Source of the DNA: a virus | DNA: 64,000 bases | Virus record (IMG/VR): IMGVR_UViG_3300008453_000627 | Reading direction: 5' to 3' (one strand) | Shown: one piece after another, positions 1 to 64,000 of the stretch | Layout: every line of letters begins with the position of its first letter | How positions within the stretch are numbered: the stretch's first letter is position 1 | Program-made: the position numbers and the translations under genes | Notes under the pieces: generated by a model | What the model was told of the DNA's origin: nothing | Seen by the model: only the letters and a program-made list of their open reading frames with translations | Databases searched by the model: none

Positions 1-93
1 GTAATTGTCACCTGCTACGGTAGCAGGTGCAGGTTGCGCTGTTGGATTGGGAAAGTAATAAATGGTCACAGTGTTATATTTACCCTATTAAAT

Positions 94-1893
94 TTATGAA
101 GATCTTACAGTCAAATCTAGAATATCAAAGTATCCAAGGCCAGTGTCATAGCAAATGTATATGGCAGCGTTGACATCGTCATAATAATAGTCGCCAGGTT
201 TAAGATCACTTAAACTCAATCCGTTAGCAGCATCTGCATTGGTATACATCTTAGGAGCGGAAGTTGTTTGTAAAGAACCATCTGGAAACACAAGGCCAGT
301 GATTCCAGTTCCATCTGTATAGGCAGGCATGCCCACACTTCCTATATAGAAATTCTTTGCTCTAACAGGTATCGCATCTCCTGCAGAATCTGTTATATCT
401 AAACTGCCGTCGGCGTTTATTGAAATTACATTGCCGCCGAGATAGATGCTGTTGCCGCTTATATAAATTTCACCCCATGCAGCAGTGGGAGAACCCAAAC
501 TCTGTAGTCCATCGGTTGCAGGCACAATGCTATAGCCTGTTTCGATGGTGATAGTGCCGCTGCCATCACTTACCATCCCCGGAACAGCACTGCCGGTATA
601 GCCAATACTGCCAGTGTAGCCAGTGTCACCAAATGATCCAGTATAACCAACTGATCCATCAACACCGGCTGATCCAGTGTAACCAACACTGCCAGTATAG
701 CCAATATCACCTTGGCTACCAACAAAACCCGCACTACCAACAAAACCCGCACTACCAACAAAACCCGCACTACCGGTATAACCTATATCACCTTGGCTAC
801 CTGTGTAACCTTGACTTCCGCTGTATCCTATACTACCTGTATAGCCTTGGCTACCTGTGAAACCTAAATCGCCCTTACTACCTGAGAATCCGATCTCTCC
901 TTGTTCTCCTTGGCTACCTGTATAGCCTTGGCTACCTGTATAGCCTTGGTCACCTCGACTACCGGTGAAGCCTTGGTCACCGGCTGGACCTGTGATGTTT
1001 CCTACATCAACCCAAATAGTCCCATTCCATATCCAAAGATGACCGGTATCTTCCGTAATGTATCCATCACCGATATCCCCAGTATATGGTGCCGGAAGAG
1101 ATACATTATCTGCAACCGTTCCTAATAAAGTAACACTTGTTCCATCGGCCCCTCGGCTACCTACATAACCTACATCACCTTGACTACCTACATAACCAAT
1201 ATCACCTCGACTACCGGTATAGCCTATATCGCCCCGACTACCTACATAACCTACATCACCTTGACTACCTACATAACCAATATCACCTCGACTACCGGTA
1301 TAACCCTCACTACCAGTGTAACCAATATCTCCTTGGCTACCGCTGTAACCAACATCGCCTTGTGAGCCAGTATAACCAACATCACCCTGACTGCCTACAA
1401 ATCCAATATCGCCTTGACTACCAACGAATCCAACATCGCCTTGTGAGCCAGTGTAACCTAAATCACCTTGGCTTCCTACAAATCCAACATCACCTTGAGA
1501 TCCAGTAAATCCTGCACCTTGTGACCCGGTATAACCAACATTGCCTTGACTACCTGTGTAACCTTGAGGCGCTTGAACTACTCCTATATCGACCCATTGA
1601 TCGCCGTCCCAAAGCCAAAAATTTCCAGTATTCTGAACAACTAGCGTGTCTCCAACAGCACCTTGGTACGCAACATCTAGATCAGATTGTAATGGCACAC
1701 TGCCAATTACATTTAAACTAACTCCATTTCCACCCGTGCCTTGCGCATATATAGGAAGGCCGCCAGGAGTAATCCCGTCGCTTAATCTCAATTCTCCCGT
1801 GTCGACATTGAAGAAGATACTACCTTCGTCGCCGATGTATTCTGCAATTTCGCTCTTGACTAAACCTGCTTTTATCTTTCGAAAGAATGCCAT
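94..1893 (-). CDS. tail fibre protein with collagen-like G-x-x repeats
   Basis: 599 aa; long runs of the nonapeptide GYTGSQGDxG (collagen triple-helix type); non-repetitive C-terminal domain; sits in the fibre module. Confidence 0.7.
   Translation of the reverse strand: MAFFRKIKAGLVKSEIAEYIGDEGSIFFNVDTGELRLSDGITPGGLPIYAQGTGGNGVSLNVIGSVPLQSDLDVAYQGAVGDTLVVQNTGNFWLWDGDQWVDIGVVQAPQGYTGSQGNVGYTGSQGAGFTGSQGDVGFVGSQGDLGYTGSQGDVGFVGSQGDIGFVGSQGDVGYTGSQGDVGYSGSQGDIGYTGSEGYTGSRGDIGYVGSQGDVGYVGSRGDIGYTGSRGDIGYVGSQGDVGYVGSRGADGTSVTLLGTVADNVSLPAPYTGDIGDGYITEDTGHLWIWNGTIWVDVGNITGPAGDQGFTGSRGDQGYTGSQGYTGSQGEQGEIGFSGSKGDLGFTGSQGYTGSIGYSGSQGYTGSQGDIGYTGSAGFVGSAGFVGSAGFVGSQGDIGYTGSVGYTGSAGVDGSVGYTGSFGDTGYTGSIGYTGSAVPGMVSDGSGTITIETGYSIVPATDGLQSLGSPTAAWGEIYISGNSIYLGGNVISINADGSLDITDSAGDAIPVRAKNFYIGSVGMPAYTDGTGITGLVFPDGSLQTTSAPKMYTNADAANGLSLSDLKPGDYYYDDVNAAIYICYDTGLGYFDILDLTVRSS
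570..1560. repeat. 27-bp periodic coding repeat (collagen nonapeptide units) inside the tail fibre gene
   Basis: repeated ggttatactggtagtcaaggtgatrtngg-type units visible in the DNA; the + strand ORFs here are mirror-frame artefacts. Confidence 0.6.
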
Positions 1894-1911
1894 TTTCGCT
1901 CCTGGCTATTC

Positions 1912-2181
1912 TTATCTAGTAAAAGGGCTTCTTCTTGGACTTAATGGAGGTGCCGGTTCTGATTCGTCTTGTGTTAAGTCGTTTATTACCGGACTTGATT
2001 TACCTACGGCAGCTTTTTTCAGTTCTATATCTTGTTGCAATGGAGGAACCATAGTTGGATTAAGATCTAGCTCTTGAGGATCTTTGGCATCCTCATCACC
2101 TGCCATGTCGATTTCAGGATCACCGTCACCGTTGATCTTGATAGTAATTGGCACGTTAATTACAAATTCTCTTGCTCTCAT
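1912..2181 (-). CDS. hypothetical protein
   Basis: 89 aa ORF between fibre genes, same strand. Confidence 0.4.
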   Translation of the reverse strand: MRAREFVINVPITIKINGDGDPEIDMAGDEDAKDPQELDLNPTMVPPLQQDIELKKAAVGKSSPVINDLTQDESEPAPPLSPRRSPFTR

Positions 2182-2185
2182 AATA

Positions 2186-2479
2186 TTATTTATCGTTAAT
2201 TGGAGGCCAATTTTCGGCGCTTTCTACTTCACTAAAATCTAACAGAATCCATTGATTTCTTTTTAAGTTCCAGCACCACATATGATACTCGTCCTCGTAT
2301 TCGTAGGGTTTAGTGTTAATGTCGCAAAACTCTGGATTTAAAGTAAGCAACATTACAGATTTTATGCTTTCATTGCTGGTATTATTTTTCAACTCAACCA
2401 GCAATATTTCTTCTTCTAAAACACTTGGCATAACTTTTGCCAGCATTTCATAACTGTCGGGTAAATTAATTTCTTCCAT
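2186..2479 (-). CDS. hypothetical protein
   Basis: 97 aa ORF, compact spacing with neighbours. Confidence 0.45.
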   Translation of the reverse strand: MEEINLPDSYEMLAKVMPSVLEEEILLVELKNNTSNESIKSVMLLTLNPEFCDINTKPYEYEDEYHMWCWNLKRNQWILLDFSEVESAENWPPINDK

Positions 2480-2534
2480 ACAGTATTTAACGCAGGAAAT
2501 TGTTCAGGATAAAAAAGCGGGTTTCCCCGCTTTT

Positions 2535-5500
2535 TTAAGCTTGTGCTTCTGTCCAAGAAATTCTGCTGGCAATAGCATAGTTTTCTGAACCAATATTCCT
2601 AGCACTGATCAACAAAACATCAGGTCCGTTTGGAAAACACCAGTTGGGATTAGATCCGTCACCGCTAATTATACTAGTTCCCAGATCTCTAACATCAGTA
2701 AGTTCGATGTTGGTATTGTTAAACTGTCTAGTTCCGCCGCCGAATTCAGTATAAGTGCCAAAAATTCTATCTCCGCCGGTAAAGGCTCCAGTAGCAGCAG
2801 TATTAGAGCCTGTACTGCCAGAACCGTTAAAATAGTACACTTGTGCAAGACTTCCTGAACCTACTGTACTTGTTTGCCAGTTCGATGCAGATGTCCAACC
2901 TCCGCCCGTGATAGTAGCAGGATTTAAAATACCTTCAATCAAGAATGTACCTTGACTGTAAATGCTCAGTTCTTTTAGGGTTAGTTGCATACGATTAACC
3001 AGTTCACGAATGCCATAATTACGTCCAGTGCCTGAATCTACGCTTGGTGAAATTCTAATCATTAGCAATGGACGTTGTTCGCCTTGTGCTACAGTTAAGT
3101 ATCGTAACATACCAGCAGTAAATCTAATTTCTTTGTCAACATCATATCTACCATCCATGATAACTGACACACCCCAATGGCTTACCACAGGAGCACAATC
3201 ATTATAGGCATATTGTACGCTGACCTGTTCAACTCCTAGACCACCAACACCTACATCTGGTGTAAAGGTATATGTACCTACACCTCCTCTTGTTGGAATA
3301 CCAGTGGCAGTAAATGTTCCAGTAAAATCAACACCTGCTGTTGTATAACTGGTTCTTCTGGTTAAACCAGTTAGCGGATAACCTCTAGCTGTAGAGTTGT
3401 ACGCTCCTTTGCCAGTATATCTAACAAGTTCAGCATTAGTTGTATCTTGAACAAATACATAACCTTCGCTTGGCCAAAATTCTGCATCTTCTACATACAA
3501 TGTTGTATCACCGGATTGCAATGCACTACCTCTTGTGCCTACGGCACCCGCAACTAGTCTACTGTTGTATCCATAGTTTGCAACTTCAAATCTTGCAGGT
3601 AAGTTACCGCTGCGCATGTAAGCTGAAGTATTGATGTTGTTGTTGGCAACTTTATGACAGTAAACAATGTCCCCCATAGGGCCACGGAATCCATAACGTA
3701 TAAATCCAGCACCGTACCATGTGTAGTCGATGTAGGCCATTTGCATTTTACCAACATCAAGAGTATATCCGCTAGGTCCTGTTCCGTCCATCTTATCTAA
3801 ATTCCATTTGCTCTGCGGGAAATAGAAATTTTGTGTTTTTAGATACTTTGCTTGAGTTGCCTGTGCTGTAGGTCCTCGATAAACAGGTTGGATTCTTAAA
3901 TCAGTATCAGAAGTGATTTGAACAATTTCGTAACTTTGTCCTTTGATAACAATTTTATCACCTACGATTAACTGTTCTCTAAACCTGGTATTAGTTCCTG
4001 TAACAAGACCTGAGTTTTGTGTGCAAGTTACTTTTCCAAACATTTCTTTAATACTTTGACGTCTTGCAGCAAACAGTGTTTGACCGTCATATTCAAAGTA
4101 GAAACCGTTTTGTTCATCGTACATGCCAGAACGAACAGTAGAACCCTTCCATGCTACGCAAGTAGCATAAAGTTCTACACCGCCTGGTGCAATATCTACG
4201 AACCCGCTGTCGGCAGTCATTGACACTGTAAATTCTTTTGTGCTGACAATTCCAGTTACAGGAAAAGTTCCGTTGTAAGGGTTTGATCCCGATCCTACTC
4301 TGATACCTTCTAATCTTACACTTGCACCAACTTGCATTATGTGATCCTGGAAAGTTTTAACGTTTACAGTTTTAGTTCCAGCACCTGAACTGCTGGCAAC
4401 TAAGCTGTCTATATCAAAAGTAGGTGTAAACTTAACACCAGTTGAGAACTGCATAGACTTACCAGACTGATAGCGGAAGTATCTACGAGTTTGACGAATA
4501 ATCTGTACACCAATTAAGTTAGTGCCTGTAGTAATGGATACACCACCGTCTGTAGCTCTATGTTGAACGTAACCTTCGGGTCTTGTGTAAAGTCTAGCAC
4601 TGCCCGGAATACTAACTGCACCTACAGTGTAAAACGGACTCGAAAATACCATAGTAGTTGGCGTTTCTAAAGTATGAACAGTCCAATTTCCGTTTGGGGG
4701 GTTAGTTGTCGAAGTCAATCCTAAAGTTGTGATTGCAGTTGCTGGCAATAGTCCATGAGGGTTAACAGTTGTAATTGTTACATCACTACCGTTGATAGTG
4801 ACTGCACCAGATGTTGCACCTGTAAGGGTTGAGTTTAAGAAAATATCAGTACCGTTAATTTCAACAATGAGGGAGTTAGCTGGCACGTTGGCTGCAACAA
4901 GGTTAGTGTTGACATACACTTCTGTAACACTGTCTAACCTTACATGTCTACCACCGCTGGCATTACCTGCAAAAGAAACGTTACCACTTACGTTACCTGA
5001 GTTAGTGTTAGACAATGTAATTGTTGTACCGCTGATATCGGTGACATAAGCAGCGGCGTTAATACCTGTTCCTGAAACTTTTAAACCTTTGACAATACCT
5101 GCATTACTACCAACCGTAATTGTACTTTGTCCAATAATACCTGATCCTGTGGTTACTATGGTAGTAAACGGAGAAACGGTCGGTGTTGCTAATGCAACAG
5201 GTGCAGTAGTAACACTCTGCATAGGAATACCAGAAAAGTCGTATATGCCGCCGCCTGTTAAAGTTGTTAGACCAATATCAAAAATGCTACCGTTAACTTG
5301 TCCTTTTGCAAGATAAGTTAATGTTGTTCCGCTGGCAGTTTGTACAAAAAATGTTCCTTCTGCAAGTTGATTTGTAGTTTCATTAATTGAAATAACATCT
5401 CCAGCAACTAATCCGTGAGCAGTGCTGGTTGTTACAGTCATAGTAGAATAAGGACTAGCATTATTACCAACAACATCTGCAATATCAAAGGTGTTAGCTC

Positions 5501-5975
5501 CAGATCCTTTAGGGAATAAACTATGATAGTTCTGCACCATTGAAAGATTTTCCCATTTGCTGGGCTGTACAGAATATTCAAAATCCGTATCAATCATACT
5601 TTGCGGAGTAGACACACGCATCTTATCAACAGGATCTACCAGCACTTCAGAAGCACGAATTTTAACACTATCACGCATGTCTTCAACGTATACAAGTAAT
5701 TTGTCTGAGCTTGAATGACTTGTAGTATCTAACTTTAGTGTTATTGTAGTAACACCTTCATAATTGTTTCCAATGTTAGTTAATTCTTCAGTTAGAGAAT
5801 GTGTTACAGACACCGCGCCTCTAGTAGCATCTGCAAAGTTATAGATAATTTCGTTTCTAGTTGTATTTGTAATTAGTAAAATTCTATCAATATCTATTTT
5901 ACCCATTAACTTTACTACACCTGTATTTGCTGCACCAGGAGTGTATGTATAGTTTGTAATTCTTGTTTTTGCCAC
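2535..5975 (-). CDS. large tail fibre / structural protein (gp34/gp37-like size), GTG start
   Basis: 1146 aa, Ser/Thr/Gly/Asn-rich beta-structure-like sequence; the start codon reads GTG (…tcttgtttttgccac on the + strand); adjacent to other fibre genes. Confidence 0.6.
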   Translation of the reverse strand: MAKTRITNYTYTPGAANTGVVKLMGKIDIDRILLITNTTRNEIIYNFADATRGAVSVTHSLTEELTNIGNNYEGVTTITLKLDTTSHSSSDKLLVYVEDMRDSVKIRASEVLVDPVDKMRVSTPQSMIDTDFEYSVQPSKWENLSMVQNYHSLFPKGSGANTFDIADVVGNNASPYSTMTVTTSTAHGLVAGDVISINETTNQLAEGTFFVQTASGTTLTYLAKGQVNGSIFDIGLTTLTGGGIYDFSGIPMQSVTTAPVALATPTVSPFTTIVTTGSGIIGQSTITVGSNAGIVKGLKVSGTGINAAAYVTDISGTTITLSNTNSGNVSGNVSFAGNASGGRHVRLDSVTEVYVNTNLVAANVPANSLIVEINGTDIFLNSTLTGATSGAVTINGSDVTITTVNPHGLLPATAITTLGLTSTTNPPNGNWTVHTLETPTTMVFSSPFYTVGAVSIPGSARLYTRPEGYVQHRATDGGVSITTGTNLIGVQIIRQTRRYFRYQSGKSMQFSTGVKFTPTFDIDSLVASSSGAGTKTVNVKTFQDHIMQVGASVRLEGIRVGSGSNPYNGTFPVTGIVSTKEFTVSMTADSGFVDIAPGGVELYATCVAWKGSTVRSGMYDEQNGFYFEYDGQTLFAARRQSIKEMFGKVTCTQNSGLVTGTNTRFREQLIVGDKIVIKGQSYEIVQITSDTDLRIQPVYRGPTAQATQAKYLKTQNFYFPQSKWNLDKMDGTGPSGYTLDVGKMQMAYIDYTWYGAGFIRYGFRGPMGDIVYCHKVANNNINTSAYMRSGNLPARFEVANYGYNSRLVAGAVGTRGSALQSGDTTLYVEDAEFWPSEGYVFVQDTTNAELVRYTGKGAYNSTARGYPLTGLTRRTSYTTAGVDFTGTFTATGIPTRGGVGTYTFTPDVGVGGLGVEQVSVQYAYNDCAPVVSHWGVSVIMDGRYDVDKEIRFTAGMLRYLTVAQGEQRPLLMIRISPSVDSGTGRNYGIRELVNRMQLTLKELSIYSQGTFLIEGILNPATITGGGWTSASNWQTSTVGSGSLAQVYYFNGSGSTGSNTAATGAFTGGDRIFGTYTEFGGGTRQFNNTNIELTDVRDLGTSIISGDGSNPNWCFPNGPDVLLISARNIGSENYAIASRISWTEAQA

Positions 5976-5990
5976 TTTGTTTTTCCTTTA

Positions 5991-6620
5991 TTAGACACCA
6001 AATACGATTCCAGCAACTAAAGACTGGATATCAACATATTGTTTTGTTGTGATTGAGTTTGCACTTGTTCCTTGAGCGCTGACAGTTGCGCCGCTGGCTG
6101 CAACAATGTTTACAACACCTGTGCCGTTGGTTGTAATGTCAATGTTTCCGTTTACACCGTCGTAAATTCTTACGCTGCCTGAGTTTGTTCCGGAGTTTGT
6201 ATTTAAAATCAAATCTCCAGTTCCATTTGTTGTTAATGTTGCATTGGCATTTGAGTCACCAATTCTAACAGTATCCGAAGTTAGATAAACATCTCCTGTT
6301 CCGTTAGGAGCAAGTTCTATGTTTCCGTTGACTCCTTGTACAATCCTTACTGTTCCGCTGTTGGTACCTGAATTAGTTGTTAACAATAAGTCTTGAGTGC
6401 TGTTTGAAGTTAATTGCCCAGCAGCACTACCGCTACCTATAAATAGTGTTCCGCCTACACTTAGAGTAGAAAGAGATCCTAGTGCAGAAAAAACAATGGC
6501 TGCAGGTGTTAATTTTTTAGTTTCAGAAGAACTAACATCTGCGATTGGTAAAAAGTCGGCATTTGCGTCTACATCTATTTGGGCTAGTAAGTCTAACTCA
6601 CTTATCTTACGATCTGGCAT
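5991..6620 (-). CDS. tail fibre protein (repeat-containing)
   Basis: 209 aa; N-terminus MPDRKISELD…; internal repeats NSGTNSGTVRIxxGVNGNIxxxxNGTG. Confidence 0.6.
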   Translation of the reverse strand: MPDRKISELDLLAQIDVDANADFLPIADVSSSETKKLTPAAIVFSALGSLSTLSVGGTLFIGSGSAAGQLTSNSTQDLLLTTNSGTNSGTVRIVQGVNGNIELAPNGTGDVYLTSDTVRIGDSNANATLTTNGTGDLILNTNSGTNSGSVRIYDGVNGNIDITTNGTGVVNIVAASGATVSAQGTSANSITTKQYVDIQSLVAGIVFGV

Positions 6621-6693
6621 TGGAAATCTCCGGGTAAATCATATAGTATAATATTTAGCAATACTGCATTTAGTTTTTTAGGTTATATATAGA

Positions 6694-6722
6694 TTGACTT
6701 TGATTACAAGAAAGTATACAAT
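6694..6722 (+). promoter_or_regulatory. sigma70-like promoter (TTGACT-N17-TACAAT)
   Basis: ttgact 6694-6699, 17-nt spacer, tacaat 6717-6722, ATG at 6730. Confidence 0.45.
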
Positions 6723-6729
6723 ATAAATT

Positions 6730-7005
6730 ATGCGTATAAAACCAGGAGAATCTTTTGAAAGTTGGGCAGCTCGTGTCCAACAGTATGAATACGGATATGC
6801 ACTTCAAAGTATTGCAGAAGGGCATAATATTGACGAAGTATTTGAATCGATGGCTAAAAGAATACAACAAAAACTTATGCATCCTGTTATTGTTGCTCTT
6901 AAAAACAAACCTGTTGAGTTTGATTCTGAAGCCAGCAAAAAGGCCTACAAAGAGGCCTATTTGAATAAAAATGGTCCTAAATCAGACCATGTTAGTGAAG
7001 ATTAA
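6730..7005 (+). CDS. hypothetical protein
   Basis: 91 aa, lone + strand gene with its own promoter. Confidence 0.5.
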   Translation: MRIKPGESFESWAARVQQYEYGYALQSIAEGHNIDEVFESMAKRIQQKLMHPVIVALKNKPVEFDSEASKKAYKEAYLNKNGPKSDHVSED

Positions 7006-7436
7006 TTACACCAGCTTTGTTTAGCATCACCGTAATATTCACGTGCCAGACCATTTTGAATTAGTCCTGCACGAACGCTTTGTCCGTTAACAATAATGTC
7101 GCCTAGTACACGACCTCCAAACTTGTCCCATGCATATAAGGTAACTTGAATCTTGCCGCCTTGTGAAATAAGCTGTGTAGTAAACTTGCTGGCCAACTGT
7201 GCTCGTTGGTTTTCTTGCGGGCACTGTGCTCTGTGGCCTTTCTCTGGAGTGTCGACTCCAAAGATGCGAACTGCTAACTCAGGCTTCAGCGGCGCTGGAA
7301 GAAAAGGTGCAGAGATAACAATAGTGTCACCGTCACTTACACGTAGAATCTGTGCATCGTAAGTTGCGCCTTTTGGTGTTTTCTGCGCTATAGCCAACAT
7401 TGGCACAGCCAACAATAATAATAAAAGCTTTTTCAT
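7002..7436 (-). CDS. secreted thermonuclease (staphylococcal nuclease/SNase-like)
   Basis: signal peptide MKKLLLLLLAVPMLAIA; DGDTIVISAP…RIFGVDTPEKG motifs typical of the SNase fold. Confidence 0.7.
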   Translation of the reverse strand: MKKLLLLLLAVPMLAIAQKTPKGATYDAQILRVSDGDTIVISAPFLPAPLKPELAVRIFGVDTPEKGHRAQCPQENQRAQLASKFTTQLISQGGKIQVTLYAWDKFGGRVLGDIIVNGQSVRAGLIQNGLAREYYGDAKQSWCN

Positions 7437-7465
7437 AATAGTCCTTAATAAGCTACTATTATTTA

Positions 7466-7885
7466 TTAAAAACTATTGTTAACCCAACCTACTTTTTTGC
7501 CTTCAGCAATCCGACGATCATGTTCAGAAACAGAGCTAGGATAACGCCAAGCCCAACAAGCGACAAGTCCCATAAAAATTGCGGTACTGATAACTCCAAT
7601 TGGTTTTACTCCTGTAAAGAACATGATGATTAAACTGGTAGTCATCATAGCAACCATGAAATATTTCATCTTTAACGGAAACACACGTTTCTCGCCCCAG
7701 TTAGTTAGGAATGGTCCAAACAGTTTGTGATTGTACAACCAATCGTGCATACGTTTATTGCCTTTGGCAAAGCAGTAAGCAGAAAACACAACAAAAGGAC
7801 TATAGGGGATGCCTGGTGTGACAACCCCTATATAGGCTAATCCTAAACTGAAAAATCCCAATATGTTCCAAAACAATTTTTTCAT
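7466..7885 (-). CDS. YbaN/DUF454-like inner-membrane protein
   Basis: 139 aa; GIPYSPFVVFSAYCFAKGNKRMHDWLYNHKLFGPFLTNW matches the YbaN family pattern; TM segments. Confidence 0.6.
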   Translation of the reverse strand: MKKLFWNILGFFSLGLAYIGVVTPGIPYSPFVVFSAYCFAKGNKRMHDWLYNHKLFGPFLTNWGEKRVFPLKMKYFMVAMMTTSLIIMFFTGVKPIGVISTAIFMGLVACWAWRYPSSVSEHDRRIAEGKKVGWVNNSF

Positions 7886-8397
7886 AGATTCATGTATTCC
7901 AACCAGTTATTGTGCCGCACATGTATAGGCTGCTTCTTACGCTTGTTGACCAGTTCCCAAAAGTCAGGCTTATGAGGCTTAAACTTTGGTACGATCTTCT
8001 TGTTGTTACCTTTGTTGGCGTTACATGGGCCACAGGCGCAGACTGTGTTTTCAAACGTAGTCTTACCGCCGTGACTTGTTGGTACAACGTGATCAAGTGT
8101 ACACTTGCTCTTTTCCAAATGATCACCGCAATAGGCACATTTGTAATTGTCGCGTAAAAACACATTAGATTTTGAATATCTAACAGTGGTCTTTGGCTTC
8201 ATGTATTCAGTTAGCATCATAACGCTAGGCACAGGGGTTTCCCATGAGGCGCTATGAACTATCCAACCGTCGTGCCATTCCAGTACACGGGCCTTTTCCA
8301 AGACCATGTACTTGATAGCATCTTGCCAAGTTAGTGTGCTCAAAGGCAAGAAACTAACTGGCTGTGCATCGCTGTTTAATAGTAAAGTGTCGCTCAT
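7882..8397 (-). CDS. HNH endonuclease
   Basis: CAYCGDHL…LDHVVP…N…CACGPCNANKG (HNH and Zn-binding motifs). Confidence 0.75.
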   Translation of the reverse strand: MSDTLLLNSDAQPVSFLPLSTLTWQDAIKYMVLEKARVLEWHDGWIVHSASWETPVPSVMMLTEYMKPKTTVRYSKSNVFLRDNYKCAYCGDHLEKSKCTLDHVVPTSHGGKTTFENTVCACGPCNANKGNNKKIVPKFKPHKPDFWELVNKRKKQPIHVRHNNWLEYMNL

Positions 8398-8450
8398 GAT
8401 TATACTTCTGAGTTTCGTTTATAATATGCTATTATAAACTCAAAAAGTAT

Positions 8451-9002
8451 TTATGCCAAGAGGTTTTGAGCGAATTCTGATCCGGCTAACTCAATAGACT
8501 CAGTCCATTGTGCCTGTGTTTGATAACCAAATACTATCTCGGGATTAGATGTAGCAGTTAACCAACTTTGATTGCGATCATAAGGAGGGTGGCCTTCTAG
8601 TTCGCCAGCTAACTGTCCTTTAGTCCAACCGCATAGTCCTACAAATATTCTCCATTTTAAAGGAGTGTAACCCATAGCCATTTTAGTTAATATTTCTTGG
8701 CTGGAACTAATACTAAAGTGTTTATTAATACACATCGTATTATCGCATACCCAATCATTAGTATGCAACATTGTTAATGCTTTTGCATTAACTGGTCCTC
8801 CAATATGTACCATACCTGGTAAATCTAAAATAGCATTGTTTTGTCTAGCAAATTCTTTAATTGACACTTGGCTTGGCTTGTTTAAAACAAGTCCAACACT
8901 TCCGTTGTTGTGATGTTCTGTTAACAGAACAACTGTCTTTTGAAAAAAGTTTCCCTTTACGCTGGGAGGAGCAATTAATAAGTTTCCTACTAAGTTTTTC
9001 AT
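8451..9002 (-). CDS. AlgH/YqgE (UPF0301) family protein
   Basis: MKNLVGNLLIAPPSVKGNFFQKTVVLLTEHHNNGSVGLVLNKP is the signature N-terminus of YqgE/AlgH. Confidence 0.65.
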   Translation of the reverse strand: MKNLVGNLLIAPPSVKGNFFQKTVVLLTEHHNNGSVGLVLNKPSQVSIKEFARQNNAILDLPGMVHIGGPVNAKALTMLHTNDWVCDNTMCINKHFSISSSQEILTKMAMGYTPLKWRIFVGLCGWTKGQLAGELEGHPPYDRNQSWLTATSNPEIVFGYQTQAQWTESIELAGSEFAQNLLA

Positions 9003-10408
9003 GCAAAGATTGTGCCGCCGATTTGTGTTCCGCCGTCTGCTTTAAGTTTATGTAAATATCCAATTGTTGTTCCAGGGCCGTATGCTCTTGGATCTGCCGC
9101 AGTAAATCTATATATATCCTTAGGAGCACTAGGTAGTATATTAATGGCTCCGTCTACAATCATACCAAGCTTTGCCTTTGATGGTCCCTGTACATACCAC
9201 TTGCTGGGATTTCGGTCTTTTGGTGTACCAGTAACTGCTTGGAATTGATTTTCTTGGTTCAGTATATGGTTAACTGTCCTGCCGCCGCCGTAACCTTTAC
9301 GTGTTCTATTTAAAATAACAGCCATGACATAAGCACATTCTTTAGTATTATTACTTGCTTCTGCACCAGTTGCCTTAACAAGATCAGTCCATTCGTCATC
9401 AGACATATTACGCCCTAAGAACTTTTCTGCTGACTGTCTTGCTTCACCTATCTTTTCGTTATCAAGTTTTACATTTGATGTGCTAGAAGCAGCGTCTACT
9501 TCTTTATTACCTTTTCCAGGTTTAACATCTGCTTCAGTGCTTTTTGTAAGTTTAGCAACTATATCAGGTTTTGTTTTTAAAACATTATTAAGAGCTAAAA
9601 TAGTTTCGGGTCCTGGATCACCGTCAACTGCAATACCTGCAGCCTTTTGAAAATCTCTAATTGCTTTACTAGTTTCAGGGCCTCTAATTCCATCTACCCC
9701 GAATCTAGGTAAAGGGTAGCCTAGTGCAACTAAAGCCTTTTGCATGTCTGCTACTGCTGGCCCTCTGTTCTTATTAGGAAGAACAACCGCAAACTGAGTA
9801 TCTGTTGGCTTGCCGCCGACAGGAGGAGTTTCAGGTCTTGTTGTTGAAGATCCGAATATTCTTCGAGTTTCGTCAGCAGCTTTCCTATAAACACCAAATT
9901 GATAATGTATACCATCGTTCTGCATTGGACTTCCGTCGTAGTCAATGACTTTAACACCTACTGCACTTTTAAGTGCATCTCGAACTTCTTTTTGGAAATC
10001 CCCAGCATAGTATTTTGTTTTCTTGTTATCGCCGCTAGGAAACAACATAAACACAATGTTAGCCACGCCTTGCGCTTTGACAGCGTTAACAACATTCATT
10101 ACATCACCTACAATTTTACTTGCAGGAGGTAATTTTATTTTACCTTGACTAGTAAGGTTTTGCTTTACTACATCAGCTGTATCGTTAGCACCAACAGAAA
10201 TTAACACGTTGGCACCTTTAGGGATTTTAACAATGTTTGCCAACATTTCACGGCCTACACCTCTGCCATGTGCGGCTGCTCCGTTGACTGCTAAATTGCG
10301 AGCACCATCTAACCCTGCTGTTGTTCCTACACCTCTTGCATGACTATCACCTACTGTGTAGAAATCATCAGTTTTGGCTTCTGTTAGTTTGAATTCGTTA
10401 AATCTCAT
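8999..10408 (-). CDS. multidomain cell-wall hydrolase (GDSL/SGNH-like N-term + PG_binding_1 + SleB-like hydrolase C-term)
   Basis: N-term FYTVGDSHARG; central PGPETSKAIRDFQKAAGIAVDGDPGPETILALNN peptidoglycan-binding repeat; C-term NTKECAYVMAVILNRTRKGYGGGRTVNHILNQENQFQAV resembles SleB/Hydrolase_2. Confidence 0.55.
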   Translation of the reverse strand: MRFNEFKLTEAKTDDFYTVGDSHARGVGTTAGLDGARNLAVNGAAAHGRGVGREMLANIVKIPKGANVLISVGANDTADVVKQNLTSQGKIKLPPASKIVGDVMNVVNAVKAQGVANIVFMLFPSGDNKKTKYYAGDFQKEVRDALKSAVGVKVIDYDGSPMQNDGIHYQFGVYRKAADETRRIFGSSTTRPETPPVGGKPTDTQFAVVLPNKNRGPAVADMQKALVALGYPLPRFGVDGIRGPETSKAIRDFQKAAGIAVDGDPGPETILALNNVLKTKPDIVAKLTKSTEADVKPGKGNKEVDAASSTSNVKLDNEKIGEARQSAEKFLGRNMSDDEWTDLVKATGAEASNNTKECAYVMAVILNRTRKGYGGGRTVNHILNQENQFQAVTGTPKDRNPSKWYVQGPSKAKLGMIVDGAINILPSAPKDIYRFTAADPRAYGPGTTIGYLHKLKADGGTQIGGTIFA

Positions 10409-10686
10409 TTACGTGTGCCCCAATCAGGAATCTTACCGCCGTATTTCTTTCCCTTGACTTTATGTCCGCCCATAGTCATGCGACTCTCTGGGTCTTTGCC
10501 CATCAAATGACTTTTATTACCTTCTCTAGCACGTAGTCCCTGGCTTTTGCAGCTGGCAAGGTTACTAGCACCTAGTTCTTTATTAGATTTAGCACTATTA
10601 CACAATGCTCTGCTGGCTTTTTCGTCAATAGCACTTAGTTCTTCTTGGGTTACGAATTCGTCGATTTTCATAAGAGTATTTATCAA
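10405..10686 (-). CDS. hypothetical protein
   Basis: 93 aa, start/stop overlaps with flanking genes. Confidence 0.4.
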   Translation of the reverse strand: MINTLMKIDEFVTQEELSAIDEKASRALCNSAKSNKELGASNLASCKSQGLRAREGNKSHLMGKDPESRMTMGGHKVKGKKYGGKIPDWGTRK

Positions 10687-11510
10687 GCTTCTAAGTCAAT
10701 CCATTCGTAAACGTTAAGCCACTGACGTTTGCCCACAGTTTCTTTTAAGTGTTTTAGATTAGCACAGGTGTTTTGGCGCCAGCGTTGTTTTTCGCTATCA
10801 GGCACTTCTATAGTGCGTATTTCTACACCTTCTTGTTCTGCAATATATTCAGCAATGTCTAAAAAGCTGTGCGGTAATCCTGAACCGCAGTTCCAAATGC
10901 CGCTGCCTACTACGGTATTCATAAAATCTGTATGCAAACGGCAAACATCACCTACCCATGTCCAGTCACGTTTAACATGCTCTGCATTTTCCCATACTTC
11001 TATGTAGCCCTCTTTGCGGGCTTGTTGGCGCCATTTGTAAATAGCATTAGCACGCCTGCCGCGAATGTGCATCCATTTACCGTATACATTAAAGTAACGG
11101 AATCCCTGTACTAGTATTGCAGGTTTCTGTTGGAACACCCAGCGATCGAATAGATACTTGCTCCATGCATAGGCTGTCTGCGGATGGCAAGGTGCATACT
11201 CACTAAAGTCTTTAGTATTGCCATAGACACTGCTAGAACTTGCATACTGTAGATGTACACCGTTTTCATTACATTCTTTAAACAATCGTTGACTAAATTC
11301 AAAGTTTTGATGCAGTACTTTATCTACATCTGTTTCAGTCATGTCGGCAATCGCACCCAAATGTATTACCCATTTATAACTTCTTACATCTGGAAAATCA
11401 CTATCTCCCCATTCCCAACCGTCTACATGATAACCTTGTTGGTGTAACCAACTCATCATGTTTCTGCCGATAAAACCTTCATGACCTGTTACTAGCACTC
11501 TCATAATCAC
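10683..11510 (-). CDS. hldD: ADP-L-glycero-D-manno-heptose-6-epimerase (HldD/RfaD)-like NAD-dependent epimerase
   Basis: VLVTGHEGFIGRN Rossmann motif; YASSSSVYG, YAWSKYLFDRWV, GFRYFNVYG, KRDWTWVGDV closely parallel E. coli HldD blocks (YASSAATYG / YGYSKFLFDEYV / GFRYFNVYG / KRDFVYVGDV, recalled from memory). Confidence 0.7.
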   Translation of the reverse strand: MIMRVLVTGHEGFIGRNMMSWLHQQGYHVDGWEWGDSDFPDVRSYKWVIHLGAIADMTETDVDKVLHQNFEFSQRLFKECNENGVHLQYASSSSVYGNTKDFSEYAPCHPQTAYAWSKYLFDRWVFQQKPAILVQGFRYFNVYGKWMHIRGRRANAIYKWRQQARKEGYIEVWENAEHVKRDWTWVGDVCRLHTDFMNTVVGSGIWNCGSGLPHSFLDIAEYIAEQEGVEIRTIEVPDSEKQRWRQNTCANLKHLKETVGKRQWLNVYEWIDLEA

Positions 11511-11588
11511 CTCGCTTAGGTATTTACGCTTTTATTTTTAAGGCAATAAAAAAGCCCCTTGCGGGGCTTTGACTTGAACTAGCTATTA

Positions 11589-11861
11589 TTAAACAGCCAT
11601 GCCCAATGCTTTTGCCATGTAGCCTAATGCTACGATTTCACGGCTTGGCTTGCCAAGTTCGTATTCTGTAACAGTAACACCGTTACCTGCGGTACGTGTG
11701 TTAGAGTAAACAGCATAACCATGCTGACGAATGCGGCTTGCTTCTGCGCTGATGTTTTTAATACCAAAACGCTTTTCTGCCTGTGCTGGAGTGATCTTCT
11801 CACCTTCGCAAAGTGCGTTAAAAAGCTTAAATGTTTTAGTGTCTTTGTTAATACGTTTCAT
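11589..11861 (-). CDS. hypothetical protein (possible HTH)
   Basis: 90 aa ORF. Confidence 0.45.
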   Translation of the reverse strand: MKRINKDTKTFKLFNALCEGEKITPAQAEKRFGIKNISAEASRIRQHGYAVYSNTRTAGNGVTVTEYELGKPSREIVALGYMAKALGMAV

Positions 11862-11956
11862 AGTAGTTTCCTTTTAATAAAACTAGCTTACCAGTGCTAG
11901 TAAGTTTCTATTATATAATGTTTAAGATAAAAGGTCAAACAGAACGGTTAAGTTGT

Positions 11957-12325
11957 TTAGTTTTGTTTGCTCAAACCCATAGCTTCTGCTTGATCAGCAG
12001 GAATGTGTCCTGCAAAGTTTTGGCCGGGGAAACGTTGTCTTACCACTTCCAGTGCTTGATCCAATGTAGTGCCTTGTCCAAGGAACTCACCGTTGTCCTT
12101 GGCATACAAATAGAAAGATCCTTTTTCATTTTGAACTTCGATTTCTCTTACATCAGTCAAAGTCTCTGTATCGTTGTCAGCTTCTTTAGCTGTTTGATAT
12201 TTTTTGAGAAGCTCTACCATTGTTTCTGGCTTTTCTAACATGCGATCTAGTATGTGCTTACTAGCACGAAACCAACCGGCCATGTAACCAAAAACAAATA
12301 TCAAAAAGATGAGAAAAATATCCAT
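11957..12325 (-). CDS. membrane protein (N-terminal TM)
   Basis: MDIFLIFLIFVFGYMAGWF hydrophobic N-terminus. Confidence 0.5.
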   Translation of the reverse strand: MDIFLIFLIFVFGYMAGWFRASKHILDRMLEKPETMVELLKKYQTAKEADNDTETLTDVREIEVQNEKGSFYLYAKDNGEFLGQGTTLDQALEVVRQRFPGQNFAGHIPADQAEAMGLSKQN

Positions 12326-12379
12326 TGCGGCTTTCTATATAGATTTAAAAGTTAATTATAATGTCAAATGGCAAAAATG

Positions 12380-12745
12380 TCAACTGCCTGTATTCCATTT
12401 TAGGGCCCAATAGGTATAGTCTCGGGCTTGCAGTCTAGCAGTGATCTTATATTTATAACCATATGATACTTGATCAACCATTCTATGCCAAATAGGTTGA
12501 TCCACTGCATGTTGCATGATCCACTGTCCTTGTTCGCTCTCTTGCCATTTCCATAAGGGCTCGGCAGCATATAGATCAGGATCTTCTACATCACCCAATG
12601 TAAAAGTGTGAACTATAACTTCTTTTATTTCAACGATCTTGTCATCCACAATGTTAAACTGATTCTTCAGATTGGATAAGTTTGAGGAATATTTCATAGT
12701 TGTCCCGAGCCTTCCTGAGTCCCGGATATTTTTCGCATAGCTCAT
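12380..12745 (-). CDS. member of the [FW]x[LI][KR]W[SN]-tail paralogue family
   Basis: ends …RDYTYWALKWNTGS; start uncertain (overlaps 12654..12995; internal Met at 12697). Confidence 0.4.
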   Translation of the reverse strand: MSYAKNIRDSGRLGTTMKYSSNLSNLKNQFNIVDDKIVEIKEVIVHTFTLGDVEDPDLYAAEPLWKWQESEQGQWIMQHAVDQPIWHRMVDQVSYGYKYKITARLQARDYTYWALKWNTGS

Positions 12746-12995
12746 CTATTTTATCCTCTTCTGCTTTTTTCTTTTTGGCCCAATCTAAAATGGAAACAGC
12801 TTCTCCAGTCAGTTCAATATTGGCATAGCTCATATCCAATTGTTTCCACATGTTACCATCATTGACTTCCATACAGTTCATGTTGCTGTTGTAGCGCACC
12901 ATGCCGGCACCTACTGCACCTGGACTGATGTAGGGATTGCTTGGGTGCCCGCCACTTACAGTGATATACTGGCCTCCGGTTAAACCTCTGATCAT
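12654..12995 (-). CDS. hypothetical protein
   Basis: 113 aa ORF. Confidence 0.45.
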   Translation of the reverse strand: MIRGLTGGQYITVSGGHPSNPYISPGAVGAGMVRYNSNMNCMEVNDGNMWKQLDMSYANIELTGEAVSILDWAKKKKAEEDKIDELCEKYPGLRKARDNYEIFLKLIQSEESV

Positions 12996-12996
12996 A

Positions 12997-13209
12997 TTAA
13001 CTCCATTGTAATAAAAAGAGATCAGCGTCTCTATCTTTTCTAAAATCCACGTAGGCCAAATCTCTCAGTACCCATCTGTCTCCTGCAGGTCCGTAATGTT
13101 TCTCTAGCCATTTAACTGGTGCATATGTAGGTCCTTTGGCACGTTGCTTTAGGTCGCCTAAGTATATTGTTCTCATCCTTCGTCTCCGCTCCATTTTAAA
13201 ATAAACCAA
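12997..13209 (-). CDS. paralogue family member (…DADLFLLQWS)
   Basis: 70 aa; conserved C-terminal motif. Confidence 0.5.
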   Translation of the reverse strand: MVYFKMERRRRMRTIYLGDLKQRAKGPTYAPVKWLEKHYGPAGDRWVLRDLAYVDFRKDRDADLFLLQWS

Positions 13210-13385
13210 TCACGCTGGCTTTCTTTTCTGAAACTCCATAACACTTCAGTCATGCGTTGACCTACCCCTTGAGGACTTTGAGCCCATTCATCCATCTCTT
13301 TAATCTTTTCGGAAGTAGCTTCCTCTTTGTCTAATACTACGCCCGGCAGTCTAAACAAACCTACATCGCAGGTTTTCATTTTCAT
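13173..13385 (-). CDS. paralogue family member (…RDWFILKWSGDEG)
   Basis: 70 aa; conserved C-terminal motif. Confidence 0.5.
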   Translation of the reverse strand: MKMKTCDVGLFRLPGVVLDKEEATSEKIKEMDEWAQSPQGVGQRMTEVLWSFRKESQRDWFILKWSGDEG

Positions 13386-13395
13386 TGAGGTTTCC

Positions 13396-14349
13396 TTAAC
13401 ACTGATCTTTTCCTATAATAGATAATTTAACGTCCGAGATAGATCGCACATCTACATTATATAGAGGAACTGTAACAGATATCAAGTCCTTTTGAAAAGT
13501 CTTTACTCTAAGATCATCGATACTGGCTTGTCCATAGAATCTATCCAATGGTAATCTTACACAGGCAGAATGTATGTTTTGACCTGATCGATTAAACGAT
13601 ACAACTAACATTGGCGACTTACGTTCAAAAGTTTTTTGCAGTAGTTGTAACGAAGACTGATCGTTAAAGTAATAACTTTTTCTAGCATTTGGTTTAAAGA
13701 TGTTGTCATCGTTAGGCGCGGAGGCAATCATCACTGTAGATGATGCTGTACTTTTATCTCCGTCCTGTGTTCTAGCTAGAACCTCGTGCAATGATTTGAT
13801 AAACCCTTCGCTCCAAGTCACAGAAACTTGTGCAATAAAATAAGGTTGCCTATTTGAATCTATTTTAAAATCAGAGTTCTTAAGCTGTACATCAAAAGAT
13901 CTAGATGGATAGTATTCCACAGCCTTTGCCACAAGGCGGTCTCCTTGTTGTTTAGTCTGCTGATAGGATTCAATTCGCTCGCCAAGTGCAACACCATCTA
14001 CTGCACTGTCAGTACGATTTTTGGTTATGATTCTATTTTTGAGCTTGCTGTCAGCGACCCATACATCTGCTTCTACGATATATTGTCTGCCTCGTTGTTC
14101 TACAGAAATTACTTTGAACTTGTCAACATAGCCTGAACTAAAGTCAAAGATCTCGTCCTTGACTAGACTGTCGTTGCGTACTACAGTTTCACTTAGTATC
14201 AGTGTACCTACTTTAGCTTCTATTGCACGTTGAAAAGCATGACGCCTTGCGGCATCTTCTGTTGAGCCTACTCCTACAGATCTTACAGGATTAGACAAAA
14301 CATTCGATGACAGCAAGGCTAAAGTGCAAGTTACAATGAACTTGAACAT
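13396..14349 (-). CDS. secreted/periplasmic protein
   Basis: signal peptide MFKFIVTCTLALLSSNVLS; 317 aa. Confidence 0.55.
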   Translation of the reverse strand: MFKFIVTCTLALLSSNVLSNPVRSVGVGSTEDAARRHAFQRAIEAKVGTLILSETVVRNDSLVKDEIFDFSSGYVDKFKVISVEQRGRQYIVEADVWVADSKLKNRIITKNRTDSAVDGVALGERIESYQQTKQQGDRLVAKAVEYYPSRSFDVQLKNSDFKIDSNRQPYFIAQVSVTWSEGFIKSLHEVLARTQDGDKSTASSTVMIASAPNDDNIFKPNARKSYYFNDQSSLQLLQKTFERKSPMLVVSFNRSGQNIHSACVRLPLDRFYGQASIDDLRVKTFQKDLISVTVPLYNVDVRSISDVKLSIIGKDQC

Positions 14350-14354
14350 AGTAC

Positions 14355-15005
14355 TTACCTAAACTTACTTTTGAGATAGTTACCTGCTCGTTCGCTGTCT
14401 TTATCCCAACGGATAGTAACTGCTACAGTTTGTCTATCTACAACCTTTTCTTCTGCTACATAGATACCTTTAAGGATACCAGAAGCATTAACTCGAATAG
14501 TTTCTGTAACATTTCTAGCAATGTCGTTAGAGTTTTCTCTCACAGCCCAATTAGTTTCTTTGGCTGCATCCTCGTCGGACAGTTCTACTTCCTCGCCAGA
14601 GATACGTTGTTTAACACGATCATTGGCTTTTTCAATGTTCTTGCTCAATGTGTTAACAGTCGTTGAGCTAGTAACATCTTCGTGTATGAAGTGACGCAGT
14701 TTGGCTTTGGCTTTGGCTGCACCTACTCGGAAAGCCAGTTCTCTATTAACTTCGCTGTTACCGTTTGATGTTGCGTAGGCTGTGACTTCAATAGCTTTGA
14801 AGTCGCCTTTAACACAGGTACGCTCACTCCAGCCAGTACCCCAAAAGCAGTCCCATTCAATCTTAACACCTTGTCGTTTAAAACTAGAAGTTAGCTTCTG
14901 ACTGCCAATTGCTGATACTGATGCAGGATCTACAGACTTGGTACCAGCACAGCCTGCAATCATTGAACAAACTATAATAGCCGTAAAAACTAGCGGTACT
15001 TTCAT
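14355..15005 (-). CDS. lipoprotein
   Basis: MKVPLVFTAIIVCSMIAGCAG lipobox; 216 aa. Confidence 0.6.
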   Translation of the reverse strand: MKVPLVFTAIIVCSMIAGCAGTKSVDPASVSAIGSQKLTSSFKRQGVKIEWDCFWGTGWSERTCVKGDFKAIEVTAYATSNGNSEVNRELAFRVGAAKAKAKLRHFIHEDVTSSTTVNTLSKNIEKANDRVKQRISGEEVELSDEDAAKETNWAVRENSNDIARNVTETIRVNASGILKGIYVAEEKVVDRQTVAVTIRWDKDSERAGNYLKSKFR

Positions 15006-15130
15006 TTTGCCATCTCCTGTGATTGAGTTTTAACTGTGTCAATGCCTTTGTCTAACATACGAGCAATGCCGGAGAATCCAACGGTTGCCAGTACCAAACC
15101 AAAAACTGTGCCTAAAATAAATGCCTTCAT
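15002..15130 (-). CDS. small single-TM peptide (42 aa)
   Basis: MKAFILGTVFGLVLATVGFSGIARML…; its stop overlaps the lipoprotein start (ATGA); not in the ORF track (<60 aa). Confidence 0.4.
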   Translation of the reverse strand: MKAFILGTVFGLVLATVGFSGIARMLDKGIDTVKTQSQEMAK

Positions 15131-15197
15131 TGAGAGCCTCTTTGTTACAAACATAAGTTATTATACAATCAAAAAGACATTTTGTCTATTCTTTTGG

Positions 15198-15611
15198 TTA
15201 TCTGGATAGTTCCAAAAGCATTTTATATTTCTCGTAGGCTTTTTGAACTGCGGGATTTTTATTACGAACACCCATTTCGTTAAATGTTTCGTTTTCTATT
15301 TTTTTGAATCTGAAGTTTTCCCGTTCAAGTTCTTCTATTTCCTGTTCACGCTTAACTAGACGTTCATAGTGTTCTTCACTGACATAGACTTTAAGTAGAG
15401 GTTCTTTTTCAATCTCTTGCTGATACGGAATGTTAGCTTCGCTCCAGGATCGGTAACTAATCGGAGCCGACCTGTGTCTGTAATGCCGTTTACTTTTTTC
15501 TACATGCATTTGAAAACGCTTGCGAAAGCGTTCTTCTACAACTTCCCAAGTCTCTAATGGATTGTGGTCTTTGGAGTAGTAGTAAAAATCTTTTGGAAAG
15601 TTTATAGCCAT
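15198..15611 (-). CDS. hypothetical basic protein
   Basis: 137 aa. Confidence 0.5.
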   Translation of the reverse strand: MAINFPKDFYYYSKDHNPLETWEVVEERFRKRFQMHVEKSKRHYRHRSAPISYRSWSEANIPYQQEIEKEPLLKVYVSEEHYERLVKREQEIEELERENFRFKKIENETFNEMGVRNKNPAVQKAYEKYKMLLELSR

Positions 15612-15856
15612 TTTAGTTTAAACCAGTTAGCATGTTTTTCTTCTTTGAACACAAACTCTTTCTCACCTTGCCAATTTCGGTATCGGCTAACCCATGCGTC
15701 TTTAGGAAAAGATTGTTCGCACCATAAGTTTAGTGCTTTGAAGTGAGCATCATTGCCAAACTCTTGATTGTCTTTTTCCCAATTCCAAACATTGGCACGA
15801 TCAACATTAACTACGTGCCAGCCCTGTCGAAAGTAATATCTAAATCTCTTAGCCAT
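15602..15856 (-). CDS. paralogue family member (…HANWFKLKWL)
   Basis: 84 aa, Trp-rich. Confidence 0.5.
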   Translation of the reverse strand: MAKRFRYYFRQGWHVVNVDRANVWNWEKDNQEFGNDAHFKALNLWCEQSFPKDAWVSRYRNWQGEKEFVFKEEKHANWFKLKWL

Positions 15857-16091
15857 TAATGTAGTCCTTTAGAACAAGATCATTCCCATATTTTAATTTT
15901 AGCATAGTCTCTTGTTTTTCACAAGTGGTAATGACATCTATCTTATAGCCTGTTACAACTTTACTAACCATCTGTCCTTGTGTATAGACTTTATTAGTCA
16001 GTGCTTCTACTTTAATATCTACTTCTAATCCTTTAAGCCAAATAATATCATGATCTTCTAGTTTTGGAATTGCCAGTGCCCATGTATTCAT
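15849..16091 (-). CDS. hypothetical protein
   Basis: 80 aa. Confidence 0.45.
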   Translation of the reverse strand: MNTWALAIPKLEDHDIIWLKGLEVDIKVEALTNKVYTQGQMVSKVVTGYKIDVITTCEKQETMLKLKYGNDLVLKDYING

Positions 16092-16471
16092 TAACTACTC
16101 CAACGCATGATAAACAGGGTTCGATCACGTTCGTTGCGGAACCAAAACTTACGGTTGTTCATGTACCAACGCTTTAATGGTTCGGGTGTTAGATCTTTAG
16201 TTTCGTTCCATATGCTACCAGTTTCGCCAAAAGTATCTGAGCACCAAATTTCCATTTCCAACCAACTGCCGCCAATAGGCTCTACACAATGATATCGGGC
16301 ACCGTAGACAGTGCCTTCGCTTAACATTAGATCTTCAACTGGTTTTTTCAATAAGTCTTTCATTAATCGATCAATAGCCTTTGCTGTCCAATAGCTTTTA
16401 CCTGTGTTTCTTCCGGACATCATTATCTTAAATTCATCACCAGACTTTAACTCCATTTTAGTTTGGCCCAT
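16091..16471 (-). CDS. paralogue family member (…RTLFIMRWSS)
   Basis: 126 aa. Confidence 0.5.
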   Translation of the reverse strand: MGQTKMELKSGDEFKIMMSGRNTGKSYWTAKAIDRLMKDLLKKPVEDLMLSEGTVYGARYHCVEPIGGSWLEMEIWCSDTFGETGSIWNETKDLTPEPLKRWYMNNRKFWFRNERDRTLFIMRWSS

Positions 16472-16752
16472 GTTACCTCTTTGTCCGTAGCTAGATAAAT
16501 CTTTAGTTCATTAAACTCTGTGTGCCAACACCAATGGGGATTGACCGGAAATCTGTCTTGATGACTCATTGTGAGCCAATGTTCTCTATCACAACTGGCA
16601 CCCCAGGTAGACCAACACCATTGCCTTAGTTGATCAAATTCCGCCATCCTCGCTGCTCTATCAAACTTTCCAGGATTACTTTTAACTTCTATTAGATAAG
16701 CAAATCGTTCACTGCCCGTATGTCGCTTGTCTGTTTTTCTTATTTGAATCAT
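16447..16752 (-). CDS. paralogue family member (…VTWAKLKWS)
   Basis: 101 aa, Trp/Cys-rich. Confidence 0.5.
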   Translation of the reverse strand: MIQIRKTDKRHTGSERFAYLIEVKSNPGKFDRAARMAEFDQLRQWCWSTWGASCDREHWLTMSHQDRFPVNPHWCWHTEFNELKIYLATDKEVTWAKLKWS

Positions 16753-16964
16753 GAATACTTTAGTGCAAACAATGTCGCATGTTTTTCTGTGTAAAAAGTA
16801 AAGATAGTCTGTTTGGGTACTTCACCGATCATTTCATCCCATCGGCTTTGATTAAAAGCAAAGTCAAAGTCTTTACCCTGAGTCAATCCTTGCGCTTTTA
16901 GTTCCTTCACAATAGACAATACTTCATCGGGCCTCTTGTGAAAGATAGCAACTTCAATTGTCAA
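16749..16964 (-). CDS. paralogue family member (…HATLFALKYS)
   Basis: 71 aa. Confidence 0.5.
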   Translation of the reverse strand: MTIEVAIFHKRPDEVLSIVKELKAQGLTQGKDFDFAFNQSRWDEMIGEVPKQTIFTFYTEKHATLFALKYS

Positions 16965-17430
16965 CTGTATGATCCCGTGTTAAAGCACACACAGTTACAA
17001 ATCTTTCAAAGGCTTTCTTAGCTGAAGGATGTTGCATCAACTTGTCTGCTTCCTCTTGCATAGCCTTGACTGCTTCTTCAGCAGCCTCTCGGGCGCTTGG
17101 CCATTCTAAACAACGAGCTTCTTCACCAAACTCTTTAACTAGATTTTCCCAAGCCTTGCGTTGTCCTTCTGTTAAAGGTGCCGACTTTGGGCGTAGGTCG
17201 CTAGCTCGCATCAGGGCCTTGCTGACAGCATCTTCGGCAACACGCCCTGCGGCAATCATAGCGGCATAGTTAGGATCAATATTGTAACGACGACTCTGTC
17301 CGCCAGGATAGCACATAACAATGTGTGTTCCCTTAGGGAAAGCATCCATTAGAACTTGATCGTATTCGTACACTGGCTTGTACTTACGGCCTACCTTTTC
17401 ATAGAAGATTTTTTTCATCGAGCTTTCCAC
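16954..17430 (-). CDS. hypothetical protein
   Basis: 158 aa. Confidence 0.5.
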   Translation of the reverse strand: MESSMKKIFYEKVGRKYKPVYEYDQVLMDAFPKGTHIVMCYPGGQSRRYNIDPNYAAMIAAGRVAEDAVSKALMRASDLRPKSAPLTEGQRKAWENLVKEFGEEARCLEWPSAREAAEEAVKAMQEEADKLMQHPSAKKAFERFVTVCALTRDHTVDN

Positions 17431-17945
17431 GCTTCTGCACGAGCCTTCATACCTTCTGGATCACGCTTATAATCTTCGATAGCTTCAGTCAATGCGTCAG
17501 TGATCAACTGATTGAAAGTGATGTCACGTTCGTGTGCGATCTTCATGTATTTGAGCAGTTCTTCATCTGAGAACTCTACAGGAACGCTGACTCGAGTGTC
17601 GTAGTCCTCGCCTTCACGAATAGCTAGACATTTTTGAATAAAGTCATCATCTACTTCTAAGGTAACATAGTCAGTATCATCCCAAGCAGTATCATCTGCA
17701 CCAACAGGCAGAGCATACCCCTCTGCAAACATGCGATAGGCTCTGTTATTTCGATAGTCATGAGCCTGTACTTCAAAGACTTTTTGAGTGTCAGTATCAA
17801 AGATTACAGTAAAGCTGAATCCTTCCTGCTCACCATTCCAGCTGTCTAGGCTATAGACTGACTCACCATAACGATTATTATAGTAGTTACTGCCTTCAGT
17901 AATACGATAGTCGACAATTTCCATCCATTCTTTTAGAGTGATCAT
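17415..17945 (-). CDS. hypothetical acidic protein
   Basis: 176 aa. Confidence 0.5.
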   Translation of the reverse strand: MITLKEWMEIVDYRITEGSNYYNNRYGESVYSLDSWNGEQEGFSFTVIFDTDTQKVFEVQAHDYRNNRAYRMFAEGYALPVGADDTAWDDTDYVTLEVDDDFIQKCLAIREGEDYDTRVSVPVEFSDEELLKYMKIAHERDITFNQLITDALTEAIEDYKRDPEGMKARAEAWKAR

Positions 17946-18277
17946 TTGATTAGTTCCTTTTCTCTTTGGGTTACAAAAACTTTAGTGCCAACGTTGCGAA
18001 TACCATCTGCCAACTCTTGCGGCATATCATTTGCATACTCCGCTAATTGCTTTTGAGTTACGCTGGACCAAAAGGTCCATATCTCAGGAAAACGTTGCGG
18101 ATTAGCTTTGGCCCTCATAATTAAATGATGTGCGGGCATATGATAGCTTTCGCCTTTAAGCGAAGCCCACATTTTCTTTTTGTCAATGTCGCTTAGATTA
18201 ATGATACACTCAAACCCAAGCGAATCAAAGTATGCTAAGTAGAGTTGGCTTTTATCTTCCATACTGATATTATACAC
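17942..18277 (-). CDS. hypothetical protein
   Basis: 111 aa. Confidence 0.5.
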   Translation of the reverse strand: MYNISMEDKSQLYLAYFDSLGFECIINLSDIDKKKMWASLKGESYHMPAHHLIMRAKANPQRFPEIWTFWSSVTQKQLAEYANDMPQELADGIRNVGTKVFVTQREKELIK

Positions 18278-18317
18278 TAATTCAGCAGGTAAGTCAATGT
18301 ATTATGGACTCAAAAAT

Positions 18318-19412
18318 TTACTCAAAACTGTTTGGTTGAATAAACCTAAAATAGTCTTCGTCTTTCTTACTTCTGTTTAAGTCAGTATCTATTAACTTGT
18401 AAGCTGGTCGTAGTCCATGTAGTCTAGGAAAACTTAACATTTTGCTTTTAGAAGCATATTCTGGTATATCAAGTATATCGATAACCATTTCTTTTATGTG
18501 AGGTTTAAATTTATCAACACCCATAAAACTTGTTGGAAAGTCATAGTGAAGTTTAAAACTCCATTGTTGGAATTCTTTTGTATTGTAAAACTGTACCAAT
18601 CCTGATTCTAGTACATCTTTAGGGAGATCTTTTGCTAAGTTCAAAACTCTAAGCATTAACGCATCCCAGGTAAAAACTATTTCATACCACCATACTAGAA
18701 GCGCCATATTGGTAATTGGCATGGGCGCCTGTTCTCCTACTTTAATAAGTAGCTCTGACACTTTAACAAGATCTGAACCTTTGGGGTTTTTGTAATGTAA
18801 ATATGAACTTACTTCTTTTAGATTAATTTCTGAGTAGGGATCTTGTGAACCTTTATACTTTAAGTATTCTGTTTTTCCAAAAAGTTGATCAGCGCCTTCT
18901 CCCATAACTGTTATTCTATTGTCATTCCAATAGTAACTATGATCATATGAGGAAATAATGTCAAAGTTTTCTTTTCTAATAAAGTTATCCCATAACCAAG
19001 GGTTTTCGTCTATGCTTTCTTTTGAACAGCATATTTCCAGGATTTCACTTGCTTTACTGGCACCATAATAATCTATAAATGCGGCAAAAATTCCAGAACT
19101 ATCTACACCTCCGCTGTAAAAAAGTCTAAACTTTTTTCCAGTTGCTTGATGCAACTTATCTAAAGTTTTCATTTGTTCAGCGGCACATTCCCTAAAGCTT
19201 AGATTAAAATTAGGATTAAACTCTGGTAAAGGATTGTAGCTTTTTACTGCAAACGGAAACTCTATTACTCCGCTTCTATCATGAAGAAATAAATTAGAAT
19301 CAAAAGAACCAGCTAATGTTTTAAAATTGTCAATGCCTGGTATATCATTAAACAATGGATTTTTACTATGCAAAATAGGAAAAATTGAATAATATAATAA
19401 TTGGTCAGTCAT
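18318..19412 (-). CDS. PP-loop ATP pyrophosphatase family protein (asparagine-synthetase-like)
   Basis: SGGVDSS PP-loop motif (FRLFYSGGVDSSGIFAAF). Confidence 0.5.
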   Translation of the reverse strand: MTDQLLYYSIFPILHSKNPLFNDIPGIDNFKTLAGSFDSNLFLHDRSGVIEFPFAVKSYNPLPEFNPNFNLSFRECAAEQMKTLDKLHQATGKKFRLFYSGGVDSSGIFAAFIDYYGASKASEILEICCSKESIDENPWLWDNFIRKENFDIISSYDHSYYWNDNRITVMGEGADQLFGKTEYLKYKGSQDPYSEINLKEVSSYLHYKNPKGSDLVKVSELLIKVGEQAPMPITNMALLVWWYEIVFTWDALMLRVLNLAKDLPKDVLESGLVQFYNTKEFQQWSFKLHYDFPTSFMGVDKFKPHIKEMVIDILDIPEYASKSKMLSFPRLHGLRPAYKLIDTDLNRSKKDEDYFRFIQPNSFE

Positions 19413-19998
19413 AGATACCAGCTGATAAAAATGTTCTTCTTATGTTTTCAATCATTTCAGATGATTCTTCAATTGTTGTTATTTTGTTTATCTTGTTCTT
19501 AAACATAGATGCAATAGTAAATGCTCTAAAATTATCTCTAAAAACAGATTCGCTTAATAAGGTTAATTCTTTCCTAGCAAATTCTTCAGTCATTTCAGTT
19601 AACTCGGCATATTCTTCTAATGCTCTACTATTAGATAATGCGTGTTGAATATAAATCTCGTCTCCGTGATTAAATCCAATTTTATTACTTAACAAATACG
19701 TTCTTTGTTGTTTGAGCAGTTCTTCATAGCAGGGTTTACGGACTCTGACTAATTTCATTTTTTCTTTTAGAACACTAAAGTTTTTTAAGCTTACGACTTT
19801 AGGCTTTCCTAGATCTAAAAATATTCCCATTTCTACGCCATTGTCTAGTTGTTCTTTTATAAAAGCAGCTACACCATTATTTTCAAACGTTTTTATATAT
19901 CCGTCTATAAAACCAGACCGGAGGTTGTTTAACAAATAAACATCCTCCGATACAGCTACAATACATTTAGAAATGTGATCTTGTAGATAGTACAACAT
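19405..19998 (-). CDS. hypothetical protein
   Basis: 197 aa. Confidence 0.5.
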   Translation of the reverse strand: MLYYLQDHISKCIVAVSEDVYLLNNLRSGFIDGYIKTFENNGVAAFIKEQLDNGVEMGIFLDLGKPKVVSLKNFSVLKEKMKLVRVRKPCYEELLKQQRTYLLSNKIGFNHGDEIYIQHALSNSRALEEYAELTEMTEEFARKELTLLSESVFRDNFRAFTIASMFKNKINKITTIEESSEMIENIRRTFLSAGIYD

Positions 19999-20906
19999 TA
20001 TTTTTTATTAGATAATTTTTCTGGCCAATATTTCACCCAACGATCAAAAGTCTCGTTAGTTTCTTTTAGACTTAGATTGGCAGCAGGACAAAAATCTCTG
20101 TCGTATAAATTTTGTAGTTTAGGACCAGCTGCCGCTGAAGCTTTGGTAAAAATTTCATGTAATTCTTTAACTATGTTAGGATCTACATCTTTTCTAACAT
20201 ACATAGCGTAAGTTCCGATCATTCCTGCAGATCCTTTAAATCCTTGACTGTTGAACGATTTCATGTTTTTATAATCTTTAGTACCAGAGCTACCAATTAC
20301 ATTTAGTTTTCCTACTTCAACATGTTGCATTGCTTCGGCAGGTAGTTCAACATTGAGATCTAATCTACCAGCTAGTACTTCTAATGTTCCGGGAACAGTT
20401 CCTGCTGGAAAAGGAACAATGTCAACTTGAACACCGGGCAACATTATTTGTAATTCTCTAGCCATTGCTTCAGTTATACTACCTAAGTTGGCTCCAATAG
20501 TCAAACGTTCCTGTTTTCTAAGTTCGTCTAGAGTTTTGTATTTAGAACTTACTATTAGATAAGGCTGTCCTGAACATTCAATGAACGCAGGCTTAAAATC
20601 TTCTACTCTATGACTCTCATTTGGATAGTATACAGGTCTAGAGAAAAAGCTACTAGAGCTTGTTAAGATAGCCAAGCTGTTATGCTCTTGCACATGTCTT
20701 GCAGCCACGAAGCCGCCGGCTCCTGGTTTATTTTCCAATATGAATTTGTATTTTGTCTGTTGTTGGTTAGCTTCAGCTATGATCACTCTTACAAAGTTAG
20801 CTTGATTAGACCCAACTGAGAATGGCCAAACGATTGGAACTACCTGACTAGATGCAAATGCTGTTGATGCAAATAGCATCATAAAAATACTTAAAAGTTT
20901 TTTCAA
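19998..20906 (-). CDS. TctC/Bug-family periplasmic solute-binding protein
   Basis: signal peptide MKKLLSIFMMLFASTAFA; ENKPGAGGFVAARHV motif typical of tripartite tricarboxylate transporter receptor (UPF0065/Bug) proteins. Confidence 0.65.
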   Translation of the reverse strand: MKKLLSIFMMLFASTAFASSQVVPIVWPFSVGSNQANFVRVIIAEANQQQTKYKFILENKPGAGGFVAARHVQEHNSLAILTSSSSFFSRPVYYPNESHRVEDFKPAFIECSGQPYLIVSSKYKTLDELRKQERLTIGANLGSITEAMARELQIMLPGVQVDIVPFPAGTVPGTLEVLAGRLDLNVELPAEAMQHVEVGKLNVIGSSGTKDYKNMKSFNSQGFKGSAGMIGTYAMYVRKDVDPNIVKELHEIFTKASAAAGPKLQNLYDRDFCPAANLSLKETNETFDRWVKYWPEKLSNKK

Positions 20907-21018
20907 TTTAAACTCTCCTTTACGTTAATTATCAAAAATTTTTATATGGATCATTAATTGTGAACAAAAGAAAGCCTCCTTAATGGAGGCTTGAATTATA
21001 GTATAGCGTTTCTAAATA

Positions 21019-21237
21019 TTAGAAAGGAAGTAAACTCTTTTTTGGATTTATAAATGTAGCGGCAGCTTCTGCGCCTTTGGCTCTTACATGGGGATCCGGA
21101 CTGTTGAGCATTTCGTTTATCAATGCAGTCTTAGCCATGTTGCTCATAGTTTGATCACGGCTAATGCTTTTTTCTACTTCTGGATTTGTAGCGCAACCTG
21201 CTAAAATCAACACAGATGCTAATAACAATGTTTTCAT
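21019..21237 (-). CDS. small lipoprotein
   Basis: MKTLLLASVLILAGCATN lipobox. Confidence 0.5.
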   Translation of the reverse strand: MKTLLLASVLILAGCATNPEVEKSISRDQTMSNMAKTALINEMLNSPDPHVRAKGAEAAATFINPKKSLLPF

Positions 21238-21238
21238 A

Positions 21239-21514
21239 TTATGTTTCTTTTAATTTAAATTTAATGTCTTTGTGTTTAACTATGATAAACAACAATACTT
21301 TACCGTCCACTTGCATAGGCAAGTCCAAATGAATTGTTACTTCAGGACCGTCGATATCGTTGATCTTACGGTCATTACCTACAGTACCTACAAAAGGTAT
21401 TTTCTTGTAGTAACCAAACACTCGATCACCCATATCCCAAACAGGTTTATGTCTATTATTATTAAAATAATCTGCTAATGAAGGCATAATATTATTTAGT
21501 AACGTTGAACTCAT
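21239..21514 (-). CDS. hypothetical protein
   Basis: 91 aa. Confidence 0.45.
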   Translation of the reverse strand: MSSTLLNNIMPSLADYFNNNRHKPVWDMGDRVFGYYKKIPFVGTVGNDRKINDIDGPEVTIHLDLPMQVDGKVLLFIIVKHKDIKFKLKET

Positions 21515-22346
21515 TTACAGTAAATGTTCCCTTGCCAGAAAATGCCTCCATACCAAGTTGCATGGAGTGCAGATAATAAGTCGAAGGGAGTAAGTTTCTT
21601 GTAATGATGTAATCGAAAAACGGCTTTAAAGGAATAGATCCTTTGAAATATCTATTTTGAGATACAAAAGCCAAACTAACCAGTCGTTGTCCGTTTACAC
21701 TTGATTCCCAAAACTCTACCCAATAGGTATTACCGTTAACTACGATTGTATCGTATAAGTTTTGTGGGCTGTTGCTCAACGGATGCAAGTTAATACCCAT
21801 TTCAACTAACGGAGCACGATCCATAAACTTAGTTGAACTAGGATCTACTGCAAAGCTATAGAATGTTTGAGTGTATCCAGAATAGTTAACTTCTACATCA
21901 TGATGGACTGTGGCATTACCAATCTGTGCAATGTTAATAGGATCAAGGGATTTAGTGCCCATCCAGGAATGGGGATTGCTAAATCCTGCATCTGGAGTAT
22001 AGGTAACATTGGTGTAGGATCTTACAGCATCGCTACCTGGAGTAGTAGGCCATTCAATATCAAAGACAGCTTTAATACCTGTAGTTGTTAGACTGGCAGA
22101 CTTAATGCACGTAGTCCAATCTAACAAAGATTGTTTATTCCAAGTATTAGTTGAAGCAGTATAGTTACCTAGAGTTTTAGTGTAGTCGTTACCGCTCCAT
22201 GGATTAGGAACGTTTTTTGTTGCACATCCGCTAACTACTTCAGGCAATACGACTACTGGCGCACTTTCTGCAACTGGCGCACCTCCGCCTCCTCCGCCGC
22301 ATCCTGCTAACAGCAGAACAGATAATAAAATGCCAGTGTACTTCAT
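21492..22346 (-). CDS. lipoprotein with Gly-rich linker
   Basis: MKYTGILLSVLLLAGCGGGGGGAP…. Confidence 0.55.
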   Translation of the reverse strand: MKYTGILLSVLLLAGCGGGGGGAPVAESAPVVVLPEVVSGCATKNVPNPWSGNDYTKTLGNYTASTNTWNKQSLLDWTTCIKSASLTTTGIKAVFDIEWPTTPGSDAVRSYTNVTYTPDAGFSNPHSWMGTKSLDPINIAQIGNATVHHDVEVNYSGYTQTFYSFAVDPSSTKFMDRAPLVEMGINLHPLSNSPQNLYDTIVVNGNTYWVEFWESSVNGQRLVSLAFVSQNRYFKGSIPLKPFFDYIITRNLLPSTYYLHSMQLGMEAFSGKGTFTVNEFNVTK

Positions 22347-22483
22347 TTAGGGTTTCTCCATTCTTCTTTAGCTAACTTGGCTTCATGCCAGATCTTTTTA
22401 AGTATTTGCCAAACGGGATTCCAAAAGAAACCTAAAGCAAACCCATAGGCAAACGGGCCAATCCAGTTTATAACGTCTGTCAC
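22343..22483 (-). CDS. small hydrophobic peptide (46 aa, GTG start)
   Basis: (V)TDVINWIGPFAYGFALGFFWNPVWQ…; GTGA/ATGA overlaps with neighbours; below the ORF-track cutoff. Confidence 0.3.
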   Translation of the reverse strand: MTDVINWIGPFAYGFALGFFWNPVWQILKKIWHEAKLAKEEWRNPK

Positions 22484-22653
22484 AGTCGTACTTTTCTTAA
22501 TGTGTAGTTAAGCCAGATCAATGCGGCAGTGATTATGGCCCAGAACCAATCTCCTGAGGCAAGATTAATTAGTAGCGTCTGTACTAAGAATCCAATAACG
22601 AACCATGTGATAGCATCCTGGTTGCTAACATACCAATTTTTAATATAGCTCAT
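22480..22653 (-). CDS. small 2-TM membrane peptide (57 aa)
   Basis: MSYIKNWYVSNQDAITWFVIGFLVQTLLINLASGDWFWAIITAALIWLNY…; ATGA overlap with upstream gene. Confidence 0.4.
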   Translation of the reverse strand: MSYIKNWYVSNQDAITWFVIGFLVQTLLINLASGDWFWAIITAALIWLNYTLRKVRL

Positions 22654-22940
22654 TCACTATCTCCTTTTTCGTTGTAAATTTCATATCTATGTTCTGCATA
22701 GTTCCAATGTCTAGTATCATAGAACTGTGCTCTAAGGGCATAACTAAACAGACCTAGTCCTACTGTTAGTCCTGCGTGATCTGTGCGTACTGAAAATCTA
22801 GTTTCTAGTTCAACAATAGTTTCACAACGATAGACTTCAATTTCCCATGCTTTGTGTTTGAATAACTTTCCGCCCCATGATCGAAGAGGTTCAAATCGAT
22901 CACTCCATGGATTGTTGATTACAAAGTTTAGAACTAACAT
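22650..22940 (-). CDS. hypothetical protein
   Basis: 96 aa. Confidence 0.5.
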   Translation of the reverse strand: MLVLNFVINNPWSDRFEPLRSWGGKLFKHKAWEIEVYRCETIVELETRFSVRTDHAGLTVGLGLFSYALRAQFYDTRHWNYAEHRYEIYNEKGDSE

Positions 22941-22941
22941 T

Positions 22942-23145
22942 TTAATCTCCGCAGTCTATGCGCCATGGGCATCGGACTAACATCATTGTTGAACAATCAT
23001 CTTCGCCCCAACATGCCGGAGCTTCATTGCCACGGCGGGCTTTAATCTCTTCAAGTATTATAACACGAAACTCGTGCTTTGCAAGTCCTTCGTTGCTCAT
23101 TCGGGCTTCTTTATCTAACAGTTCTTGCATTGTTGTCATACACAA
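22942..23145 (-). CDS. hypothetical Cys-containing protein
   Basis: 67 aa. Confidence 0.4.
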   Translation of the reverse strand: MCMTTMQELLDKEARMSNEGLAKHEFRVIILEEIKARRGNEAPACWGEDDCSTMMLVRCPWRIDCGD

Positions 23146-23195
23146 TTATAACACAAAAGAAAAGGGCCGTCAAGGCCCTTGTTCTTCTTTTTAGT

Positions 23196-24020
23196 TTACT
23201 TACCAACGTTTACATTAGTGCCTGCACCAATCACCAAAGTGTTACCCTTGAATGTTGCAATAGCCTTAGCTGTCTCAAGAGCCGCATCGGCTTGCTTCAT
23301 ACGAGCCTGTGCATCCATGTACTGAATAGCGCCTGCGTTTTGTGCAAGAGCCGCAATTCGTCGGGCTTCTGCTTCGGCAGTCTTAACTTCAATTTCTTTC
23401 TGCTTGAGTTCATTCTTTGAACGAACCAATTCGTTAGCACTTGCTACAACTGAATCAGCAGGGACTACGTTACGAATCAACACTTGGCTGATAGTGATAC
23501 TACCGTCCAACTTTTCTTCAGCAAGATTTCGAATAACTTCTTCTTTGATAAAGTTCTCCATATCGCTACGATTGTCAGCCATATCCAATGCCTCGTACTT
23601 ACGAGCTGCCTTGTAGATAGCGTTACGAGAATTTTGAACAATGTAGTTATACATTACGTAGGTATCGCCTTTGAACTCAGCGTGGAAACTCTTGTTCTTA
23701 GTTGAATACAATTCGGACACTTGTTGTGGATTAATGTTATAAACAACTACAGCATCAAAGTCCTTCATTGTGCTGTTATCTTTGGCAACCGGAGTCATAT
23801 TCTCCAATGTTACATTGACATCCTTGATCGGAAAAGTCAATACATCGCCGATCAATACTTGATTGAACGAGCCAGGCAGCAACTCACCTGATTGAACTTG
23901 TTTGTCAAAGCCAACTCGAACTCCAACCTCACCAGTCTCAATTCGAGTACAAGCAGAAGTCAATGCAACTGCGCCAATAATCAAACTCAATTTAACAATA
24001 CGATTCATGTGTAACCTCAA
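23196..24020 (-). CDS. SPFH/band-7 (stomatin/prohibitin-like) lipoprotein
   Basis: lipobox LTSAC; ETGEVGVRVGF…SPFH-type N-domain; C-terminal Ala/Glu-rich coiled coil (KQKEIEVKTAEAEARRIAALAQNAG). Confidence 0.7.
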   Translation of the reverse strand: MRLHMNRIVKLSLIIGAVALTSACTRIETGEVGVRVGFDKQVQSGELLPGSFNQVLIGDVLTFPIKDVNVTLENMTPVAKDNSTMKDFDAVVVYNINPQQVSELYSTKNKSFHAEFKGDTYVMYNYIVQNSRNAIYKAARKYEALDMADNRSDMENFIKEEVIRNLAEEKLDGSITISQVLIRNVVPADSVVASANELVRSKNELKQKEIEVKTAEAEARRIAALAQNAGAIQYMDAQARMKQADAALETAKAIATFKGNTLVIGAGTNVNVGK

Positions 24021-24193
24021 AATAACATTACCAAAATAAACATTAGCACAATTGCTACTGTTGAACTAATTATAGCATACAAACCGGCTTTTGTAAAGTC
24101 CAACGCCTGTTTTCCTGACATCTTTTGAACTGCTAGGATTGCCAACCATGTCAATCCTGTTAGCATCAAAAACAGAAAAATAACTCTAATCAT
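24017..24193 (-). CDS. small 2-TM membrane protein (58 aa) translationally coupled to the SPFH gene
   Basis: MIRVIFLFLMLTGLTWLAILAVQK…AIISSTVAIVLMFILVMLF; its stop overlaps the SPFH ATG. Confidence 0.45.
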   Translation of the reverse strand: MIRVIFLFLMLTGLTWLAILAVQKMSGKQALDFTKAGLYAIISSTVAIVLMFILVMLF

Positions 24194-24196
24194 TGT

Positions 24197-25213
24197 TTAG
24201 CCTTTAGTTGGAAAGGGCCATGCCGCTGAGTGAGCCGATGCTACAAAGGTTGGTCTAACGGGCTTTGGCTCATAACGATAGCGTTCTGGAGTACCGTCTT
24301 CTCGATCTTGTGTACCAGCATCAAATCCATCTTCATACGCAGTAGTTTCACGGTAGCCAAAATATTCGCTGTCGTTAAATCCTTTGTCATAGAAGCCATC
24401 ACTGTAGCCTTTGCTGAACGGACCGTGATTAACCTTGGGTTCTGGAGCAGGTGCTCGAACAGTTTCAGTACCATTGGCGTTGCCCTGAACTGAACGATCA
24501 AAAGCCTTACTCGGTTCTACACCCAACTCACCGATAACTTCATAGCGGCAAGCACGGCCTTTAGCACCACTGTAGTCACTTGGGATTGAAACAACATCGG
24601 CCGGATCAATCTTGACAATAACAGTTCGACTGTCACTGCTACCAAAGTGATCCAAATAGCTCATACCGCAGAAGTGCAGACCAGTTGAGCAAGTTTGATC
24701 CTTGTTGTCATCAACTTTGTAGCGTTCCATTTCCACAACAGTACCTGGAGCATTGTTCATAGTACCTGAATGGATATCCAAAAAGTCTTTGCGGACTTTC
24801 TTGTAGGCCAAGAAGTGACCATCTGGAGTGATTGGTAAGTTGTTCTTTTCCAAGAAGCCATAGAGTTCGTCCACTGAACGCTTACTAGGGTTCTTCAACA
24901 GGTTGTGCATGAACAACGCCATTGGCTCAATGCTGAAGCCTTCTTCCAACATGGAGATCATACGTGTAGCCATAACGCCTGCAAAGGGTTCACCTTTCCA
25001 GTAGAGCGTATCACCTTTGATACTGATATTGCCCTGACCGTAGTTTAGAACAACCTTAACTGGATCGATAATGTTTTTAACAGTATCCCAATCGTTGTCT
25101 ATAATGGCGTCAACTACCTTTTGATAACTGACATGTGTTTTGGCCACAGTGTGCGGTTTGCTGTCAATGACCACTGTGACATTGCTGCCTTGAATAATAT
25201 ACGGATAACTCAT
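24197..25213 (-). CDS. rIIB: rIIB protein
   Basis: long colinear match to T4 rIIB (recalled from memory): …DGHFLAYKKVRKDFLDIHSGTMNNAPGTVVEMERYKVDDNKDQTCSTGLHFCGMSYLDHFGSSDSRTVIVKIDPADVVSIPSDY… vs T4 …DGYFYAWKVVRSNYFDCHSNTFDNSPGKVVKMPRTRVNDDDTQTCSRGLHVCSKSYIRHFGSS…. Confidence 0.9.
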   Translation of the reverse strand: MSYPYIIQGSNVTVVIDSKPHTVAKTHVSYQKVVDAIIDNDWDTVKNIIDPVKVVLNYGQGNISIKGDTLYWKGEPFAGVMATRMISMLEEGFSIEPMALFMHNLLKNPSKRSVDELYGFLEKNNLPITPDGHFLAYKKVRKDFLDIHSGTMNNAPGTVVEMERYKVDDNKDQTCSTGLHFCGMSYLDHFGSSDSRTVIVKIDPADVVSIPSDYSGAKGRACRYEVIGELGVEPSKAFDRSVQGNANGTETVRAPAPEPKVNHGPFSKGYSDGFYDKGFNDSEYFGYRETTAYEDGFDAGTQDREDGTPERYRYEPKPVRPTFVASAHSAAWPFPTKG

Positions 25214-25214
25214 T

Positions 25215-27392
25215 TTAGATTCCCTTTTTTGAATCGATAAGATTTACATACTCAGCGATATCGCTCGCTTCAACGCGGTAAGTGCTCAGGTTGTTCAACA
25301 AAGGATACCTACGGACCACTTCGTTAAGTTGTTGTTGATATTTTACAGTCAGCGCATCTGGGCTAAGGTTAGCGTTTGGTGCAAACTTGCGGAATAAGTT
25401 TTTCATATTATACTGGTTACCAGTAAACTTGTCAACACCTTTAAACTCCAAAATCATCTTAGTGTATGGGCTGTTGGCATCAATTTTATCCACTACACCT
25501 TTTGGCAAGTCAAAGATATCTCTATTGTCCAAATTAGCTTTAACCAAACTCATCAACAGTTTACTTACGTCCTTGCCATTCAGCTTGGCTGCAATGTGAT
25601 CCTCAAAGTTAATCCAATTCTTCATCTTCTTAACTTCTTCAATGTCAGCTTTACGAACACCGTAGATAGTGCCATTGAACAGGCCCGGCATGCTGTTTAC
25701 ATCATCGTAGAGTTCTTTGCCGCTAGTATAACCTTTGGCACTGAGCATTTGGAATCCGCTCAATGGCACATAGTAATGGGTTACGGCAGGATCAAAAGCA
25801 CCTGCTTTACCGGCATCACGCCAAACCATATCTTCATCTGTGCGACGATAGTTGTAACCACCTTGACTACGCTTCTCCAACTTGAGAATACTCACGTTGC
25901 GACCCAAAGTTTCACGTTCACGTTGCTTCAATGTACTTGCGGCAAAGCGTCGAGCAGTAGGAGGTTCTTGGATACCGGCAAAGAATGCCTTAGTATCCAT
26001 GTCTTTGGTCTTGTCAGCCTTTTCCAGAATCCAAATAACACGACTGTAAACATCGCAACCAGTTTCCTTGTAGTGATAACGAGCACGTTCACTTGCACCG
26101 GTCTTCAAGTCGTTAATAACAAAATGACTGTCGGCATCGACGCCTACATGCCATTCTTGCCAAGTGATATAATGTCCGTTGGCATCTTTAGCATGATTCG
26201 GAGCATACTCAGTATGACTCTTGTTGTTACTGACAACTTTACTACCACGGCTCTGTCGCAGTTGTTTGATTACAATGTTGTAAGTAGAGGCCAAGTCTTC
26301 AACTTTGAAATCAAAGCGAGCCAAACGGTTGTACTGTTTGTCATTGTAAGTAGGCAGGGCAGTGTCTGTAGCATACTTGGCCACAGCCGCAGTCCAAAGG
26401 CGATGCTCTTTCTTCTTGTACAAGAACACAGCACGATCCCAAAGGTTCTCAATAGCATCTGCTTCCTTAGCAAGGACCAATGTCAGTGCGGCATTGACCT
26501 GCTCCAACTTTCGGTTAATGGCTGCAACGGTTGACGGAATGTAGCTAAGACCTTCGCGGCTTGCTTGGAAGTCCAATTCGCCAATATCAAAGTGCATTTC
26601 CAAACCACAACTCAACAATGCTCTCAACTCAGGATTGATAGATTGATCAGCGGCTGGTACATCAATCGGGTAAGCAATATTGCCCATAACGGCTGCACTA
26701 CTACTGCTAGTCTTGAAACTATGCACACCGGGAACAATGTCTCGGCTTTCATATTCAGCATCAACAAAACTAAAGTCTCCGTTGCCCGAAACAACTGGAC
26801 GGAGTGCAAAGTGTTTGTACACAATGCGGGCCTCTTGACGGAACTTGTCAAAGTCGTAGCGACTGGTAACTGCAAACTTAACTTCAACACCTGCTGGTTC
26901 GTCAGTAGCTTCTTCCATCATCTGTGCAATGCTGGGCACACCGGCTTCGTTAATGAAAGCAGTGTAGATACCTTTGCGGCCGTTTTGGATAGCAGTTACA
27001 GTGAAGTTATCAGTGTAGCTAAAAGGAGACTTAGAACCAAGACCAAGAGCGCCGATGAAGGCGTTGCTATTAGTCTTAGTACTTTCAAAGTAGGTTGTAT
27101 AAATGTTGGTAACTTGTTCATGTGAAAGTCCAGTGCCATAGTCACGAATACTGAAGTGCGGTTCCAATGTGTTAGGCAAATGCACATCAAACGGTGTAGT
27201 GGCATTGCCAGCTGCCGCATGACTGTCCACAGCGTTGCAACTGAGTTCTCGGATCACTGCTCGGATCTTGTTGGCATACAAGCCCGATGAAAGAATGGAA
27301 AATGCTTTGGCTGAGTTGCGAATACGGAACTCGCCAATCTTGCCGACGTTAGAAACAATAGCTTCGTTAGCAGGAGCATTGTTGAGGATCAT
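25215..27392 (-). CDS. rIIA: rIIA protein
   Basis: 725 aa (the length I recall for T4 rIIA); N-terminus KAFSILSSGLYANKIRAVIRELSCNAVDSH parallels T4 rIIA [31 protein letters not shown]; directly upstream of rIIB as in T4. Confidence 0.9.
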   Translation of the reverse strand: MILNNAPANEAIVSNVGKIGEFRIRNSAKAFSILSSGLYANKIRAVIRELSCNAVDSHAAAGNATTPFDVHLPNTLEPHFSIRDYGTGLSHEQVTNIYTTYFESTKTNSNAFIGALGLGSKSPFSYTDNFTVTAIQNGRKGIYTAFINEAGVPSIAQMMEEATDEPAGVEVKFAVTSRYDFDKFRQEARIVYKHFALRPVVSGNGDFSFVDAEYESRDIVPGVHSFKTSSSSAAVMGNIAYPIDVPAADQSINPELRALLSCGLEMHFDIGELDFQASREGLSYIPSTVAAINRKLEQVNAALTLVLAKEADAIENLWDRAVFLYKKKEHRLWTAAVAKYATDTALPTYNDKQYNRLARFDFKVEDLASTYNIVIKQLRQSRGSKVVSNNKSHTEYAPNHAKDANGHYITWQEWHVGVDADSHFVINDLKTGASERARYHYKETGCDVYSRVIWILEKADKTKDMDTKAFFAGIQEPPTARRFAASTLKQRERETLGRNVSILKLEKRSQGGYNYRRTDEDMVWRDAGKAGAFDPAVTHYYVPLSGFQMLSAKGYTSGKELYDDVNSMPGLFNGTIYGVRKADIEEVKKMKNWINFEDHIAAKLNGKDVSKLLMSLVKANLDNRDIFDLPKGVVDKIDANSPYTKMILEFKGVDKFTGNQYNMKNLFRKFAPNANLSPDALTVKYQQQLNEVVRRYPLLNNLSTYRVEASDIAEYVNLIDSKKGI

Positions 27393-27431
27393 TTGGAACC
27401 TTTCTGTGTGTGTTTGTTACGCTATGTATCT

Positions 27432-27460
27432 ATTATAGCGTCATTCACAGAAATAGTCAA
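27432..27460 (-). promoter_or_regulatory. sigma70-like promoter for rIIA (TTGACT-N17-TATAAT on the minus strand)
   Basis: minus strand reads ttgactatttctgtgaatgacgctataatagatacatag…, the same leader as the early cassettes. Confidence 0.5.
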
Positions 27461-27467
27461 CTAAAGA

Positions 27468-27914
27468 TTAACCAAAACTGAACATTCCGTTGCCAAATGT
27501 TTCCACTTCTTTAAATGTATAATCATATGTTAATGCATTATGTTGTACAATGTTTTTTTCAACAATTGGCCTAAGATGCTCTTGTCCGCACAACAATCTT
27601 TCACGGCATAGATCCACGTTATCCTGCATCATATCAACACCAAAGATGGAGCTCAGGGCTTGCTCAAATGTTGAACCATTTTCAATCTTTCTAATCAATA
27701 CTTCGCTAAGAAACTGTCCGTCACCGCAACTGTTATCTATAAAAGATTTATTTGGATCTGTAAACACTTCTTGCGGGAACTCGTCCAATATAACCATAAC
27801 CAATTTAGTAGGAGTAAACACTTCTTGAGTAGCTTTCACTCGAAGTTTGTTACGATCTACTCCGCTCATATACTCACGGTTACGACAGTGTGCAATTACT
27901 TGTTCTAAAGTCAT
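27468..27914 (-). CDS. MTase-like protein carrying only the AdoMet-binding half (motifs X, I, II; no catalytic motif IV)
   Basis: EVFTPTKLV (motif X FxTP) … DNSCGDGQFL (motif I) … IFGVDMMQDNVDL (motif II-like); ends before any (D/N)PPY; ATGA-coupled to the upstream MTase gene. Confidence 0.55.
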   Translation of the reverse strand: MTLEQVIAHCRNREYMSGVDRNKLRVKATQEVFTPTKLVMVILDEFPQEVFTDPNKSFIDNSCGDGQFLSEVLIRKIENGSTFEQALSSIFGVDMMQDNVDLCRERLLCGQEHLRPIVEKNIVQHNALTYDYTFKEVETFGNGMFSFG

Positions 27915-29002
27915 TTGAATGAGTCCTCAATTGTTTTGATTTGTTTCTTTGTCAAGTTAAAGATTTTGTAAAGATCCTGATCTGTAAAAGTCTTGTCAAT
28001 AACAATCTTTGGAACCCAAGTAATTTGCGGATTGTCAAGAGTTGTGCTAGTTCTAGTTCTCTGTAAAATCCAAGAGACTAGTTTACTATGCCAAAAGCTT
28101 TTATACCAAATTAGTGCTTGCTCTGCTTCTGCTTGTGTAGCAAACTCAGCAAAGACTCTATAACCTGTTTGACTTTTATAGTTAGGCTCCATAACTTTGA
28201 GTTGATTCAAAGGAATGATTTCAAAGTTTTCTTTACGATACGAAGTCATAATTCGCCAAGCATTTGTATTGCCTTTGCCGCCTCCGTGAGTTTTCCAAGG
28301 AGTAGTTGGCTTGAGCTTGTGCAGAATACTCAACTCGTCAGGATTGACAGTATACAAAATTGTTTTGTCAAAATCTAAAATATCAGTTTTATAGCCTGTG
28401 TCGCTGTCAATTAGTTCAATTTTACCGACATGACCTTTTCTACAAAAAACTGTGCAGGTTTTAACTTTGGCAGTTTCAAATGTATCATAGGGATTAATTA
28501 CAATTTTGTAAACACCTAGTTTCTTTAAACTGGCTCGCACACTCTTACCTAACTTGTTGTCAGGTTGTGTAAACCAATTTGCTTGAATAACAAAGAATGT
28601 AAATTCGGGAGGATTCGTTGCAAACTGCTCTAAGAATAATTGATAGATTGGATTTCGGCCGGCTGACCCATCATTGTAAGGAGGGTTACCAACTGCAATG
28701 TTTACATTCATAGTAAGTTGATCTGCCAAGGCTTGTACTTGATACTTGCCTTTTAATTTTCTTTTATTTATTGCATAATCTACTGCTATAGAATCTTCTT
28801 CAAATCCTCTTACTCGTTTGGCAATGTCTTTGTCCTTCACACCAAGTTTAGACATACGTTGTTCAATTGCACTGACAATTTGACCTCCAGCAATAGCAGG
28901 ATCATGAATAGTAACTGTTGGATCTATTAGCATGTTAACTGGAATCTCATTGGTTATTAGTTCTGTAATAAAGTGCATACCAAACTTCAATCGATCTCTC
29001 AT
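27911..29002 (-). CDS. N6-adenine (amino) DNA methyltransferase, gamma-class TaqI-like, with degenerate AdoMet-binding motif
   Basis: NIAVGNPPYNDGSAGRNPIYQLFLEQF (motif IV NPPY plus downstream block similar to M.TaqI GNPPYGIVGEASKYPIHVF); N-terminal IHDPAIAGGQIV looks like a decayed motif I. Confidence 0.65.
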   Translation of the reverse strand: MRDRLKFGMHFITELITNEIPVNMLIDPTVTIHDPAIAGGQIVSAIEQRMSKLGVKDKDIAKRVRGFEEDSIAVDYAINKRKLKGKYQVQALADQLTMNVNIAVGNPPYNDGSAGRNPIYQLFLEQFATNPPEFTFFVIQANWFTQPDNKLGKSVRASLKKLGVYKIVINPYDTFETAKVKTCTVFCRKGHVGKIELIDSDTGYKTDILDFDKTILYTVNPDELSILHKLKPTTPWKTHGGGKGNTNAWRIMTSYRKENFEIIPLNQLKVMEPNYKSQTGYRVFAEFATQAEAEQALIWYKSFWHSKLVSWILQRTRTSTTLDNPQITWVPKIVIDKTFTDQDLYKIFNLTKKQIKTIEDSFK

Positions 29003-31236
29003 GACTTGTCTTTCTCTAAGAGACGTACCATATTTGTGTTGATAATGTTGCGCTCAAAAAGATCATTGATAATCTCAAAGTCAATTCCAAAGTGCTTTCT
29101 CACTTCTTGTTGTTTGATTTTGTCTTTGCTGATCTTCTCAATTGCTTCTTGTATTGTAACAGAATTCGAGCCGTATGTCAAGATGTCAAGATTCTCAACC
29201 AAAGTGGTAATCATCTTTTTGGCTTCGGCTAGCGTTTTGATAGGTGCAGTTGCCTTTGATGTTGATCCATTAGAGGAAGCTTGTCCATTTCTAGTTTTAC
29301 CAACTGCGGCCGCGGCTGTTTTGGCAGCTTTGTAGACATCAGCATTGCCAGCAGCCAGTGCTTGGATTTCGGCTGCTGTCAATTTGGATAGGTCACTGAT
29401 CTTACCAATTACACGACTTAACCGTCCGTTTTCGATTAGTTGTTCAAGATACTCATCTCTAAAGATTTTGACAGAGCCATCCGCAGTGCATCGGAAGATG
29501 TCCAAAGTTTTAAGAACTTCTGCAAGAGCTTGCCTAATATCTTTGTCATGTCGCTTTTGATAGTTCTCAGCTGTGATTAATACTAGGTCGTCAAACTTGT
29601 CATCCCTGTTAGGGTCAAAGCTAAGACTAACAATGCGTCCAATTTTGCTTTCGGTATGCGGAGTAAGTGCTCTGCTGATCTTTTGGATAGTAGCTCCTGC
29701 ATCACCTGCATCATAAGCCAAATACAATTCTGTAATCTCTCCAACTGAGAAACTACGTTGTGCCATACCTGCACTTAGAATAAGAACATTTTGATTGTTG
29801 CGTTTGGCTTTATCAATTTCTTCTTTGACTTTAGATTCTGCTGTACGATTTTCCATTTCATCGCCAGACACTGTGACAATGCTGTAACCTTTTAGCGCAT
29901 CTTTAGCCATTTTACTAACTGTAGCAAGATCACCGTTGGCAATGCCCATGCTTCCAGGAAGGAACATCATAGCAACACGTTGATCAGGTACTTCATTAGT
30001 CTGTAGATCAATATTCAAATTGTCTAGTCCGTGCTTCCCTTCAAAGACTGACTGTAAGATGTTAACCCAAAGACCTTTAGCTTTAATAGGCTTGGCTGCA
30101 AATTTACTCCAGCTGGCCAGCTCTTCTCTGTTGAGGTTTGGATTTTGTTCTAGTGTTAGATCAACAGCGGATTTCAAATCCATCTGATACAATTCAATAT
30201 CAACAACTAAGTTATGTCGCTTAGGGTCTACTTTAAAATGCTTTAGTCTAGTAGCAGTGTCTTTGCTTTTAAGTTTCTTTTCAATAACTAGTTCTGGATA
30301 CGTTACGCTCAAGAAGTGATCAGGCACCCAAGTGCTGACTGCCTTGTCACTGTTAGTGCCAGTCATAAGAAACAGTACATCGTCCAGATCTATTGCATTT
30401 TGCAAAGGCAATACTTGTCCTTGTTGATGAACTCCATAGTCTGCTTCATCAACAATGATCAATCGTTGTTGTGTCTGTGCAAACAAAAAGTCGATCTTTT
30501 CCTGGCGGCGGCCGCCGGCACACATACTTAAAAAGGCAACCACTTGTTTGTTTTGAGCAAGTGCCGAAGACACTACTTCTTGATAGTCTGGATCAGCAGT
30601 ATCGATAAGCACGTAGTCTTTAAACTGTTCAAATCCACTTAGGTCTTTTTCAAAGCTTGTAAAGCTAGTTAGCACATAGCTGACAACCACTGTGAGTTTG
30701 ATTTCAGTTTCTTTGATCAAGACCCCTGAAAAGATTGTCTTTCCAAAACGAGCGCACAGTTCAGCTAAGAATATGCGGTCTCCCAATTTAATTTTATCTA
30801 AGGTCTCTTCAGCTGCCGATGCTTGATTCCGTGTCAAGCCAACAAGAGGCAAAGGTTGATCAGACTTCTTTAGAAAACTGTCAACTCGTAGCTTAACTTC
30901 ACTAGCCGACAGTTCATGGATTTCTCCAGTGCTGCCTTTTCTAAAACCAATGTATGGTCTAATATAGTCATCCATACGACTACGTTGGTAATATCGATTT
31001 ACCTTCTTAGCTAGTTCTGTTACATCCCAAATAGTTACTAATTGGATAGTACCGTCTGAGATCAAATCTTTCCTAACGCCTAAAGAACTTTTAATGCGTT
31101 TCCAAACTTCTTTCTCAGGATCTTGGTCGCTAAAGACCCAACGCTCTCCAAACTTGCACTCGTCAGGCTTGTCTTTTTCATACCAAAGGTAGCAGTACAT
31201 GCGATCCATTTTATTCTCCTGACTCTTCTTGTTCAA
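28999..31236 (-). CDS. SF2 helicase-like ATPase (Walker A LCARFGKT, DEAD box IIVDEADYG) with an uncharacterised ~150-aa N-terminal domain
   Basis: 745 aa; motif I AELCARFGKT, motif II VDEAD, TGT motif III-like; N-terminal YCYLWYEKDK…DDYIRPYIGF…GEIHELSASEVK could be a nuclease-type domain. Confidence 0.55.
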   Translation of the reverse strand: MNKKSQENKMDRMYCYLWYEKDKPDECKFGERWVFSDQDPEKEVWKRIKSSLGVRKDLISDGTIQLVTIWDVTELAKKVNRYYQRSRMDDYIRPYIGFRKGSTGEIHELSASEVKLRVDSFLKKSDQPLPLVGLTRNQASAAEETLDKIKLGDRIFLAELCARFGKTIFSGVLIKETEIKLTVVVSYVLTSFTSFEKDLSGFEQFKDYVLIDTADPDYQEVVSSALAQNKQVVAFLSMCAGGRRQEKIDFLFAQTQQRLIIVDEADYGVHQQGQVLPLQNAIDLDDVLFLMTGTNSDKAVSTWVPDHFLSVTYPELVIEKKLKSKDTATRLKHFKVDPKRHNLVVDIELYQMDLKSAVDLTLEQNPNLNREELASWSKFAAKPIKAKGLWVNILQSVFEGKHGLDNLNIDLQTNEVPDQRVAMMFLPGSMGIANGDLATVSKMAKDALKGYSIVTVSGDEMENRTAESKVKEEIDKAKRNNQNVLILSAGMAQRSFSVGEITELYLAYDAGDAGATIQKISRALTPHTESKIGRIVSLSFDPNRDDKFDDLVLITAENYQKRHDKDIRQALAEVLKTLDIFRCTADGSVKIFRDEYLEQLIENGRLSRVIGKISDLSKLTAAEIQALAAGNADVYKAAKTAAAAVGKTRNGQASSNGSTSKATAPIKTLAEAKKMITTLVENLDILTYGSNSVTIQEAIEKISKDKIKQQEVRKHFGIDFEIINDLFERNIINTNMVRLLEKDKS

Positions 31237-31424
31237 GTTTAAAGCATTCAGCTTCAGTTATTGTGTCAAAAGGATCCGATTGATAAGCACAATTTCCAAA
31301 CGGATCATTGAAGTAAACGTAATACTTGCCGTTGTCTTCTCGAATTTTAAGCTCATCCATACAGTGTCCTTTTCTGTGTATATGCTATTATACAAGAAAA
31401 AACAATATATGTCAAGTATTGATG

Positions 31425-32189
31425 TTAGAAACCCAAATGCACTTTTTCGTTTATGTTTGGATCAAAATCTTTAACAATACGTTTTATTATATCGTATTGT
31501 TCTCCAGGATTTTGTTTTTGATTTAAGTTTTGGGCGATCTTATCGTTGAGCCCTAGCAACCTCTGCTCCATATCGCCTAGTTCAAAGCCAAACTTAGATT
31601 TAAGATCGGAGTTGAATAAATGCAGATGTGCTTTAATATCTCCATGTCCATCATGACATGTATGATTAAAGTTTGTGTTGACGTTAAATGGAAATTTTCC
31701 AATTACTGGAAGATTGTTCCTGTAAAGGTTTTCAAATTCTGGTAGTTGGTCTGATGCTTCATAACCAAAGTCTGGACTAGCTTGGTAGTCATAGAATGTA
31801 AACTGATAACCAATATTAAACATTCTATTAGCTGATATAATAGCTGTAGAATTTTTAACAATGTCGTTATTCCAGTGCCAGTGTTTGTTAATAAAAGATT
31901 TATCGAATCTAGGATTATTAAAAACACTGCCTCCATCGCCCCATGCTGTAGTGAATCTATCTTCTCTAGTCCAAGTGCTCCATTGCACTAGAATCAAATC
32001 TCGATCCGTAAATTTGTTCTTTAAATCGCACTCTAGCATTTTGTGCATTATAGCAACATTGCCAATGCCTTCTTTGCCCCAGTTGTAAACAGGAGGAGCA
32101 TTCTTACAGTAACCTACTATGTCAGCCCATGTAGGCCATTTGTATTTTGTAAAACTGCAACCAAAAATAAAGATTCTATCGTAATTCAT
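31425..32189 (-). CDS. SGNH/GDSL-like hydrolase paralogue (GCS variant)
   Basis: N-terminal IFIFGCSFTKYKWPTWADIVGY resembles GDSL block I with Cys replacing Asp; paralogous to 50493..51398. Confidence 0.45.
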   Translation of the reverse strand: MNYDRIFIFGCSFTKYKWPTWADIVGYCKNAPPVYNWGKEGIGNVAIMHKMLECDLKNKFTDRDLILVQWSTWTREDRFTTAWGDGGSVFNNPRFDKSFINKHWHWNNDIVKNSTAIISANRMFNIGYQFTFYDYQASPDFGYEASDQLPEFENLYRNNLPVIGKFPFNVNTNFNHTCHDGHGDIKAHLHLFNSDLKSKFGFELGDMEQRLLGLNDKIAQNLNQKQNPGEQYDIIKRIVKDFDPNINEKVHLGF

Positions 32190-32239
32190 AAAAATATTTA
32201 TTTAGGTCAAAAGAAAGCCCGGACTAATCCGGGCTTTGT

Positions 32240-33346
32240 TCAAAATGCATCGTAGTAGTGAAAAGTCTTTTCTTTGACTCGATCAAGTACCACACGATCA
32301 CCATCGGCATTGACAAATACAAACTTACCAGCTTGCGGATCAATTTGTTTTAGATCCTCTTGAGTAAACCTTGCACCTTCCCAATTCCAGTCTGCTTCAA
32401 ACGGATCGTCTGCATCAGTAACAGTGTTGTTAGACTTTACATCTTCATAGACTTTATAGTCAATGTTGATGCGATTGGTCAGAGGGTTACCTACCCAAAC
32501 ATCCGATTCAATCAAGTCATTTGGAATATCCAATCCTTTGACTTGCAGTCCAACCTTGTATCTGCTTTCGCCGCTGAACTCCGGCTTGGCATTCAGCATA
32601 CGCATTGCTTGGCTAGCAGTTTCATTGTATCGATTCATTTCTTCAACCAATGCTTTCAGCATGTCAAAGTTGAACTGATCAAACATAGCAGCCACACGGC
32701 ATACGCTTTCAGTTTGAGAAAGGTTCTTCAAATTGTCTTGGCAGTATTCAATAATGAAATCCTGCTCCAAACCTTTGAAGTCCAACGAGTAGAAGATACG
32801 ACCAGGACGGTTACGCATATGGCTATCAATGCGCCACTTGTCATTACAGGTCAGAATAAACAATTTCTTGCTTGGGTAGACACCGTCCAACAGCGTCAGC
32901 ATCTTTTCCTGATCATCCTTGTCATAGACTTTTTCGAATTCGTCAAACAAGATCACAGTAGGTTGTTCAATCATCTGCATGAAAGCATTGAAGCCTTCAC
33001 CGCACCATGGCTCGTTGATAACGATAGTTGGCACTCCTGCATCGGCAGCTCTGACTGCCAGCATCTTAGCCAACAGAGTCTTGCCAGAACCTTTTTCACC
33101 TGTAAGCAGTACACCAGTAGATGCAGTGCGGTCATTGAATGTGTTGAGGATACGGTCAGTGTTGCGAACTGTGTCACCGTAGATTTTGCCTCGCACTTCA
33201 AAATTTTCAATTGCTTCCAAATAGAAGCAACCTGCCATCTTGTCGAACTTGACAGTGTAAGTTCCTGCTGGCAAGGATTCGTGTAGGTCCATAGCCTCTT
33301 TGGTAGAGACGTTGAATCGTGTGCCAGATTTCAAAAAGTAAGTCAT
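32240..33346 (-). CDS. AAA+ ATPase with C-terminal extension
   Basis: Walker A GEKGSGKT, Walker B ILFDEFE, NRPGR sensor/Arg-finger region. Confidence 0.7.
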   Translation of the reverse strand: MTYFLKSGTRFNVSTKEAMDLHESLPAGTYTVKFDKMAGCFYLEAIENFEVRGKIYGDTVRNTDRILNTFNDRTASTGVLLTGEKGSGKTLLAKMLAVRAADAGVPTIVINEPWCGEGFNAFMQMIEQPTVILFDEFEKVYDKDDQEKMLTLLDGVYPSKKLFILTCNDKWRIDSHMRNRPGRIFYSLDFKGLEQDFIIEYCQDNLKNLSQTESVCRVAAMFDQFNFDMLKALVEEMNRYNETASQAMRMLNAKPEFSGESRYKVGLQVKGLDIPNDLIESDVWVGNPLTNRINIDYKVYEDVKSNNTVTDADDPFEADWNWEGARFTQEDLKQIDPQAGKFVFVNADGDRVVLDRVKEKTFHYYDAF

Positions 33347-33857
33347 TTAACTAAGCCTAAATGTTTGTTGCTATGCGAGTATTATACAATAAAAACAAGG
33401 GCCTGTATAGACCCTTGTTACATCTTATTTGCGAGAGTTAGCTCGAACTTCATCAAAGGTTATTTCTTTGACAAGTTTACCATCGCAGTAGACAGTTTCC
33501 AACATGTTGGTGTAAGGACCAAAGCCACGATCACTCCAACCTTTTGGTTGATCAACTGCACTGACCCATTCGCCTCCACTCTTCCAAAGAGTAACGCAAC
33601 CTGCTTTGGATTTCTTACCTGGGTCGGTAATAGGATCCTTTTGATATTTTATTTACACAAAAAAGCCCAGGGCTTAACCATGGGCTTCTCTGTATTTTAC
33701 TAATGCTAATTGCCTAGCTAAAAATAGTTTCCAACGAATATGTTCGGGCAGTTCTTCATCGTTATCAACGATTTTACTATCCTGAACTAATTCTGGACGG
33801 CGATATGAAACGTGAAGGGCTAATTCTTCACAGAAACAATCTTCGCCGTCTTCAAGA

Positions 33858-34100
33858 TCACTTCTTAGCTGGAGCTGCGTCAGCAGGCTTTTTGTCGTCC
33901 TTTTTAGCGGGAGCGGCTTTGGCTTCGCTTTTAGTGTCTGCTTTGGCAGCAGGTGCGCTGGGTGCAGGAGTACTAGCAGCTGGAGCCGGTGCAGTAACAG
34001 CAGGCTTAGCTTCCACTTTCTTTTCTTCTTTCTTAGCTGGTGCTTGAGCAAAAGCAGTAGCGGCAAACATAGTAGCGATTAAAGTTGCGATCAATTTCAT
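33858..34100 (-). CDS. secreted Ala/Lys/Pro-rich low-complexity protein
   Basis: signal peptide MKLIATLIATMFAATAFA then AP/AKK repeats; the overlapping 130-aa ORF 33674..34066 is mostly the alternate frame of this low-complexity DNA. Confidence 0.5.
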   Translation of the reverse strand: MKLIATLIATMFAATAFAQAPAKKEEKKVEAKPAVTAPAPAASTPAPSAPAAKADTKSEAKAAPAKKDDKKPADAAPAKK

Positions 34101-34183
34101 GATAAGTTTCCTTTTTGGTTAATGTAGAAATTTATATCCTACATATATATAACGCGGTAGCCCCTTTAATCGTTTACACAATA

Positions 34184-35188
34184 TTATTTAATTTGTGTCC
34201 AAACACGTTCACGTATTTGCTTTGTTAGTGCATCCGGTAATGGAACATAGTCTAAATCTATGGCATCCTTTTTACCATTCTTAAATGCCCAATCAAAGAA
34301 CTTTAATACTTCATCGCTAGTGGCTTTGTTTTTTGGCTCTTTGTACATAATGATAAAACTTGCTGAACTGACAGGCCAGGCATTAGGATTCTTTTGATCC
34401 ACAATACTCAATCCCATACCCGGAATACTGAACCAATCAGCACCATCGGCTGCGGCAGCAAATGTTAAATCATCTGGACTTACATACTTGCCTGCTTTGT
34501 TTTGTAGCTGTAGAAACACCATGTTGTTCTTTTTAACATAGGCATACTCTACATAGCCAATTGATCCTTTGATACGGTTCACGTTGGCTGCAACACCCTC
34601 ATTGCCCTTGCCACCTACTGAATTGGCAGCTGGCCATTTGACTGCGGCACCGCGACCCACACGGGCCAACCATTCAGGGCTTACTGTGCTTAGATAGTCT
34701 GTCCAGTTGAATGTAGTGCCACTTCCATCAGCACGATGCACAATGGTGATTTCAGTGTTGGGCAAGGCCTTGCCCGGGTTTAATGCTGTTAATTTTGGGT
34801 CATTCCAACGGGAAATCGTGCCCATAAACACTTCAGCCATTACAGGCCCTGTGATGCGTAGTTCTCCGGGCTTGATGCCGTCTAGATTGATCACGGGCAC
34901 TGTGCCGCCTATGATTGCGGGGAACTGCACTTGGCCTTGCTTATCTAAGTTCTCGCCACTTACGGGTGCATCTGTAGCGCCAAAGTCCACTGTGCGAGCA
35001 TTGATTTGACGTATGCCGCCCGATGATCCAATTGATTGATAGTTTAGTGTTCGGCCAGTAGCGTTCTTGTATCCTTCGGCCCATTTAGAATAAACGGGGA
35101 ATGGAAAGGTAGCACCCGCACCCACCATGTCCGTAGCACCAGCTGTGATGGCCACAGAGGCCAGTAACATTGACAGTAATCGTTTCAT
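34184..35188 (-). CDS. pstS: phosphate ABC transporter substrate-binding protein PstS
   Basis: signal peptide; GAGATFPFPVYSKWAEGYKNATG…LNYQSIGSSGGIRQI…DFGATDAP matches the PstS phosphate-binding signature. Confidence 0.85.
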   Translation of the reverse strand: MKRLLSMLLASVAITAGATDMVGAGATFPFPVYSKWAEGYKNATGRTLNYQSIGSSGGIRQINARTVDFGATDAPVSGENLDKQGQVQFPAIIGGTVPVINLDGIKPGELRITGPVMAEVFMGTISRWNDPKLTALNPGKALPNTEITIVHRADGSGTTFNWTDYLSTVSPEWLARVGRGAAVKWPAANSVGGKGNEGVAANVNRIKGSIGYVEYAYVKKNNMVFLQLQNKAGKYVSPDDLTFAAAADGADWFSIPGMGLSIVDQKNPNAWPVSSASFIIMYKEPKNKATSDEVLKFFDWAFKNGKKDAIDLDYVPLPDALTKQIRERVWTQIK

Positions 35189-35281
35189 GTAAGTCTCCTT
35201 GTGTGTTTGTTCTTACACAATATTTAAACTCAATATGATTACAGTTGTGTTACAAACAGTGCGTTTTGGCTCTTTTGAGCA

Positions 35282-35620
35282 TCACAGTATGTGCTTACAG
35301 CTCTTTCTAAACTGAAAACCAGTACAGGTACAGCTGGGTCTAGCGCCCATAGTAACAGTATAAATCTCACCCTTTGAACCCTTGACGGTCTTAGTTTGAT
35401 TGGTGTCAGTGTGCGTGTATGCTTGCCCATTGATTGAAATGATCCATGCACGAGGTATGACCCGCACGGGCCAGTCTGCAATGCCCGTGCTGAGTGCAAT
35501 AGCGTCCTCGCCAACATGCTTTAAATGCACAACCTCGCCCTGATATTCAACAGTTTCGGGAACGGCAAACTGCCATAACTCTTTACGTGCCCATTGGGGA
35601 TTACGAACAACAACCTGCAT
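35282..35620 (-). CDS. SWIM zinc-finger protein
   Basis: C-terminal SCTCTGFQFRKSCKHIL (CxC…CxH SWIM motif); start placed at MQVVVRN (35620) downstream of a promoter; ORF track extends to 35722. Confidence 0.5.
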   Translation of the reverse strand: MQVVVRNPQWARKELWQFAVPETVEYQGEVVHLKHVGEDAIALSTGIADWPVRVIPRAWIISINGQAYTHTDTNQTKTVKGSKGEIYTVTMGARPSCTCTGFQFRKSCKHIL

Positions 35621-35654
35621 AAGAGATCCTCTGTAATAACAATAACGATAGCCT

Positions 35655-35683
35655 ATTATAGCAGAGAATAAACTGTGTGTCAA
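35655..35683 (-). promoter_or_regulatory. sigma70-like promoter (TTGACA-N17-TATAAT) for the SWIM gene
   Basis: minus strand ttgacacacagtttattctctgctataat then GAGGA SD and ATG. Confidence 0.45.
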
Positions 35684-35866
35684 CCTATAAATATCTGTAT
35701 GCAATTGAGCAAACAACAACAAGAAACTTATAACGATCTAATGACGATATTAAAAACACAGGGCAAGCCCTATTTGTTTGGTTGGTTGTTGGGCGTAATT
35801 ATAAGTTTATCAACACACGATCCAAACTTACGCAGACGGATCAAAAAGAAAGCAACAGAACAGTAA

Positions 35867-36168
35867 AGGCCCCGCTGCGCTATACTATATGATCTTGCTC
35901 AGGTATTCTACGTAGTGTAGGATCAATCATCAAAGCCCAAAACTCCATTGACTCGTGTATATAGAACCTAATGACTCCTGGAACAGCAGAAGAGCTCATC
36001 CAACCTAAAGGAGCAACAGCAGTCCATAACTGCTCTTGTGTAATAGAGTCAGCAGTAGATTCATAACAGCGTATATACATGCACGTATATATCAATTTTG
36101 GCTGTGTTAACGTATAGGCCCCGCTGTGCTCTAGTGTATATACTGGTATAGCTAAAGGCCCCGCTGCG
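35867..36168. repeat. 3 x AGGCCCCGCTG(C/T)G direct repeats each followed by TATA-rich sequence
   Basis: copies at 35867-35879, 36116-36128, 36156-36168. Confidence 0.5.
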
Positions 36169-36234
36169 GATATGTATACGTGTATTGACTGTATATAGAT
36201 AGATGCGCTAGGGTGAGGCACAGTAAAGAGGCTG

Positions 36235-36339
36235 TGTGGATAACCCCTGAGAGGCCTGTGGATAACTGTAGAATAATTGTCGAGGCCTGTGTAAAGACTG
36301 TTGATAACTGTAGAAAAACTGTGTATAGACTGTGGATAA
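36235..36339. promoter_or_regulatory. cluster of DnaA-box-like 9-mers (TGTGGATAA = complement of TTATCCACA), putative replication origin element
   Basis: TGTGGATAA at 36235-36243, 36257-36265, 36331-36339 and TGTTGATAA at 36299-36307, all same orientation within 105 bp of non-coding DNA. Confidence 0.5.
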
Positions 36340-36502
36340 CTTTGAAAATTATTGATTTTTATTCAGAGTATTTTAACTATGCCTGTCTGCCCCTCACTGT
36401 AAAAAAAATTTTCTACTGTATAGCGGCCGCAGACCTGCCTGAAAATGGCGCATAATCCTGATTCTGTTGCACTTTTTTGCACTTTATCACACTGTGACCT
36501 TA

Positions 36503-36616
36503 CTGTATATACTGTGTGACTCTACTGGTCTGATATATACTGTATATACACTGTGTACGTCTTAGCTCTATACACTAGCAGTACGGTGTCAGAGTGTGTT
36601 AGACTCTTGTATATAC
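36503..36616. repeat. 3 x (c)TGTATATAC(A)CTG iteron-like direct repeats
   Basis: copies starting 36503, 36540, 36608; more TGTATATAC-like palindromes at 36136-36200. Confidence 0.45.
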
Positions 36617-36638
36617 ACTGCACTACCGGGAGATCACT

Positions 36639-36854
36639 ATGCATGACTTTAATCTACTAGCACACTTTCGATATCCTACACACTTTGCCTATGTATTTCA
36701 GCATGAACTATCAGGTCAAATACACTGTTTAAAATACAATCAGCGATCAATAGACTGGACCTACTATGCATATGAGCAGTGGGATCAATGTAAAGAATAT
36801 ATGATCGAGGCATTACCCCAGGGAGTTTGGGGATTTACTCCTGATTCAGAATAA
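36639..36854 (+). CDS. hypothetical protein
   Basis: 71 aa; GGGAGA SD; first + strand ORF after the strand switch. Confidence 0.45.
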   Translation: MHDFNLLAHFRYPTHFAYVFQHELSGQIHCLKYNQRSIDWTYYAYEQWDQCKEYMIEALPQGVWGFTPDSE

Positions 36855-36858
36855 AAAG

Positions 36859-36904
36859 TTATTCACAAAGTTATACACAATAGCTGTTGATAACCTGTGG
36901 ATAA
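36859..36904. promoter_or_regulatory. second DnaA-box-like cluster (convergent TTATTCACA, TTATACACA / TGTTGATAA, TGTGGATAA)
   Basis: boxes at 36859-36867, 36871-36879 (forward) and 36885-36893, 36896-36904 (reverse). Confidence 0.4.
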
Positions 36905-37178
36905 CTTTCTGAGATTTCAGCAGGGGTCAGCCAGCCATTGTGGTAATACTTTTGTGTTAAGGTAAAACCTTTCGCGCACCCTCGCCGTCCATCCCGCTTT
37001 ATAGTGCTTCGAACCTTTCTTGTTCAGCTGTGCTGTTTTCTTATTATGCATTAATTATAGCACCGTTTGGCTCAACCGTCAACCGGTAACCCTATAACCC
37101 TTAAGGGCTTTGGGTCTTTGATTGCGCTGTGAGCCAAAAGACAGTACAATATACACTTAAACAGCAAAAAGGAACACA

Positions 37179-37430
37179 ATGCAAAACGTATACACTGCAA
37201 ACACTGCAAAAGCTAAACTTGTGTTTAACAAACAAAAAGAAACGTATACTATTGTTATAGCTTTTAACGTTACAGAAACTAACGCAAACGGCAAACTAAA
37301 GTTTCCGCCTCGTGCTAAATGCGACTTTGTTAGCGGAGAATTTGTATACGAAAGTTTGCAAGCAGACAAAGAACGTATACTTTCAGTTGCACACAAGCAA
37401 CTGCGTACAGATTTAATAGAATTTGTTTAA
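37179..37430 (+). CDS. hypothetical early protein
   Basis: 83 aa; promoter-like TTGATT…TACAAT upstream; terminator hairpin downstream. Confidence 0.5.
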   Translation: MQNVYTANTAKAKLVFNKQKETYTIVIAFNVTETNANGKLKFPPRAKCDFVSGEFVYESLQADKERILSVAHKQLRTDLIEFV

Positions 37431-37435
37431 TTTAA

Positions 37436-37460
37436 CCCTACAGCCTGTAAGGGCTTTTTA
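37436..37460 (+). terminator. rho-independent terminator
   Basis: CCCTACAGcctGTAAGGG hairpin followed by CTTTTTAT. Confidence 0.5.
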
Positions 37461-37468
37461 TAGCGCAT

Positions 37469-37497
37469 TTGACACTGTAGCCAAAATGCGTTATAAT
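37469..37497 (+). promoter_or_regulatory. early promoter cassette (TTGACA-N17-TATAAT)
   Basis: ttgacactgtagccaaaatgcgttataat. Confidence 0.55.
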
Positions 37498-37520
37498 AAG
37501 TTTTTAACAAGGAGCACAGT

Positions 37521-37673
37521 ATGCAAGACGCTATTAGCACAAAAGATAAACTAACTAGTTTAATGTTGCAAATGCAAGACATTATTATGCAAGATTATGA
37601 GGATAATGTGGATATACAAGATGCATTTAATGCATTAGCAAGTGCTTTTGATTATTATATAGATGAAGAATAA
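37521..37673 (+). CDS. small acidic protein (50 aa)
   Basis: MQDAISTKDKLTSLMLQMQDIIMQDYEDN…; AAGGAG SD; below the ORF-track cutoff. Confidence 0.4.
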   Translation: MQDAISTKDKLTSLMLQMQDIIMQDYEDNVDIQDAFNALASAFDYYIDEE

Positions 37674-37691
37674 TATTATATAATAACAAAG

Positions 37692-37714
37692 ACCCTGCGA
37701 TGTGTAGGGTCTTT
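37692..37714 (+). terminator. terminator-like hairpin
   Basis: ACCCTgcgatgtgtAGGGT then TCTTT. Confidence 0.4.
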
Positions 37715-37716
37715 AG

Positions 37717-37745
37717 TTGACAAGCTAGCCAAAAGGCGCTATAAT
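37717..37745 (+). promoter_or_regulatory. early promoter cassette
   Basis: ttgacaagctagccaaaaggcgctataat. Confidence 0.55.
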
Positions 37746-37775
37746 AGAAGCTTAAACAGTAACAAGGAGCTGATC

Positions 37776-38036
37776 ATGGCAAAAGGACTTTTTCAATTCA
37801 TCGGTGTGTCGCGTCATCCCAATGGTGAAGTGGCGGTTCGTTACGCTAACGATGCAGGTCGTGTGCGTGTGCTGGCTCGCAATGGTCACACTGACATTGA
37901 GTTTATCGAGCTTGAGCGAGCAGAACATGTTGAAGAAGCAATGTCTGCACTGATGGACTTTGTTGAAGACAACGAGCGTATCGATCTGTTGGATGTAGTG
38001 TTCAACGAAGCAGAACGTGTTGGCTTTACTTTTTAA
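37776..38036 (+). CDS. hypothetical protein, paralogue of 44133..44507
   Basis: FIGVSRHPNGEVAVRYANDAGRVRVLARNGHTDIEFIEL vs VVGTSKLNGEMKVRFANDVMRVKVLAKHGHTDINLIEL. Confidence 0.55.
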   Translation: MAKGLFQFIGVSRHPNGEVAVRYANDAGRVRVLARNGHTDIEFIELERAEHVEEAMSALMDFVEDNERIDLLDVVFNEAERVGFTF

Positions 38037-38045
38037 GGAGACTGT

Positions 38046-38396
38046 ATGCGATACTATGACGAGATTGGCTCTTTTGAGCGGGACGGGTTCTTTATCATCG
38101 TAGACAAGAGCTATGAGGACATTGATCCCTGGGACCAGCTTTCAGAGTGTTTTGATGACAGAAAGCAACTGTACGCAGACATTGAGCGTGGCAAGTACGA
38201 TTGGTTCATGTTGCGTGTTCGTGCTATGCTAGACGGGCACGAGCTGGGCTGCTCTTACTTGGGCGGTTGCTTGTACGAAGACGCTCGCGAAGTGCTGACA
38301 GATGGCACTGTTGAAGATCAGCTGATCGAAGTGTTGTTCGAAGCTCGCCAAGAAGTTAAACGATTACGGGAGAAGTTTGATGCGATTGCCCTTTAA
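38046..38396 (+). CDS. hypothetical acidic protein
   Basis: 116 aa, coupled to upstream gene. Confidence 0.5.
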   Translation: MRYYDEIGSFERDGFFIIVDKSYEDIDPWDQLSECFDDRKQLYADIERGKYDWFMLRVRAMLDGHELGCSYLGGCLYEDAREVLTDGTVEDQLIEVLFEARQEVKRLREKFDAIAL

Positions 38397-38613
38397 TGAA
38401 GTACTACAGTGGGCAGGCACTGCCTGCTTCATGGTTATGTATACAACTATGAGCTTCTTCAAAGAACTGCATACACTGCAATTAATTGCCGGATGCATGG
38501 GCGGAGCACTGTTTTTGGTGTGGTCGTTGCGTGTTGCAAATAAACAACAGACCATTGTTAACGTTACCGGAGTAACCATTACGCTCATAGGGTTATATAA
38601 AGCACTTGGTTGA
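38377..38613 (+). CDS. small membrane protein
   Basis: 78 aa, two hydrophobic segments, overlapping start. Confidence 0.45.
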   Translation: MMRLPFNEVLQWAGTACFMVMYTTMSFFKELHTLQLIAGCMGGALFLVWSLRVANKQQTIVNVTGVTITLIGLYKALG

Positions 38614-38638
38614 CACCCTAGCCAAAAGGTCGTATAAT
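38610..38638 (+). promoter_or_regulatory. early promoter cassette
   Basis: ttgacaccctagccaaaaggtcgtataat + acatacatagacaacaaaggagc leader. Confidence 0.55.
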
Positions 38639-38665
38639 ACATACATAGACAACAAAGGAGCTGAT

Positions 38666-38899
38666 ATGCGCGATTACACTGTGAAGCTGTTGGAAATGAT
38701 GGACGAGGGCTTGATCTCTGCAGAAGCTGTGGCAGAGATGGCTTTGGCCTACATGAGCGAAGATGACGTCAAAGACATGGTGCGAAGCAACGATCTTATG
38801 CCTTGGATGGAAAACGACGAAGAGGATGAAGACGAAGAGGAAGAGTGGACTCCGGACAATGCGGACTTCAACGATCCAGGTTCACGCCATCACTATTAA
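38666..38899 (+). CDS. hypothetical acidic protein
   Basis: ORF-track start 38606 is a TTG inside the promoter; the first ATG after the SD is 38666 (MRDYTVKLL…). Confidence 0.5.
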   Translation: MRDYTVKLLEMMDEGLISAEAVAEMALAYMSEDDVKDMVRSNDLMPWMENDEEDEDEEEEWTPDNADFNDPGSRHHY

Positions 38900-38908
38900 G
38901 GAGCGACT

Positions 38909-39190
38909 ATGAAACAAGACTACACACTGTATATCTACAAGGCAGACAAGCGGTGTAAGGCAGGTGAGCGCCTGTTCTCTACAACTGTTTGGACTGGCAC
39001 TGACGACAACGGTATGCGCCGAACTGTGGCAGAGCTGTTTGATCTCTATCCGCCCAGCAAGGGTTGGCGCTTTGATTGGACTCCCAGCATGAAGACTGTT
39101 CGCAACTTAATGTCGGGCAAAGAGATCCAGATCCCGCATGACACACCTCGTTCATGCGATCCTTCAAGCGAACTCTATTGGACCATGTGA
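38909..39190 (+). CDS. hypothetical protein
   Basis: 93 aa, AAGGAG SD. Confidence 0.5.
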   Translation: MKQDYTLYIYKADKRCKAGERLFSTTVWTGTDDNGMRRTVAELFDLYPPSKGWRFDWTPSMKTVRNLMSGKEIQIPHDTPRSCDPSSELYWTM

Positions 39191-39354
39191 TGAAGAACGA
39201 GATTGAAAGATTGAACTTTGTCATCTGGGCTAAGGATCGTTTCCCGGGCTTTACTACAGATTCTAAGCAATACGCCAAAGCCAATCGGGCCTGGCGGGCT
39301 GTGGCTCGTAAAGACCCTATGGTTGACAAGGTTATCAAAACCTGCTATAATTAA
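39190..39354 (+). CDS. hypothetical protein (54 aa)
   Basis: ATGA-type overlap at 39190 (MKNEIERLNF…); track start 39154 overlaps previous gene. Confidence 0.4.
   Translation: MKNEIERLNFVIWAKDRFPGFTTDSKQYAKANRAWRAVARKDPMVDKVIKTCYN
39323..39351 (+). promoter_or_regulatory. early promoter cassette embedded in the 3' end of the preceding ORF
   Basis: ttgacaaggttatcaaaacctgctataat. Confidence 0.5.
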
Positions 39355-39381
39355 GGCTTAAACAGTAACAAGGAGCGATAG

Positions 39382-39648
39382 ATGAAAGCACTACAAGAGT
39401 TCATTGCACAGAAGAATCACTGGAACAGCTTCTTCAACGGCGAGCAGTATGAGATTCGCACTGCCAAAGGTCGTCAGCGTGTCGCAGACATGATTGATGC
39501 GGCCCTTAGTCCTGAGAACTTGACCTGCGATGGGGAACTTCCTCGCGCAGAGGTCAATCGGAGATATAAGGAGCTGATGACTGCGGCCAAGCAGTTGAAG
39601 AAGCTGGACCCTGCCGTTACATTCTACGAATACGAAACGGAGATCTAA
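39382..39648 (+). CDS. hypothetical protein
   Basis: 88 aa. Confidence 0.5.
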   Translation: MKALQEFIAQKNHWNSFFNGEQYEIRTAKGRQRVADMIDAALSPENLTCDGELPRAEVNRRYKELMTAAKQLKKLDPAVTFYEYETEI

Positions 39649-39649
39649 G

Positions 39650-39856
39650 ATGAAAGCCTATGTAACAACTATCCTCCGTCAGGAGTTGGAGGTGCCCGAA
39701 GGCACTACACGAGAAGAGATCTATGACTTCTTTGGCGAGTTCCAATCGTTTAGAACTGCGTTCCAAGGTGTTAGCGGCAATGGTATTACCATTGTTGACT
39801 TGATGGTCTTAGAGGAAGAAGTAACAGAACTTGGAGAGGAGAGCTTCGATGTCTAG
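39650..39856 (+). CDS. hypothetical acidic protein
   Basis: 68 aa. Confidence 0.5.
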   Translation: MKAYVTTILRQELEVPEGTTREEIYDFFGEFQSFRTAFQGVSGNGITIVDLMVLEEEVTELGEESFDV

Positions 39857-39992
39857 ACAAGAGCTTGTTGATCTTGTCTTGGAGCAGATTGCTCAAGACG
39901 TAAAGAACGCAGACTTTACAGCTATTGAAGAGCTGTTACACTTTGTGCCAGAGTCTAACCTTAAATCATACTTGTCAGAAGGACCATACTAA
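39849..39992 (+). CDS. small protein (47 aa)
   Basis: MSRQELVDLVLEQIAQDVKNADFTAIEELLHF…; overlaps both neighbours by coupled start/stops. Confidence 0.4.
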   Translation: MSRQELVDLVLEQIAQDVKNADFTAIEELLHFVPESNLKSYLSEGPY

Positions 39993-39993
39993 T

Positions 39994-40560
39994 ATGCCAA
40001 ACTGGTGTAACAACAGCGTAGAGATCTACCACGATGACCCTAAGATGATTGAGCGGGTGCGAACTGCGTTCAATGGTGAAGGCCTGCTACAAGAGTTCAT
40101 TCCTGTACCAGAAGACCTGCGTAATATCGTAGCAGGATCAGTTCCTGTTGCAGAAGAAGCAGAACACAAACTCAAAGAAGAGTTCAACCGTATCACATAT
40201 GGTTACACTAACTGGTATGACTTCTGTGTCAACGAGTGGGGCACTAAGTGGGAGATTGGTGCTGATGGTAACCCTGCACAGGACATCCCAGGCGGATTGC
40301 TATTGGGCTTTGAATCAGCTTGGGCTCCTCCTTGTGCAGCCTATGAGAAGCTGACAGCTATGGGTTTCCGTATTAAGGCTATGTATTTTGAGCCAGGTAT
40401 GGCATTTGCAGGCATTTGGGAAGACGGTTTCGATGACTACTACGAGTATGGTGGCATGGACTCTACTCAGATTGCCGAGGCGTTGCCTCCAGAGTTAGAC
40501 GAAGCATTTGGTATCTCAGAAGATGTAGCACAGTGGGAAGAAGAGAACAAGGAAGACTAA
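39994..40560 (+). CDS. hypothetical protein with MPNWC N-terminus (possibly DUF1281-like)
   Basis: start placed at ATG 39994 (TAATATG coupling), MPNWCNNSVEIYHDDPKMIERV…. Confidence 0.45.
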   Translation: MPNWCNNSVEIYHDDPKMIERVRTAFNGEGLLQEFIPVPEDLRNIVAGSVPVAEEAEHKLKEEFNRITYGYTNWYDFCVNEWGTKWEIGADGNPAQDIPGGLLLGFESAWAPPCAAYEKLTAMGFRIKAMYFEPGMAFAGIWEDGFDDYYEYGGMDSTQIAEALPPELDEAFGISEDVAQWEEENKED

Positions 40561-40576
40561 TACTTTTTGCTTACAA

Positions 40577-40607
40577 AAACCCGCCGATTGTGCGGGTTTC
40601 TCATTTG
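40577..40607 (+). terminator. rho-independent terminator
   Basis: AAACCCGCcgattgtGCGGGTTT then CTCATTT. Confidence 0.5.
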
Positions 40608-40616
40608 TGCTATAAT
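40588..40616 (+). promoter_or_regulatory. weak-35 promoter (TTGTGC-N17-TATAAT) overlapping the terminator
   Basis: tataat 40611-40616 + acatgcttacacaacgcaataggagc leader. Confidence 0.4.
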
Positions 40617-40646
40617 ACATGCTTACACAACGCAATAGGAGCAAAC

Positions 40647-40994
40647 ATGCAAGCAGTCATTTTTAACACAGCAGGGGACGGCTACTGGAGCCGCACTGCA
40701 AAAGCAGTAGAGATAGTTGACATGCGGATGGGCTATGTTAGCGACGACAAAGAGTTTGGAGAGCTGTGCGTGTATTTTAACACAGCAGATTGGGACGTTA
40801 ATGTAGACGGTCTCATTTATACAGACAGTGAGTTTTTACACGAGCTGAACGCATTTTTAGTTGAGCAGGGCTTGTGTGCTGTAACATATAGCGAGCAGGG
40901 TATGCAGGGCGACAACTATGTGTCGCTAGACGTTGAAGACGAGTTTATTGCACTGTGGGAAGCTAAGTTTAACACAGTACTGGAGGCAATGTAA
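40647..40994 (+). CDS. hypothetical protein
   Basis: start at ATG 40647 after SD (MQAVIFNTAGDGYW…); track start 40533 is upstream of the promoter. Confidence 0.5.
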   Translation: MQAVIFNTAGDGYWSRTAKAVEIVDMRMGYVSDDKEFGELCVYFNTADWDVNVDGLIYTDSEFLHELNAFLVEQGLCAVTYSEQGMQGDNYVSLDVEDEFIALWEAKFNTVLEAM

Positions 40995-41230
40995 TGATTA
41001 CAGCAGACAAGCTAGCCCTACTGACTAACATGCCTGCGGTGATGTTGACAACAGGCATACAGGCTGCAGGCTACAAGAAGGACAAGTTCACAAAGAGCAA
41101 GTTCCTGGGCATAACCAATGCCGGCCTGTTCTGCTACACTGCTACCTACATTGAAGACAATGCAGAGCAGGAGTGCAAAGTCTTTGTCAAGTATGACCCT
41201 ACAGCGGATAGGGTTTCGGTTGACTACTGA
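40994..41230 (+). CDS. hypothetical protein
   Basis: 78 aa, TAATG overlap. Confidence 0.5.
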   Translation: MITADKLALLTNMPAVMLTTGIQAAGYKKDKFTKSKFLGITNAGLFCYTATYIEDNAEQECKVFVKYDPTADRVSVDY

Positions 41231-41248
41231 GCCAAAAGGCCTTATAAT
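41220..41248 (+). promoter_or_regulatory. early promoter cassette
   Basis: ttgactactgagccaaaaggccttataat + acatacatcgacaacgcaattaggagc. Confidence 0.55.
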
Positions 41249-41281
41249 ACATACATCGACAACGCAATTAGGAGCGAAACT

Positions 41282-41551
41282 ATGCTAACAACTAAACAAG
41301 TCCGTGCTATTATCGCACAACATTCCACCAGCACCTACGGAGTGTACACAAACAAAACTAAATCCGACGCTTCAAATATTCGTCGTGTCAAGTGTTATTT
41401 CCGGGGTAATACTAAACTGCTAATCGCACTGCAAAAAGCAGCCGGCAAACAAAACGTTACACTTACAGAAGGTGGAGACAGTTACTACAGCGGCGGGCCG
41501 GGCATTATTGTTAAGTGCGTTTTAGAAGACGCTACAACTGCTCCTTTTTAA
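41282..41551 (+). CDS. hypothetical protein
   Basis: 89 aa. Confidence 0.5.
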   Translation: MLTTKQVRAIIAQHSTSTYGVYTNKTKSDASNIRRVKCYFRGNTKLLIALQKAAGKQNVTLTEGGDSYYSGGPGIIVKCVLEDATTAPF

Positions 41552-41562
41552 TAACCCTTCGG

Positions 41563-41591
41563 TTGACAGGGTTACCAAAAGACGCTATAAT
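41563..41591 (+). promoter_or_regulatory. early promoter cassette with -35 inside a stem-loop (AACCCTtcggttgacAGGGTT)
   Basis: ttgacagggttaccaaaagacgctataat. Confidence 0.55.
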
Positions 41592-41622
41592 ACATACATC
41601 AACAACGCACTAAGGAGCAAAG

Positions 41623-41889
41623 ATGAGCAACTATCCTAACATGAGTTACTGCATGAACGAGAACACACTGCTGGCGCTGAAGCAGGTGCTGGACGCTATG
41701 CAAGAGGAAGGCCCGCAGTTCCTGCGTGAGCTGTCGCGTGATGAGCGCCGTAGCTTTGAGGCACTGTTTAACATGTGCGAAGACTTTATGTCGCTGAGCG
41801 AGGAACTGCAAGCAGAGTACGAGCAAGAAGAGCGTGATGGCCAGCCCGACGAAGCGCAAGAGTGGGCAGACTTTGATCCGGAGTGCTAA
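41623..41889 (+). CDS. hypothetical acidic protein
   Basis: 88 aa. Confidence 0.5.
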   Translation: MSNYPNMSYCMNENTLLALKQVLDAMQEEGPQFLRELSRDERRSFEALFNMCEDFMSLSEELQAEYEQEERDGQPDEAQEWADFDPEC

Positions 41890-41900
41890 AGGGTTTTTGG

Positions 41901-41929
41901 TTGACGCATTAGCCAAAATGCGTTATAAT
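41901..41929 (+). promoter_or_regulatory. early promoter cassette
   Basis: ttgacgcattagccaaaatgcgttataat. Confidence 0.55.
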
Positions 41930-41954
41930 TAACACTTAACAACAAAGGAACAAA

Positions 41955-42140
41955 ATGAATAACGTGTACATTGTACAAGGTCTGGGCTTCGGAGACTACG
42001 AGAACTGTTTTTACAACTTGCAAGCATTTGCTACTAAAGCAGCCGCACTGAGCCACATTGCTGTTTTGCAAGCAGAGGACGAATCTAACGACAGCGGCCC
42101 GCAAGAGTACACTGTAGAGGAAGTGTTATTCACCCTGTAA
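41955..42140 (+). CDS. hypothetical protein
   Basis: 61 aa. Confidence 0.45.
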   Translation: MNNVYIVQGLGFGDYENCFYNLQAFATKAAALSHIAVLQAEDESNDSGPQEYTVEEVLFTL

Positions 42141-42154
42141 GCTGTAGGGTCTTT
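42132..42154 (+). terminator. terminator-like hairpin
   Basis: ACCCTgtaagctgtAGGGT then CTTT. Confidence 0.35.
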
Positions 42155-42156
42155 GG

Positions 42157-42185
42157 TTGACATAAGCGCCAAAAGGCCTTATAAT
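42157..42185 (+). promoter_or_regulatory. early promoter cassette
   Basis: ttgacataagcgccaaaaggccttataat. Confidence 0.55.
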
Positions 42186-42216
42186 ACATACATACTGAAA
42201 CACAAAGGAGCTTGAA

Positions 42217-42642
42217 ATGGGAACACGAAGCACTATCGCACTTGAATTTGCAGACGGCACAGTAGAGCAAGTCTACTGTCACTGGGACGGTTACTTGAGC
42301 AACAATGGACAGATCCTTGCTCGTTACTACATGGACCCGTTCAAAGTCAAAGAACTGCTGGCGCTGGGAGCGTTCTCTAGCTTAGAGGATACTGTTGAGG
42401 GAACTAAGACAGGCGCTTATCATCACTGGCGCGGTGAAGAGATTGTAATCAACAAATACAAGAACGCAGACGAATACTTTGACTGCTCACAGCAAGAAGA
42501 GTACGACTACATCCTGCGCAATGTCAACGGCAAAGCCGTTTGGTTCGTTCGTTATTACGAGTCAGAGAACACTTGGATGCCGTTGGAAGAGGCGTTTATC
42601 GACGAGCAAGATCGTATTGCACAAGAGGAGACAGAAGAATGA
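42217..42642 (+). CDS. hypothetical protein
   Basis: 141 aa. Confidence 0.5.
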   Translation: MGTRSTIALEFADGTVEQVYCHWDGYLSNNGQILARYYMDPFKVKELLALGAFSSLEDTVEGTKTGAYHHWRGEEIVINKYKNADEYFDCSQQEEYDYILRNVNGKAVWFVRYYESENTWMPLEEAFIDEQDRIAQEETEE

Positions 42643-42824
42643 GCGCGATTAAAGATTTGAGTTATGATATCCAAGAGATGTTCATTGACGGTGCGGATGC
42701 TACACATATCGCATTCATGTTGAAGGTTCCGTTGGATGAAGTTCAGAAGGTGTTGAATAGCTTTGGGGTTAGTGACGAGGATATTGTTGCAGACGAACCT
42801 TATAGTCCCTACAACGGAGCATAA
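42639..42824 (+). CDS. hypothetical protein (61 aa)
   Basis: ATGA overlap start (MSAIKDLSYDIQEMF…); track start 42540 overlaps upstream gene out of frame. Confidence 0.45.
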   Translation: MSAIKDLSYDIQEMFIDGADATHIAFMLKVPLDEVQKVLNSFGVSDEDIVADEPYSPYNGA

Positions 42825-42834
42825 ACCCTACAGG

Positions 42835-42863
42835 TTGACGGGTTTCTCCTTTGGTGTTATAAT
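42835..42863 (+). promoter_or_regulatory. early promoter cassette, -35 in stem-loop (AAACCCtacaggttgacGGGTTT)
   Basis: ttgacgggtttctcctttggtgttataat. Confidence 0.5.
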
Positions 42864-42887
42864 TGATACATGAAAAGGAGAAAAGCA

Positions 42888-43010
42888 ATGCAACTGACAA
42901 TACCCGTGCGTCGCCCAGTGTGTCGCACTCCTATTAAACCCAAACAGGCGCACAAGATAGCAACTCGTTATCAACGCAAGCCAAAGCATAAAGGACGCAC
43001 ACATGATTGA
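42888..43010 (+). CDS. small basic protein (40 aa)
   Basis: MQLTIPVRRPVCRTPIKPKQAHKIATRYQRKPKHKGRTHD; SD AAAAGGAG; overlaps next start. Confidence 0.35.
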   Translation: MQLTIPVRRPVCRTPIKPKQAHKIATRYQRKPKHKGRTHD

Positions 43011-43242
43011 GATTACAATCGAAGGACTGAATGCACGTCAACGTGCCCTGGCTGACATCATCTGGGCATGTGACAATCAAAAGCAGGTCAACGAGTTTAT
43101 TCGCAGCCTGCCTACGATTCGACTGCAAGACGAAGCAAAGACCATCGTAAGCCTTATGATTATGGCAACTGTAGAACAATGCTACGATGGCATAGGCGAT
43201 ATGCCCGAAGCACAACAACTGATCGATAAGGTCCTAAAATGA
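43003..43242 (+). CDS. hypothetical protein
   Basis: 79 aa. Confidence 0.5.
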   Translation: MIEITIEGLNARQRALADIIWACDNQKQVNEFIRSLPTIRLQDEAKTIVSLMIMATVEQCYDGIGDMPEAQQLIDKVLK

Positions 43243-43364
43243 AATCAACTATCTATTACAGCAAACGAAACTTCACTACAGATACTCTGCCCGAAGTTAC
43301 TAAGAGCAAACTGGTCTATGACTTTATTGCACTCTTAGCCGTTATGAAGGTTTGGGCACGGTGA
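43239..43364 (+). CDS. small protein (41 aa)
   Basis: MKSTIYYSKRNFTTDTLPEV…; ATGA overlap. Confidence 0.3.
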   Translation: MKSTIYYSKRNFTTDTLPEVTKSKLVYDFIALLAVMKVWAR

Positions 43365-43375
43365 GCCGCCTTGCA

Positions 43376-43618
43376 ATGTACGGCAGGCCCTATGTGATCT
43401 TTAATCCTGCTAATCAAGATCATAGGAAATGGTTTGCCAACTTTAATAAGACAGGTGCATGGGGTTCGTGTCCAGTTCGATTCGTAGTCAACGACGATCA
43501 CGGCGATTTGATCACTATGATCCAGCGCGAATTGATCCAATATTACGTGGACAAAGAGTTCTCTAAACCCAGTACTGTTGCAAAAAAACAACGGCAAAAA
43601 AGCCTAGTTTTTGGTTGA
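43376..43618 (+). CDS. hypothetical protein
   Basis: first ATG of ORF 43352..43618 (MYGRPYVIFNPANQDHRKW…); track start is TTG. Confidence 0.4.
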   Translation: MYGRPYVIFNPANQDHRKWFANFNKTGAWGSCPVRFVVNDDHGDLITMIQRELIQYYVDKEFSKPSTVAKKQRQKSLVFG

Positions 43619-43643
43619 CACTGGCGCCAAAAGGCGTTATAAT
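43615..43643 (+). promoter_or_regulatory. early promoter cassette
   Basis: ttgacactggcgccaaaaggcgttataat. Confidence 0.55.
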
Positions 43644-43675
43644 TGATACATCAACAACGCACTAAGGAGCACTAA

Positions 43676-44026
43676 ATGACAGCAGTAGCATTTGACGTAG
43701 AGGCAGTTCAGAACGCAACTAACGAAGCCGCAATGGCCGCTCGTACCGCAGTGAAACAAGCCTATGCCGCACTAGGTGGCGATCGTGGCCCTTGTGGCTT
43801 TGCTTGGGTTAACGTTTGGGGCGTCCGCTCTAACAGCAAGCTCGGCAACGCACTCAAGGCCGCAGGCTTCCGCAAGGACTACACGGGTGCATTGAGTCTG
43901 TGGAATCCAGGCAAAGCGGCTGCTCAAAGCATTGACATTCTGGAAGCAGGTGCCTATGCTTACGCAGAGGTTTTGAAAGAGAAGTTGGGTTTGGAGAAGG
44001 TCTACGCAGGTTCGCGTATGGATTGA
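43676..44026 (+). CDS. hypothetical protein
   Basis: 116 aa. Confidence 0.5.
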   Translation: MTAVAFDVEAVQNATNEAAMAARTAVKQAYAALGGDRGPCGFAWVNVWGVRSNSKLGNALKAAGFRKDYTGALSLWNPGKAAAQSIDILEAGAYAYAEVLKEKLGLEKVYAGSRMD

Positions 44027-44051
44027 TTTTGCCAAAAGGGGTTGACCGCAA

Positions 44052-44080
44052 CCCCGATTGGTGTTACAATAGAAACATGT
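44052..44080 (+). promoter_or_regulatory. promoter (TTGACC-N17-TACAAT) with long hairpin-containing leader
   Basis: ttgaccgcaaccccgattggtgttacaat; leader has ATGTCCaaaaGGACAT hairpin. Confidence 0.45.
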
Positions 44081-44132
44081 CCAAAAGGACATAAGGCAAT
44101 TAACTTAAATTAACTTGAAAAGGCAAAATAAA

Positions 44133-44507
44133 ATGGCAACAGATAAACTGTTTACGGTAGTTGGTACTTCTAAGCTCAATGGTGAGATGAAGGTTCGCTT
44201 TGCGAACGATGTGATGCGTGTTAAGGTGCTGGCAAAGCACGGACACACTGACATTAACCTTATTGAGTTGGATACTCCAATGACCAAGCTTGAGGCTGTA
44301 AAAGTTCTCAAGACTGCGGACGAGTTCCAAGGCGCCGCAGAGCAAAGCGCAATCGCTGACTATCTCGATCGCAAGGACGAGACACCCGCCAAAGCTACAA
44401 AGGCTGTGGCACCTGCTAAGACTGCAACGGTCAAGGCTCCCAAAGTCAAAGCTGCTATCAAAGCATCTAAGATTGACACTAGCGAGATGGAAGACGCTCC
44501 ATTCTAA
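44133..44507 (+). CDS. hypothetical protein, paralogue of 37776..38036, Ala/Lys-rich C-terminal tail
   Basis: start at first ATG 44133 (MATDKLFTVVG…); track start 44115 is TTG. Confidence 0.5.
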   Translation: MATDKLFTVVGTSKLNGEMKVRFANDVMRVKVLAKHGHTDINLIELDTPMTKLEAVKVLKTADEFQGAAEQSAIADYLDRKDETPAKATKAVAPAKTATVKAPKVKAAIKASKIDTSEMEDAPF

Positions 44508-44546
44508 TCTACAGCACCGTATCGCTGAGCATCATAAATACACTCT

Positions 44547-44741
44547 ATGCGATACGGTGTTTCCCAATCAAACGATTATCAACAAGTTGGCGCAGTGGTC
44601 ATCAGAGACTTCCTTAGTGAACCTAAGGGCCGAGTCCTTTGCGTGATCGCTCGCGACAACCTCTACGAAGCAGAGCAGACAGCACAATACCTCTGCGATT
44701 TATTAAACAAAGAAGAAAAACATGCCCTGGGTTCAGTATGA
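44547..44741 (+). CDS. hypothetical protein
   Basis: 64 aa; the ATG lies at the base of an 11-bp inverted repeat. Confidence 0.45.
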   Translation: MRYGVSQSNDYQQVGAVVIRDFLSEPKGRVLCVIARDNLYEAEQTAQYLCDLLNKEEKHALGSV

Positions 44742-44922
44742 AGTTTGGAGTGTCGACGAACTTGGACACGAAGAAATCATTGACACAACTAACAGTCTAA
44801 AAGAAGCAAATCAATTGGCGGATGTAACGCTAAATGATGTTGACAACGGCATTGTAGAGTGTATAATATACAAAGAGACAGAAGGCGAGCTTGAAGAAGT
44901 CGCTGTGGTAGTTAGGGATTGA
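44722..44922 (+). CDS. hypothetical acidic protein
   Basis: 66 aa; contains the tRNA-cluster promoter in its 3' part. Confidence 0.45.
   Translation: MPWVQYEVWSVDELGHEEIIDTTNSLKEANQLADVTLNDVDNGIVECIIYKETEGELEEVAVVVRD
44840..44867 (+). promoter_or_regulatory. sigma70-like promoter (TTGACA-N16-TATAAT) upstream of the tRNA cluster
   Basis: ttgacaacggcattgtagagtgtataat inside the coding sequence, 60 nt before tRNA-Leu. Confidence 0.45.
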
Positions 44923-44927
44923 TCAAT

Positions 44928-45012
44928 GCTCGGATGGTGAAATAGGTAGACACAAGAGACTTAAAATCTCTCGCTGAAAGGCGTGCCGGTTCGATTCCGG
45001 CTCCGAGCACCA
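44928..45012 (+). tRNA. tRNA-Leu (anticodon TAA), class II long variable arm
   Basis: acceptor GCTCGGA/TCCGAGC, anticodon loop CTTAAAA, T-loop TTCGATT, variable arm cgctgaaaggcgtg, encoded CCA. Confidence 0.8.
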
Positions 45013-45056
45013 AGAATACCAAAGTAAATTTACAGGGAATACCAAAGTAAATTTAT

Positions 45057-45133
45057 CTGACTGTAGCTCAACTGGATAGAGCAACAGCCTTCTAAGCTGT
45101 AGGTCGGGGGTTCGAGTCCCTCCAGTCAGGCCA
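45057..45133 (+). tRNA. tRNA-Arg (anticodon TCT)
   Basis: acceptor CTGACTG/CAGTCAG, D-arm TAGCTCAACTGGATAGAGC, anticodon loop CTTCTAA, T-loop TTCGAGT, CCA end. Confidence 0.8.
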
Positions 45134-45138
45134 GTTTA

Positions 45139-45216
45139 GGGCCTCTAGCTCATGTTGGTTAGAGCAGTGGACTCATAATCCATTGGTGCGGAGTTCGACT
45201 CTCCGGGGGCCCACCA
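45139..45216 (+). tRNA. tRNA-Met or Ile2 (anticodon CAT), elongator-type G1:C72
   Basis: acceptor GGGCCTC/GGGGCCC, D-arm TAGCTCATGTTGGTTAGAGC, anticodon loop CTCATAA, T-loop TTCGACT, CCA end. Confidence 0.75.
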
Positions 45217-45236
45217 TTCATCTAAAGGAGCACATT

Positions 45237-45410
45237 ATGGCAGGCAAAGCGAAATCAATATACCTTACAATCTTGCCCAAAGGCAAGCATATGAGCGTTT
45301 TTAAGAAGGTATTCTTCGAAGCCAAATCCTATAACGAATACGTCAAGACCGACGAATTCAAAGCCAAATGGCCCAAAGAAGAGTTCGACATTGTAAAAGA
45401 AACCTATTAA
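45237..45410 (+). CDS. hypothetical basic protein (57 aa)
   Basis: AAAGGAG SD then ATG 45237 (MAGKAKSIYLT…); the track ORF start overlaps tRNA-Met and is rejected. Confidence 0.45.
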   Translation: MAGKAKSIYLTILPKGKHMSVFKKVFFEAKSYNEYVKTDEFKAKWPKEEFDIVKETY

Positions 45411-45418
45411 CCCTTTGG

Positions 45419-45447
45419 TTGACAGGGTCTTTGTTTGGTGCTATAAT
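45419..45447 (+). promoter_or_regulatory. early promoter cassette (stem ACCCTttggttgacAGGGT)
   Basis: ttgacagggtctttgtttggtgctataat + acatacatagacaagcaaggagc. Confidence 0.55.
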
Positions 45448-45474
45448 ACATACATAGACAAGCAAGGAGCTGAT

Positions 45475-45690
45475 ATGGGATACAAGGTTGTAGCAGATCG
45501 AGAGCAGATGGACATGATGCGTGTCAAATACGGTCCACGCAAGGGCTTAGAAGGCCCCTTCAACTTCTCCGGCAGAGTGTTGTATTATGACAACAAAGAG
45601 GGTCAGTACTACGATCCTACTACAGACTTCTACGTAGAGGAAGACGAAATGTCCATGATCCGTGAAGGGTTTTTGACACAGTTCGCTTGA
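45475..45690 (+). CDS. hypothetical protein
   Basis: first ATG 45475 (MGYKVVADREQ…); track start 45415 is TTG within the promoter. Confidence 0.5.
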   Translation: MGYKVVADREQMDMMRVKYGPRKGLEGPFNFSGRVLYYDNKEGQYYDPTTDFYVEEDEMSMIREGFLTQFA

Positions 45691-45715
45691 CAGCCTGACT
45701 GTTTGGCGTTATAAT
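45687..45715 (+). promoter_or_regulatory. early promoter cassette overlapping the upstream stop codon
   Basis: ttgacagcctgactgtttggcgttataat + agatacatagacagcaacaaggagc. Confidence 0.55.
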
Positions 45716-45747
45716 AGATACATAGACAGCAACAAGGAGCGAACCAA

Positions 45748-46041
45748 ATGGCTAAACTATTGATCCAAACCCAAGTGTACGAGAACTACGGTACGGCTGA
45801 TGAGCCTTACTGGAAACCCAAAGGCGGTGCAGACTACGTGGTCAAGAAGTTCAAAGACTTCAACAAGGTCACTGAAACTGTGATGGCCCTGCGCTCACAG
45901 ATCGAGCAGGACAACGAATACTACCGCGAGCACATCATCAACTTCGAAGTTGTGGCCAACGACTACATGACAGACTTTGAGAAGGATCAGTGGGAATACG
46001 AAGGCAAAATCACTTATCCCGCAAAGGAGTTGGCATGGTAA
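45748..46041 (+). CDS. hypothetical protein
   Basis: 97 aa. Confidence 0.5.
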   Translation: MAKLLIQTQVYENYGTADEPYWKPKGGADYVVKKFKDFNKVTETVMALRSQIEQDNEYYREHIINFEVVANDYMTDFEKDQWEYEGKITYPAKELAW

Positions 46042-46130
46042 TCAATCAAGCAATCATCAATCTGCTGATCGTGCTGGCGCCGATCTGGATCATGGGAATA
46101 GCCCTACTGGTTGACTGGTTATTCAATTGA
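46035..46130 (+). CDS. small hydrophobic peptide (31 aa)
   Basis: MVINQAIINLLIVLAPIWIMGIALLVDWLFN; ATGGTAA overlap; contains the next promoter -35. Confidence 0.3.
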   Translation: MVINQAIINLLIVLAPIWIMGIALLVDWLFN

Positions 46131-46139
46131 GTATATAAT
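46111..46139 (+). promoter_or_regulatory. early promoter cassette
   Basis: ttgactggttattcaattgagtatataat + acatacatagacaagcaaggagc. Confidence 0.5.
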
Positions 46140-46166
46140 ACATACATAGACAAGCAAGGAGCGAAG

Positions 46167-46388
46167 ATGATTAGAGAGCACATTGAGATGGATACACGAC
46201 ATGGTGGTCCATACGATCGCGGTACAGCCGACAGCTACTACCGCAGAAGCTATAACCCTCACTATTACAAGGGCGACACTGGTAACTCACCTCGTGTAAC
46301 GCTCAAAGACATGACACCCGACGAGATCGTGGCCTACACCGCAGGCTATCGCGACAACGAAGATGAAGGCAACTTCAAAGAGTATTAA
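46167..46388 (+). CDS. hypothetical protein
   Basis: 73 aa. Confidence 0.5.
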   Translation: MIREHIEMDTRHGGPYDRGTADSYYRRSYNPHYYKGDTGNSPRVTLKDMTPDEIVAYTAGYRDNEDEGNFKEY

Positions 46389-46399
46389 TAACCCTTTGG

Positions 46400-46428
46400 T
46401 TGACAGGGTTACCAAAAGACGTTATAAT
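46400..46428 (+). promoter_or_regulatory. early promoter cassette (stem AACCCTttggttgacAGGGTT)
   Basis: ttgacagggttaccaaaagacgttataat. Confidence 0.55.
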
Positions 46429-46453
46429 TAACACATAGCAACAAGGAACTAAG

Positions 46454-46687
46454 ATGAACAAATATCAGAAACAAGCATTGGTAGATATGGGCAAGGTCGC
46501 CCTGGCAGTTGTAGCAGGTATTGCCGCAATTAACGCCGTGATCATGCTGGGCATGTCAGCAGGTGATGTAGCCGGCGCGATCAGTTTGGTGGCCATGGGT
46601 TACTGTGTCTATCAACTCTACTTGATCCGTGTGGGTCAGCTGGAGAGCCAGGATCGTTTGAACGACATTGAGAAGAAGTACAAATAA
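46454..46687 (+). CDS. small membrane protein
   Basis: 77 aa, two TM segments. Confidence 0.5.
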   Translation: MNKYQKQALVDMGKVALAVVAGIAAINAVIMLGMSAGDVAGAISLVAMGYCVYQLYLIRVGQLESQDRLNDIEKKYK

Positions 46688-46696
46688 CCCTAGTGG

Positions 46697-46725
46697 TTGA
46701 CAGGTTATCGTTTTGGCAGTATAAT
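46697..46725 (+). promoter_or_regulatory. early promoter cassette
   Basis: ttgacaggttatcgttttggcagtataat + acatacatattaacacaaaagggagc. Confidence 0.55.
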
Positions 46726-46758
46726 ACATACATATTAACACAAAAGGGAGCGACCCAA

Positions 46759-47142
46759 ATGGCTAAAGTAAATTATGACAAGTTTGCCTCGTTTGACATT
46801 AACGAGTGCTGTGATCACTTTGACAGTGAGAAGCAGAGCAACTGGAAGAAGATTGGCAAGTTCATCGTAGCAGATGGACAGGACTATGCCCATATTATGG
46901 AAACAGAGTTTGACTTTGAAGATGTAGGCAATGGCGAGTATGCGGCCTTTGAGGCAGGTGTTAAGTATGCACTGACCAAGATGAACATTGCTTTTGAAGC
47001 GGCTGCTGTAGACTTGCAGATCTGCGAGGTAGACTTGGTAGAGAGCATGGGCTTTATGATGGTACGTTGCGATGACGAGCCAGAGGACTTTGTCAAGCGG
47101 GTTATGAAGAAGCCTGTTATGATGGTAGACAGCTGGTGCTAA
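46759..47142 (+). CDS. hypothetical acidic protein
   Basis: first ATG 46759 (MAKVNYDKFASF…); track start 46693 is GTG within the promoter. Confidence 0.5.
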   Translation: MAKVNYDKFASFDINECCDHFDSEKQSNWKKIGKFIVADGQDYAHIMETEFDFEDVGNGEYAAFEAGVKYALTKMNIAFEAAAVDLQICEVDLVESMGFMMVRCDDEPEDFVKRVMKKPVMMVDSWC

Positions 47143-47202
47143 CAGTTTGCCAATGTGTCAGCCTATCACTAGACCCTGCAACACGCCCGGGCACTTCGTA
47201 GG

Positions 47203-47231
47203 TTGACACAAAGGCTTTTTGACAGTATAAT
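47203..47231 (+). promoter_or_regulatory. early promoter cassette with ~125-nt leader
   Basis: ttgacacaaaggctttttgacagtataat. Confidence 0.5.
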
Positions 47232-47360
47232 AGAGACATAGTAAGAAGCAAGGCGATCCTCAAATGTAAGAACCCAGCAGAGATGCAAAAAGGGTTGTAA
47301 CCAAGGGATACGAAGCGAGTTTGGAGACTCGGCCTAAGCCAACATGCACAGGAGCGAACC

Positions 47361-47555
47361 ATGCAAGTACACTTTATCAACACAGGAACCAAAGAAGACT
47401 TTGGCTTTAGAGAAGTCAACGTAGAAGCCTTCAAGTTGGATCACGACAATGCTCCTTATTGCATCGTTAGCAATCCATTTTTCCCGGGCGAAAGTCTACG
47501 TGCAGAGTACAACTTCTATAACGATTGCCTGCAATGGGTGGTTGACATAGATTGA
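47361..47555 (+). CDS. hypothetical protein
   Basis: 64 aa, GGAGCG SD. Confidence 0.5.
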   Translation: MQVHFINTGTKEDFGFREVNVEAFKLDHDNAPYCIVSNPFFPGESLRAEYNFYNDCLQWVVDID

Positions 47556-47570
47556 TTTTGACAGTATAAT
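47542..47570 (+). promoter_or_regulatory. early promoter cassette embedded in 3' end of upstream ORF
   Basis: ttgacatagattgattttgacagtataat + agacacatcaacaacgcaaataggagc. Confidence 0.55.
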
Positions 47571-47602
47571 AGACACATCAACAACGCAAATAGGAGCGAA
47601 CT

Positions 47603-47881
47603 ATGAACGTACAGCAGATCAATACAGCCCTGGTAACAGGTTCTTTCACCAACGATCAACTGGCAAGTGTGATCGATGCAGTCAAGTTTGCTCGTAGCCG
47701 TTTGGCACAGACTACAAAGAGCACTCTGCGAGTAGGCGACAATGTCAACTTTACCTCTAGCAAAACCGGACAGAACATGACAGGTTTTGTTACAAAGATT
47801 GCCATTAAATATGTAACAGTCAAAACAATGAACGGCTTGTGGCGTGTGCCAGCTAACATGCTGAACAAGGTTGAAGCCTAA
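47603..47881 (+). CDS. hypothetical protein
   Basis: 92 aa. Confidence 0.5.
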   Translation: MNVQQINTALVTGSFTNDQLASVIDAVKFARSRLAQTTKSTLRVGDNVNFTSSKTGQNMTGFVTKIAIKYVTVKTMNGLWRVPANMLNKVEA

Positions 47882-47899
47882 TTACAGAACTAATAGAGC

Positions 47900-47928
47900 T
47901 TGACAACAGGCTCTATTGATGCTATAAT
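47900..47928 (+). promoter_or_regulatory. early promoter cassette with -35 in loop of 8-bp hairpin (AATAGAGCttgacaacagGCTCTATT)
   Basis: ttgacaacaggctctattgatgctataat. Confidence 0.55.
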
Positions 47929-47958
47929 TACTTTTTTAAACAACATTGGAGCGAAACA

Positions 47959-48816
47959 ATGCCAGGATATCGTGTAGTAAAATTGGACGAGCAGAGCAAC
48001 AAGACTATCCCTCAGCGTAGTACTGTAGAGCCTATTAGCAAAGAATCAGATGCAGAGATCATGGAGCGTATGCGTGAACGCTTTGAGATCCTTGACGACA
48101 TGACCCGTGCGGTTAAAAAGGGTGCAGTACGTGCTATGATTGTAAGCGGTGCACCGGGTGTGGGCAAGAGCTTTGGTGTTGAGAAAGTACTGAGCAAGCA
48201 TCAACTCCTCGCAGACGTAGCCAACGATCAAAAGCTCAAGAAGTTTGAGATTGTCAAAGGCGCTATGTCAGCTATTGGACTGTACAAGAAGCTGTACGAG
48301 TACAGTGACTCTAAGTGTATCCTTGTGTTCGATGACTGCGATTCAGTACTGTTGGACGACATTGCACTCAACATCCTTAAGGCTGCATTGGATACAAGCA
48401 AGAAGCGTACCATCAGCTGGAACACAGACAGCCGTAGTTTGATTGCAGAAGGTGTGCCCAATAGCTTTGAGTACAAGGGCGGTGCTATCTTTATTACTAA
48501 TATTAACTTCCAGAACATCAAGAGCAAGAAGCTTCAGGATCACTTGGCAGCATTGGAAAGCCGTTGCCACTACATTGATCTTACGATCCATACAGAGCGT
48601 GACAAGATGTTGCGTATCCGACAGATCGTAGCTGATGGCATGCTGGCAGAGTACGAGTTCACAACAGAGCAACAAGCAGAGCTGGTAGAGTTTGTAGATG
48701 CTAACAAGAAGCGCCTGCGTGAACTGAGCTTGCGTACAGTACTTAAGACTGCTGACTTGATCAAGAGCTTCCCAGCTAAATGGCAACGTGTAGCAGAGGT
48801 TAGCCTTATGCGCTAA
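47959..48816 (+). CDS. AAA+ ATPase (early gene; DnaC/IstB-like features)
   Basis: Walker A GAPGVGKS, Walker B ILVFDDCD, FITNINF…ESRCHYID sensor region. Confidence 0.65.
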   Translation: MPGYRVVKLDEQSNKTIPQRSTVEPISKESDAEIMERMRERFEILDDMTRAVKKGAVRAMIVSGAPGVGKSFGVEKVLSKHQLLADVANDQKLKKFEIVKGAMSAIGLYKKLYEYSDSKCILVFDDCDSVLLDDIALNILKAALDTSKKRTISWNTDSRSLIAEGVPNSFEYKGGAIFITNINFQNIKSKKLQDHLAALESRCHYIDLTIHTERDKMLRIRQIVADGMLAEYEFTTEQQAELVEFVDANKKRLRELSLRTVLKTADLIKSFPAKWQRVAEVSLMR

Positions 48817-48893
48817 TGCATACAGCTAGCAGGGCAGCTTGAGCCCTGCACACTGTACTAGAGCACAGCATACACAAAGCTCTAGACAGTGCA

Positions 48894-48932
48894 GTTAGAT
48901 CCAGTTCGATTCGCTCCCGACAGTGATCTAAC
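48894..48932 (+). other. hairpin 1 with loop motif CGATTCGCTCCCG
   Basis: GTTAGATC…(23-nt loop)…GATCTAAC. Confidence 0.4.
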
Positions 48933-48958
48933 AGGGACTGCTGTGAAGCAGACCTTTG

Positions 48959-49000
48959 AACCCCATGATCCGATTCGCTCCCGGTCATGGGGTTTCTTTT
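48959..49000 (+). terminator. strong hairpin (10-bp stem) + T-rich tail; loop shares CGATTCGCTCCCG with hairpin 1
   Basis: AACCCCATGAtccgattcgctcccggTCATGGGGTT tcttttc. Confidence 0.5.
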
Positions 49001-49121
49001 CATCGATGAGGTCAGGGGGTCGGGGCGACCATCGGGGTGAGGTGAGGGGGTCGGGGCTTAATAATGATATTTGTAATACTAAATTATTACGGCTTAGTGG
49101 TGCTAAATCACCAGGCAGAAT

Positions 49122-49299
49122 CTGTAAGTACTTCTCTTATATTTTTTGCGCGGCAGATTTTTAACCCTGCAGGACCCATTTCAGGGAAGAGACTCGCAGG
49201 CGATTCTTTACTGTAAAACTACCTTGAAGAAACTCTAAGTACTTCCCTAAAAATTTTTGCGCTAAATTTTTTTTTGGTCTGCAGACCCCATTTGGGCTC
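49122..49299. repeat. two ~65-bp imperfect direct repeats (CTsTAAGTACTTCyCT…TTTTTGCGC…CTGCAGrCCCCATTT)
   Basis: copy 1 ~49122-49187, copy 2 ~49234-49299, in a 480-bp non-coding convergent gap. Confidence 0.45.
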
Positions 49300-49729
49300 A
49301 GTCCCACATCGTGCGGAATTCACCGTAACTGCGTATTGCTGTATATGTTGCTTCAGCTAGAAATTCAAAGTGTTTATACAGTGCTCTCACAGCAGGAAAA
49401 TCCCCCTGCTTTAAAACCATTTCGTAACAGCCCTGCCCCATGTCTACATAGTAACTGGCAGCAATTCCTCTACGTTCTCCCAACTCTGGAAACACTGCAC
49501 GAGTGAACCAACAGGTATTGCCCAATGCCAATGCTTCTGCGGGTGTACGCAAAGTCATATAGCGTTCAGCGTAGCTAGGCTCGGGTTGCCATGGGTTTTT
49601 ATCCATCTTTTCAGCTAACAGTTTAGCTTCATACACTGTAACAAAGTCTGGTATTGCCCAGCCTTGACGCTGATATGTAGTTTCCAATATATTTTTTATA
49701 CCCTTTTCTGCTGTATAGTTCATAGCCAC
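49298..49729 (-). CDS. hypothetical protein
   Basis: 143 aa. Confidence 0.5.
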   Translation of the reverse strand: MAMNYTAEKGIKNILETTYQRQGWAIPDFVTVYEAKLLAEKMDKNPWQPEPSYAERYMTLRTPAEALALGNTCWFTRAVFPELGERRGIAASYYVDMGQGCYEMVLKQGDFPAVRALYKHFEFLAEATYTAIRSYGEFRTMWD

Positions 49730-49758
49730 TCCATATTGTATATTTAATAAATATTTTT

Positions 49759-50412
49759 ATGAAATTTGCCGTATACGGTGACAGCTTTGTTGATGGTGTT
49801 GACCGCAATTCACAAACCTGGGCAGCACAGCTAGCTGTCAAAATGGGTGCCGTCAGTATAGACTATTACGGTTGTGCTGGCAGCAGCTTTTATTGGACTT
49901 ATCAACAGATACTGGCCACAGCTCAACCATACGATCATATCATAGTAGCTGTTACTGAACCTGTACGCTTTCCTATCAAGGTAGAAAACCATTTTGTCAC
50001 TGGTCCACCCGGTGTAGACTCAATTACCAGTTTTAAGAAAAAAACTTACCTGTTGGGTTGGTTTATGATCAGTGATTTTGACTATCTAGTCACTGTGCAA
50101 AATCTCATGATCAATGACATTAAACTGCGCTTTCCACGCAGCCGATTCATAGCCTGTTTTCCCAACAGCTTTGCCAGTGATTTTAATCTACTGCACATTA
50201 ACTCTATAGCTAAAAAAGCTTTGGGTGTTGATCGTGTAGATCCCGCAATACTAGAAGAAAAGTCCGCTACACTGTGCCATATTCCTCAACCTTGGCACAG
50301 TGCCCTAGCTGACTATTTGTACAACACTGCTGAGCCTAACGTTGCTGACTGTACTGCTGATCTGTTTCCCCCTTTGGGTTCCAGCAGTCTTTATTATAAT
50401 ATACGTAGATAA
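49759..50412 (+). CDS. SGNH/GDSL hydrolase
   Basis: MKFAVYGDSFVDG (block I GDS), …NYGCAGSS (block II). Confidence 0.6.
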   Translation: MKFAVYGDSFVDGVDRNSQTWAAQLAVKMGAVSIDYYGCAGSSFYWTYQQILATAQPYDHIIVAVTEPVRFPIKVENHFVTGPPGVDSITSFKKKTYLLGWFMISDFDYLVTVQNLMINDIKLRFPRSRFIACFPNSFASDFNLLHINSIAKKALGVDRVDPAILEEKSATLCHIPQPWHSALADYLYNTAEPNVADCTADLFPPLGSSSLYYNIRR

Positions 50413-50492
50413 TAGCCTTAAAAAATCGCTTTTGGCGCTGGCGCTTCGCGCCGCTTCGCAGCAGGCCTGGGCCGCAACCCGCTAAATATTTC

Positions 50493-51398
50493 ATGAAAAA
50501 GAACATCTACCGACCCCAGGTCTACAATCAAGAAAATGACATCAAGTATTTGTCCAGCACAGCCTTTCCCTATAAATTTGCCGCTACTAACATTGAACAG
50601 TTGCTCACAGGATTTGGTCAACGCTATGGACTAGTAGAACTCAATGACTATGGAGATCGGGGTGCAGAAGGTCTGGCCAATTGGACACGCAACAGCTACA
50701 ATCAACAGTTTGCACATGATCCTAACTTTGAATATAAAAACAATTCTTGGGGATTTAGATGCGATCATTCGGGGCAAGCTGTGGACGTTTGGGCCTTTGG
50801 CTGCTCTGTTACCTATGGTGTAGGAGTTCCGCGGGAATATCGCTGGACTGATTGGCTCACCAAGCTTACTGGGCTCACTTGTGCCAACTATGCTGTCACG
50901 GGACTCAGTACCAATGAAATGGCACGTATGTTCATTCAACTTGCTAGATTTCAACAGCCAAAACATGCTGTGTTTCTATTGCCCGACTACAGTAGAATCA
51001 TGCTGAGTGCAGTGACCAATGGACAGTTGGATCACTTCAATGCCTTTGGCAACTACCAATATTCACATCCCATGCGTCTAGTGCCCGATAGGTTCCAAGC
51101 TTGCGAAACTTACTACAGCTTGCCCTTGACCAATCATGTTGAGCTGTTTATCATGGATCTGCACGCCATTGCCACTGCGGCTGAAGCTCGAGGCATCGAC
51201 GTGACGTTTGCTTCATGGGACAGCAGAGCCAACAGGTTTATACATCAACAGGACTTCAGTCACTATGGAATCAACTGTGCCAAACTGGCTTATGTTGAAC
51301 GGGATGTGCTGGGTCGAGATCAAAGTCACCCGGGGCTCTATTACCATAAAACACTGGCGGAAACTATAGCCCCCGTGATCAAAGATCATCAGTGTTGA
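50493..51398 (+). CDS. SGNH-like hydrolase paralogue (GCS variant)
   Basis: VWAFGCSVTYGVGVPREYRWTDWL parallels 31425..32189 IFIFGCSFTKYKWPTWADIVGY. Confidence 0.5.
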   Translation: MKKNIYRPQVYNQENDIKYLSSTAFPYKFAATNIEQLLTGFGQRYGLVELNDYGDRGAEGLANWTRNSYNQQFAHDPNFEYKNNSWGFRCDHSGQAVDVWAFGCSVTYGVGVPREYRWTDWLTKLTGLTCANYAVTGLSTNEMARMFIQLARFQQPKHAVFLLPDYSRIMLSAVTNGQLDHFNAFGNYQYSHPMRLVPDRFQACETYYSLPLTNHVELFIMDLHAIATAAEARGIDVTFASWDSRANRFIHQQDFSHYGINCAKLAYVERDVLGRDQSHPGLYYHKTLAETIAPVIKDHQC

Positions 51399-52827
51399 GA
51401 TTGTTCAACAAGCTACGCAGTTTTGAACTGCCCACTTCTGCTCGAGGTTTAGCTAGATCAAATCCTTCTTTGGGACTGGCACGTTCCCAACTGGCTGTTG
51501 GTTCTGTAGTCACTGTTGAGCTACGCTGTAAACTGTTCAGTATGGCTGAACTCTTTTGCGTTACCATTGGTGTGCTGTCATCGCTTTGTTCTTCACTGTT
51601 GGTAATACGCAGTGTGTCAATGTCAAAGTCCAGATCAATTTTCTGTCCAACACCGCTTGAACTACGAGTTTTCATCAGCTGTATTTGATACTTGCCTCGC
51701 TCACGCATAGCACGGCTGGTAAAGATACCAAATACGTTGTCAGCAGTTTGAATCTTACTAAGTCCGCCACTAATGTGACTGTGATCAAATTCAACTTCTT
51801 CTACAGCACCCCTGTTAAGCTGTGCCGCTGTGACAAATACACACTGCTTTTCCATTGCTAGATTACGCAGTTCTTCACTCACATACTTGTCTTTAATAAA
51901 CAAGTTTTCTGCTGAAATTTTCTGTCCTGCGGGCATGAGCAAGTCCAAATAGTCGACTAATAATACGTCACAACGCTTGCCCGTTTTAACTTCATACTCT
52001 TTCAAGTAAGCACGAACATCGTTGGCAGTTTTACCCGAGGGCATATATTTGATTTGAAATGATCCTGACTTCTTGCCAATGATGCGAACCTTCATTTCAA
52101 CTTCATCAATTTGTTTAAACACTTCTCTAGTTGAAATACCAGTGACCATTGAGTCTACACGCATTGAAACTAACTCTTCCGAAAGTTCCAGTGTTAGATA
52201 GATAACATTCATACCTGCTAGTGCATAGTTAACACCTAGGTTGGCCAGGAACAAGCTTTTACCTGCACCCGATCCGCCAGCAAAGATGTTAAGTTCACCT
52301 CTGTTGAATCCGCCAAACAGTTTCTGATCTAGGGCGGCCCAGCCAGTGCTCATCTGTCCGTTTTTGTCTTTGATCTTCATCAGTCGAGCACGGGGATCAG
52401 CAAAGTAATCAGTGCCCATGTCTTTTTGCAGGCCCACTTGCACAGCCTTTTTAACTAGATCTTCTACTGAACCGTATTCGCCCTTTTCCAACATGTCAGC
52501 GGCTTTGAGAATGGCTTTCTCTAGGCCTTTGTGACGGATAAATGTTTCAAAGTCTGTGAGCAGCCAATCATAATGTGCTTCAGTTAGTCCCGGAGGAATT
52601 TCAAATGCATTACTAGTGGCTGCATTGATAATTTCTACTGTGGGTATAACTGAATGCTCGTCAACATAGTCTTTTAAAAACTTGGCTGCTGGTTGTAGTT
52701 TACGATCAAATAGTGCGTCATCCCAAATGCCTTGGCAGCGAACAAATGTTTCTGCATCTCCCAGCATCATCTCCAAATAGAGTTTTTGTATTTCGAATCC
52801 GTAGTCTGCGTTTTGTCTTGTGGTCAT
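51379..52827 (-). CDS. 41: DnaB-family replicative helicase (T4 gp41-like)
   Basis: 482 aa; GWAALDQKLFGGFNRGELNIFAGGSGAGKSLFLANL Walker A and RecA-like core; adjacent to primase as in T4. Confidence 0.8.
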   Translation of the reverse strand: MTTRQNADYGFEIQKLYLEMMLGDAETFVRCQGIWDDALFDRKLQPAAKFLKDYVDEHSVIPTVEIINAATSNAFEIPPGLTEAHYDWLLTDFETFIRHKGLEKAILKAADMLEKGEYGSVEDLVKKAVQVGLQKDMGTDYFADPRARLMKIKDKNGQMSTGWAALDQKLFGGFNRGELNIFAGGSGAGKSLFLANLGVNYALAGMNVIYLTLELSEELVSMRVDSMVTGISTREVFKQIDEVEMKVRIIGKKSGSFQIKYMPSGKTANDVRAYLKEYEVKTGKRCDVLLVDYLDLLMPAGQKISAENLFIKDKYVSEELRNLAMEKQCVFVTAAQLNRGAVEEVEFDHSHISGGLSKIQTADNVFGIFTSRAMRERGKYQIQLMKTRSSSGVGQKIDLDFDIDTLRITNSEEQSDDSTPMVTQKSSAILNSLQRSSTVTTEPTASWERASPKEGFDLAKPRAEVGSSKLRSLLNNLNTDDL

Positions 52828-52842
52828 TGTTTATTATACACT

Positions 52843-54312
52843 TTATGTAAACACTTTAACACCGTAATGGCTCTCAAAGTTTCGAGCATCCGAAACATCA
52901 TTAACCATGGGCTTGCCCTTGATATTTAGGCTAGTGTTCAACAATATAGGACAACCCGATGCTGCATACCATTGTTCTAACAACTGTCTTATTCTACTGC
53001 CGTCTGCCGGTACAGTCTGTACACGACTAGTGTTGTCCCTATGCACGATAGCAGGAAATAACTGAGGATGAATACAACGACTGATGAACTGCATATGCCT
53101 ATTGTCACTGCTAGCACCAGGGAGATCAAAGTATTGATCAGCCAACTCCTCCAAAACCATTGGCGCAAAAGGTCTGAATTCTTGTCTACGTTTGATTGCA
53201 TTTACTGTGTCCTTAATATCAGGTCCTCGGGGATCTGCTAGTAAACTACGATTGCCCAGGGCACGAGGACCAAATTCTGCGCGGCCTTGAGCAACTCCGC
53301 ACATCTTATCTTTGAGCAAATGTTCTAAAATTGCTTCAGTTGATTGAGTTGGTTCTATATTGTAACCTAGGCTACAAGTTTCCCAGCCGATGTGTTCTTT
53401 GTTTCTTGCTAGAACTGCACCTATAGCTGAACCTGCATCTCCGGGATTAGGCATAATCCAAACGTTTTTAAAGTATTTGTAAGCAATAGGGTTAGCTAGG
53501 CAATTAAGAGCACAGCCTCCCATTAGCACTAGATTATCACTAGGAACAAAACTTTTTGCTGACTGTAATATCTTTTCAAACTGTGTTTCGTAGATAGCCT
53601 GAGTAGCTGCTGCAATATCAAACGTGTCATTAACAGTAAGATCAGGCGCCCAATCTAAGCAACCGCGGTGTAGATTCTTTTTAAAACTAACTAAAGTTTC
53701 TCCATCTTTTTCAAAGAAATCTTCCAGTATTCTGTTGTACAGTCGTTTAGGATTTCCGTAAGCAGCCATACCCATAAGAATGTATTCTTCTTCGTTAGGT
53801 TTTAAATTGCATCTTTGTGTCATTGCTGAATACCAAAGACCTAGGCTATCCGGATATGTTTGCTTATATACTTGCTTTAGTCCTTTTTCACCGCCATGCC
53901 ACATTGTTAGAGTTTCAAACTCACCAATTGCATCTATGACTACTACCGCAGCTTCTTTGAACGGGCCTGTATAAAAACCTGCGGCTGCATGACTTTCATG
54001 ATGCCATTGAGTATAGATAGGAGCACTAATACCATAATTGTTCAAATATCGTTTGATATTATTGCTTTTATGATTTAGACCTTGTCCAGCAGTAAATTGC
54101 CTTAGAGTTTTTGCCCAAGGCTTTTCATACCATACAACTTCTTTAGGATAGCCGTAATGGCTGGCAGCATACTGAACTAGACTGTCGCAAAGATCTGCAT
54201 CGTTCTTTTTTCCGCTGAATCGCTCACTGTGACTAGCGAACAATAACTTGTTGTCATCAAATACAGCCAATGCTGCATCATGACTATTTGCTGATATTCC
54301 CCAGGTAATCAT
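52843..54312 (-). CDS. NodU/CmcH-family carbamoyltransferase
   Basis: N-terminus MITWGISANSHDAALAVFDDNKLLFASHSERFSGKKNDADL is the carbamoyltransferase signature; 489 aa. Confidence 0.8.
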   Translation of the reverse strand: MITWGISANSHDAALAVFDDNKLLFASHSERFSGKKNDADLCDSLVQYAASHYGYPKEVVWYEKPWAKTLRQFTAGQGLNHKSNNIKRYLNNYGISAPIYTQWHHESHAAAGFYTGPFKEAAVVVIDAIGEFETLTMWHGGEKGLKQVYKQTYPDSLGLWYSAMTQRCNLKPNEEEYILMGMAAYGNPKRLYNRILEDFFEKDGETLVSFKKNLHRGCLDWAPDLTVNDTFDIAAATQAIYETQFEKILQSAKSFVPSDNLVLMGGCALNCLANPIAYKYFKNVWIMPNPGDAGSAIGAVLARNKEHIGWETCSLGYNIEPTQSTEAILEHLLKDKMCGVAQGRAEFGPRALGNRSLLADPRGPDIKDTVNAIKRRQEFRPFAPMVLEELADQYFDLPGASSDNRHMQFISRCIHPQLFPAIVHRDNTSRVQTVPADGSRIRQLLEQWYAASGCPILLNTSLNIKGKPMVNDVSDARNFESHYGVKVFT

Positions 54313-54491
54313 TTGTAAATAAAAGGATCTCGTTTACGTAGTTCTGCTATACGTTTTTTAAATGCTTGATGTTCTTTGTAAGAACGAATAGGGTGCATAA
54401 CCCATCTTAATAAACTTCTTAATGTATCCATTTTTTCATCCTCAGTTGTATTTTTAAAGGCATTGATTCTTTTGCCTTTAGCACTGACCAT
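54309..54491 (-). CDS. small hypothetical protein
   Basis: 60 aa; overlaps the primase gene end, start uncertain. Confidence 0.3.
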   Translation of the reverse strand: MVSAKGKRINAFKNTTEDEKMDTLRSLLRWVMHPIRSYKEHQAFKKRIAELRKRDPFIYK

Positions 54492-55399
54492 AGCGCATAG
54501 AGTTTTCCATATCGCTTGGTTGCGTCATTTAAGTCTTTAATATCGTCATCCCAATCGGGCATACTAACTGACCAACCCCATTCTAATGCCTGCTCAATCA
54601 TTTTAATTCCAGGTTGATCTTTGTCCGGGATTACAATAACTTCTTTCTGCAATCTACTTATCAAATGTTTTTGTTGAGGTCCAATTTCATTGCTCATAAC
54701 TGCTACACCGTCAACGCATATAGCATCTAGAGGACCTTCTGTTACCAACACAAAGTTTCTATCCCATGTTTGATTGTCTAGATTAAACACATAACCTGGC
54801 TGTTGTTCGCTAATGTATTTGATTGTCTTGCGATTTCTAATCAAACGTGCAGTGTATCCTACTAGTCTCTTTTGATAGTAAAATGGCACAATTAATCTAT
54901 CATTAAATCCAACTTCATCAGTCCAATGCCAATCGTAATCGTCAACTGTATATCCGCGGCCAATAAGATATTCTAATACTGGAATAAGTTCTTCAGGCGG
55001 ATCAACAAGCCATTCTTTAATGGGTTTAGTGCCCATTGGCAATGCTTTGTCAAAGAACACTGGAGTTAATAATTGGTGTTCTGCAGGATTAACTTCGTCT
55101 TTTAATCTAAGTGCTTCAAATGAACATTTAGTAATTAAGTCATCCGGAACACTCATCCAGTTTAATAGTTTTTTAAACTTGACTGTAAGCGGCCTACCAG
55201 GTTGCCAACTGGCTTTGAATCCGCAGTTGAAACAGTGATAGGTAACACCTTCAGTAAACATAACGCCGCCGCGTTGACGTCTGTCTTGTTTGTCGCCATT
55301 ATGATGACAGCAAACGGCATTGAAGCTTATCCAACTGCTAGGAGTAGCTTTTCTTTTAGGAGGTAGATATGCCTGTACTGTTTCTATAATAACACTCAT
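54419..55399 (-). CDS. 61: DNA primase (T4 gp61-like; Zn-ribbon + TOPRIM)
   Basis: CCHHNGDKQ…CFNCGFKA zinc ribbon; TOPRIM VLVTEGPLDAICVDG…IPDKD. Confidence 0.8.
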   Translation of the reverse strand: MSVIIETVQAYLPPKRKATPSSWISFNAVCCHHNGDKQDRRQRGGVMFTEGVTYHCFNCGFKASWQPGRPLTVKFKKLLNWMSVPDDLITKCSFEALRLKDEVNPAEHQLLTPVFFDKALPMGTKPIKEWLVDPPEELIPVLEYLIGRGYTVDDYDWHWTDEVGFNDRLIVPFYYQKRLVGYTARLIRNRKTIKYISEQQPGYVFNLDNQTWDRNFVLVTEGPLDAICVDGVAVMSNEIGPQQKHLISRLQKEVIVIPDKDQPGIKMIEQALEWGWSVSMPDWDDDIKDLNDATKRYGKLYALWSVLKAKESMPLKIQLRMKKWIH

Positions 55400-55408
55400 A
55401 AAAACATT

Positions 55409-56233
55409 TTACAGTGTTATAGCTACTCTGTCAATCTTTCCGGTGTTATTGCTTATTGGAGTAAAGTAAACTCTAGCCCATGTTAGTTCTCTATTATATC
55501 CATTTATTGGAGTATAAGTTTTAGTTAGATTTGATGTGCTAGTTGTCACACTAAAAGTCTCAATGGTGGTCCAGTTAGTAGCCGAATTGATAACAGGATC
55601 TTTGGTAAACTGTACAACAACTTCTCCTGCTAGCCCAGTAAGACTAAAGTTAAAAGTAACAGAATCGTTGGCTGATTCTGTTATAAAATTTGGTTGATTA
55701 ATTTCTACAGCGTCACTATAGTGTCTAATGATGTATGGAGGTAATCCTATTACTGTAGGATCAGTAACTGCAATAAAGTTTGTTATATATCTAGTTGGTG
55801 TTGGAACATCCATAATAGTGCCAACTAGTTCCATATTACCTTTTGCACCAAAGTGTGCGTCTGCGTATAATATAGTTTTAGTCTCATCTTCGTTTAGTCT
55901 ATAGATACTAAACTGCAAGAACTGAGGAGTTAGTTCTGTTAGGTCTGCTTCGGCAATAGTTGCTGTAGCCAGTCCTGTTGTAGCAGATGGAGTTACTGCA
56001 ACATCAGAAATTAACAAACCGTTAGTGTCAGTAACGATCATATGTAAATCCATTTCACTAATGTCAATACGTTTTTGATCTGAATTTTTAACATCAATAG
56101 TTAGAACGTTATCAACGCCCTGATAAATTTTTACTCGATTTTGATACACAATGTTCCACCTTGTAGAGAATAAAGCCAAATCAGCAACTACATTAATTCG
56201 ATTTGGATATAAATAACTTGAAATTTTTTGCAT
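55409..56233 (-). CDS. hypothetical protein
   Basis: 274 aa. Confidence 0.5.
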   Translation of the reverse strand: MQKISSYLYPNRINVVADLALFSTRWNIVYQNRVKIYQGVDNVLTIDVKNSDQKRIDISEMDLHMIVTDTNGLLISDVAVTPSATTGLATATIAEADLTELTPQFLQFSIYRLNEDETKTILYADAHFGAKGNMELVGTIMDVPTPTRYITNFIAVTDPTVIGLPPYIIRHYSDAVEINQPNFITESANDSVTFNFSLTGLAGEVVVQFTKDPVINSATNWTTIETFSVTTSTSNLTKTYTPINGYNRELTWARVYFTPISNNTGKIDRVAITL

Positions 56234-56261
56234 TTGAATTGGAGCCCTTGTATATATTTAT

Positions 56262-56639
56262 ATGGTAAAACTAAGAGACAACATAGAAGAACAGTTCCCC
56301 TTTATTAGTGTTTTAAACTATGGAGAGGATGAATATGTAGGTATAATAATAAATCAAGACCAGTATGTTACTAGCTTCTATGATTTAGAGTTAATAAAGA
56401 CCCAAGACCAGAAAACTAGTTTATTAGAACTTGGGGAAGTCTGGTGGTGGGAAAGTAACCGCCAAATACCTATTAATATATTCTTACGTAAAGAGGTTGA
56501 ACCCTTTAAATATTGCATCAAAACCTTTAACAGCAAAGATGTGCGTATTATTCTAGGGCCAGTAGTAAACCTAATGAATCTTACTCTCAAACGTATTAAA
56601 CGTAAGAGTGTACAGTTAGTTAGGCGCCCCCCACGCTAA
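56262..56639 (+). CDS. hypothetical protein
   Basis: 125 aa, isolated + strand ORF. Confidence 0.4.
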   Translation: MVKLRDNIEEQFPFISVLNYGEDEYVGIIINQDQYVTSFYDLELIKTQDQKTSLLELGEVWWWESNRQIPINIFLRKEVEPFKYCIKTFNSKDVRIILGPVVNLMNLTLKRIKRKSVQLVRRPPR

Positions 56640-57195
56640 TCTGTTCACAAATTAAATTTATCTGTACTACTACTGCCATTGCATAGGCTACTGCATGAGC
56701 CTTCTTAAAGTAGTACTCACCGTCCTCGGGCTTTGTCCATATCTCCGTCATCACCGTAGTCCAATCTTTCCCAATCAGATAACGTTTCGCGGGTCTTATC
56801 ATAGCTAGTACTGCCGCCAACTGTTCTACACTCTGAGGTTTCATTTCTCTGAGAATAGAACCATGTCCGTTGACGTGAAAGAGCAAGCTGTTGAAATTGT
56901 CGTCTAAAAGTAGATCCCATAACGGCTCCTGATTCATAAGATATTGTAAATGTTCTTCATTTCTAATATCTTTATAAATGTTAACATTTAAGAAATCAAT
57001 TTTAAAATAGCCTCTTTTTTCGGCTTCTTTATATTCTATACCAGCAAGGTTATTAATAGGATCGTAAGGAATACTTTGCAAGTAAATTCCTGTATTATGA
57101 GAAATAAACTTGTCTTCTTCAATCCTACTGGCTTTTATGTGCTTAATAATACCAAGCACATGTGTTCTGTCTGGAAAGTCGATATCAATATCCAT
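56620..57195 (-). CDS. hypothetical protein
   Basis: 191 aa. Confidence 0.5.
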   Translation of the reverse strand: MDIDIDFPDRTHVLGIIKHIKASRIEEDKFISHNTGIYLQSIPYDPINNLAGIEYKEAEKRGYFKIDFLNVNIYKDIRNEEHLQYLMNQEPLWDLLLDDNFNSLLFHVNGHGSILREMKPQSVEQLAAVLAMIRPAKRYLIGKDWTTVMTEIWTKPEDGEYYFKKAHAVAYAMAVVVQINLICEQISVGGA

Positions 57196-57902
57196 TATAA
57201 CCCTATTTCTGCAACAATGAATTTTATTAGTGAAATATCTTCTTTATTTTTCTTAAACTTTTTAATCCATACTTCCGGATTGATTGCACTTGCAATAGCA
57301 TTAAGTTGTGTATCATCCATATTGTCTAACAGGATTCTTCCAGACTTACAATTTAATAATAGCCATGGACTAATTTTTCCGTCTTTAATATCAAACATTG
57401 CTCTGCTTGTGCTTACTTTTAAAAAGTATTCACTCCATATAGTTTCAACAGCTTGTTCTTTAGACCATGCAACCATATGTTTAATACTTCTATCTAGTGC
57501 AACATCGGCAGGTTCTGTGTGAATTAATTCTAATGCATATTTTTCATACAGGGCATCTCTGCACCAATGATCTAATTTGACACCACTTCGAATTACCCAG
57601 TCAATATAGTGATCTGGATATAAAGGATTTACATTACTTACATAACTGCCAAACTTAACAAAGGCGTTATAGTAGGGACTTTTAGCAAACTCTGCATACG
57701 TCTTATCACCCTTTGACTGTTGACTCATCTTAAAGAATCGGTTAAAGGCATCATATCCTATACGCACTGCCTTGTCGTCTTTTTGTAAATGTCTACGCTT
57801 TTGTTCGCACACGTGAGTAACTAAGGTACTTTCTTTTGTGTACCCGTGTCCACAATATTGACAGATATACGGCTTAGTTTTATTCACTTTTAATTGTAAC
57901 AT
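57195..57902 (-). CDS. C2H2/C2HC zinc-finger protein
   Basis: YICQYCGHGYTKESTLVTHVC classic C2H2-type finger at the N-terminus. Confidence 0.55.
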   Translation of the reverse strand: MLQLKVNKTKPYICQYCGHGYTKESTLVTHVCEQKRRHLQKDDKAVRIGYDAFNRFFKMSQQSKGDKTYAEFAKSPYYNAFVKFGSYVSNVNPLYPDHYIDWVIRSGVKLDHWCRDALYEKYALELIHTEPADVALDRSIKHMVAWSKEQAVETIWSEYFLKVSTSRAMFDIKDGKISPWLLLNCKSGRILLDNMDDTQLNAIASAINPEVWIKKFKKNKEDISLIKFIVAEIGL

Positions 57903-58376
57903 TTAAAATAACTTGTCAATTTCTTTATCAGAATATCCATGTTGTTCGGCTAACGACTTGAGTTCTTTAAGAGTCATTATCTGGCTCAGCATCTCAAGTT
58001 CATCTTGTTTTCTATTAGGATAAACTGCTAACAAAAACTTTAGGCGTTTGGTATCGCCTTTCTTTTGTTTGAAACCTATCCATTGATGAAAGAAGATTTT
58101 CTTACTGTCATGACTACACATACACAGTAGTTGCCATAACAGCTTAGGATGTTTTTGCAGTGTGTTCCAGTGTTTGTTAAAGTACTCGTTCACAGCTAAA
58201 ACAAAGTGTTCTTGAACTTCTCTTTTTTGATTAGCCGCATTACTAACATAGCGATTAAGAATGAACAGTTCACTCTTTAGAGACTTTTGTTGATCAGCAT
58301 CTAACTCATTCCAGAGACTTTTTGCTCCTAGATCAACTGCTGCCAATTTGTCTTTTAATTCAATCTTCTCGCTCAT
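57903..58376 (-). CDS. hypothetical protein
   Basis: 157 aa. Confidence 0.5.
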   Translation of the reverse strand: MSEKIELKDKLAAVDLGAKSLWNELDADQQKSLKSELFILNRYVSNAANQKREVQEHFVLAVNEYFNKHWNTLQKHPKLLWQLLCMCSHDSKKIFFHQWIGFKQKKGDTKRLKFLLAVYPNRKQDELEMLSQIMTLKELKSLAEQHGYSDKEIDKLF

Positions 58377-58665
58377 CTTCGATCTCTGTTGGTGGTAATA
58401 TACCGTTACTACGTTTGTCTCTATGTGCCTCTACATCTTGAAACAGTCTTTGTTCTTGCACTGTTTCTTCGCCAAAAAACTTACGTGGGTTGCCGCACAT
58501 AACACAGTTAGAGTCGCCGCAAGTAGTTGCATGTACTTTGGCTAATCTGTGTTCTGGACCAGTTGGAAAGCCGTGAGCTTTAGCAATCTTGCTTTGTTTC
58601 TTTACAGCATTTTCGTCTTTGAGCAAACGCTTTGAATGCTTGAATCGATCTTCTTCTGTACTCAT
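58360..58665 (-). CDS. hypothetical Cys-rich protein
   Basis: HATTCGDSNCVMCGNP possible Zn-binding. Confidence 0.45.
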   Translation of the reverse strand: MSTEEDRFKHSKRLLKDENAVKKQSKIAKAHGFPTGPEHRLAKVHATTCGDSNCVMCGNPRKFFGEETVQEQRLFQDVEAHRDKRSNGILPPTEIEDERED

Positions 58666-58928
58666 TCTGGATTATCCTTTGATAGTCTGTATATCATTAT
58701 AGCACGATCTAATGCCTTTTGTAAAGCAGGATTGGTAGGAGCAGCACGGTGAATTTCACCCCATAGCTTACTGTCCATTAGATGATCATGTAACGGGCGT
58801 CCATCGCTTGTGCGAGGGTCAAACTCCCAGCCAACTGGGTGCCGATCAGTTTTGCCAAACTCTCTAGCATACGTCACACCATCGGCACGTTCGTATATGT
58901 AAGTAGCTCCAGGTTTTAATGATCCCAT
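58662..58928 (-). CDS. hypothetical protein
   Basis: 88 aa. Confidence 0.5.
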   Translation of the reverse strand: MGSLKPGATYIYERADGVTYAREFGKTDRHPVGWEFDPRTSDGRPLHDHLMDSKLWGEIHRAAPTNPALQKALDRAIMIYRLSKDNPE

Positions 58929-59434
58929 TATAATAATTTATCTAATTGAATGACTTCTTGCTGACGTGAAATTTCTTTGACAAAATAACAACACAATGCT
59001 TTAGGTTCAGTTCCTAATGGCACTGCGAGTAATTGTCCGTTTTTCATTTTAGGAAAGTACCATTTGACATCGTTATAAAAATTAACAATTTCAATTTTCT
59101 TAAATTCTAATCTAAAACTGCTTAATGGATTAAAACAAAATGCATCGAATCCTCTATCATTTAAACTGGTCAACGGAAGTATTTCAATATCACAGTTGCT
59201 TTGATTGTCTCCGATGGCAATGCTCCAATCTAACGGCATAGCAATTTCTTGATCTCCTATTTTTAATACCATTGCTGGGCTATTAAAGCTTTCAAGAAAA
59301 ATTAAAGGCTGAAAGAAAAAGTCAGGTTCTTGAGGGTTGCTGTTGTCTAATACAGCGAATCTCATACTGTCATCTACCTCTTCGGGTAAATTATTTAAAT
59401 CAAAGGGTATGTTGTCTAGGGTTAATATTTGCAT
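58928..59434 (-). CDS. hypothetical protein
   Basis: 168 aa. Confidence 0.5.
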   Translation of the reverse strand: MQILTLDNIPFDLNNLPEEVDDSMRFAVLDNSNPQEPDFFFQPLIFLESFNSPAMVLKIGDQEIAMPLDWSIAIGDNQSNCDIEILPLTSLNDRGFDAFCFNPLSSFRLEFKKIEIVNFYNDVKWYFPKMKNGQLLAVPLGTEPKALCCYFVKEISRQQEVIQLDKLL

Positions 59435-59475
59435 AGTTGTTATAATACAACACTTTTAAGGAAGTGTCAACCTTT

Positions 59476-60933
59476 TTACCATTTAATCTTTTCAAGAGTA
59501 AACGGATACTTTGCATCTTTATAGAATTTTTTACGTTCTGTCAAATGTCTTTTTGCATACTTGCAAGTTGATGTGATATCCCATACTTGCACGAAATCTT
59601 TATCGTCTGCCTTTCTTATGCCGCGGCCAATGCTTTGGATAACTCTAACAAACGACTTGCCAGGTTCCAACAGAACCAAGTTAAAGATCCTAGGAATATT
59701 AATACCAACAGCCGCGACACCATAGGTCGCGATAATAATTTTGTTCGTACTTGTTCTAACTTCGTCATATTCTTCCTTGCGGTCTTTTGTCTTAACTTCA
59801 CCAGATATAAAAACACTGTCAGGCAATTCATTAACAAAAAATTTACCTGAGTCAATTCTATTAACAAGAACTAATGTGTTTCCTGTTTGTGAAATAGTTT
59901 TGACTAAGTTACTTAGATATCTCATACGGTCTTCGTCTGTAACTAGATATTTGTTTTCGTCTGCATAGCTTTTAAATTCAGGTATATCTACTAACTGTAA
60001 AACATTAACGTGACAGCTAGCAAGCACTCCTGCTTCTTGTAGTTCATGTGCCTTGACGCTGCCTAGCACTGGTCCTATGCTGGCAAAAATACTTTCAAAT
60101 TCTGCAGGGTCTTTAGGCACAGTGCCAGTTAATCCCCATCGAATACAAGAATTATGTACGTTCTGTGTAAGTAAGTTTTTAAGCACATCAGCCTTGGCCA
60201 TGTGTACTTCATCTACCATTACAGTTCTTACATCTTCTAAGAATTCTGCTAAACTTAAAATATCTTGTTGATGATTTTTACTTTTCTTGTCAAGTATGTT
60301 TAAGCTTTGCCAAGTGCAAATTGTATGAGTTTTGTTAAGATCTTTTCGGTCACCATAATAAACTCCGACATCAAGTCCTACGTTGATAAAGTCTTCTTCT
60401 GTTTGTTCAACAAGACTTTTATTTGGAACAATAGTGATGGTTCTTCCGTAAGGCTCGCATAGTTTTGCCAATGTAGCAGTGGTAATAGTTTTACCAAAAC
60501 CAGTGGCAATTTCTTGAATACATTGCGGATTTTCTAAGAATGTGTTTATTACTGCTACTTGGTCTTCTCGCAGTCTAATTGGTTGACCTGCAAATCTATG
60601 TCCGCTAGGCCAACATTTATCTCCCCAAAAATCAACTTCAATTTTAGGAAATTGAATTTTTACAGGATGCCGATTATCTTCTATTTCTTCAATGTCAACA
60701 TTGCTATTTTCTAGAATTTCCAGTATACGAGGTAACTGACTTAGGTAACCGTTTCCGCCTAATCCAAATAAACTGACAGTGCCGTCCCATCTACCTAATC
60801 TATATGCAGGATGATACTTTGCATAGCCAACTTCATATTTGAACTCGTTAGCTAACTTCCTACGAATTTCTACAGGAAGGCCTTCAATTTTAATGTTTAC
60901 TTCATCTCTAATAATTAACTTACACGATTGCAT
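59476..60933 (-). CDS. SF2 DNA/RNA helicase (UvsW-like)
   Basis: 485 aa; motif I ATGFGKT, motif II MVDEVH, conserved helicase C-domain; size and context like T4 UvsW. Confidence 0.65.
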   Translation of the reverse strand: MQSCKLIIRDEVNIKIEGLPVEIRRKLANEFKYEVGYAKYHPAYRLGRWDGTVSLFGLGGNGYLSQLPRILEILENSNVDIEEIEDNRHPVKIQFPKIEVDFWGDKCWPSGHRFAGQPIRLREDQVAVINTFLENPQCIQEIATGFGKTITTATLAKLCEPYGRTITIVPNKSLVEQTEEDFINVGLDVGVYYGDRKDLNKTHTICTWQSLNILDKKSKNHQQDILSLAEFLEDVRTVMVDEVHMAKADVLKNLLTQNVHNSCIRWGLTGTVPKDPAEFESIFASIGPVLGSVKAHELQEAGVLASCHVNVLQLVDIPEFKSYADENKYLVTDEDRMRYLSNLVKTISQTGNTLVLVNRIDSGKFFVNELPDSVFISGEVKTKDRKEEYDEVRTSTNKIIIATYGVAAVGINIPRIFNLVLLEPGKSFVRVIQSIGRGIRKADDKDFVQVWDITSTCKYAKRHLTERKKFYKDAKYPFTLEKIKW

Positions 60934-62089
60934 GGACTTCCTTATCTAAGGGTTGAGTAACTCCGTAGTATACTATCAAATCAACATCAGAGCAATATAC
61001 ATAACTTTTGTTTGATTTAAAACTTGAAGTGAAACTAATTACTGTTTGCGGTTTCCATTGTGATTTTATCATAAATTTTGGTATTTTATTGTTACTAATA
61101 CCTACCACAGTAGTTGTTCCTGTCAAGTCTTTATTGTAAGCTAGTGCATTTATTTCTTGATTGAATTTTTCTGAATCACTTTCTTTATTGTATCTAAAGT
61201 AAATACCAATGTCGTCGCCTAGGTTAAGTTCTTTAACTGCATTTTCAACAAATTTTAGATTTTTTTTATCTTTTAAAGATTGATGACCATCAAAAATTAG
61301 CATCACTGGAAATCTTTTTAAATTTTTAAGAGAAGACATTAGTTCAGTAAATCCAATGTCAGCACCTACAAAAATTTTTCTAGACTCTCTATTTGCAATT
61401 TTGTTTTCTAGGGAATTTTCTTGGATTTTTTGGGTATTTTTGTACTGATACCGAATTTTTCGGTCTTGCAATAATTGCAAGTTTGTTAAGTAATCTTCCC
61501 CTAAACTAGATTTTACTGCATTTTTTGTTTTTTCATTTTTTAAATCAAAAATGTCAAATGGGTCTTTTGTGTTTTTTTGTATTTCTTGAATTTCTTGGAA
61601 AAAATTGGTGATTTTTTCGTCTATTTCGAAATTGTCATTCTTAAAGGCATCGACTACTAACGTTAAATTTTCTTCAGTAAGGTTAATTATATATTTTGAC
61701 CCTGAAGTAACAATGTTACCTTTTAACAAGATGTTAAGTGCTGAAATTTTTTCTCGAAATTTTGTGTTATAACTAAATTCAACCACAAAAGAGTCAGCAG
61801 ATTCGGCTGGGATGTATATTTTTTTGATTTTTTTGATTTCTCTAAAAGACTTCGACCACATTTTTTCTTCTATGACATTTTGCACGTCTGGGATGATGGA
61901 AGTCATTGGTGCTATATTTTCTTTTATGATTTTTATCAAAAGATTTCCTTGATTTTCCGTCAAGAAAACTCCGAAAGTCAGCTGTTTTTCCAAACTTAAC
62001 AAAATACGTTTGTCTTTGTTCGGTATAGCTTGCTGTACTGTCTTAATATTAGCGGCGATAAGGGGTAATAGTGAATCAACTGTAGACAT
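60920..62089 (-). CDS. hypothetical protein
   Basis: 389 aa, Lys/Asn-rich. Confidence 0.5.
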   Translation of the reverse strand: MSTVDSLLPLIAANIKTVQQAIPNKDKRILLSLEKQLTFGVFLTENQGNLLIKIIKENIAPMTSIIPDVQNVIEEKMWSKSFREIKKIKKIYIPAESADSFVVEFSYNTKFREKISALNILLKGNIVTSGSKYIINLTEENLTLVVDAFKNDNFEIDEKITNFFQEIQEIQKNTKDPFDIFDLKNEKTKNAVKSSLGEDYLTNLQLLQDRKIRYQYKNTQKIQENSLENKIANRESRKIFVGADIGFTELMSSLKNLKRFPVMLIFDGHQSLKDKKNLKFVENAVKELNLGDDIGIYFRYNKESDSEKFNQEINALAYNKDLTGTTTVVGISNNKIPKFMIKSQWKPQTVISFTSSFKSNKSYVYCSDVDLIVYYGVTQPLDKEVHAIV

Positions 62090-62098
62090 TGTGCTATT

Positions 62099-62854
62099 TT
62101 ACATTCTTTCAATGTCTTCTTCAACACATATTTCGCCATGTTGAACTTCTAAAATGTGACAAGGTTCAGAAAAATGGTTAAATCCTCGATGCCATACTGA
62201 CTGTCCTATAACGTAGCTATGATTTTGTTTAATAGTATCAATGATAGATTCGTCATGTCTTAATATTTCTACTTGACAGTTGCCTTTTAACACATACCAA
62301 TGTTCAGCTCGGTTAAAATGGCGTTGCATACTCAAGCTTTTTCCAGGTTCTATTACTAATTCCTTAACTTTACATCCTTTTAGGTCATGTAACGTCTTAT
62401 AGTAGCCCCAAGGTCGAATTGTAGTCGGGGCTTGCCATTCTTTTAAGATCCAACTGCTTGAATTTTTCTTATCTTCGCCGCCTACGCCAAACGCAAAACT
62501 TAAACGAGGATCTTGTACCTGCATTTCTGGAATATTTCCTTCAGTTCTATCTCCGCCGTTGGCAAAAATAATCTCATCGTTAGGAAATAACTCTAAAGTT
62601 TCTTTGATAAATGTTCCGCAGCCGTTATCTGGGTCATCAGCTACCATTACGGTCATGTCGACCATTTTTAAATTTCTAATAATTGCATCACGTTCCCAAA
62701 TAGGCAAAAAAGGCCTGCCTTTTTTACGGGCAAGCCATGAGTCTGAGTTAAGGCCTACAATTAGTTTGTCACCTAACTTTTTTGCTGATTCAAAATATGC
62801 AATATGGCCAGAATGTATGGGATCAAACCCTCCGGTGACTAATACTATCTTCAT
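62099..62854 (-). CDS. HldE-domain-II-like nucleotidyltransferase (heptose-1-P adenylyltransferase-like) fused to a C-terminal cupin domain
   Basis: MKIVLVTGGFDPIHSGHIAYFESAKKLGDKLIVGLNSD…ANGGD parallels E. coli HldE C-domain ([30 protein letters not shown]…ANGGE, from memory); C-terminal WGYYKTL…MQRHFNRAEHWYVLKG cupin. Confidence 0.65.
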   Translation of the reverse strand: MKIVLVTGGFDPIHSGHIAYFESAKKLGDKLIVGLNSDSWLARKKGRPFLPIWERDAIIRNLKMVDMTVMVADDPDNGCGTFIKETLELFPNDEIIFANGGDRTEGNIPEMQVQDPRLSFAFGVGGEDKKNSSSWILKEWQAPTTIRPWGYYKTLHDLKGCKVKELVIEPGKSLSMQRHFNRAEHWYVLKGNCQVEILRHDESIIDTIKQNHSYVIGQSVWHRGFNHFSEPCHILEVQHGEICVEEDIERM

Positions 62855-63306
62855 AAACTTGCATCTTCCATACCAGCAACTCGCAATTTAATAATGTTAG
62901 ACAGTTGCCATTGTTTAATATCAAGACCCTTGGTTATACCTAGCCATTTATTACGAAGTAGAGCAAATTCATTTATAATTTTCTCCATATCGATGACATC
63001 TGCTTCACCATCTACATACTTTTCCACATCTCGGGATGTCAATGCACGTTGATAAGTCTCAAGATATTTACGAAACAAAGAACTGCGAAGCCTTCGCAGT
63101 TCAATATTCAAGTATTCTAAAATTGCTTCAATTTCTTGAAGCTGACTAAATCTTTGTTCCACAACACCGGGCATACCGGCAGCTGCCTTTTCTATATTTC
63201 CCGTTATACGAGTATCACTTCTTGCTGCCTGTAATTCGGCTTCGAAGTATGCAACGGCGTCTGGAATATTAGAGATATCCTTAGATACTTTTGTGTACCA
63301 AGACAT
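62851..63306 (-). CDS. hypothetical protein
   Basis: 151 aa. Confidence 0.5.
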   Translation of the reverse strand: MSWYTKVSKDISNIPDAVAYFEAELQAARSDTRITGNIEKAAAGMPGVVEQRFSQLQEIEAILEYLNIELRRLRSSLFRKYLETYQRALTSRDVEKYVDGEADVIDMEKIINEFALLRNKWLGITKGLDIKQWQLSNIIKLRVAGMEDASL

Positions 63307-63560
63307 TAGTCTTCGTCCTCATCAAAGTCCCAATTGTCTTCTGCTTCTGCTTCTTCATCATCTAGACTATCTTGTCCTAGATAATATTCGATTGCATCAT
63401 CTAGTGATTCATCATATCCGATTGAATCCTTTAATGTTTTATCACTAATGCCATGATCTGCCAACAAGTCAACATATCGTTCAGCAAGTGATTCTAGTGT
63501 TTTTTTATCTGCGTATTCTTTAAATAACAGCCAGATATCTGCGATTTGATTCTCATTCAT
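63306..63560 (-). CDS. hypothetical acidic protein
   Basis: 84 aa, D/E-rich tail. Confidence 0.5.
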   Translation of the reverse strand: MNENQIADIWLLFKEYADKKTLESLAERYVDLLADHGISDKTLKDSIGYDESLDDAIEYYLGQDSLDDEEAEAEDNWDFDEDED

Positions 63561-64000
63561 GATTTACAATTTCTCCGGTTTCAGGATCTACATTAGATTG
63601 TACTACGGCCGAGTCGTCGAATTCAAGCATGATTTTGTCCAATCCGCCTTCTTCATTGCGATCCCATTCCTTGCGATACATCTTTAACTCTGTACCATCC
63701 TTAGAAACGTATTTAAGTCTGTTGCCATCTTTTGTGAGGATACCTTTTGCTTCACACAGGTCAACTAATCCGCTGTACGGACTCATACCTGTAGCATAAG
63801 GAATTTCAACTTGAACTGATTCAAAAGGTTTAGCATAACGTGTCTTCATGATCTTACATGCGGCACGAATACCATTTACAGTTGTAGTCTTGTTGCCATC
63901 TGCGTCGGTTTTCAATTTCAATTTACGCATAGCAATAACAATACTAGACGCATAAATGAAACCTTGTCCGCCTGAAATCTTGTCATCTGGATCAAACATA
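63553..64000 (-). CDS. RecA/UvsX-like recombinase, C-terminal part (gene continues beyond window end)
   Basis: ISGGQGFIYASSIVIAMRKLKLK resembles the RecA GGNALKFYASVRLDIRR core-end region; ORF open to the window edge. Confidence 0.5.
   Translation of the reverse strand, partial: MFDPDDKISGGQGFIYASSIVIAMRKLKLKTDADGNKTTTVNGIRAACKIMKTRYAKPFESVQVEIPYATGMSPYSGLVDLCEAKGILTKDGNRLKYVSKDGTELKMYRKEWDRNEEGGLDKIMLEFDDSAVVQSNVDPETGEIVNHE

Follow-up and report, generated by a model that had tools for sequence, protein, structure and literature searches.

Promoter-early stem-loops (PeSLs) were described for coliphages RB49 and phi1 (Arbiol et al. 2010, PMC2839356), and their definition includes five positions of the stem-loop (PMC2839356, PMC4122927). 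PeSLs/PmSLs are also known from Vibrio phages nt-1/KVP40 and from PST/T4, in which non-PeSL recombination contributes as well (Comeau et al. 2014, PMC4122927). The RB49 consensus agrees with 5′-end mapping and has G at -36 and C at -3..-1 (PMC1524935). The window analyzed here, a stretch of 64,000 nucleotides, covers 64 kb of the roughly 200-kb genome of an uncultivated, mosaic T4-superfamily member that is distant from RB49/phi1. A 10.8-kb part of it contains ~22 cassettes separating ~35 small ORFan genes (Table 1). This block is probably a hyperplastic early-gene region, in which PeSL-type cassettes would serve as recombination patches for module swaps. An earlier note on this DNA had proposed such a reading, and it held up, as the hairpins are enriched, the genes are ORFans, the relatives are re-ordered and breaks fall within cassettes. 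Since promoter-plus-gene modules are re-ordered as described for PeSLs, the region adds a solid new example to an already described phenomenon.

Like the PeSLs of RB49/phi1 (PMC2839356), the cassettes have a near-perfect TTGACA-N17-TATAAT, a stem-loop whose position varies relative to the promoter (-35 overlap included) and a 3′ end with SD and ATG. They form dense arrays among ORFans in hyperplastic regions, and close relatives differ by cassette-plus-ORF indels. The post-(-10) block is also similar (ACACMCAT in RB49, ACAYACAT here). Unlike in RB49, an AT-rich tract upstream of the -35 is absent (AT content of 57% vs 54% for the region here; 79% vs 60% in RB49). The stem here is AACCCT/AGGGTT and often includes the upstream TAA stop, whereas RB49 has GGGGATC..GATCCCC between -35 and -10; the UTR and SD read ...CAACAAGGAGC here and ...AGGAGAATCAAAATG in RB49. 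As in nt-1/KVP40 and PST/T4 (PMC4122927), small ORFs follow in unbroken series with a cassette before each where variability is highest, some half-cassettes are "degraded", and non-PeSL recombination contributes. The promoters of those phages are weaker (TTGYVH..TAWWAT, TTTACW..TAYWAT), whereas those here match the consensus almost perfectly. G precedes C in the nt-1 stem (A3-4G3-loop-C3T3-4) and C precedes G in the stem here, and Mot-box (middle-promoter) versions were not seen. T4-like early promoters (Nolan et al. 2006, PMC1524935) share with the cassettes a G at -36 (71-76% here), a preference for C at -3..-1 and a location before novel ORFs and tRNA genes; their A-rich UP-like element (-40..-44) was not detectable here, where the information content is ~0 upstream of -38.

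The exact motif TTGACA-N17-TATAAT matched 18 times in the window vs 0.01 expected, and 14 of these matches lie on the plus strand, spanning 37469-47928. Allowing up to one mismatch gave 18 plus-strand copies in the same interval, every one with a 17-nt spacer as the earlier note had stated. With four degenerate copies added there are 22, and its "about 20" is thus correct. An independent scan detected 42 promoter-like sites vs 18.1±3.7 in shuffles; the 12/12 matches are all on the plus strand, as are the 11/12 matches with one exception. The description of the copies as near-identical was overstated, as the mean pairwise identity is 56% over a 57-nt core (45% without the hexamers, maximum 79%). 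That each drives a single small gene applies to 13/21 cassettes, while the others drive 2 to 4. As to the two minus-strand copies claimed, the rIIA promoter has the post-(-10) block in common with the array, and the site at 35683-35655 has the hexamers only.

Table 1. Cassettes and associated features in the window. The number in each P name is the start of the -35 hexamer; degenerate copies are likewise named by position.
Feature	Position	Strand	Description
rIIA promoter	27432..27460	-	TTGACT-N17-TATAAT, then AGATACATAG
degenerate 37122	37122..37178	+	TTGCGC-N17-TACAAT (-10 at 37145-37150), GCCAAAAG signature in spacer; drives g01 (37179-37430); paired divergently with minus-strand promoter 37082-37054
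P37469	37442..37520	+	hairpin AGCC..GGCT + TTTTT (37442-37455), TTGACA-N17-TATAAT, then g02 (37521)
P37717	37688..37775	+	9-bp hairpin AAAGACCCT/AGGGTCTTT 5′ of -35; drives g03-g05
P38610	38610..38665	+	TGA in TTGACA is g05 stop; leader ACATACATAGACAACAAAGGAGC
P39323	39323..39381	+	extended -10 TGc; drives g08-g11
putative terminator hairpin with degenerate 40588	40577..40646	+	AAACCCGC/GCGGGTTT, contains TTGTGC-N17-TGcTATAAT; leader of cassette type; drives g12-g13
P41220 (TTGACT)	41196..41281	+	upstream hairpin ACCCTA/TAGGGT; spacer holds g13 stop
P41563	41552..41622	+	-35 within 7-bp hairpin TAACCCT/AGGGTTA; TAA in 5′ arm is g14 stop
P41901 (TTGACG)	41901..41954	+	spacer dyad ACGCATT/AATGCGT
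P42157	42132..42216	+	terminator-like hairpin ACCCT..AGGGT + CTTTGG adjoining -35; drives g17-g18
P42835 (TTGACG)	42823..42887	+	-35 within hairpin AAACCC/GGGTTT, then T-rich spacer
P43615	43615..43675	+	TGA in TTGACA is g22 stop; TTTTGG/CCAAAA dyad around -35
degenerate 44042	44038..44132	+	TTGACC-N17-TACAAT inside hairpin GGGGTTG..CAACCCC, upstream of g24
degenerate 44840	44840..44867	+	TTGACA-N16-TATAAT, tRNA-Leu 60 nt downstream; likely tRNA-cluster promoter
tRNA-Leu(TAA), tRNA-Arg(TCT), tRNA-Met(CAT)	44928..45216	+	embedded in array
P45419	45410..45474	+	-35 within hairpin ACCCT/AGGGT, then CTTTGTTTGG, hence a putative terminator overlapping the promoter
P45687	45687..45747	+	TGA in TTGACA is g28 stop
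P46111 (TTGACT)	46111..46166	+	spacer holds stop of preceding ORF
P46400	46389..46453	+	-35 within hairpin TAACCCT/AGGGTTA; left half identical to P41563 at 41/43 nt
P46697	46684..46758	+	-35 within hairpin ATAACC/GGTTAT, then CGTTTTGG
P47203	47203..47360	+	123-nt untranslated leader before g33; no hairpin at promoter
P47542	47542..47602	+	spacer holds g33 stop; no hairpin
P47900	47892..47958	+	-35 within 8-bp hairpin AATAGAGC/GCTCTATT; drives conserved 285-aa gene (PHROG 1250)

The conserved flanks were verified, with ttGG located 5′ of the -35, CCAAAAG or T-rich sequence within the spacer, and A.ATACATa.acA ... AAGGAGC 3′ of the -10. A consensus of tGG-TTGACA-...-TATAAT-ACAYACAT was obtained from 285 unique cassettes of 33 loci, and it was also kept in the 236 cassettes that fall outside the search pattern given below. 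The best-conserved block of the "leader" is ACAYAC, in place of which the RB49 PeSLs (TATAMT-ACACMCAT) have ACACACAT. E. coli-type spacing rules, assumed to hold in the host of this phage, place the predicted +1 on the 7th nt downstream of the -10. At least 19 cassettes of the relatives have an ATG at exactly this 7th nt, opening ORFs of 50 to >131 codons for which a nearby SD-led start is absent; at P42835, the predicted +1 (42870) falls on an ATG that shares its reading frame with the SD-led ATG at 42888. The transcribed remainder would be a ~24-nt A/C-rich, G-poor, unstructured 5′UTR with the SD (AAGGAG). The G content before the SD is 8.8% vs 24.9% for the region, and the folding energy of the first 50 nt is -3.6 vs -8.4 kcal/mol (p = 5e-9).

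The earlier note had suggested that the leader is a shared post-transcriptional signal, which could be a RegB-like endoribonuclease site or a translational-repressor/S1 binding site. The former would be single-stranded RNA carrying GGA and a 3′ tail rich in A, leading to joint shut-off of all early mRNAs. The SD is almost always AAGGAGC, with A-rich sequence 3′ of it and unstructured surroundings, similar to a RegB/S1 target (PMC1702504), and such a signal would be compatible with the PeSL explanation, not exclusive of it. However, ACAYAC is located 5′ of the inferred +1 and keeps a constant spacing to the -10, not to the SD, which argues for promoter DNA rather than RNA, and leaderless genes have the same cassette without any SD. 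The suggestion is hence quite unlikely, and the leader is probably conserved as something other than such a signal. The strong coliphage early promoter T5 N25 has the sequence TATAAT-AGATTC-ATAAAT, and escape from this tight promoter is controlled by the initial transcribed sequence. We take TATAAT-AGATAC-ATAGAC of the present region to resemble it, and a functional parallel might be drawn by analogy, without implying common descent.

Inverted repeats around the -35 were confirmed for P41563, P46400, P45419, P42835, P46697 and P47900, and hairpins lie 5′ of the -35 in P37469, P37717, P41220 and P42157. The -45..+23 segment folds at -16.2 vs -11.0 kcal/mol in random windows (MFE, p = 2e-6). In the family as a whole, stems of 7 bp or longer that span the -35 were found in 9.6% of cassettes vs 2.9±0.9% in chimeric controls, with diverse arm sequences. 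A T-run follows the hairpin in only ~7/18 cassettes here and 11/70 family-wide, so that terminator function is plausible for a subset only. Overlap with the preceding ORF holds for P45687, where the TGA of TTGACA is the upstream stop codon (as in P38610 and P43615), and for P46111 and P47542, where this stop lies within the spacer (as in P41220); it is doubtful for P39323, as the overlapped ORF (39154-39354) has no SD and is perhaps not a real gene. Copies that are many, dispersed and accompanied by inverted repeats could also be taken for autonomous, self-transposing elements of the MITE or homing type. This is very improbable, since the block contains neither fixed-length terminal inverted repeats or target-site duplications nor an associated transposase or homing endonuclease, and the inverted repeats differ in position and sequence. 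The cassettes moreover keep one orientation throughout and are placed exactly between genes with SD and ATG attached.

Relatives were searched with the pattern GGTTGACA-N17-TATAATANATACAT, which matched at least 118 IMG/VR stretches vs 17 and 16 for composition-matched controls, indicating that the cassette is not confined to this locus; bacterial genomes (596 Gb) gave only 5 matches. The 33 related metagenomic loci contain 285 distinct cassettes and have ~30/35 of the small-gene families in common, strongly re-ordered. Sub-blocks g04-05, g08-11, g17-18 and g28-30 were kept despite the scrambled gene order. Nucleotide homology blocks end at cassettes (L034, 39368-40556 and 42184-42629; L068, 41557-41905); the first of the L034 blocks, 92% identical, starts inside the P39323 leader. 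An alternative explanation is that these are ordinary, independent strong early promoters, alike via selection for maximal early expression, which would favor consensus hexamers, a good start site, an unstructured leader and a strong SD; shuffling would then be generic to a non-essential region, with no special part for cassettes. The statistical tie of cassette-bearing junctions to synteny breaks is weak, with adjacency retained in 20% of them vs 30% of other junctions (p = 0.07, loci non-independent), which is consistent with this alternative. Because the intergenic space is almost all cassette, breakpoints "in cassette" and "between genes" are not fully separable. Three of the 5 recent events between near-identical relatives also made no use of a cassette (cassette breakpoint 2/5, SD micro-homology 1/5, intragenic 2/5), and the post-(-10) block occurs in unrelated-looking viral contigs and RB49, which fits functional convergence.

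Ordinary promoters are nevertheless an unlikely explanation, as the functionally relaxed spacer has genome-specific motifs (CCAAAAG in 9/19 spacers here vs 0-3 per relative) and a higher identity within genomes than between them (38.6% vs 34.6%, permutation p < 0.001). The cassette flavors are genome-specific, and they show concerted evolution. Paralogous cassettes are also mosaics of one another, P41563 being composed of the P46400 left half and the P43615 leader. Two loci with 99.5-100% identical flanks (L039/L112) differ solely by a clean 222-nt cassette-plus-ORF indel, and the right breakpoint of an allele swap (L100/L110) falls precisely within a promoter, separating the -35 of a cassette from its -10. 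Co-segregation links the upstream flank to the upstream gene (35% vs 26%) and the leader to the downstream gene (39% vs 32%), while spacer identity is raised only where both neighbors are shared (51% vs 34%). This linkage places the module junction within the promoter core.

In the PeSL reading, a cassette packs all its parts into ~60-75 nt. It opens with the upstream gene's stop codon, after which there is often a hairpin 5′ of or around the -35 that should attenuate read-through where a T-run is present (a subset). Then come a near-consensus host sigma-70 promoter (G-TTGACA-N17-TATAAT), ACAYAC as a conserved discriminator of A/C type, the predicted start site C(-1)A(+1)T(+2), the ~24-nt G-poor unstructured 5′UTR, AAGGAG and the start codon. 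Such promoters would fire early using unmodified host RNA polymerase; their start sites and strength are predicted from sequence. The post-(-10) block may help such a very tight consensus promoter in initiation and escape, and also favor efficient translation, rather than act as an RNA-level signal. The common ~40-60-nt core would provide homology patches for the phage recombination system, enabling promoter-plus-gene modules to be inserted, deleted or swapped with their neighbors undisturbed.

Among 25 proteins of the region tested, 17 had no PHROG and 8 matched only PHROGs of unknown function. In 30 related loci, the right end of the block is anchored by the 285-aa gene downstream of P47900.

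Exact copies of TTGACA-N17-TATAAT number 18 in the 64-kb window, whereas shuffles predict 0.01, and 14 of these copies lie on the plus strand at 37469-47928. When up to one mismatch was allowed, 18 plus-strand copies were obtained within 10.5 kb, all with a spacer of 17 nt, and a second, independent promoter scan recovered the identical sites. Together with four degenerate copies (see table), they bear out the "about 20" cassettes counted in an earlier note made from the sequence only. Their description there as near-identical did not hold: compared pairwise, they average 56% identity across the 57-nt core, and 45% once the hexamers are left out. The consensus anchored on the -35 box is ttGG-TTGACA-...t..CCAAAAGgcg.-TATAAT-a.ATACATa.acA...AAGGAGC. 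On a curated map of approximately 35 plus-strand genes with SD-led starts, a single small gene follows 13 of 21 cassettes, as had been claimed for all, while the rest drive two to four genes each. The claimed overlap with the 3' end of the preceding ORF was found at several sites, where the upstream stop codon is part of the cassette: it is the TGA within TTGACA at 38610, 43615, and 45687, the spacer contains it at 41220, 46111, and 47542, and it is the TAA starting the hairpin arm TAACC(CT) at 41563, 45419, 46400, and 46697. The SD sequence AAGGAG(C) is located 5-9 nt ahead of the ATG, and the distance from the -10 box to the ATG has a median of 30 nt in 239 of 285 cassettes of the family.

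Features of the cassette block, its flanks, and related loci (window positions unless a locus is named; cassettes are given by the start of the -35 box)
Feature	Position or locus	Strand	Remarks
Degenerate cassette	37122	+	TTGCGC-N17-TACAAT, direct reading
Degenerate cassette	40588	+	TTGTGC-N17-TGcTATAAT within terminator hairpin, direct reading
Degenerate cassette P44042	44042	+	TTGACC-N17-TACAAT within GGGGTTG..CAACCCC hairpin, direct reading
Degenerate cassette	44840	+	16-nt spacer, tRNA-Leu 60 nt further on, direct reading
Hairpin upstream of -35, T-run abutting -35	37469, 37717, 41220, 42157	+	
Hairpin enclosing -35, 3' arm in spacer	41563, 46400, 45419, 42835, 46697, 47900	+	
112-aa family	L102, L009, L113, L109, L100, L024, L012, L056		e.g., L102 minus strand offset 401; L009:1746
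PstS-like phosphate-binding protein	34184-35188	minus	PHROG 5385, 2.7e-63; one flank of cassette block
gp41-type helicase	51379-52827	minus	Other flank of block; best match 55% to Pseudomonas jumbo phage PA5oct
Nol-like carbamoyltransferase	52843-54312	minus	PHROG 1601, 8.9e-96; flanking region

The array is a further example of the promoter-early stem-loop (PeSL) kind known from coliphages RB49 and phi1, and not a new phenomenon. The cassettes carry a strong sigma-70-type early promoter associated with a stem-loop at one of the five PeSL positions, and end at their 3' side with the next gene's SD and start codon; they lie between genes, grouped in hyperplastic, ORFan-rich regions, and are carried by a T4-like phage, as judged from its rIIA, gp41-type helicase, and virion protein. 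As far as can be read from the sequence, all PeSL features thus appear to be present except the AT-rich tract upstream of the -35 box, since no information content was found upstream of -38. At -25 to -4, AT makes up 57% of the sequence (54% in the region as a whole), whereas the RB49 PeSLs have 79% versus 60% for that genome. Further traits by which PeSLs are recognized are terminator or attenuator activity of the stem-loop and mini-circles of cassette plus ORF formed in infected cells. Early promoters of T4-like phages have G at -36, a C-rich stretch at -3 to -1, and an A-rich UP-like element at -40 to -44 (Nolan 2006, PMC1524935); the cassettes resemble them in G at -36 (71-76%) and C at -1 (75-79%), but the A-rich element is absent here. 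Compared with PeSLs, this lineage has features of its own: AACCCT/AGGGTT stems into which the stop codon is built, tGG ahead of the -35 box, and the CCAAAAG flavor of the spacer. CCAAAAG was rejected as a functional element in favor of a genome-specific flavor, as it occurs in 9 of 19 spacers here versus 0-3 per relative, and the related metagenomic loci L009 and L102 favor GGTAAAACC instead.

The cassette is not confined to one region, in agreement with its presumed mobility in the earlier note. The pattern GGTTGACA-N17-TATAATANATACAT matched at least 118 IMG/VR stretches, versus 17 and 16 matches for two composition-matched control patterns. In 596 Gb of bacterial genomes, the full pattern gave only 5 matches, in unrelated MAGs that were uninformative about the host. 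Many related loci contain 10-23 consensus promoters per approximately 12 kb and encode homologues (30-100% amino acid identity) for roughly 30 of the 35 small genes, their order being strongly altered. These relatives differ widely in which genes they carry and how the genes are arranged; the sub-blocks g04-05, g08-11, g12-13, g17-18, and g28-30 of the small genes are kept together across loci. With these data, PeSL-type modular shuffling, known from three cultured phage pairs, is extended to a large branch of the T4 superfamily that is uncultivated and represented by over 30 related contigs. Another group of viral contigs (L010, L026, L033, L042, L050, L067, L075, and others) has a nearly invariant promoter, GGTTGACAATAAATGGATTTGGGTATATAATACATACATAGACAGTTAA, and the same block after the -10 box as the window with different genes, and therefore the ACATACAT signature reaches beyond the window's own lineage.

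Several lines of evidence locate the shuffling relative to the cassettes. A block with 92% identity to L034 starts at 39368, within the leader of cassette P39323 (named by the start of its -35 box), and reaches the stop of g11; another nucleotide homology block begins in the -10 box of P42157, and one with L068 spans P41563 to P41901. P41563 itself is a mosaic, matching P46400 at 41 of 43 nt on its left and P43615 at 26 of 28 nt on its right. In cassette pairs across genomes, the upstream flank co-varies with the gene before it (identity 35% versus 26%) and the leader with the downstream gene (39% versus 32%), while spacer identity is raised only when both neighbors are shared (51% versus 34%). 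By this linkage pattern, modules are joined within the core of the promoter. Spacer identity is slightly but significantly higher within than between genomes (38.6% versus 34.6%; permutation p < 0.001). Between near-identical relatives, five recent events were examined, the relatives of the window itself having at most 92% identity. L112 and L039, whose flanks are 99.5-100% identical, differ by exactly one module of cassette and small ORF, and an allele swap between L100 and L110 has its right-hand breakpoint after the -35 and before the -10 box of a cassette. The remaining three of the five were not at cassettes: two are intragenic, and one is a clean 206-nt deletion of a g09 homologue (L009:4742-4974 versus L109:2297-2323, in genomes 97% identical) whose ends are two GAGGAGA..ATG SD regions. 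The latter shows that micro-homology of SD sequences is an alternative indel substrate within operons. A junction-level breakpoint test was not significant, cassette junctions retaining adjacency in 20% of cases versus 30% for other junctions as a trend only (p = 0.07), and analyses of HSP boundaries, linkage, and close pairs were used instead. The junction in the promoter core, the concerted evolution of spacers, and the clean indel of a cassette with its ORF give quantitative support to shuffling. The PeSL model is tempered by the three events elsewhere and by this trend, cassettes being one of several substrates for recombination, as was also concluded by Comeau et al. (2014, PMC4122927).

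The scale of this comparison is one main addition to the PeSL literature; the other is a re-interpretation of the conserved leader, which the earlier note had taken for a post-transcriptional signal. Conservation after the -10 box was indeed found family-wide (A81 C53 A84 Y82 A74 C79 A68/T32 T86, in %), followed by an A-rich, T-poor stretch, and the pattern holds in 236 cassettes outside the search pattern. Most of the conserved part, however, is probably promoter DNA, with ACAYAC lying before the inferred +1. In 38 cassettes of relatives, an ATG is located exactly at the 7th nt after the -10 box, and at least 19 of these ATGs begin ORFs of 50 to >131 codons that lack a nearby SD-led start. 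A conserved 112-aa family (MTQT..RKKRVDRNH..) has its ATG at the predicted +1 without an SD in eight loci. The simplest reading would be that such ORFs are expressed from leaderless mRNAs, which would place +1 at the A at the 7th nt after the -10 box. RB49 PeSLs have a like block, TATAMT-ACACMCAT-C/A...AGGAGAATCAAAATG, at this position, and the published consensus with G at -36 and C at -3 to -1 agrees with 5'-end mapping for RB49 (PMC1524935). On these grounds, ACAYAC is regarded as untranscribed discriminator DNA, and the "conserved leader" of such cassettes as largely discriminator and start site; RB49 has the same signature.

The RNA leader that is left has approximately 24 nt, is poor in G before the SD (8.8% versus 24.9%), and is unstructured (-3.6 versus -8.4 kcal/mol, p = 5e-9). 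The region after the -10 box is most likely an initiation/escape module joined to a translation-optimized mini-UTR. The T5 N25 promoter provides an analogy for the initiation/escape reading. For the SD part, it is possible that a RegB-type cleavage signal of GGA and A-rich sequence is present; AAGGAGC in its A-rich context resembles, by sequence alone, the RegB/S1 site of single-stranded GGA with an A-rich 8-nt tail for the phage-encoded RegB nuclease (PMC1702504). Going beyond the initiation/escape module favored here, ACAYAC / A(+1)T might be a distinct phage-specific promoter element rather than a by-product of common descent, acting as a discriminator/initial-transcribed module for escape from perfect-consensus promoters or as a mark for a modified polymerase; we consider this rather unlikely. 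It would fit that the block is common to RB49 PeSLs (E. coli) and a distant aquatic lineage, that it is at least 7-fold enriched over the composition-matched controls in viral contigs, that the full pattern is almost absent from the 596 Gb of bacterial genomes, and that one module appears to launch both SD-led and leaderless mRNAs. As a separate observation in the window, P42835 has an ATG at the predicted +1 (42870; 42870-43010) that shares its reading frame with the SD-led ATG at 42888, giving two possible starts, and the ATG at the predicted +1 of P44042 opens a 5-codon mini-ORF, MSKRT* (44077-44094), ahead of g24.

Hairpins are a further property of the cassettes. The region from -45 to +23 (n = 18) folds at -16.2 kcal/mol versus -11.0 kcal/mol in random windows (p = 2e-6). 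In 16 of the 18 cassettes, a perfect stem 5 bp or longer was detected, approximately 10 of them being convincing (6-9 bp or with a T-run), and the stem search gave no hairpin at the promoters of P47203 and P47542. Stems that cross the -35 box and have 7 bp or more occur in 9.6% of 364 family cassettes versus 2.9±0.9% in chimeras, in which the upstream and promoter halves were randomly recombined. Since the arm sequences are diverse among these cassettes, the complementarity itself is maintained. A T-rich tract follows the hairpin in about 7 of the 18 window cassettes; family-wide, only 11 of 70 stems spanning the -35 box have a T-run, so that a terminator role is plausible for a subset only. 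The hairpin over the -35 box was rejected as a new architecture, because the original PeSL paper includes this position among its five (upstream, over -35, between the boxes, over -10, and downstream; Arbiol et al. 2010, PMC2839356). As compact expression units predicted to be very strong and insulated, the cassettes could serve as parts for synthetic biology.

The genome is a distant, mosaic, and uncultivated member of the T4 superfamily, as judged from its rIIA (PHROG 612, 2.9e-129), a virion protein 38% identical to those of T4-like cyanophages, the PA5oct-like helicase, and the lack of a close DNA relative among 50,697 GenBank phage records. The region and a 68-nt consensus cassette, a short query that makes a weak test, gave only tRNA matches and one 18-nt match against GenBank phages (megablast, blastn), and the phage thus seems to have no cultured close relative. 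The PstS-like and Nol-like auxiliary metabolic genes flanking the block suggest an aquatic, phosphate-limited setting. Among 25 block proteins tested, 17 lack a PHROG and the other 8 match PHROGs of unknown function only; these cassette-driven ORFans are candidates for host-takeover or anti-defense genes. A non-coding leader of 123 nt separates P47203 from g33 (47232-47360) and is 81% conserved in two related contigs (L039:12173-12312 and L112:2674-2813); a structured sRNA or riboswitch was rejected here, as there is no Rfam match and folding is not better than in shuffles (z = -0.43). Rfam detected three tRNAs and nothing else over 36-49 kb, all inside the cassette array (44928-45216). The tRNA-Leu is 91% identical to one of EBPR podovirus 3, and PA5oct, by its helicase the closest cultured relative, has the same three anticodons consecutively among its listed tRNAs (PMC7318152). 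Transcription is predicted to change from the minus to the plus strand at 37050-37150, where a minus-strand TTGACG-N17-TATAAT (37082-37054) and the degenerate plus-strand cassette at 37122 form a divergent pair with a perfect 10-bp palindrome, CCCTTAAGGG, between them. Finally, approximately 130 nt between g07 and P39323 contain no SD-led gene and only the ORF 39154-39354, and this segment (39190-39378) is 88.6% identical to L039:4735-4923, above most neighboring genes.
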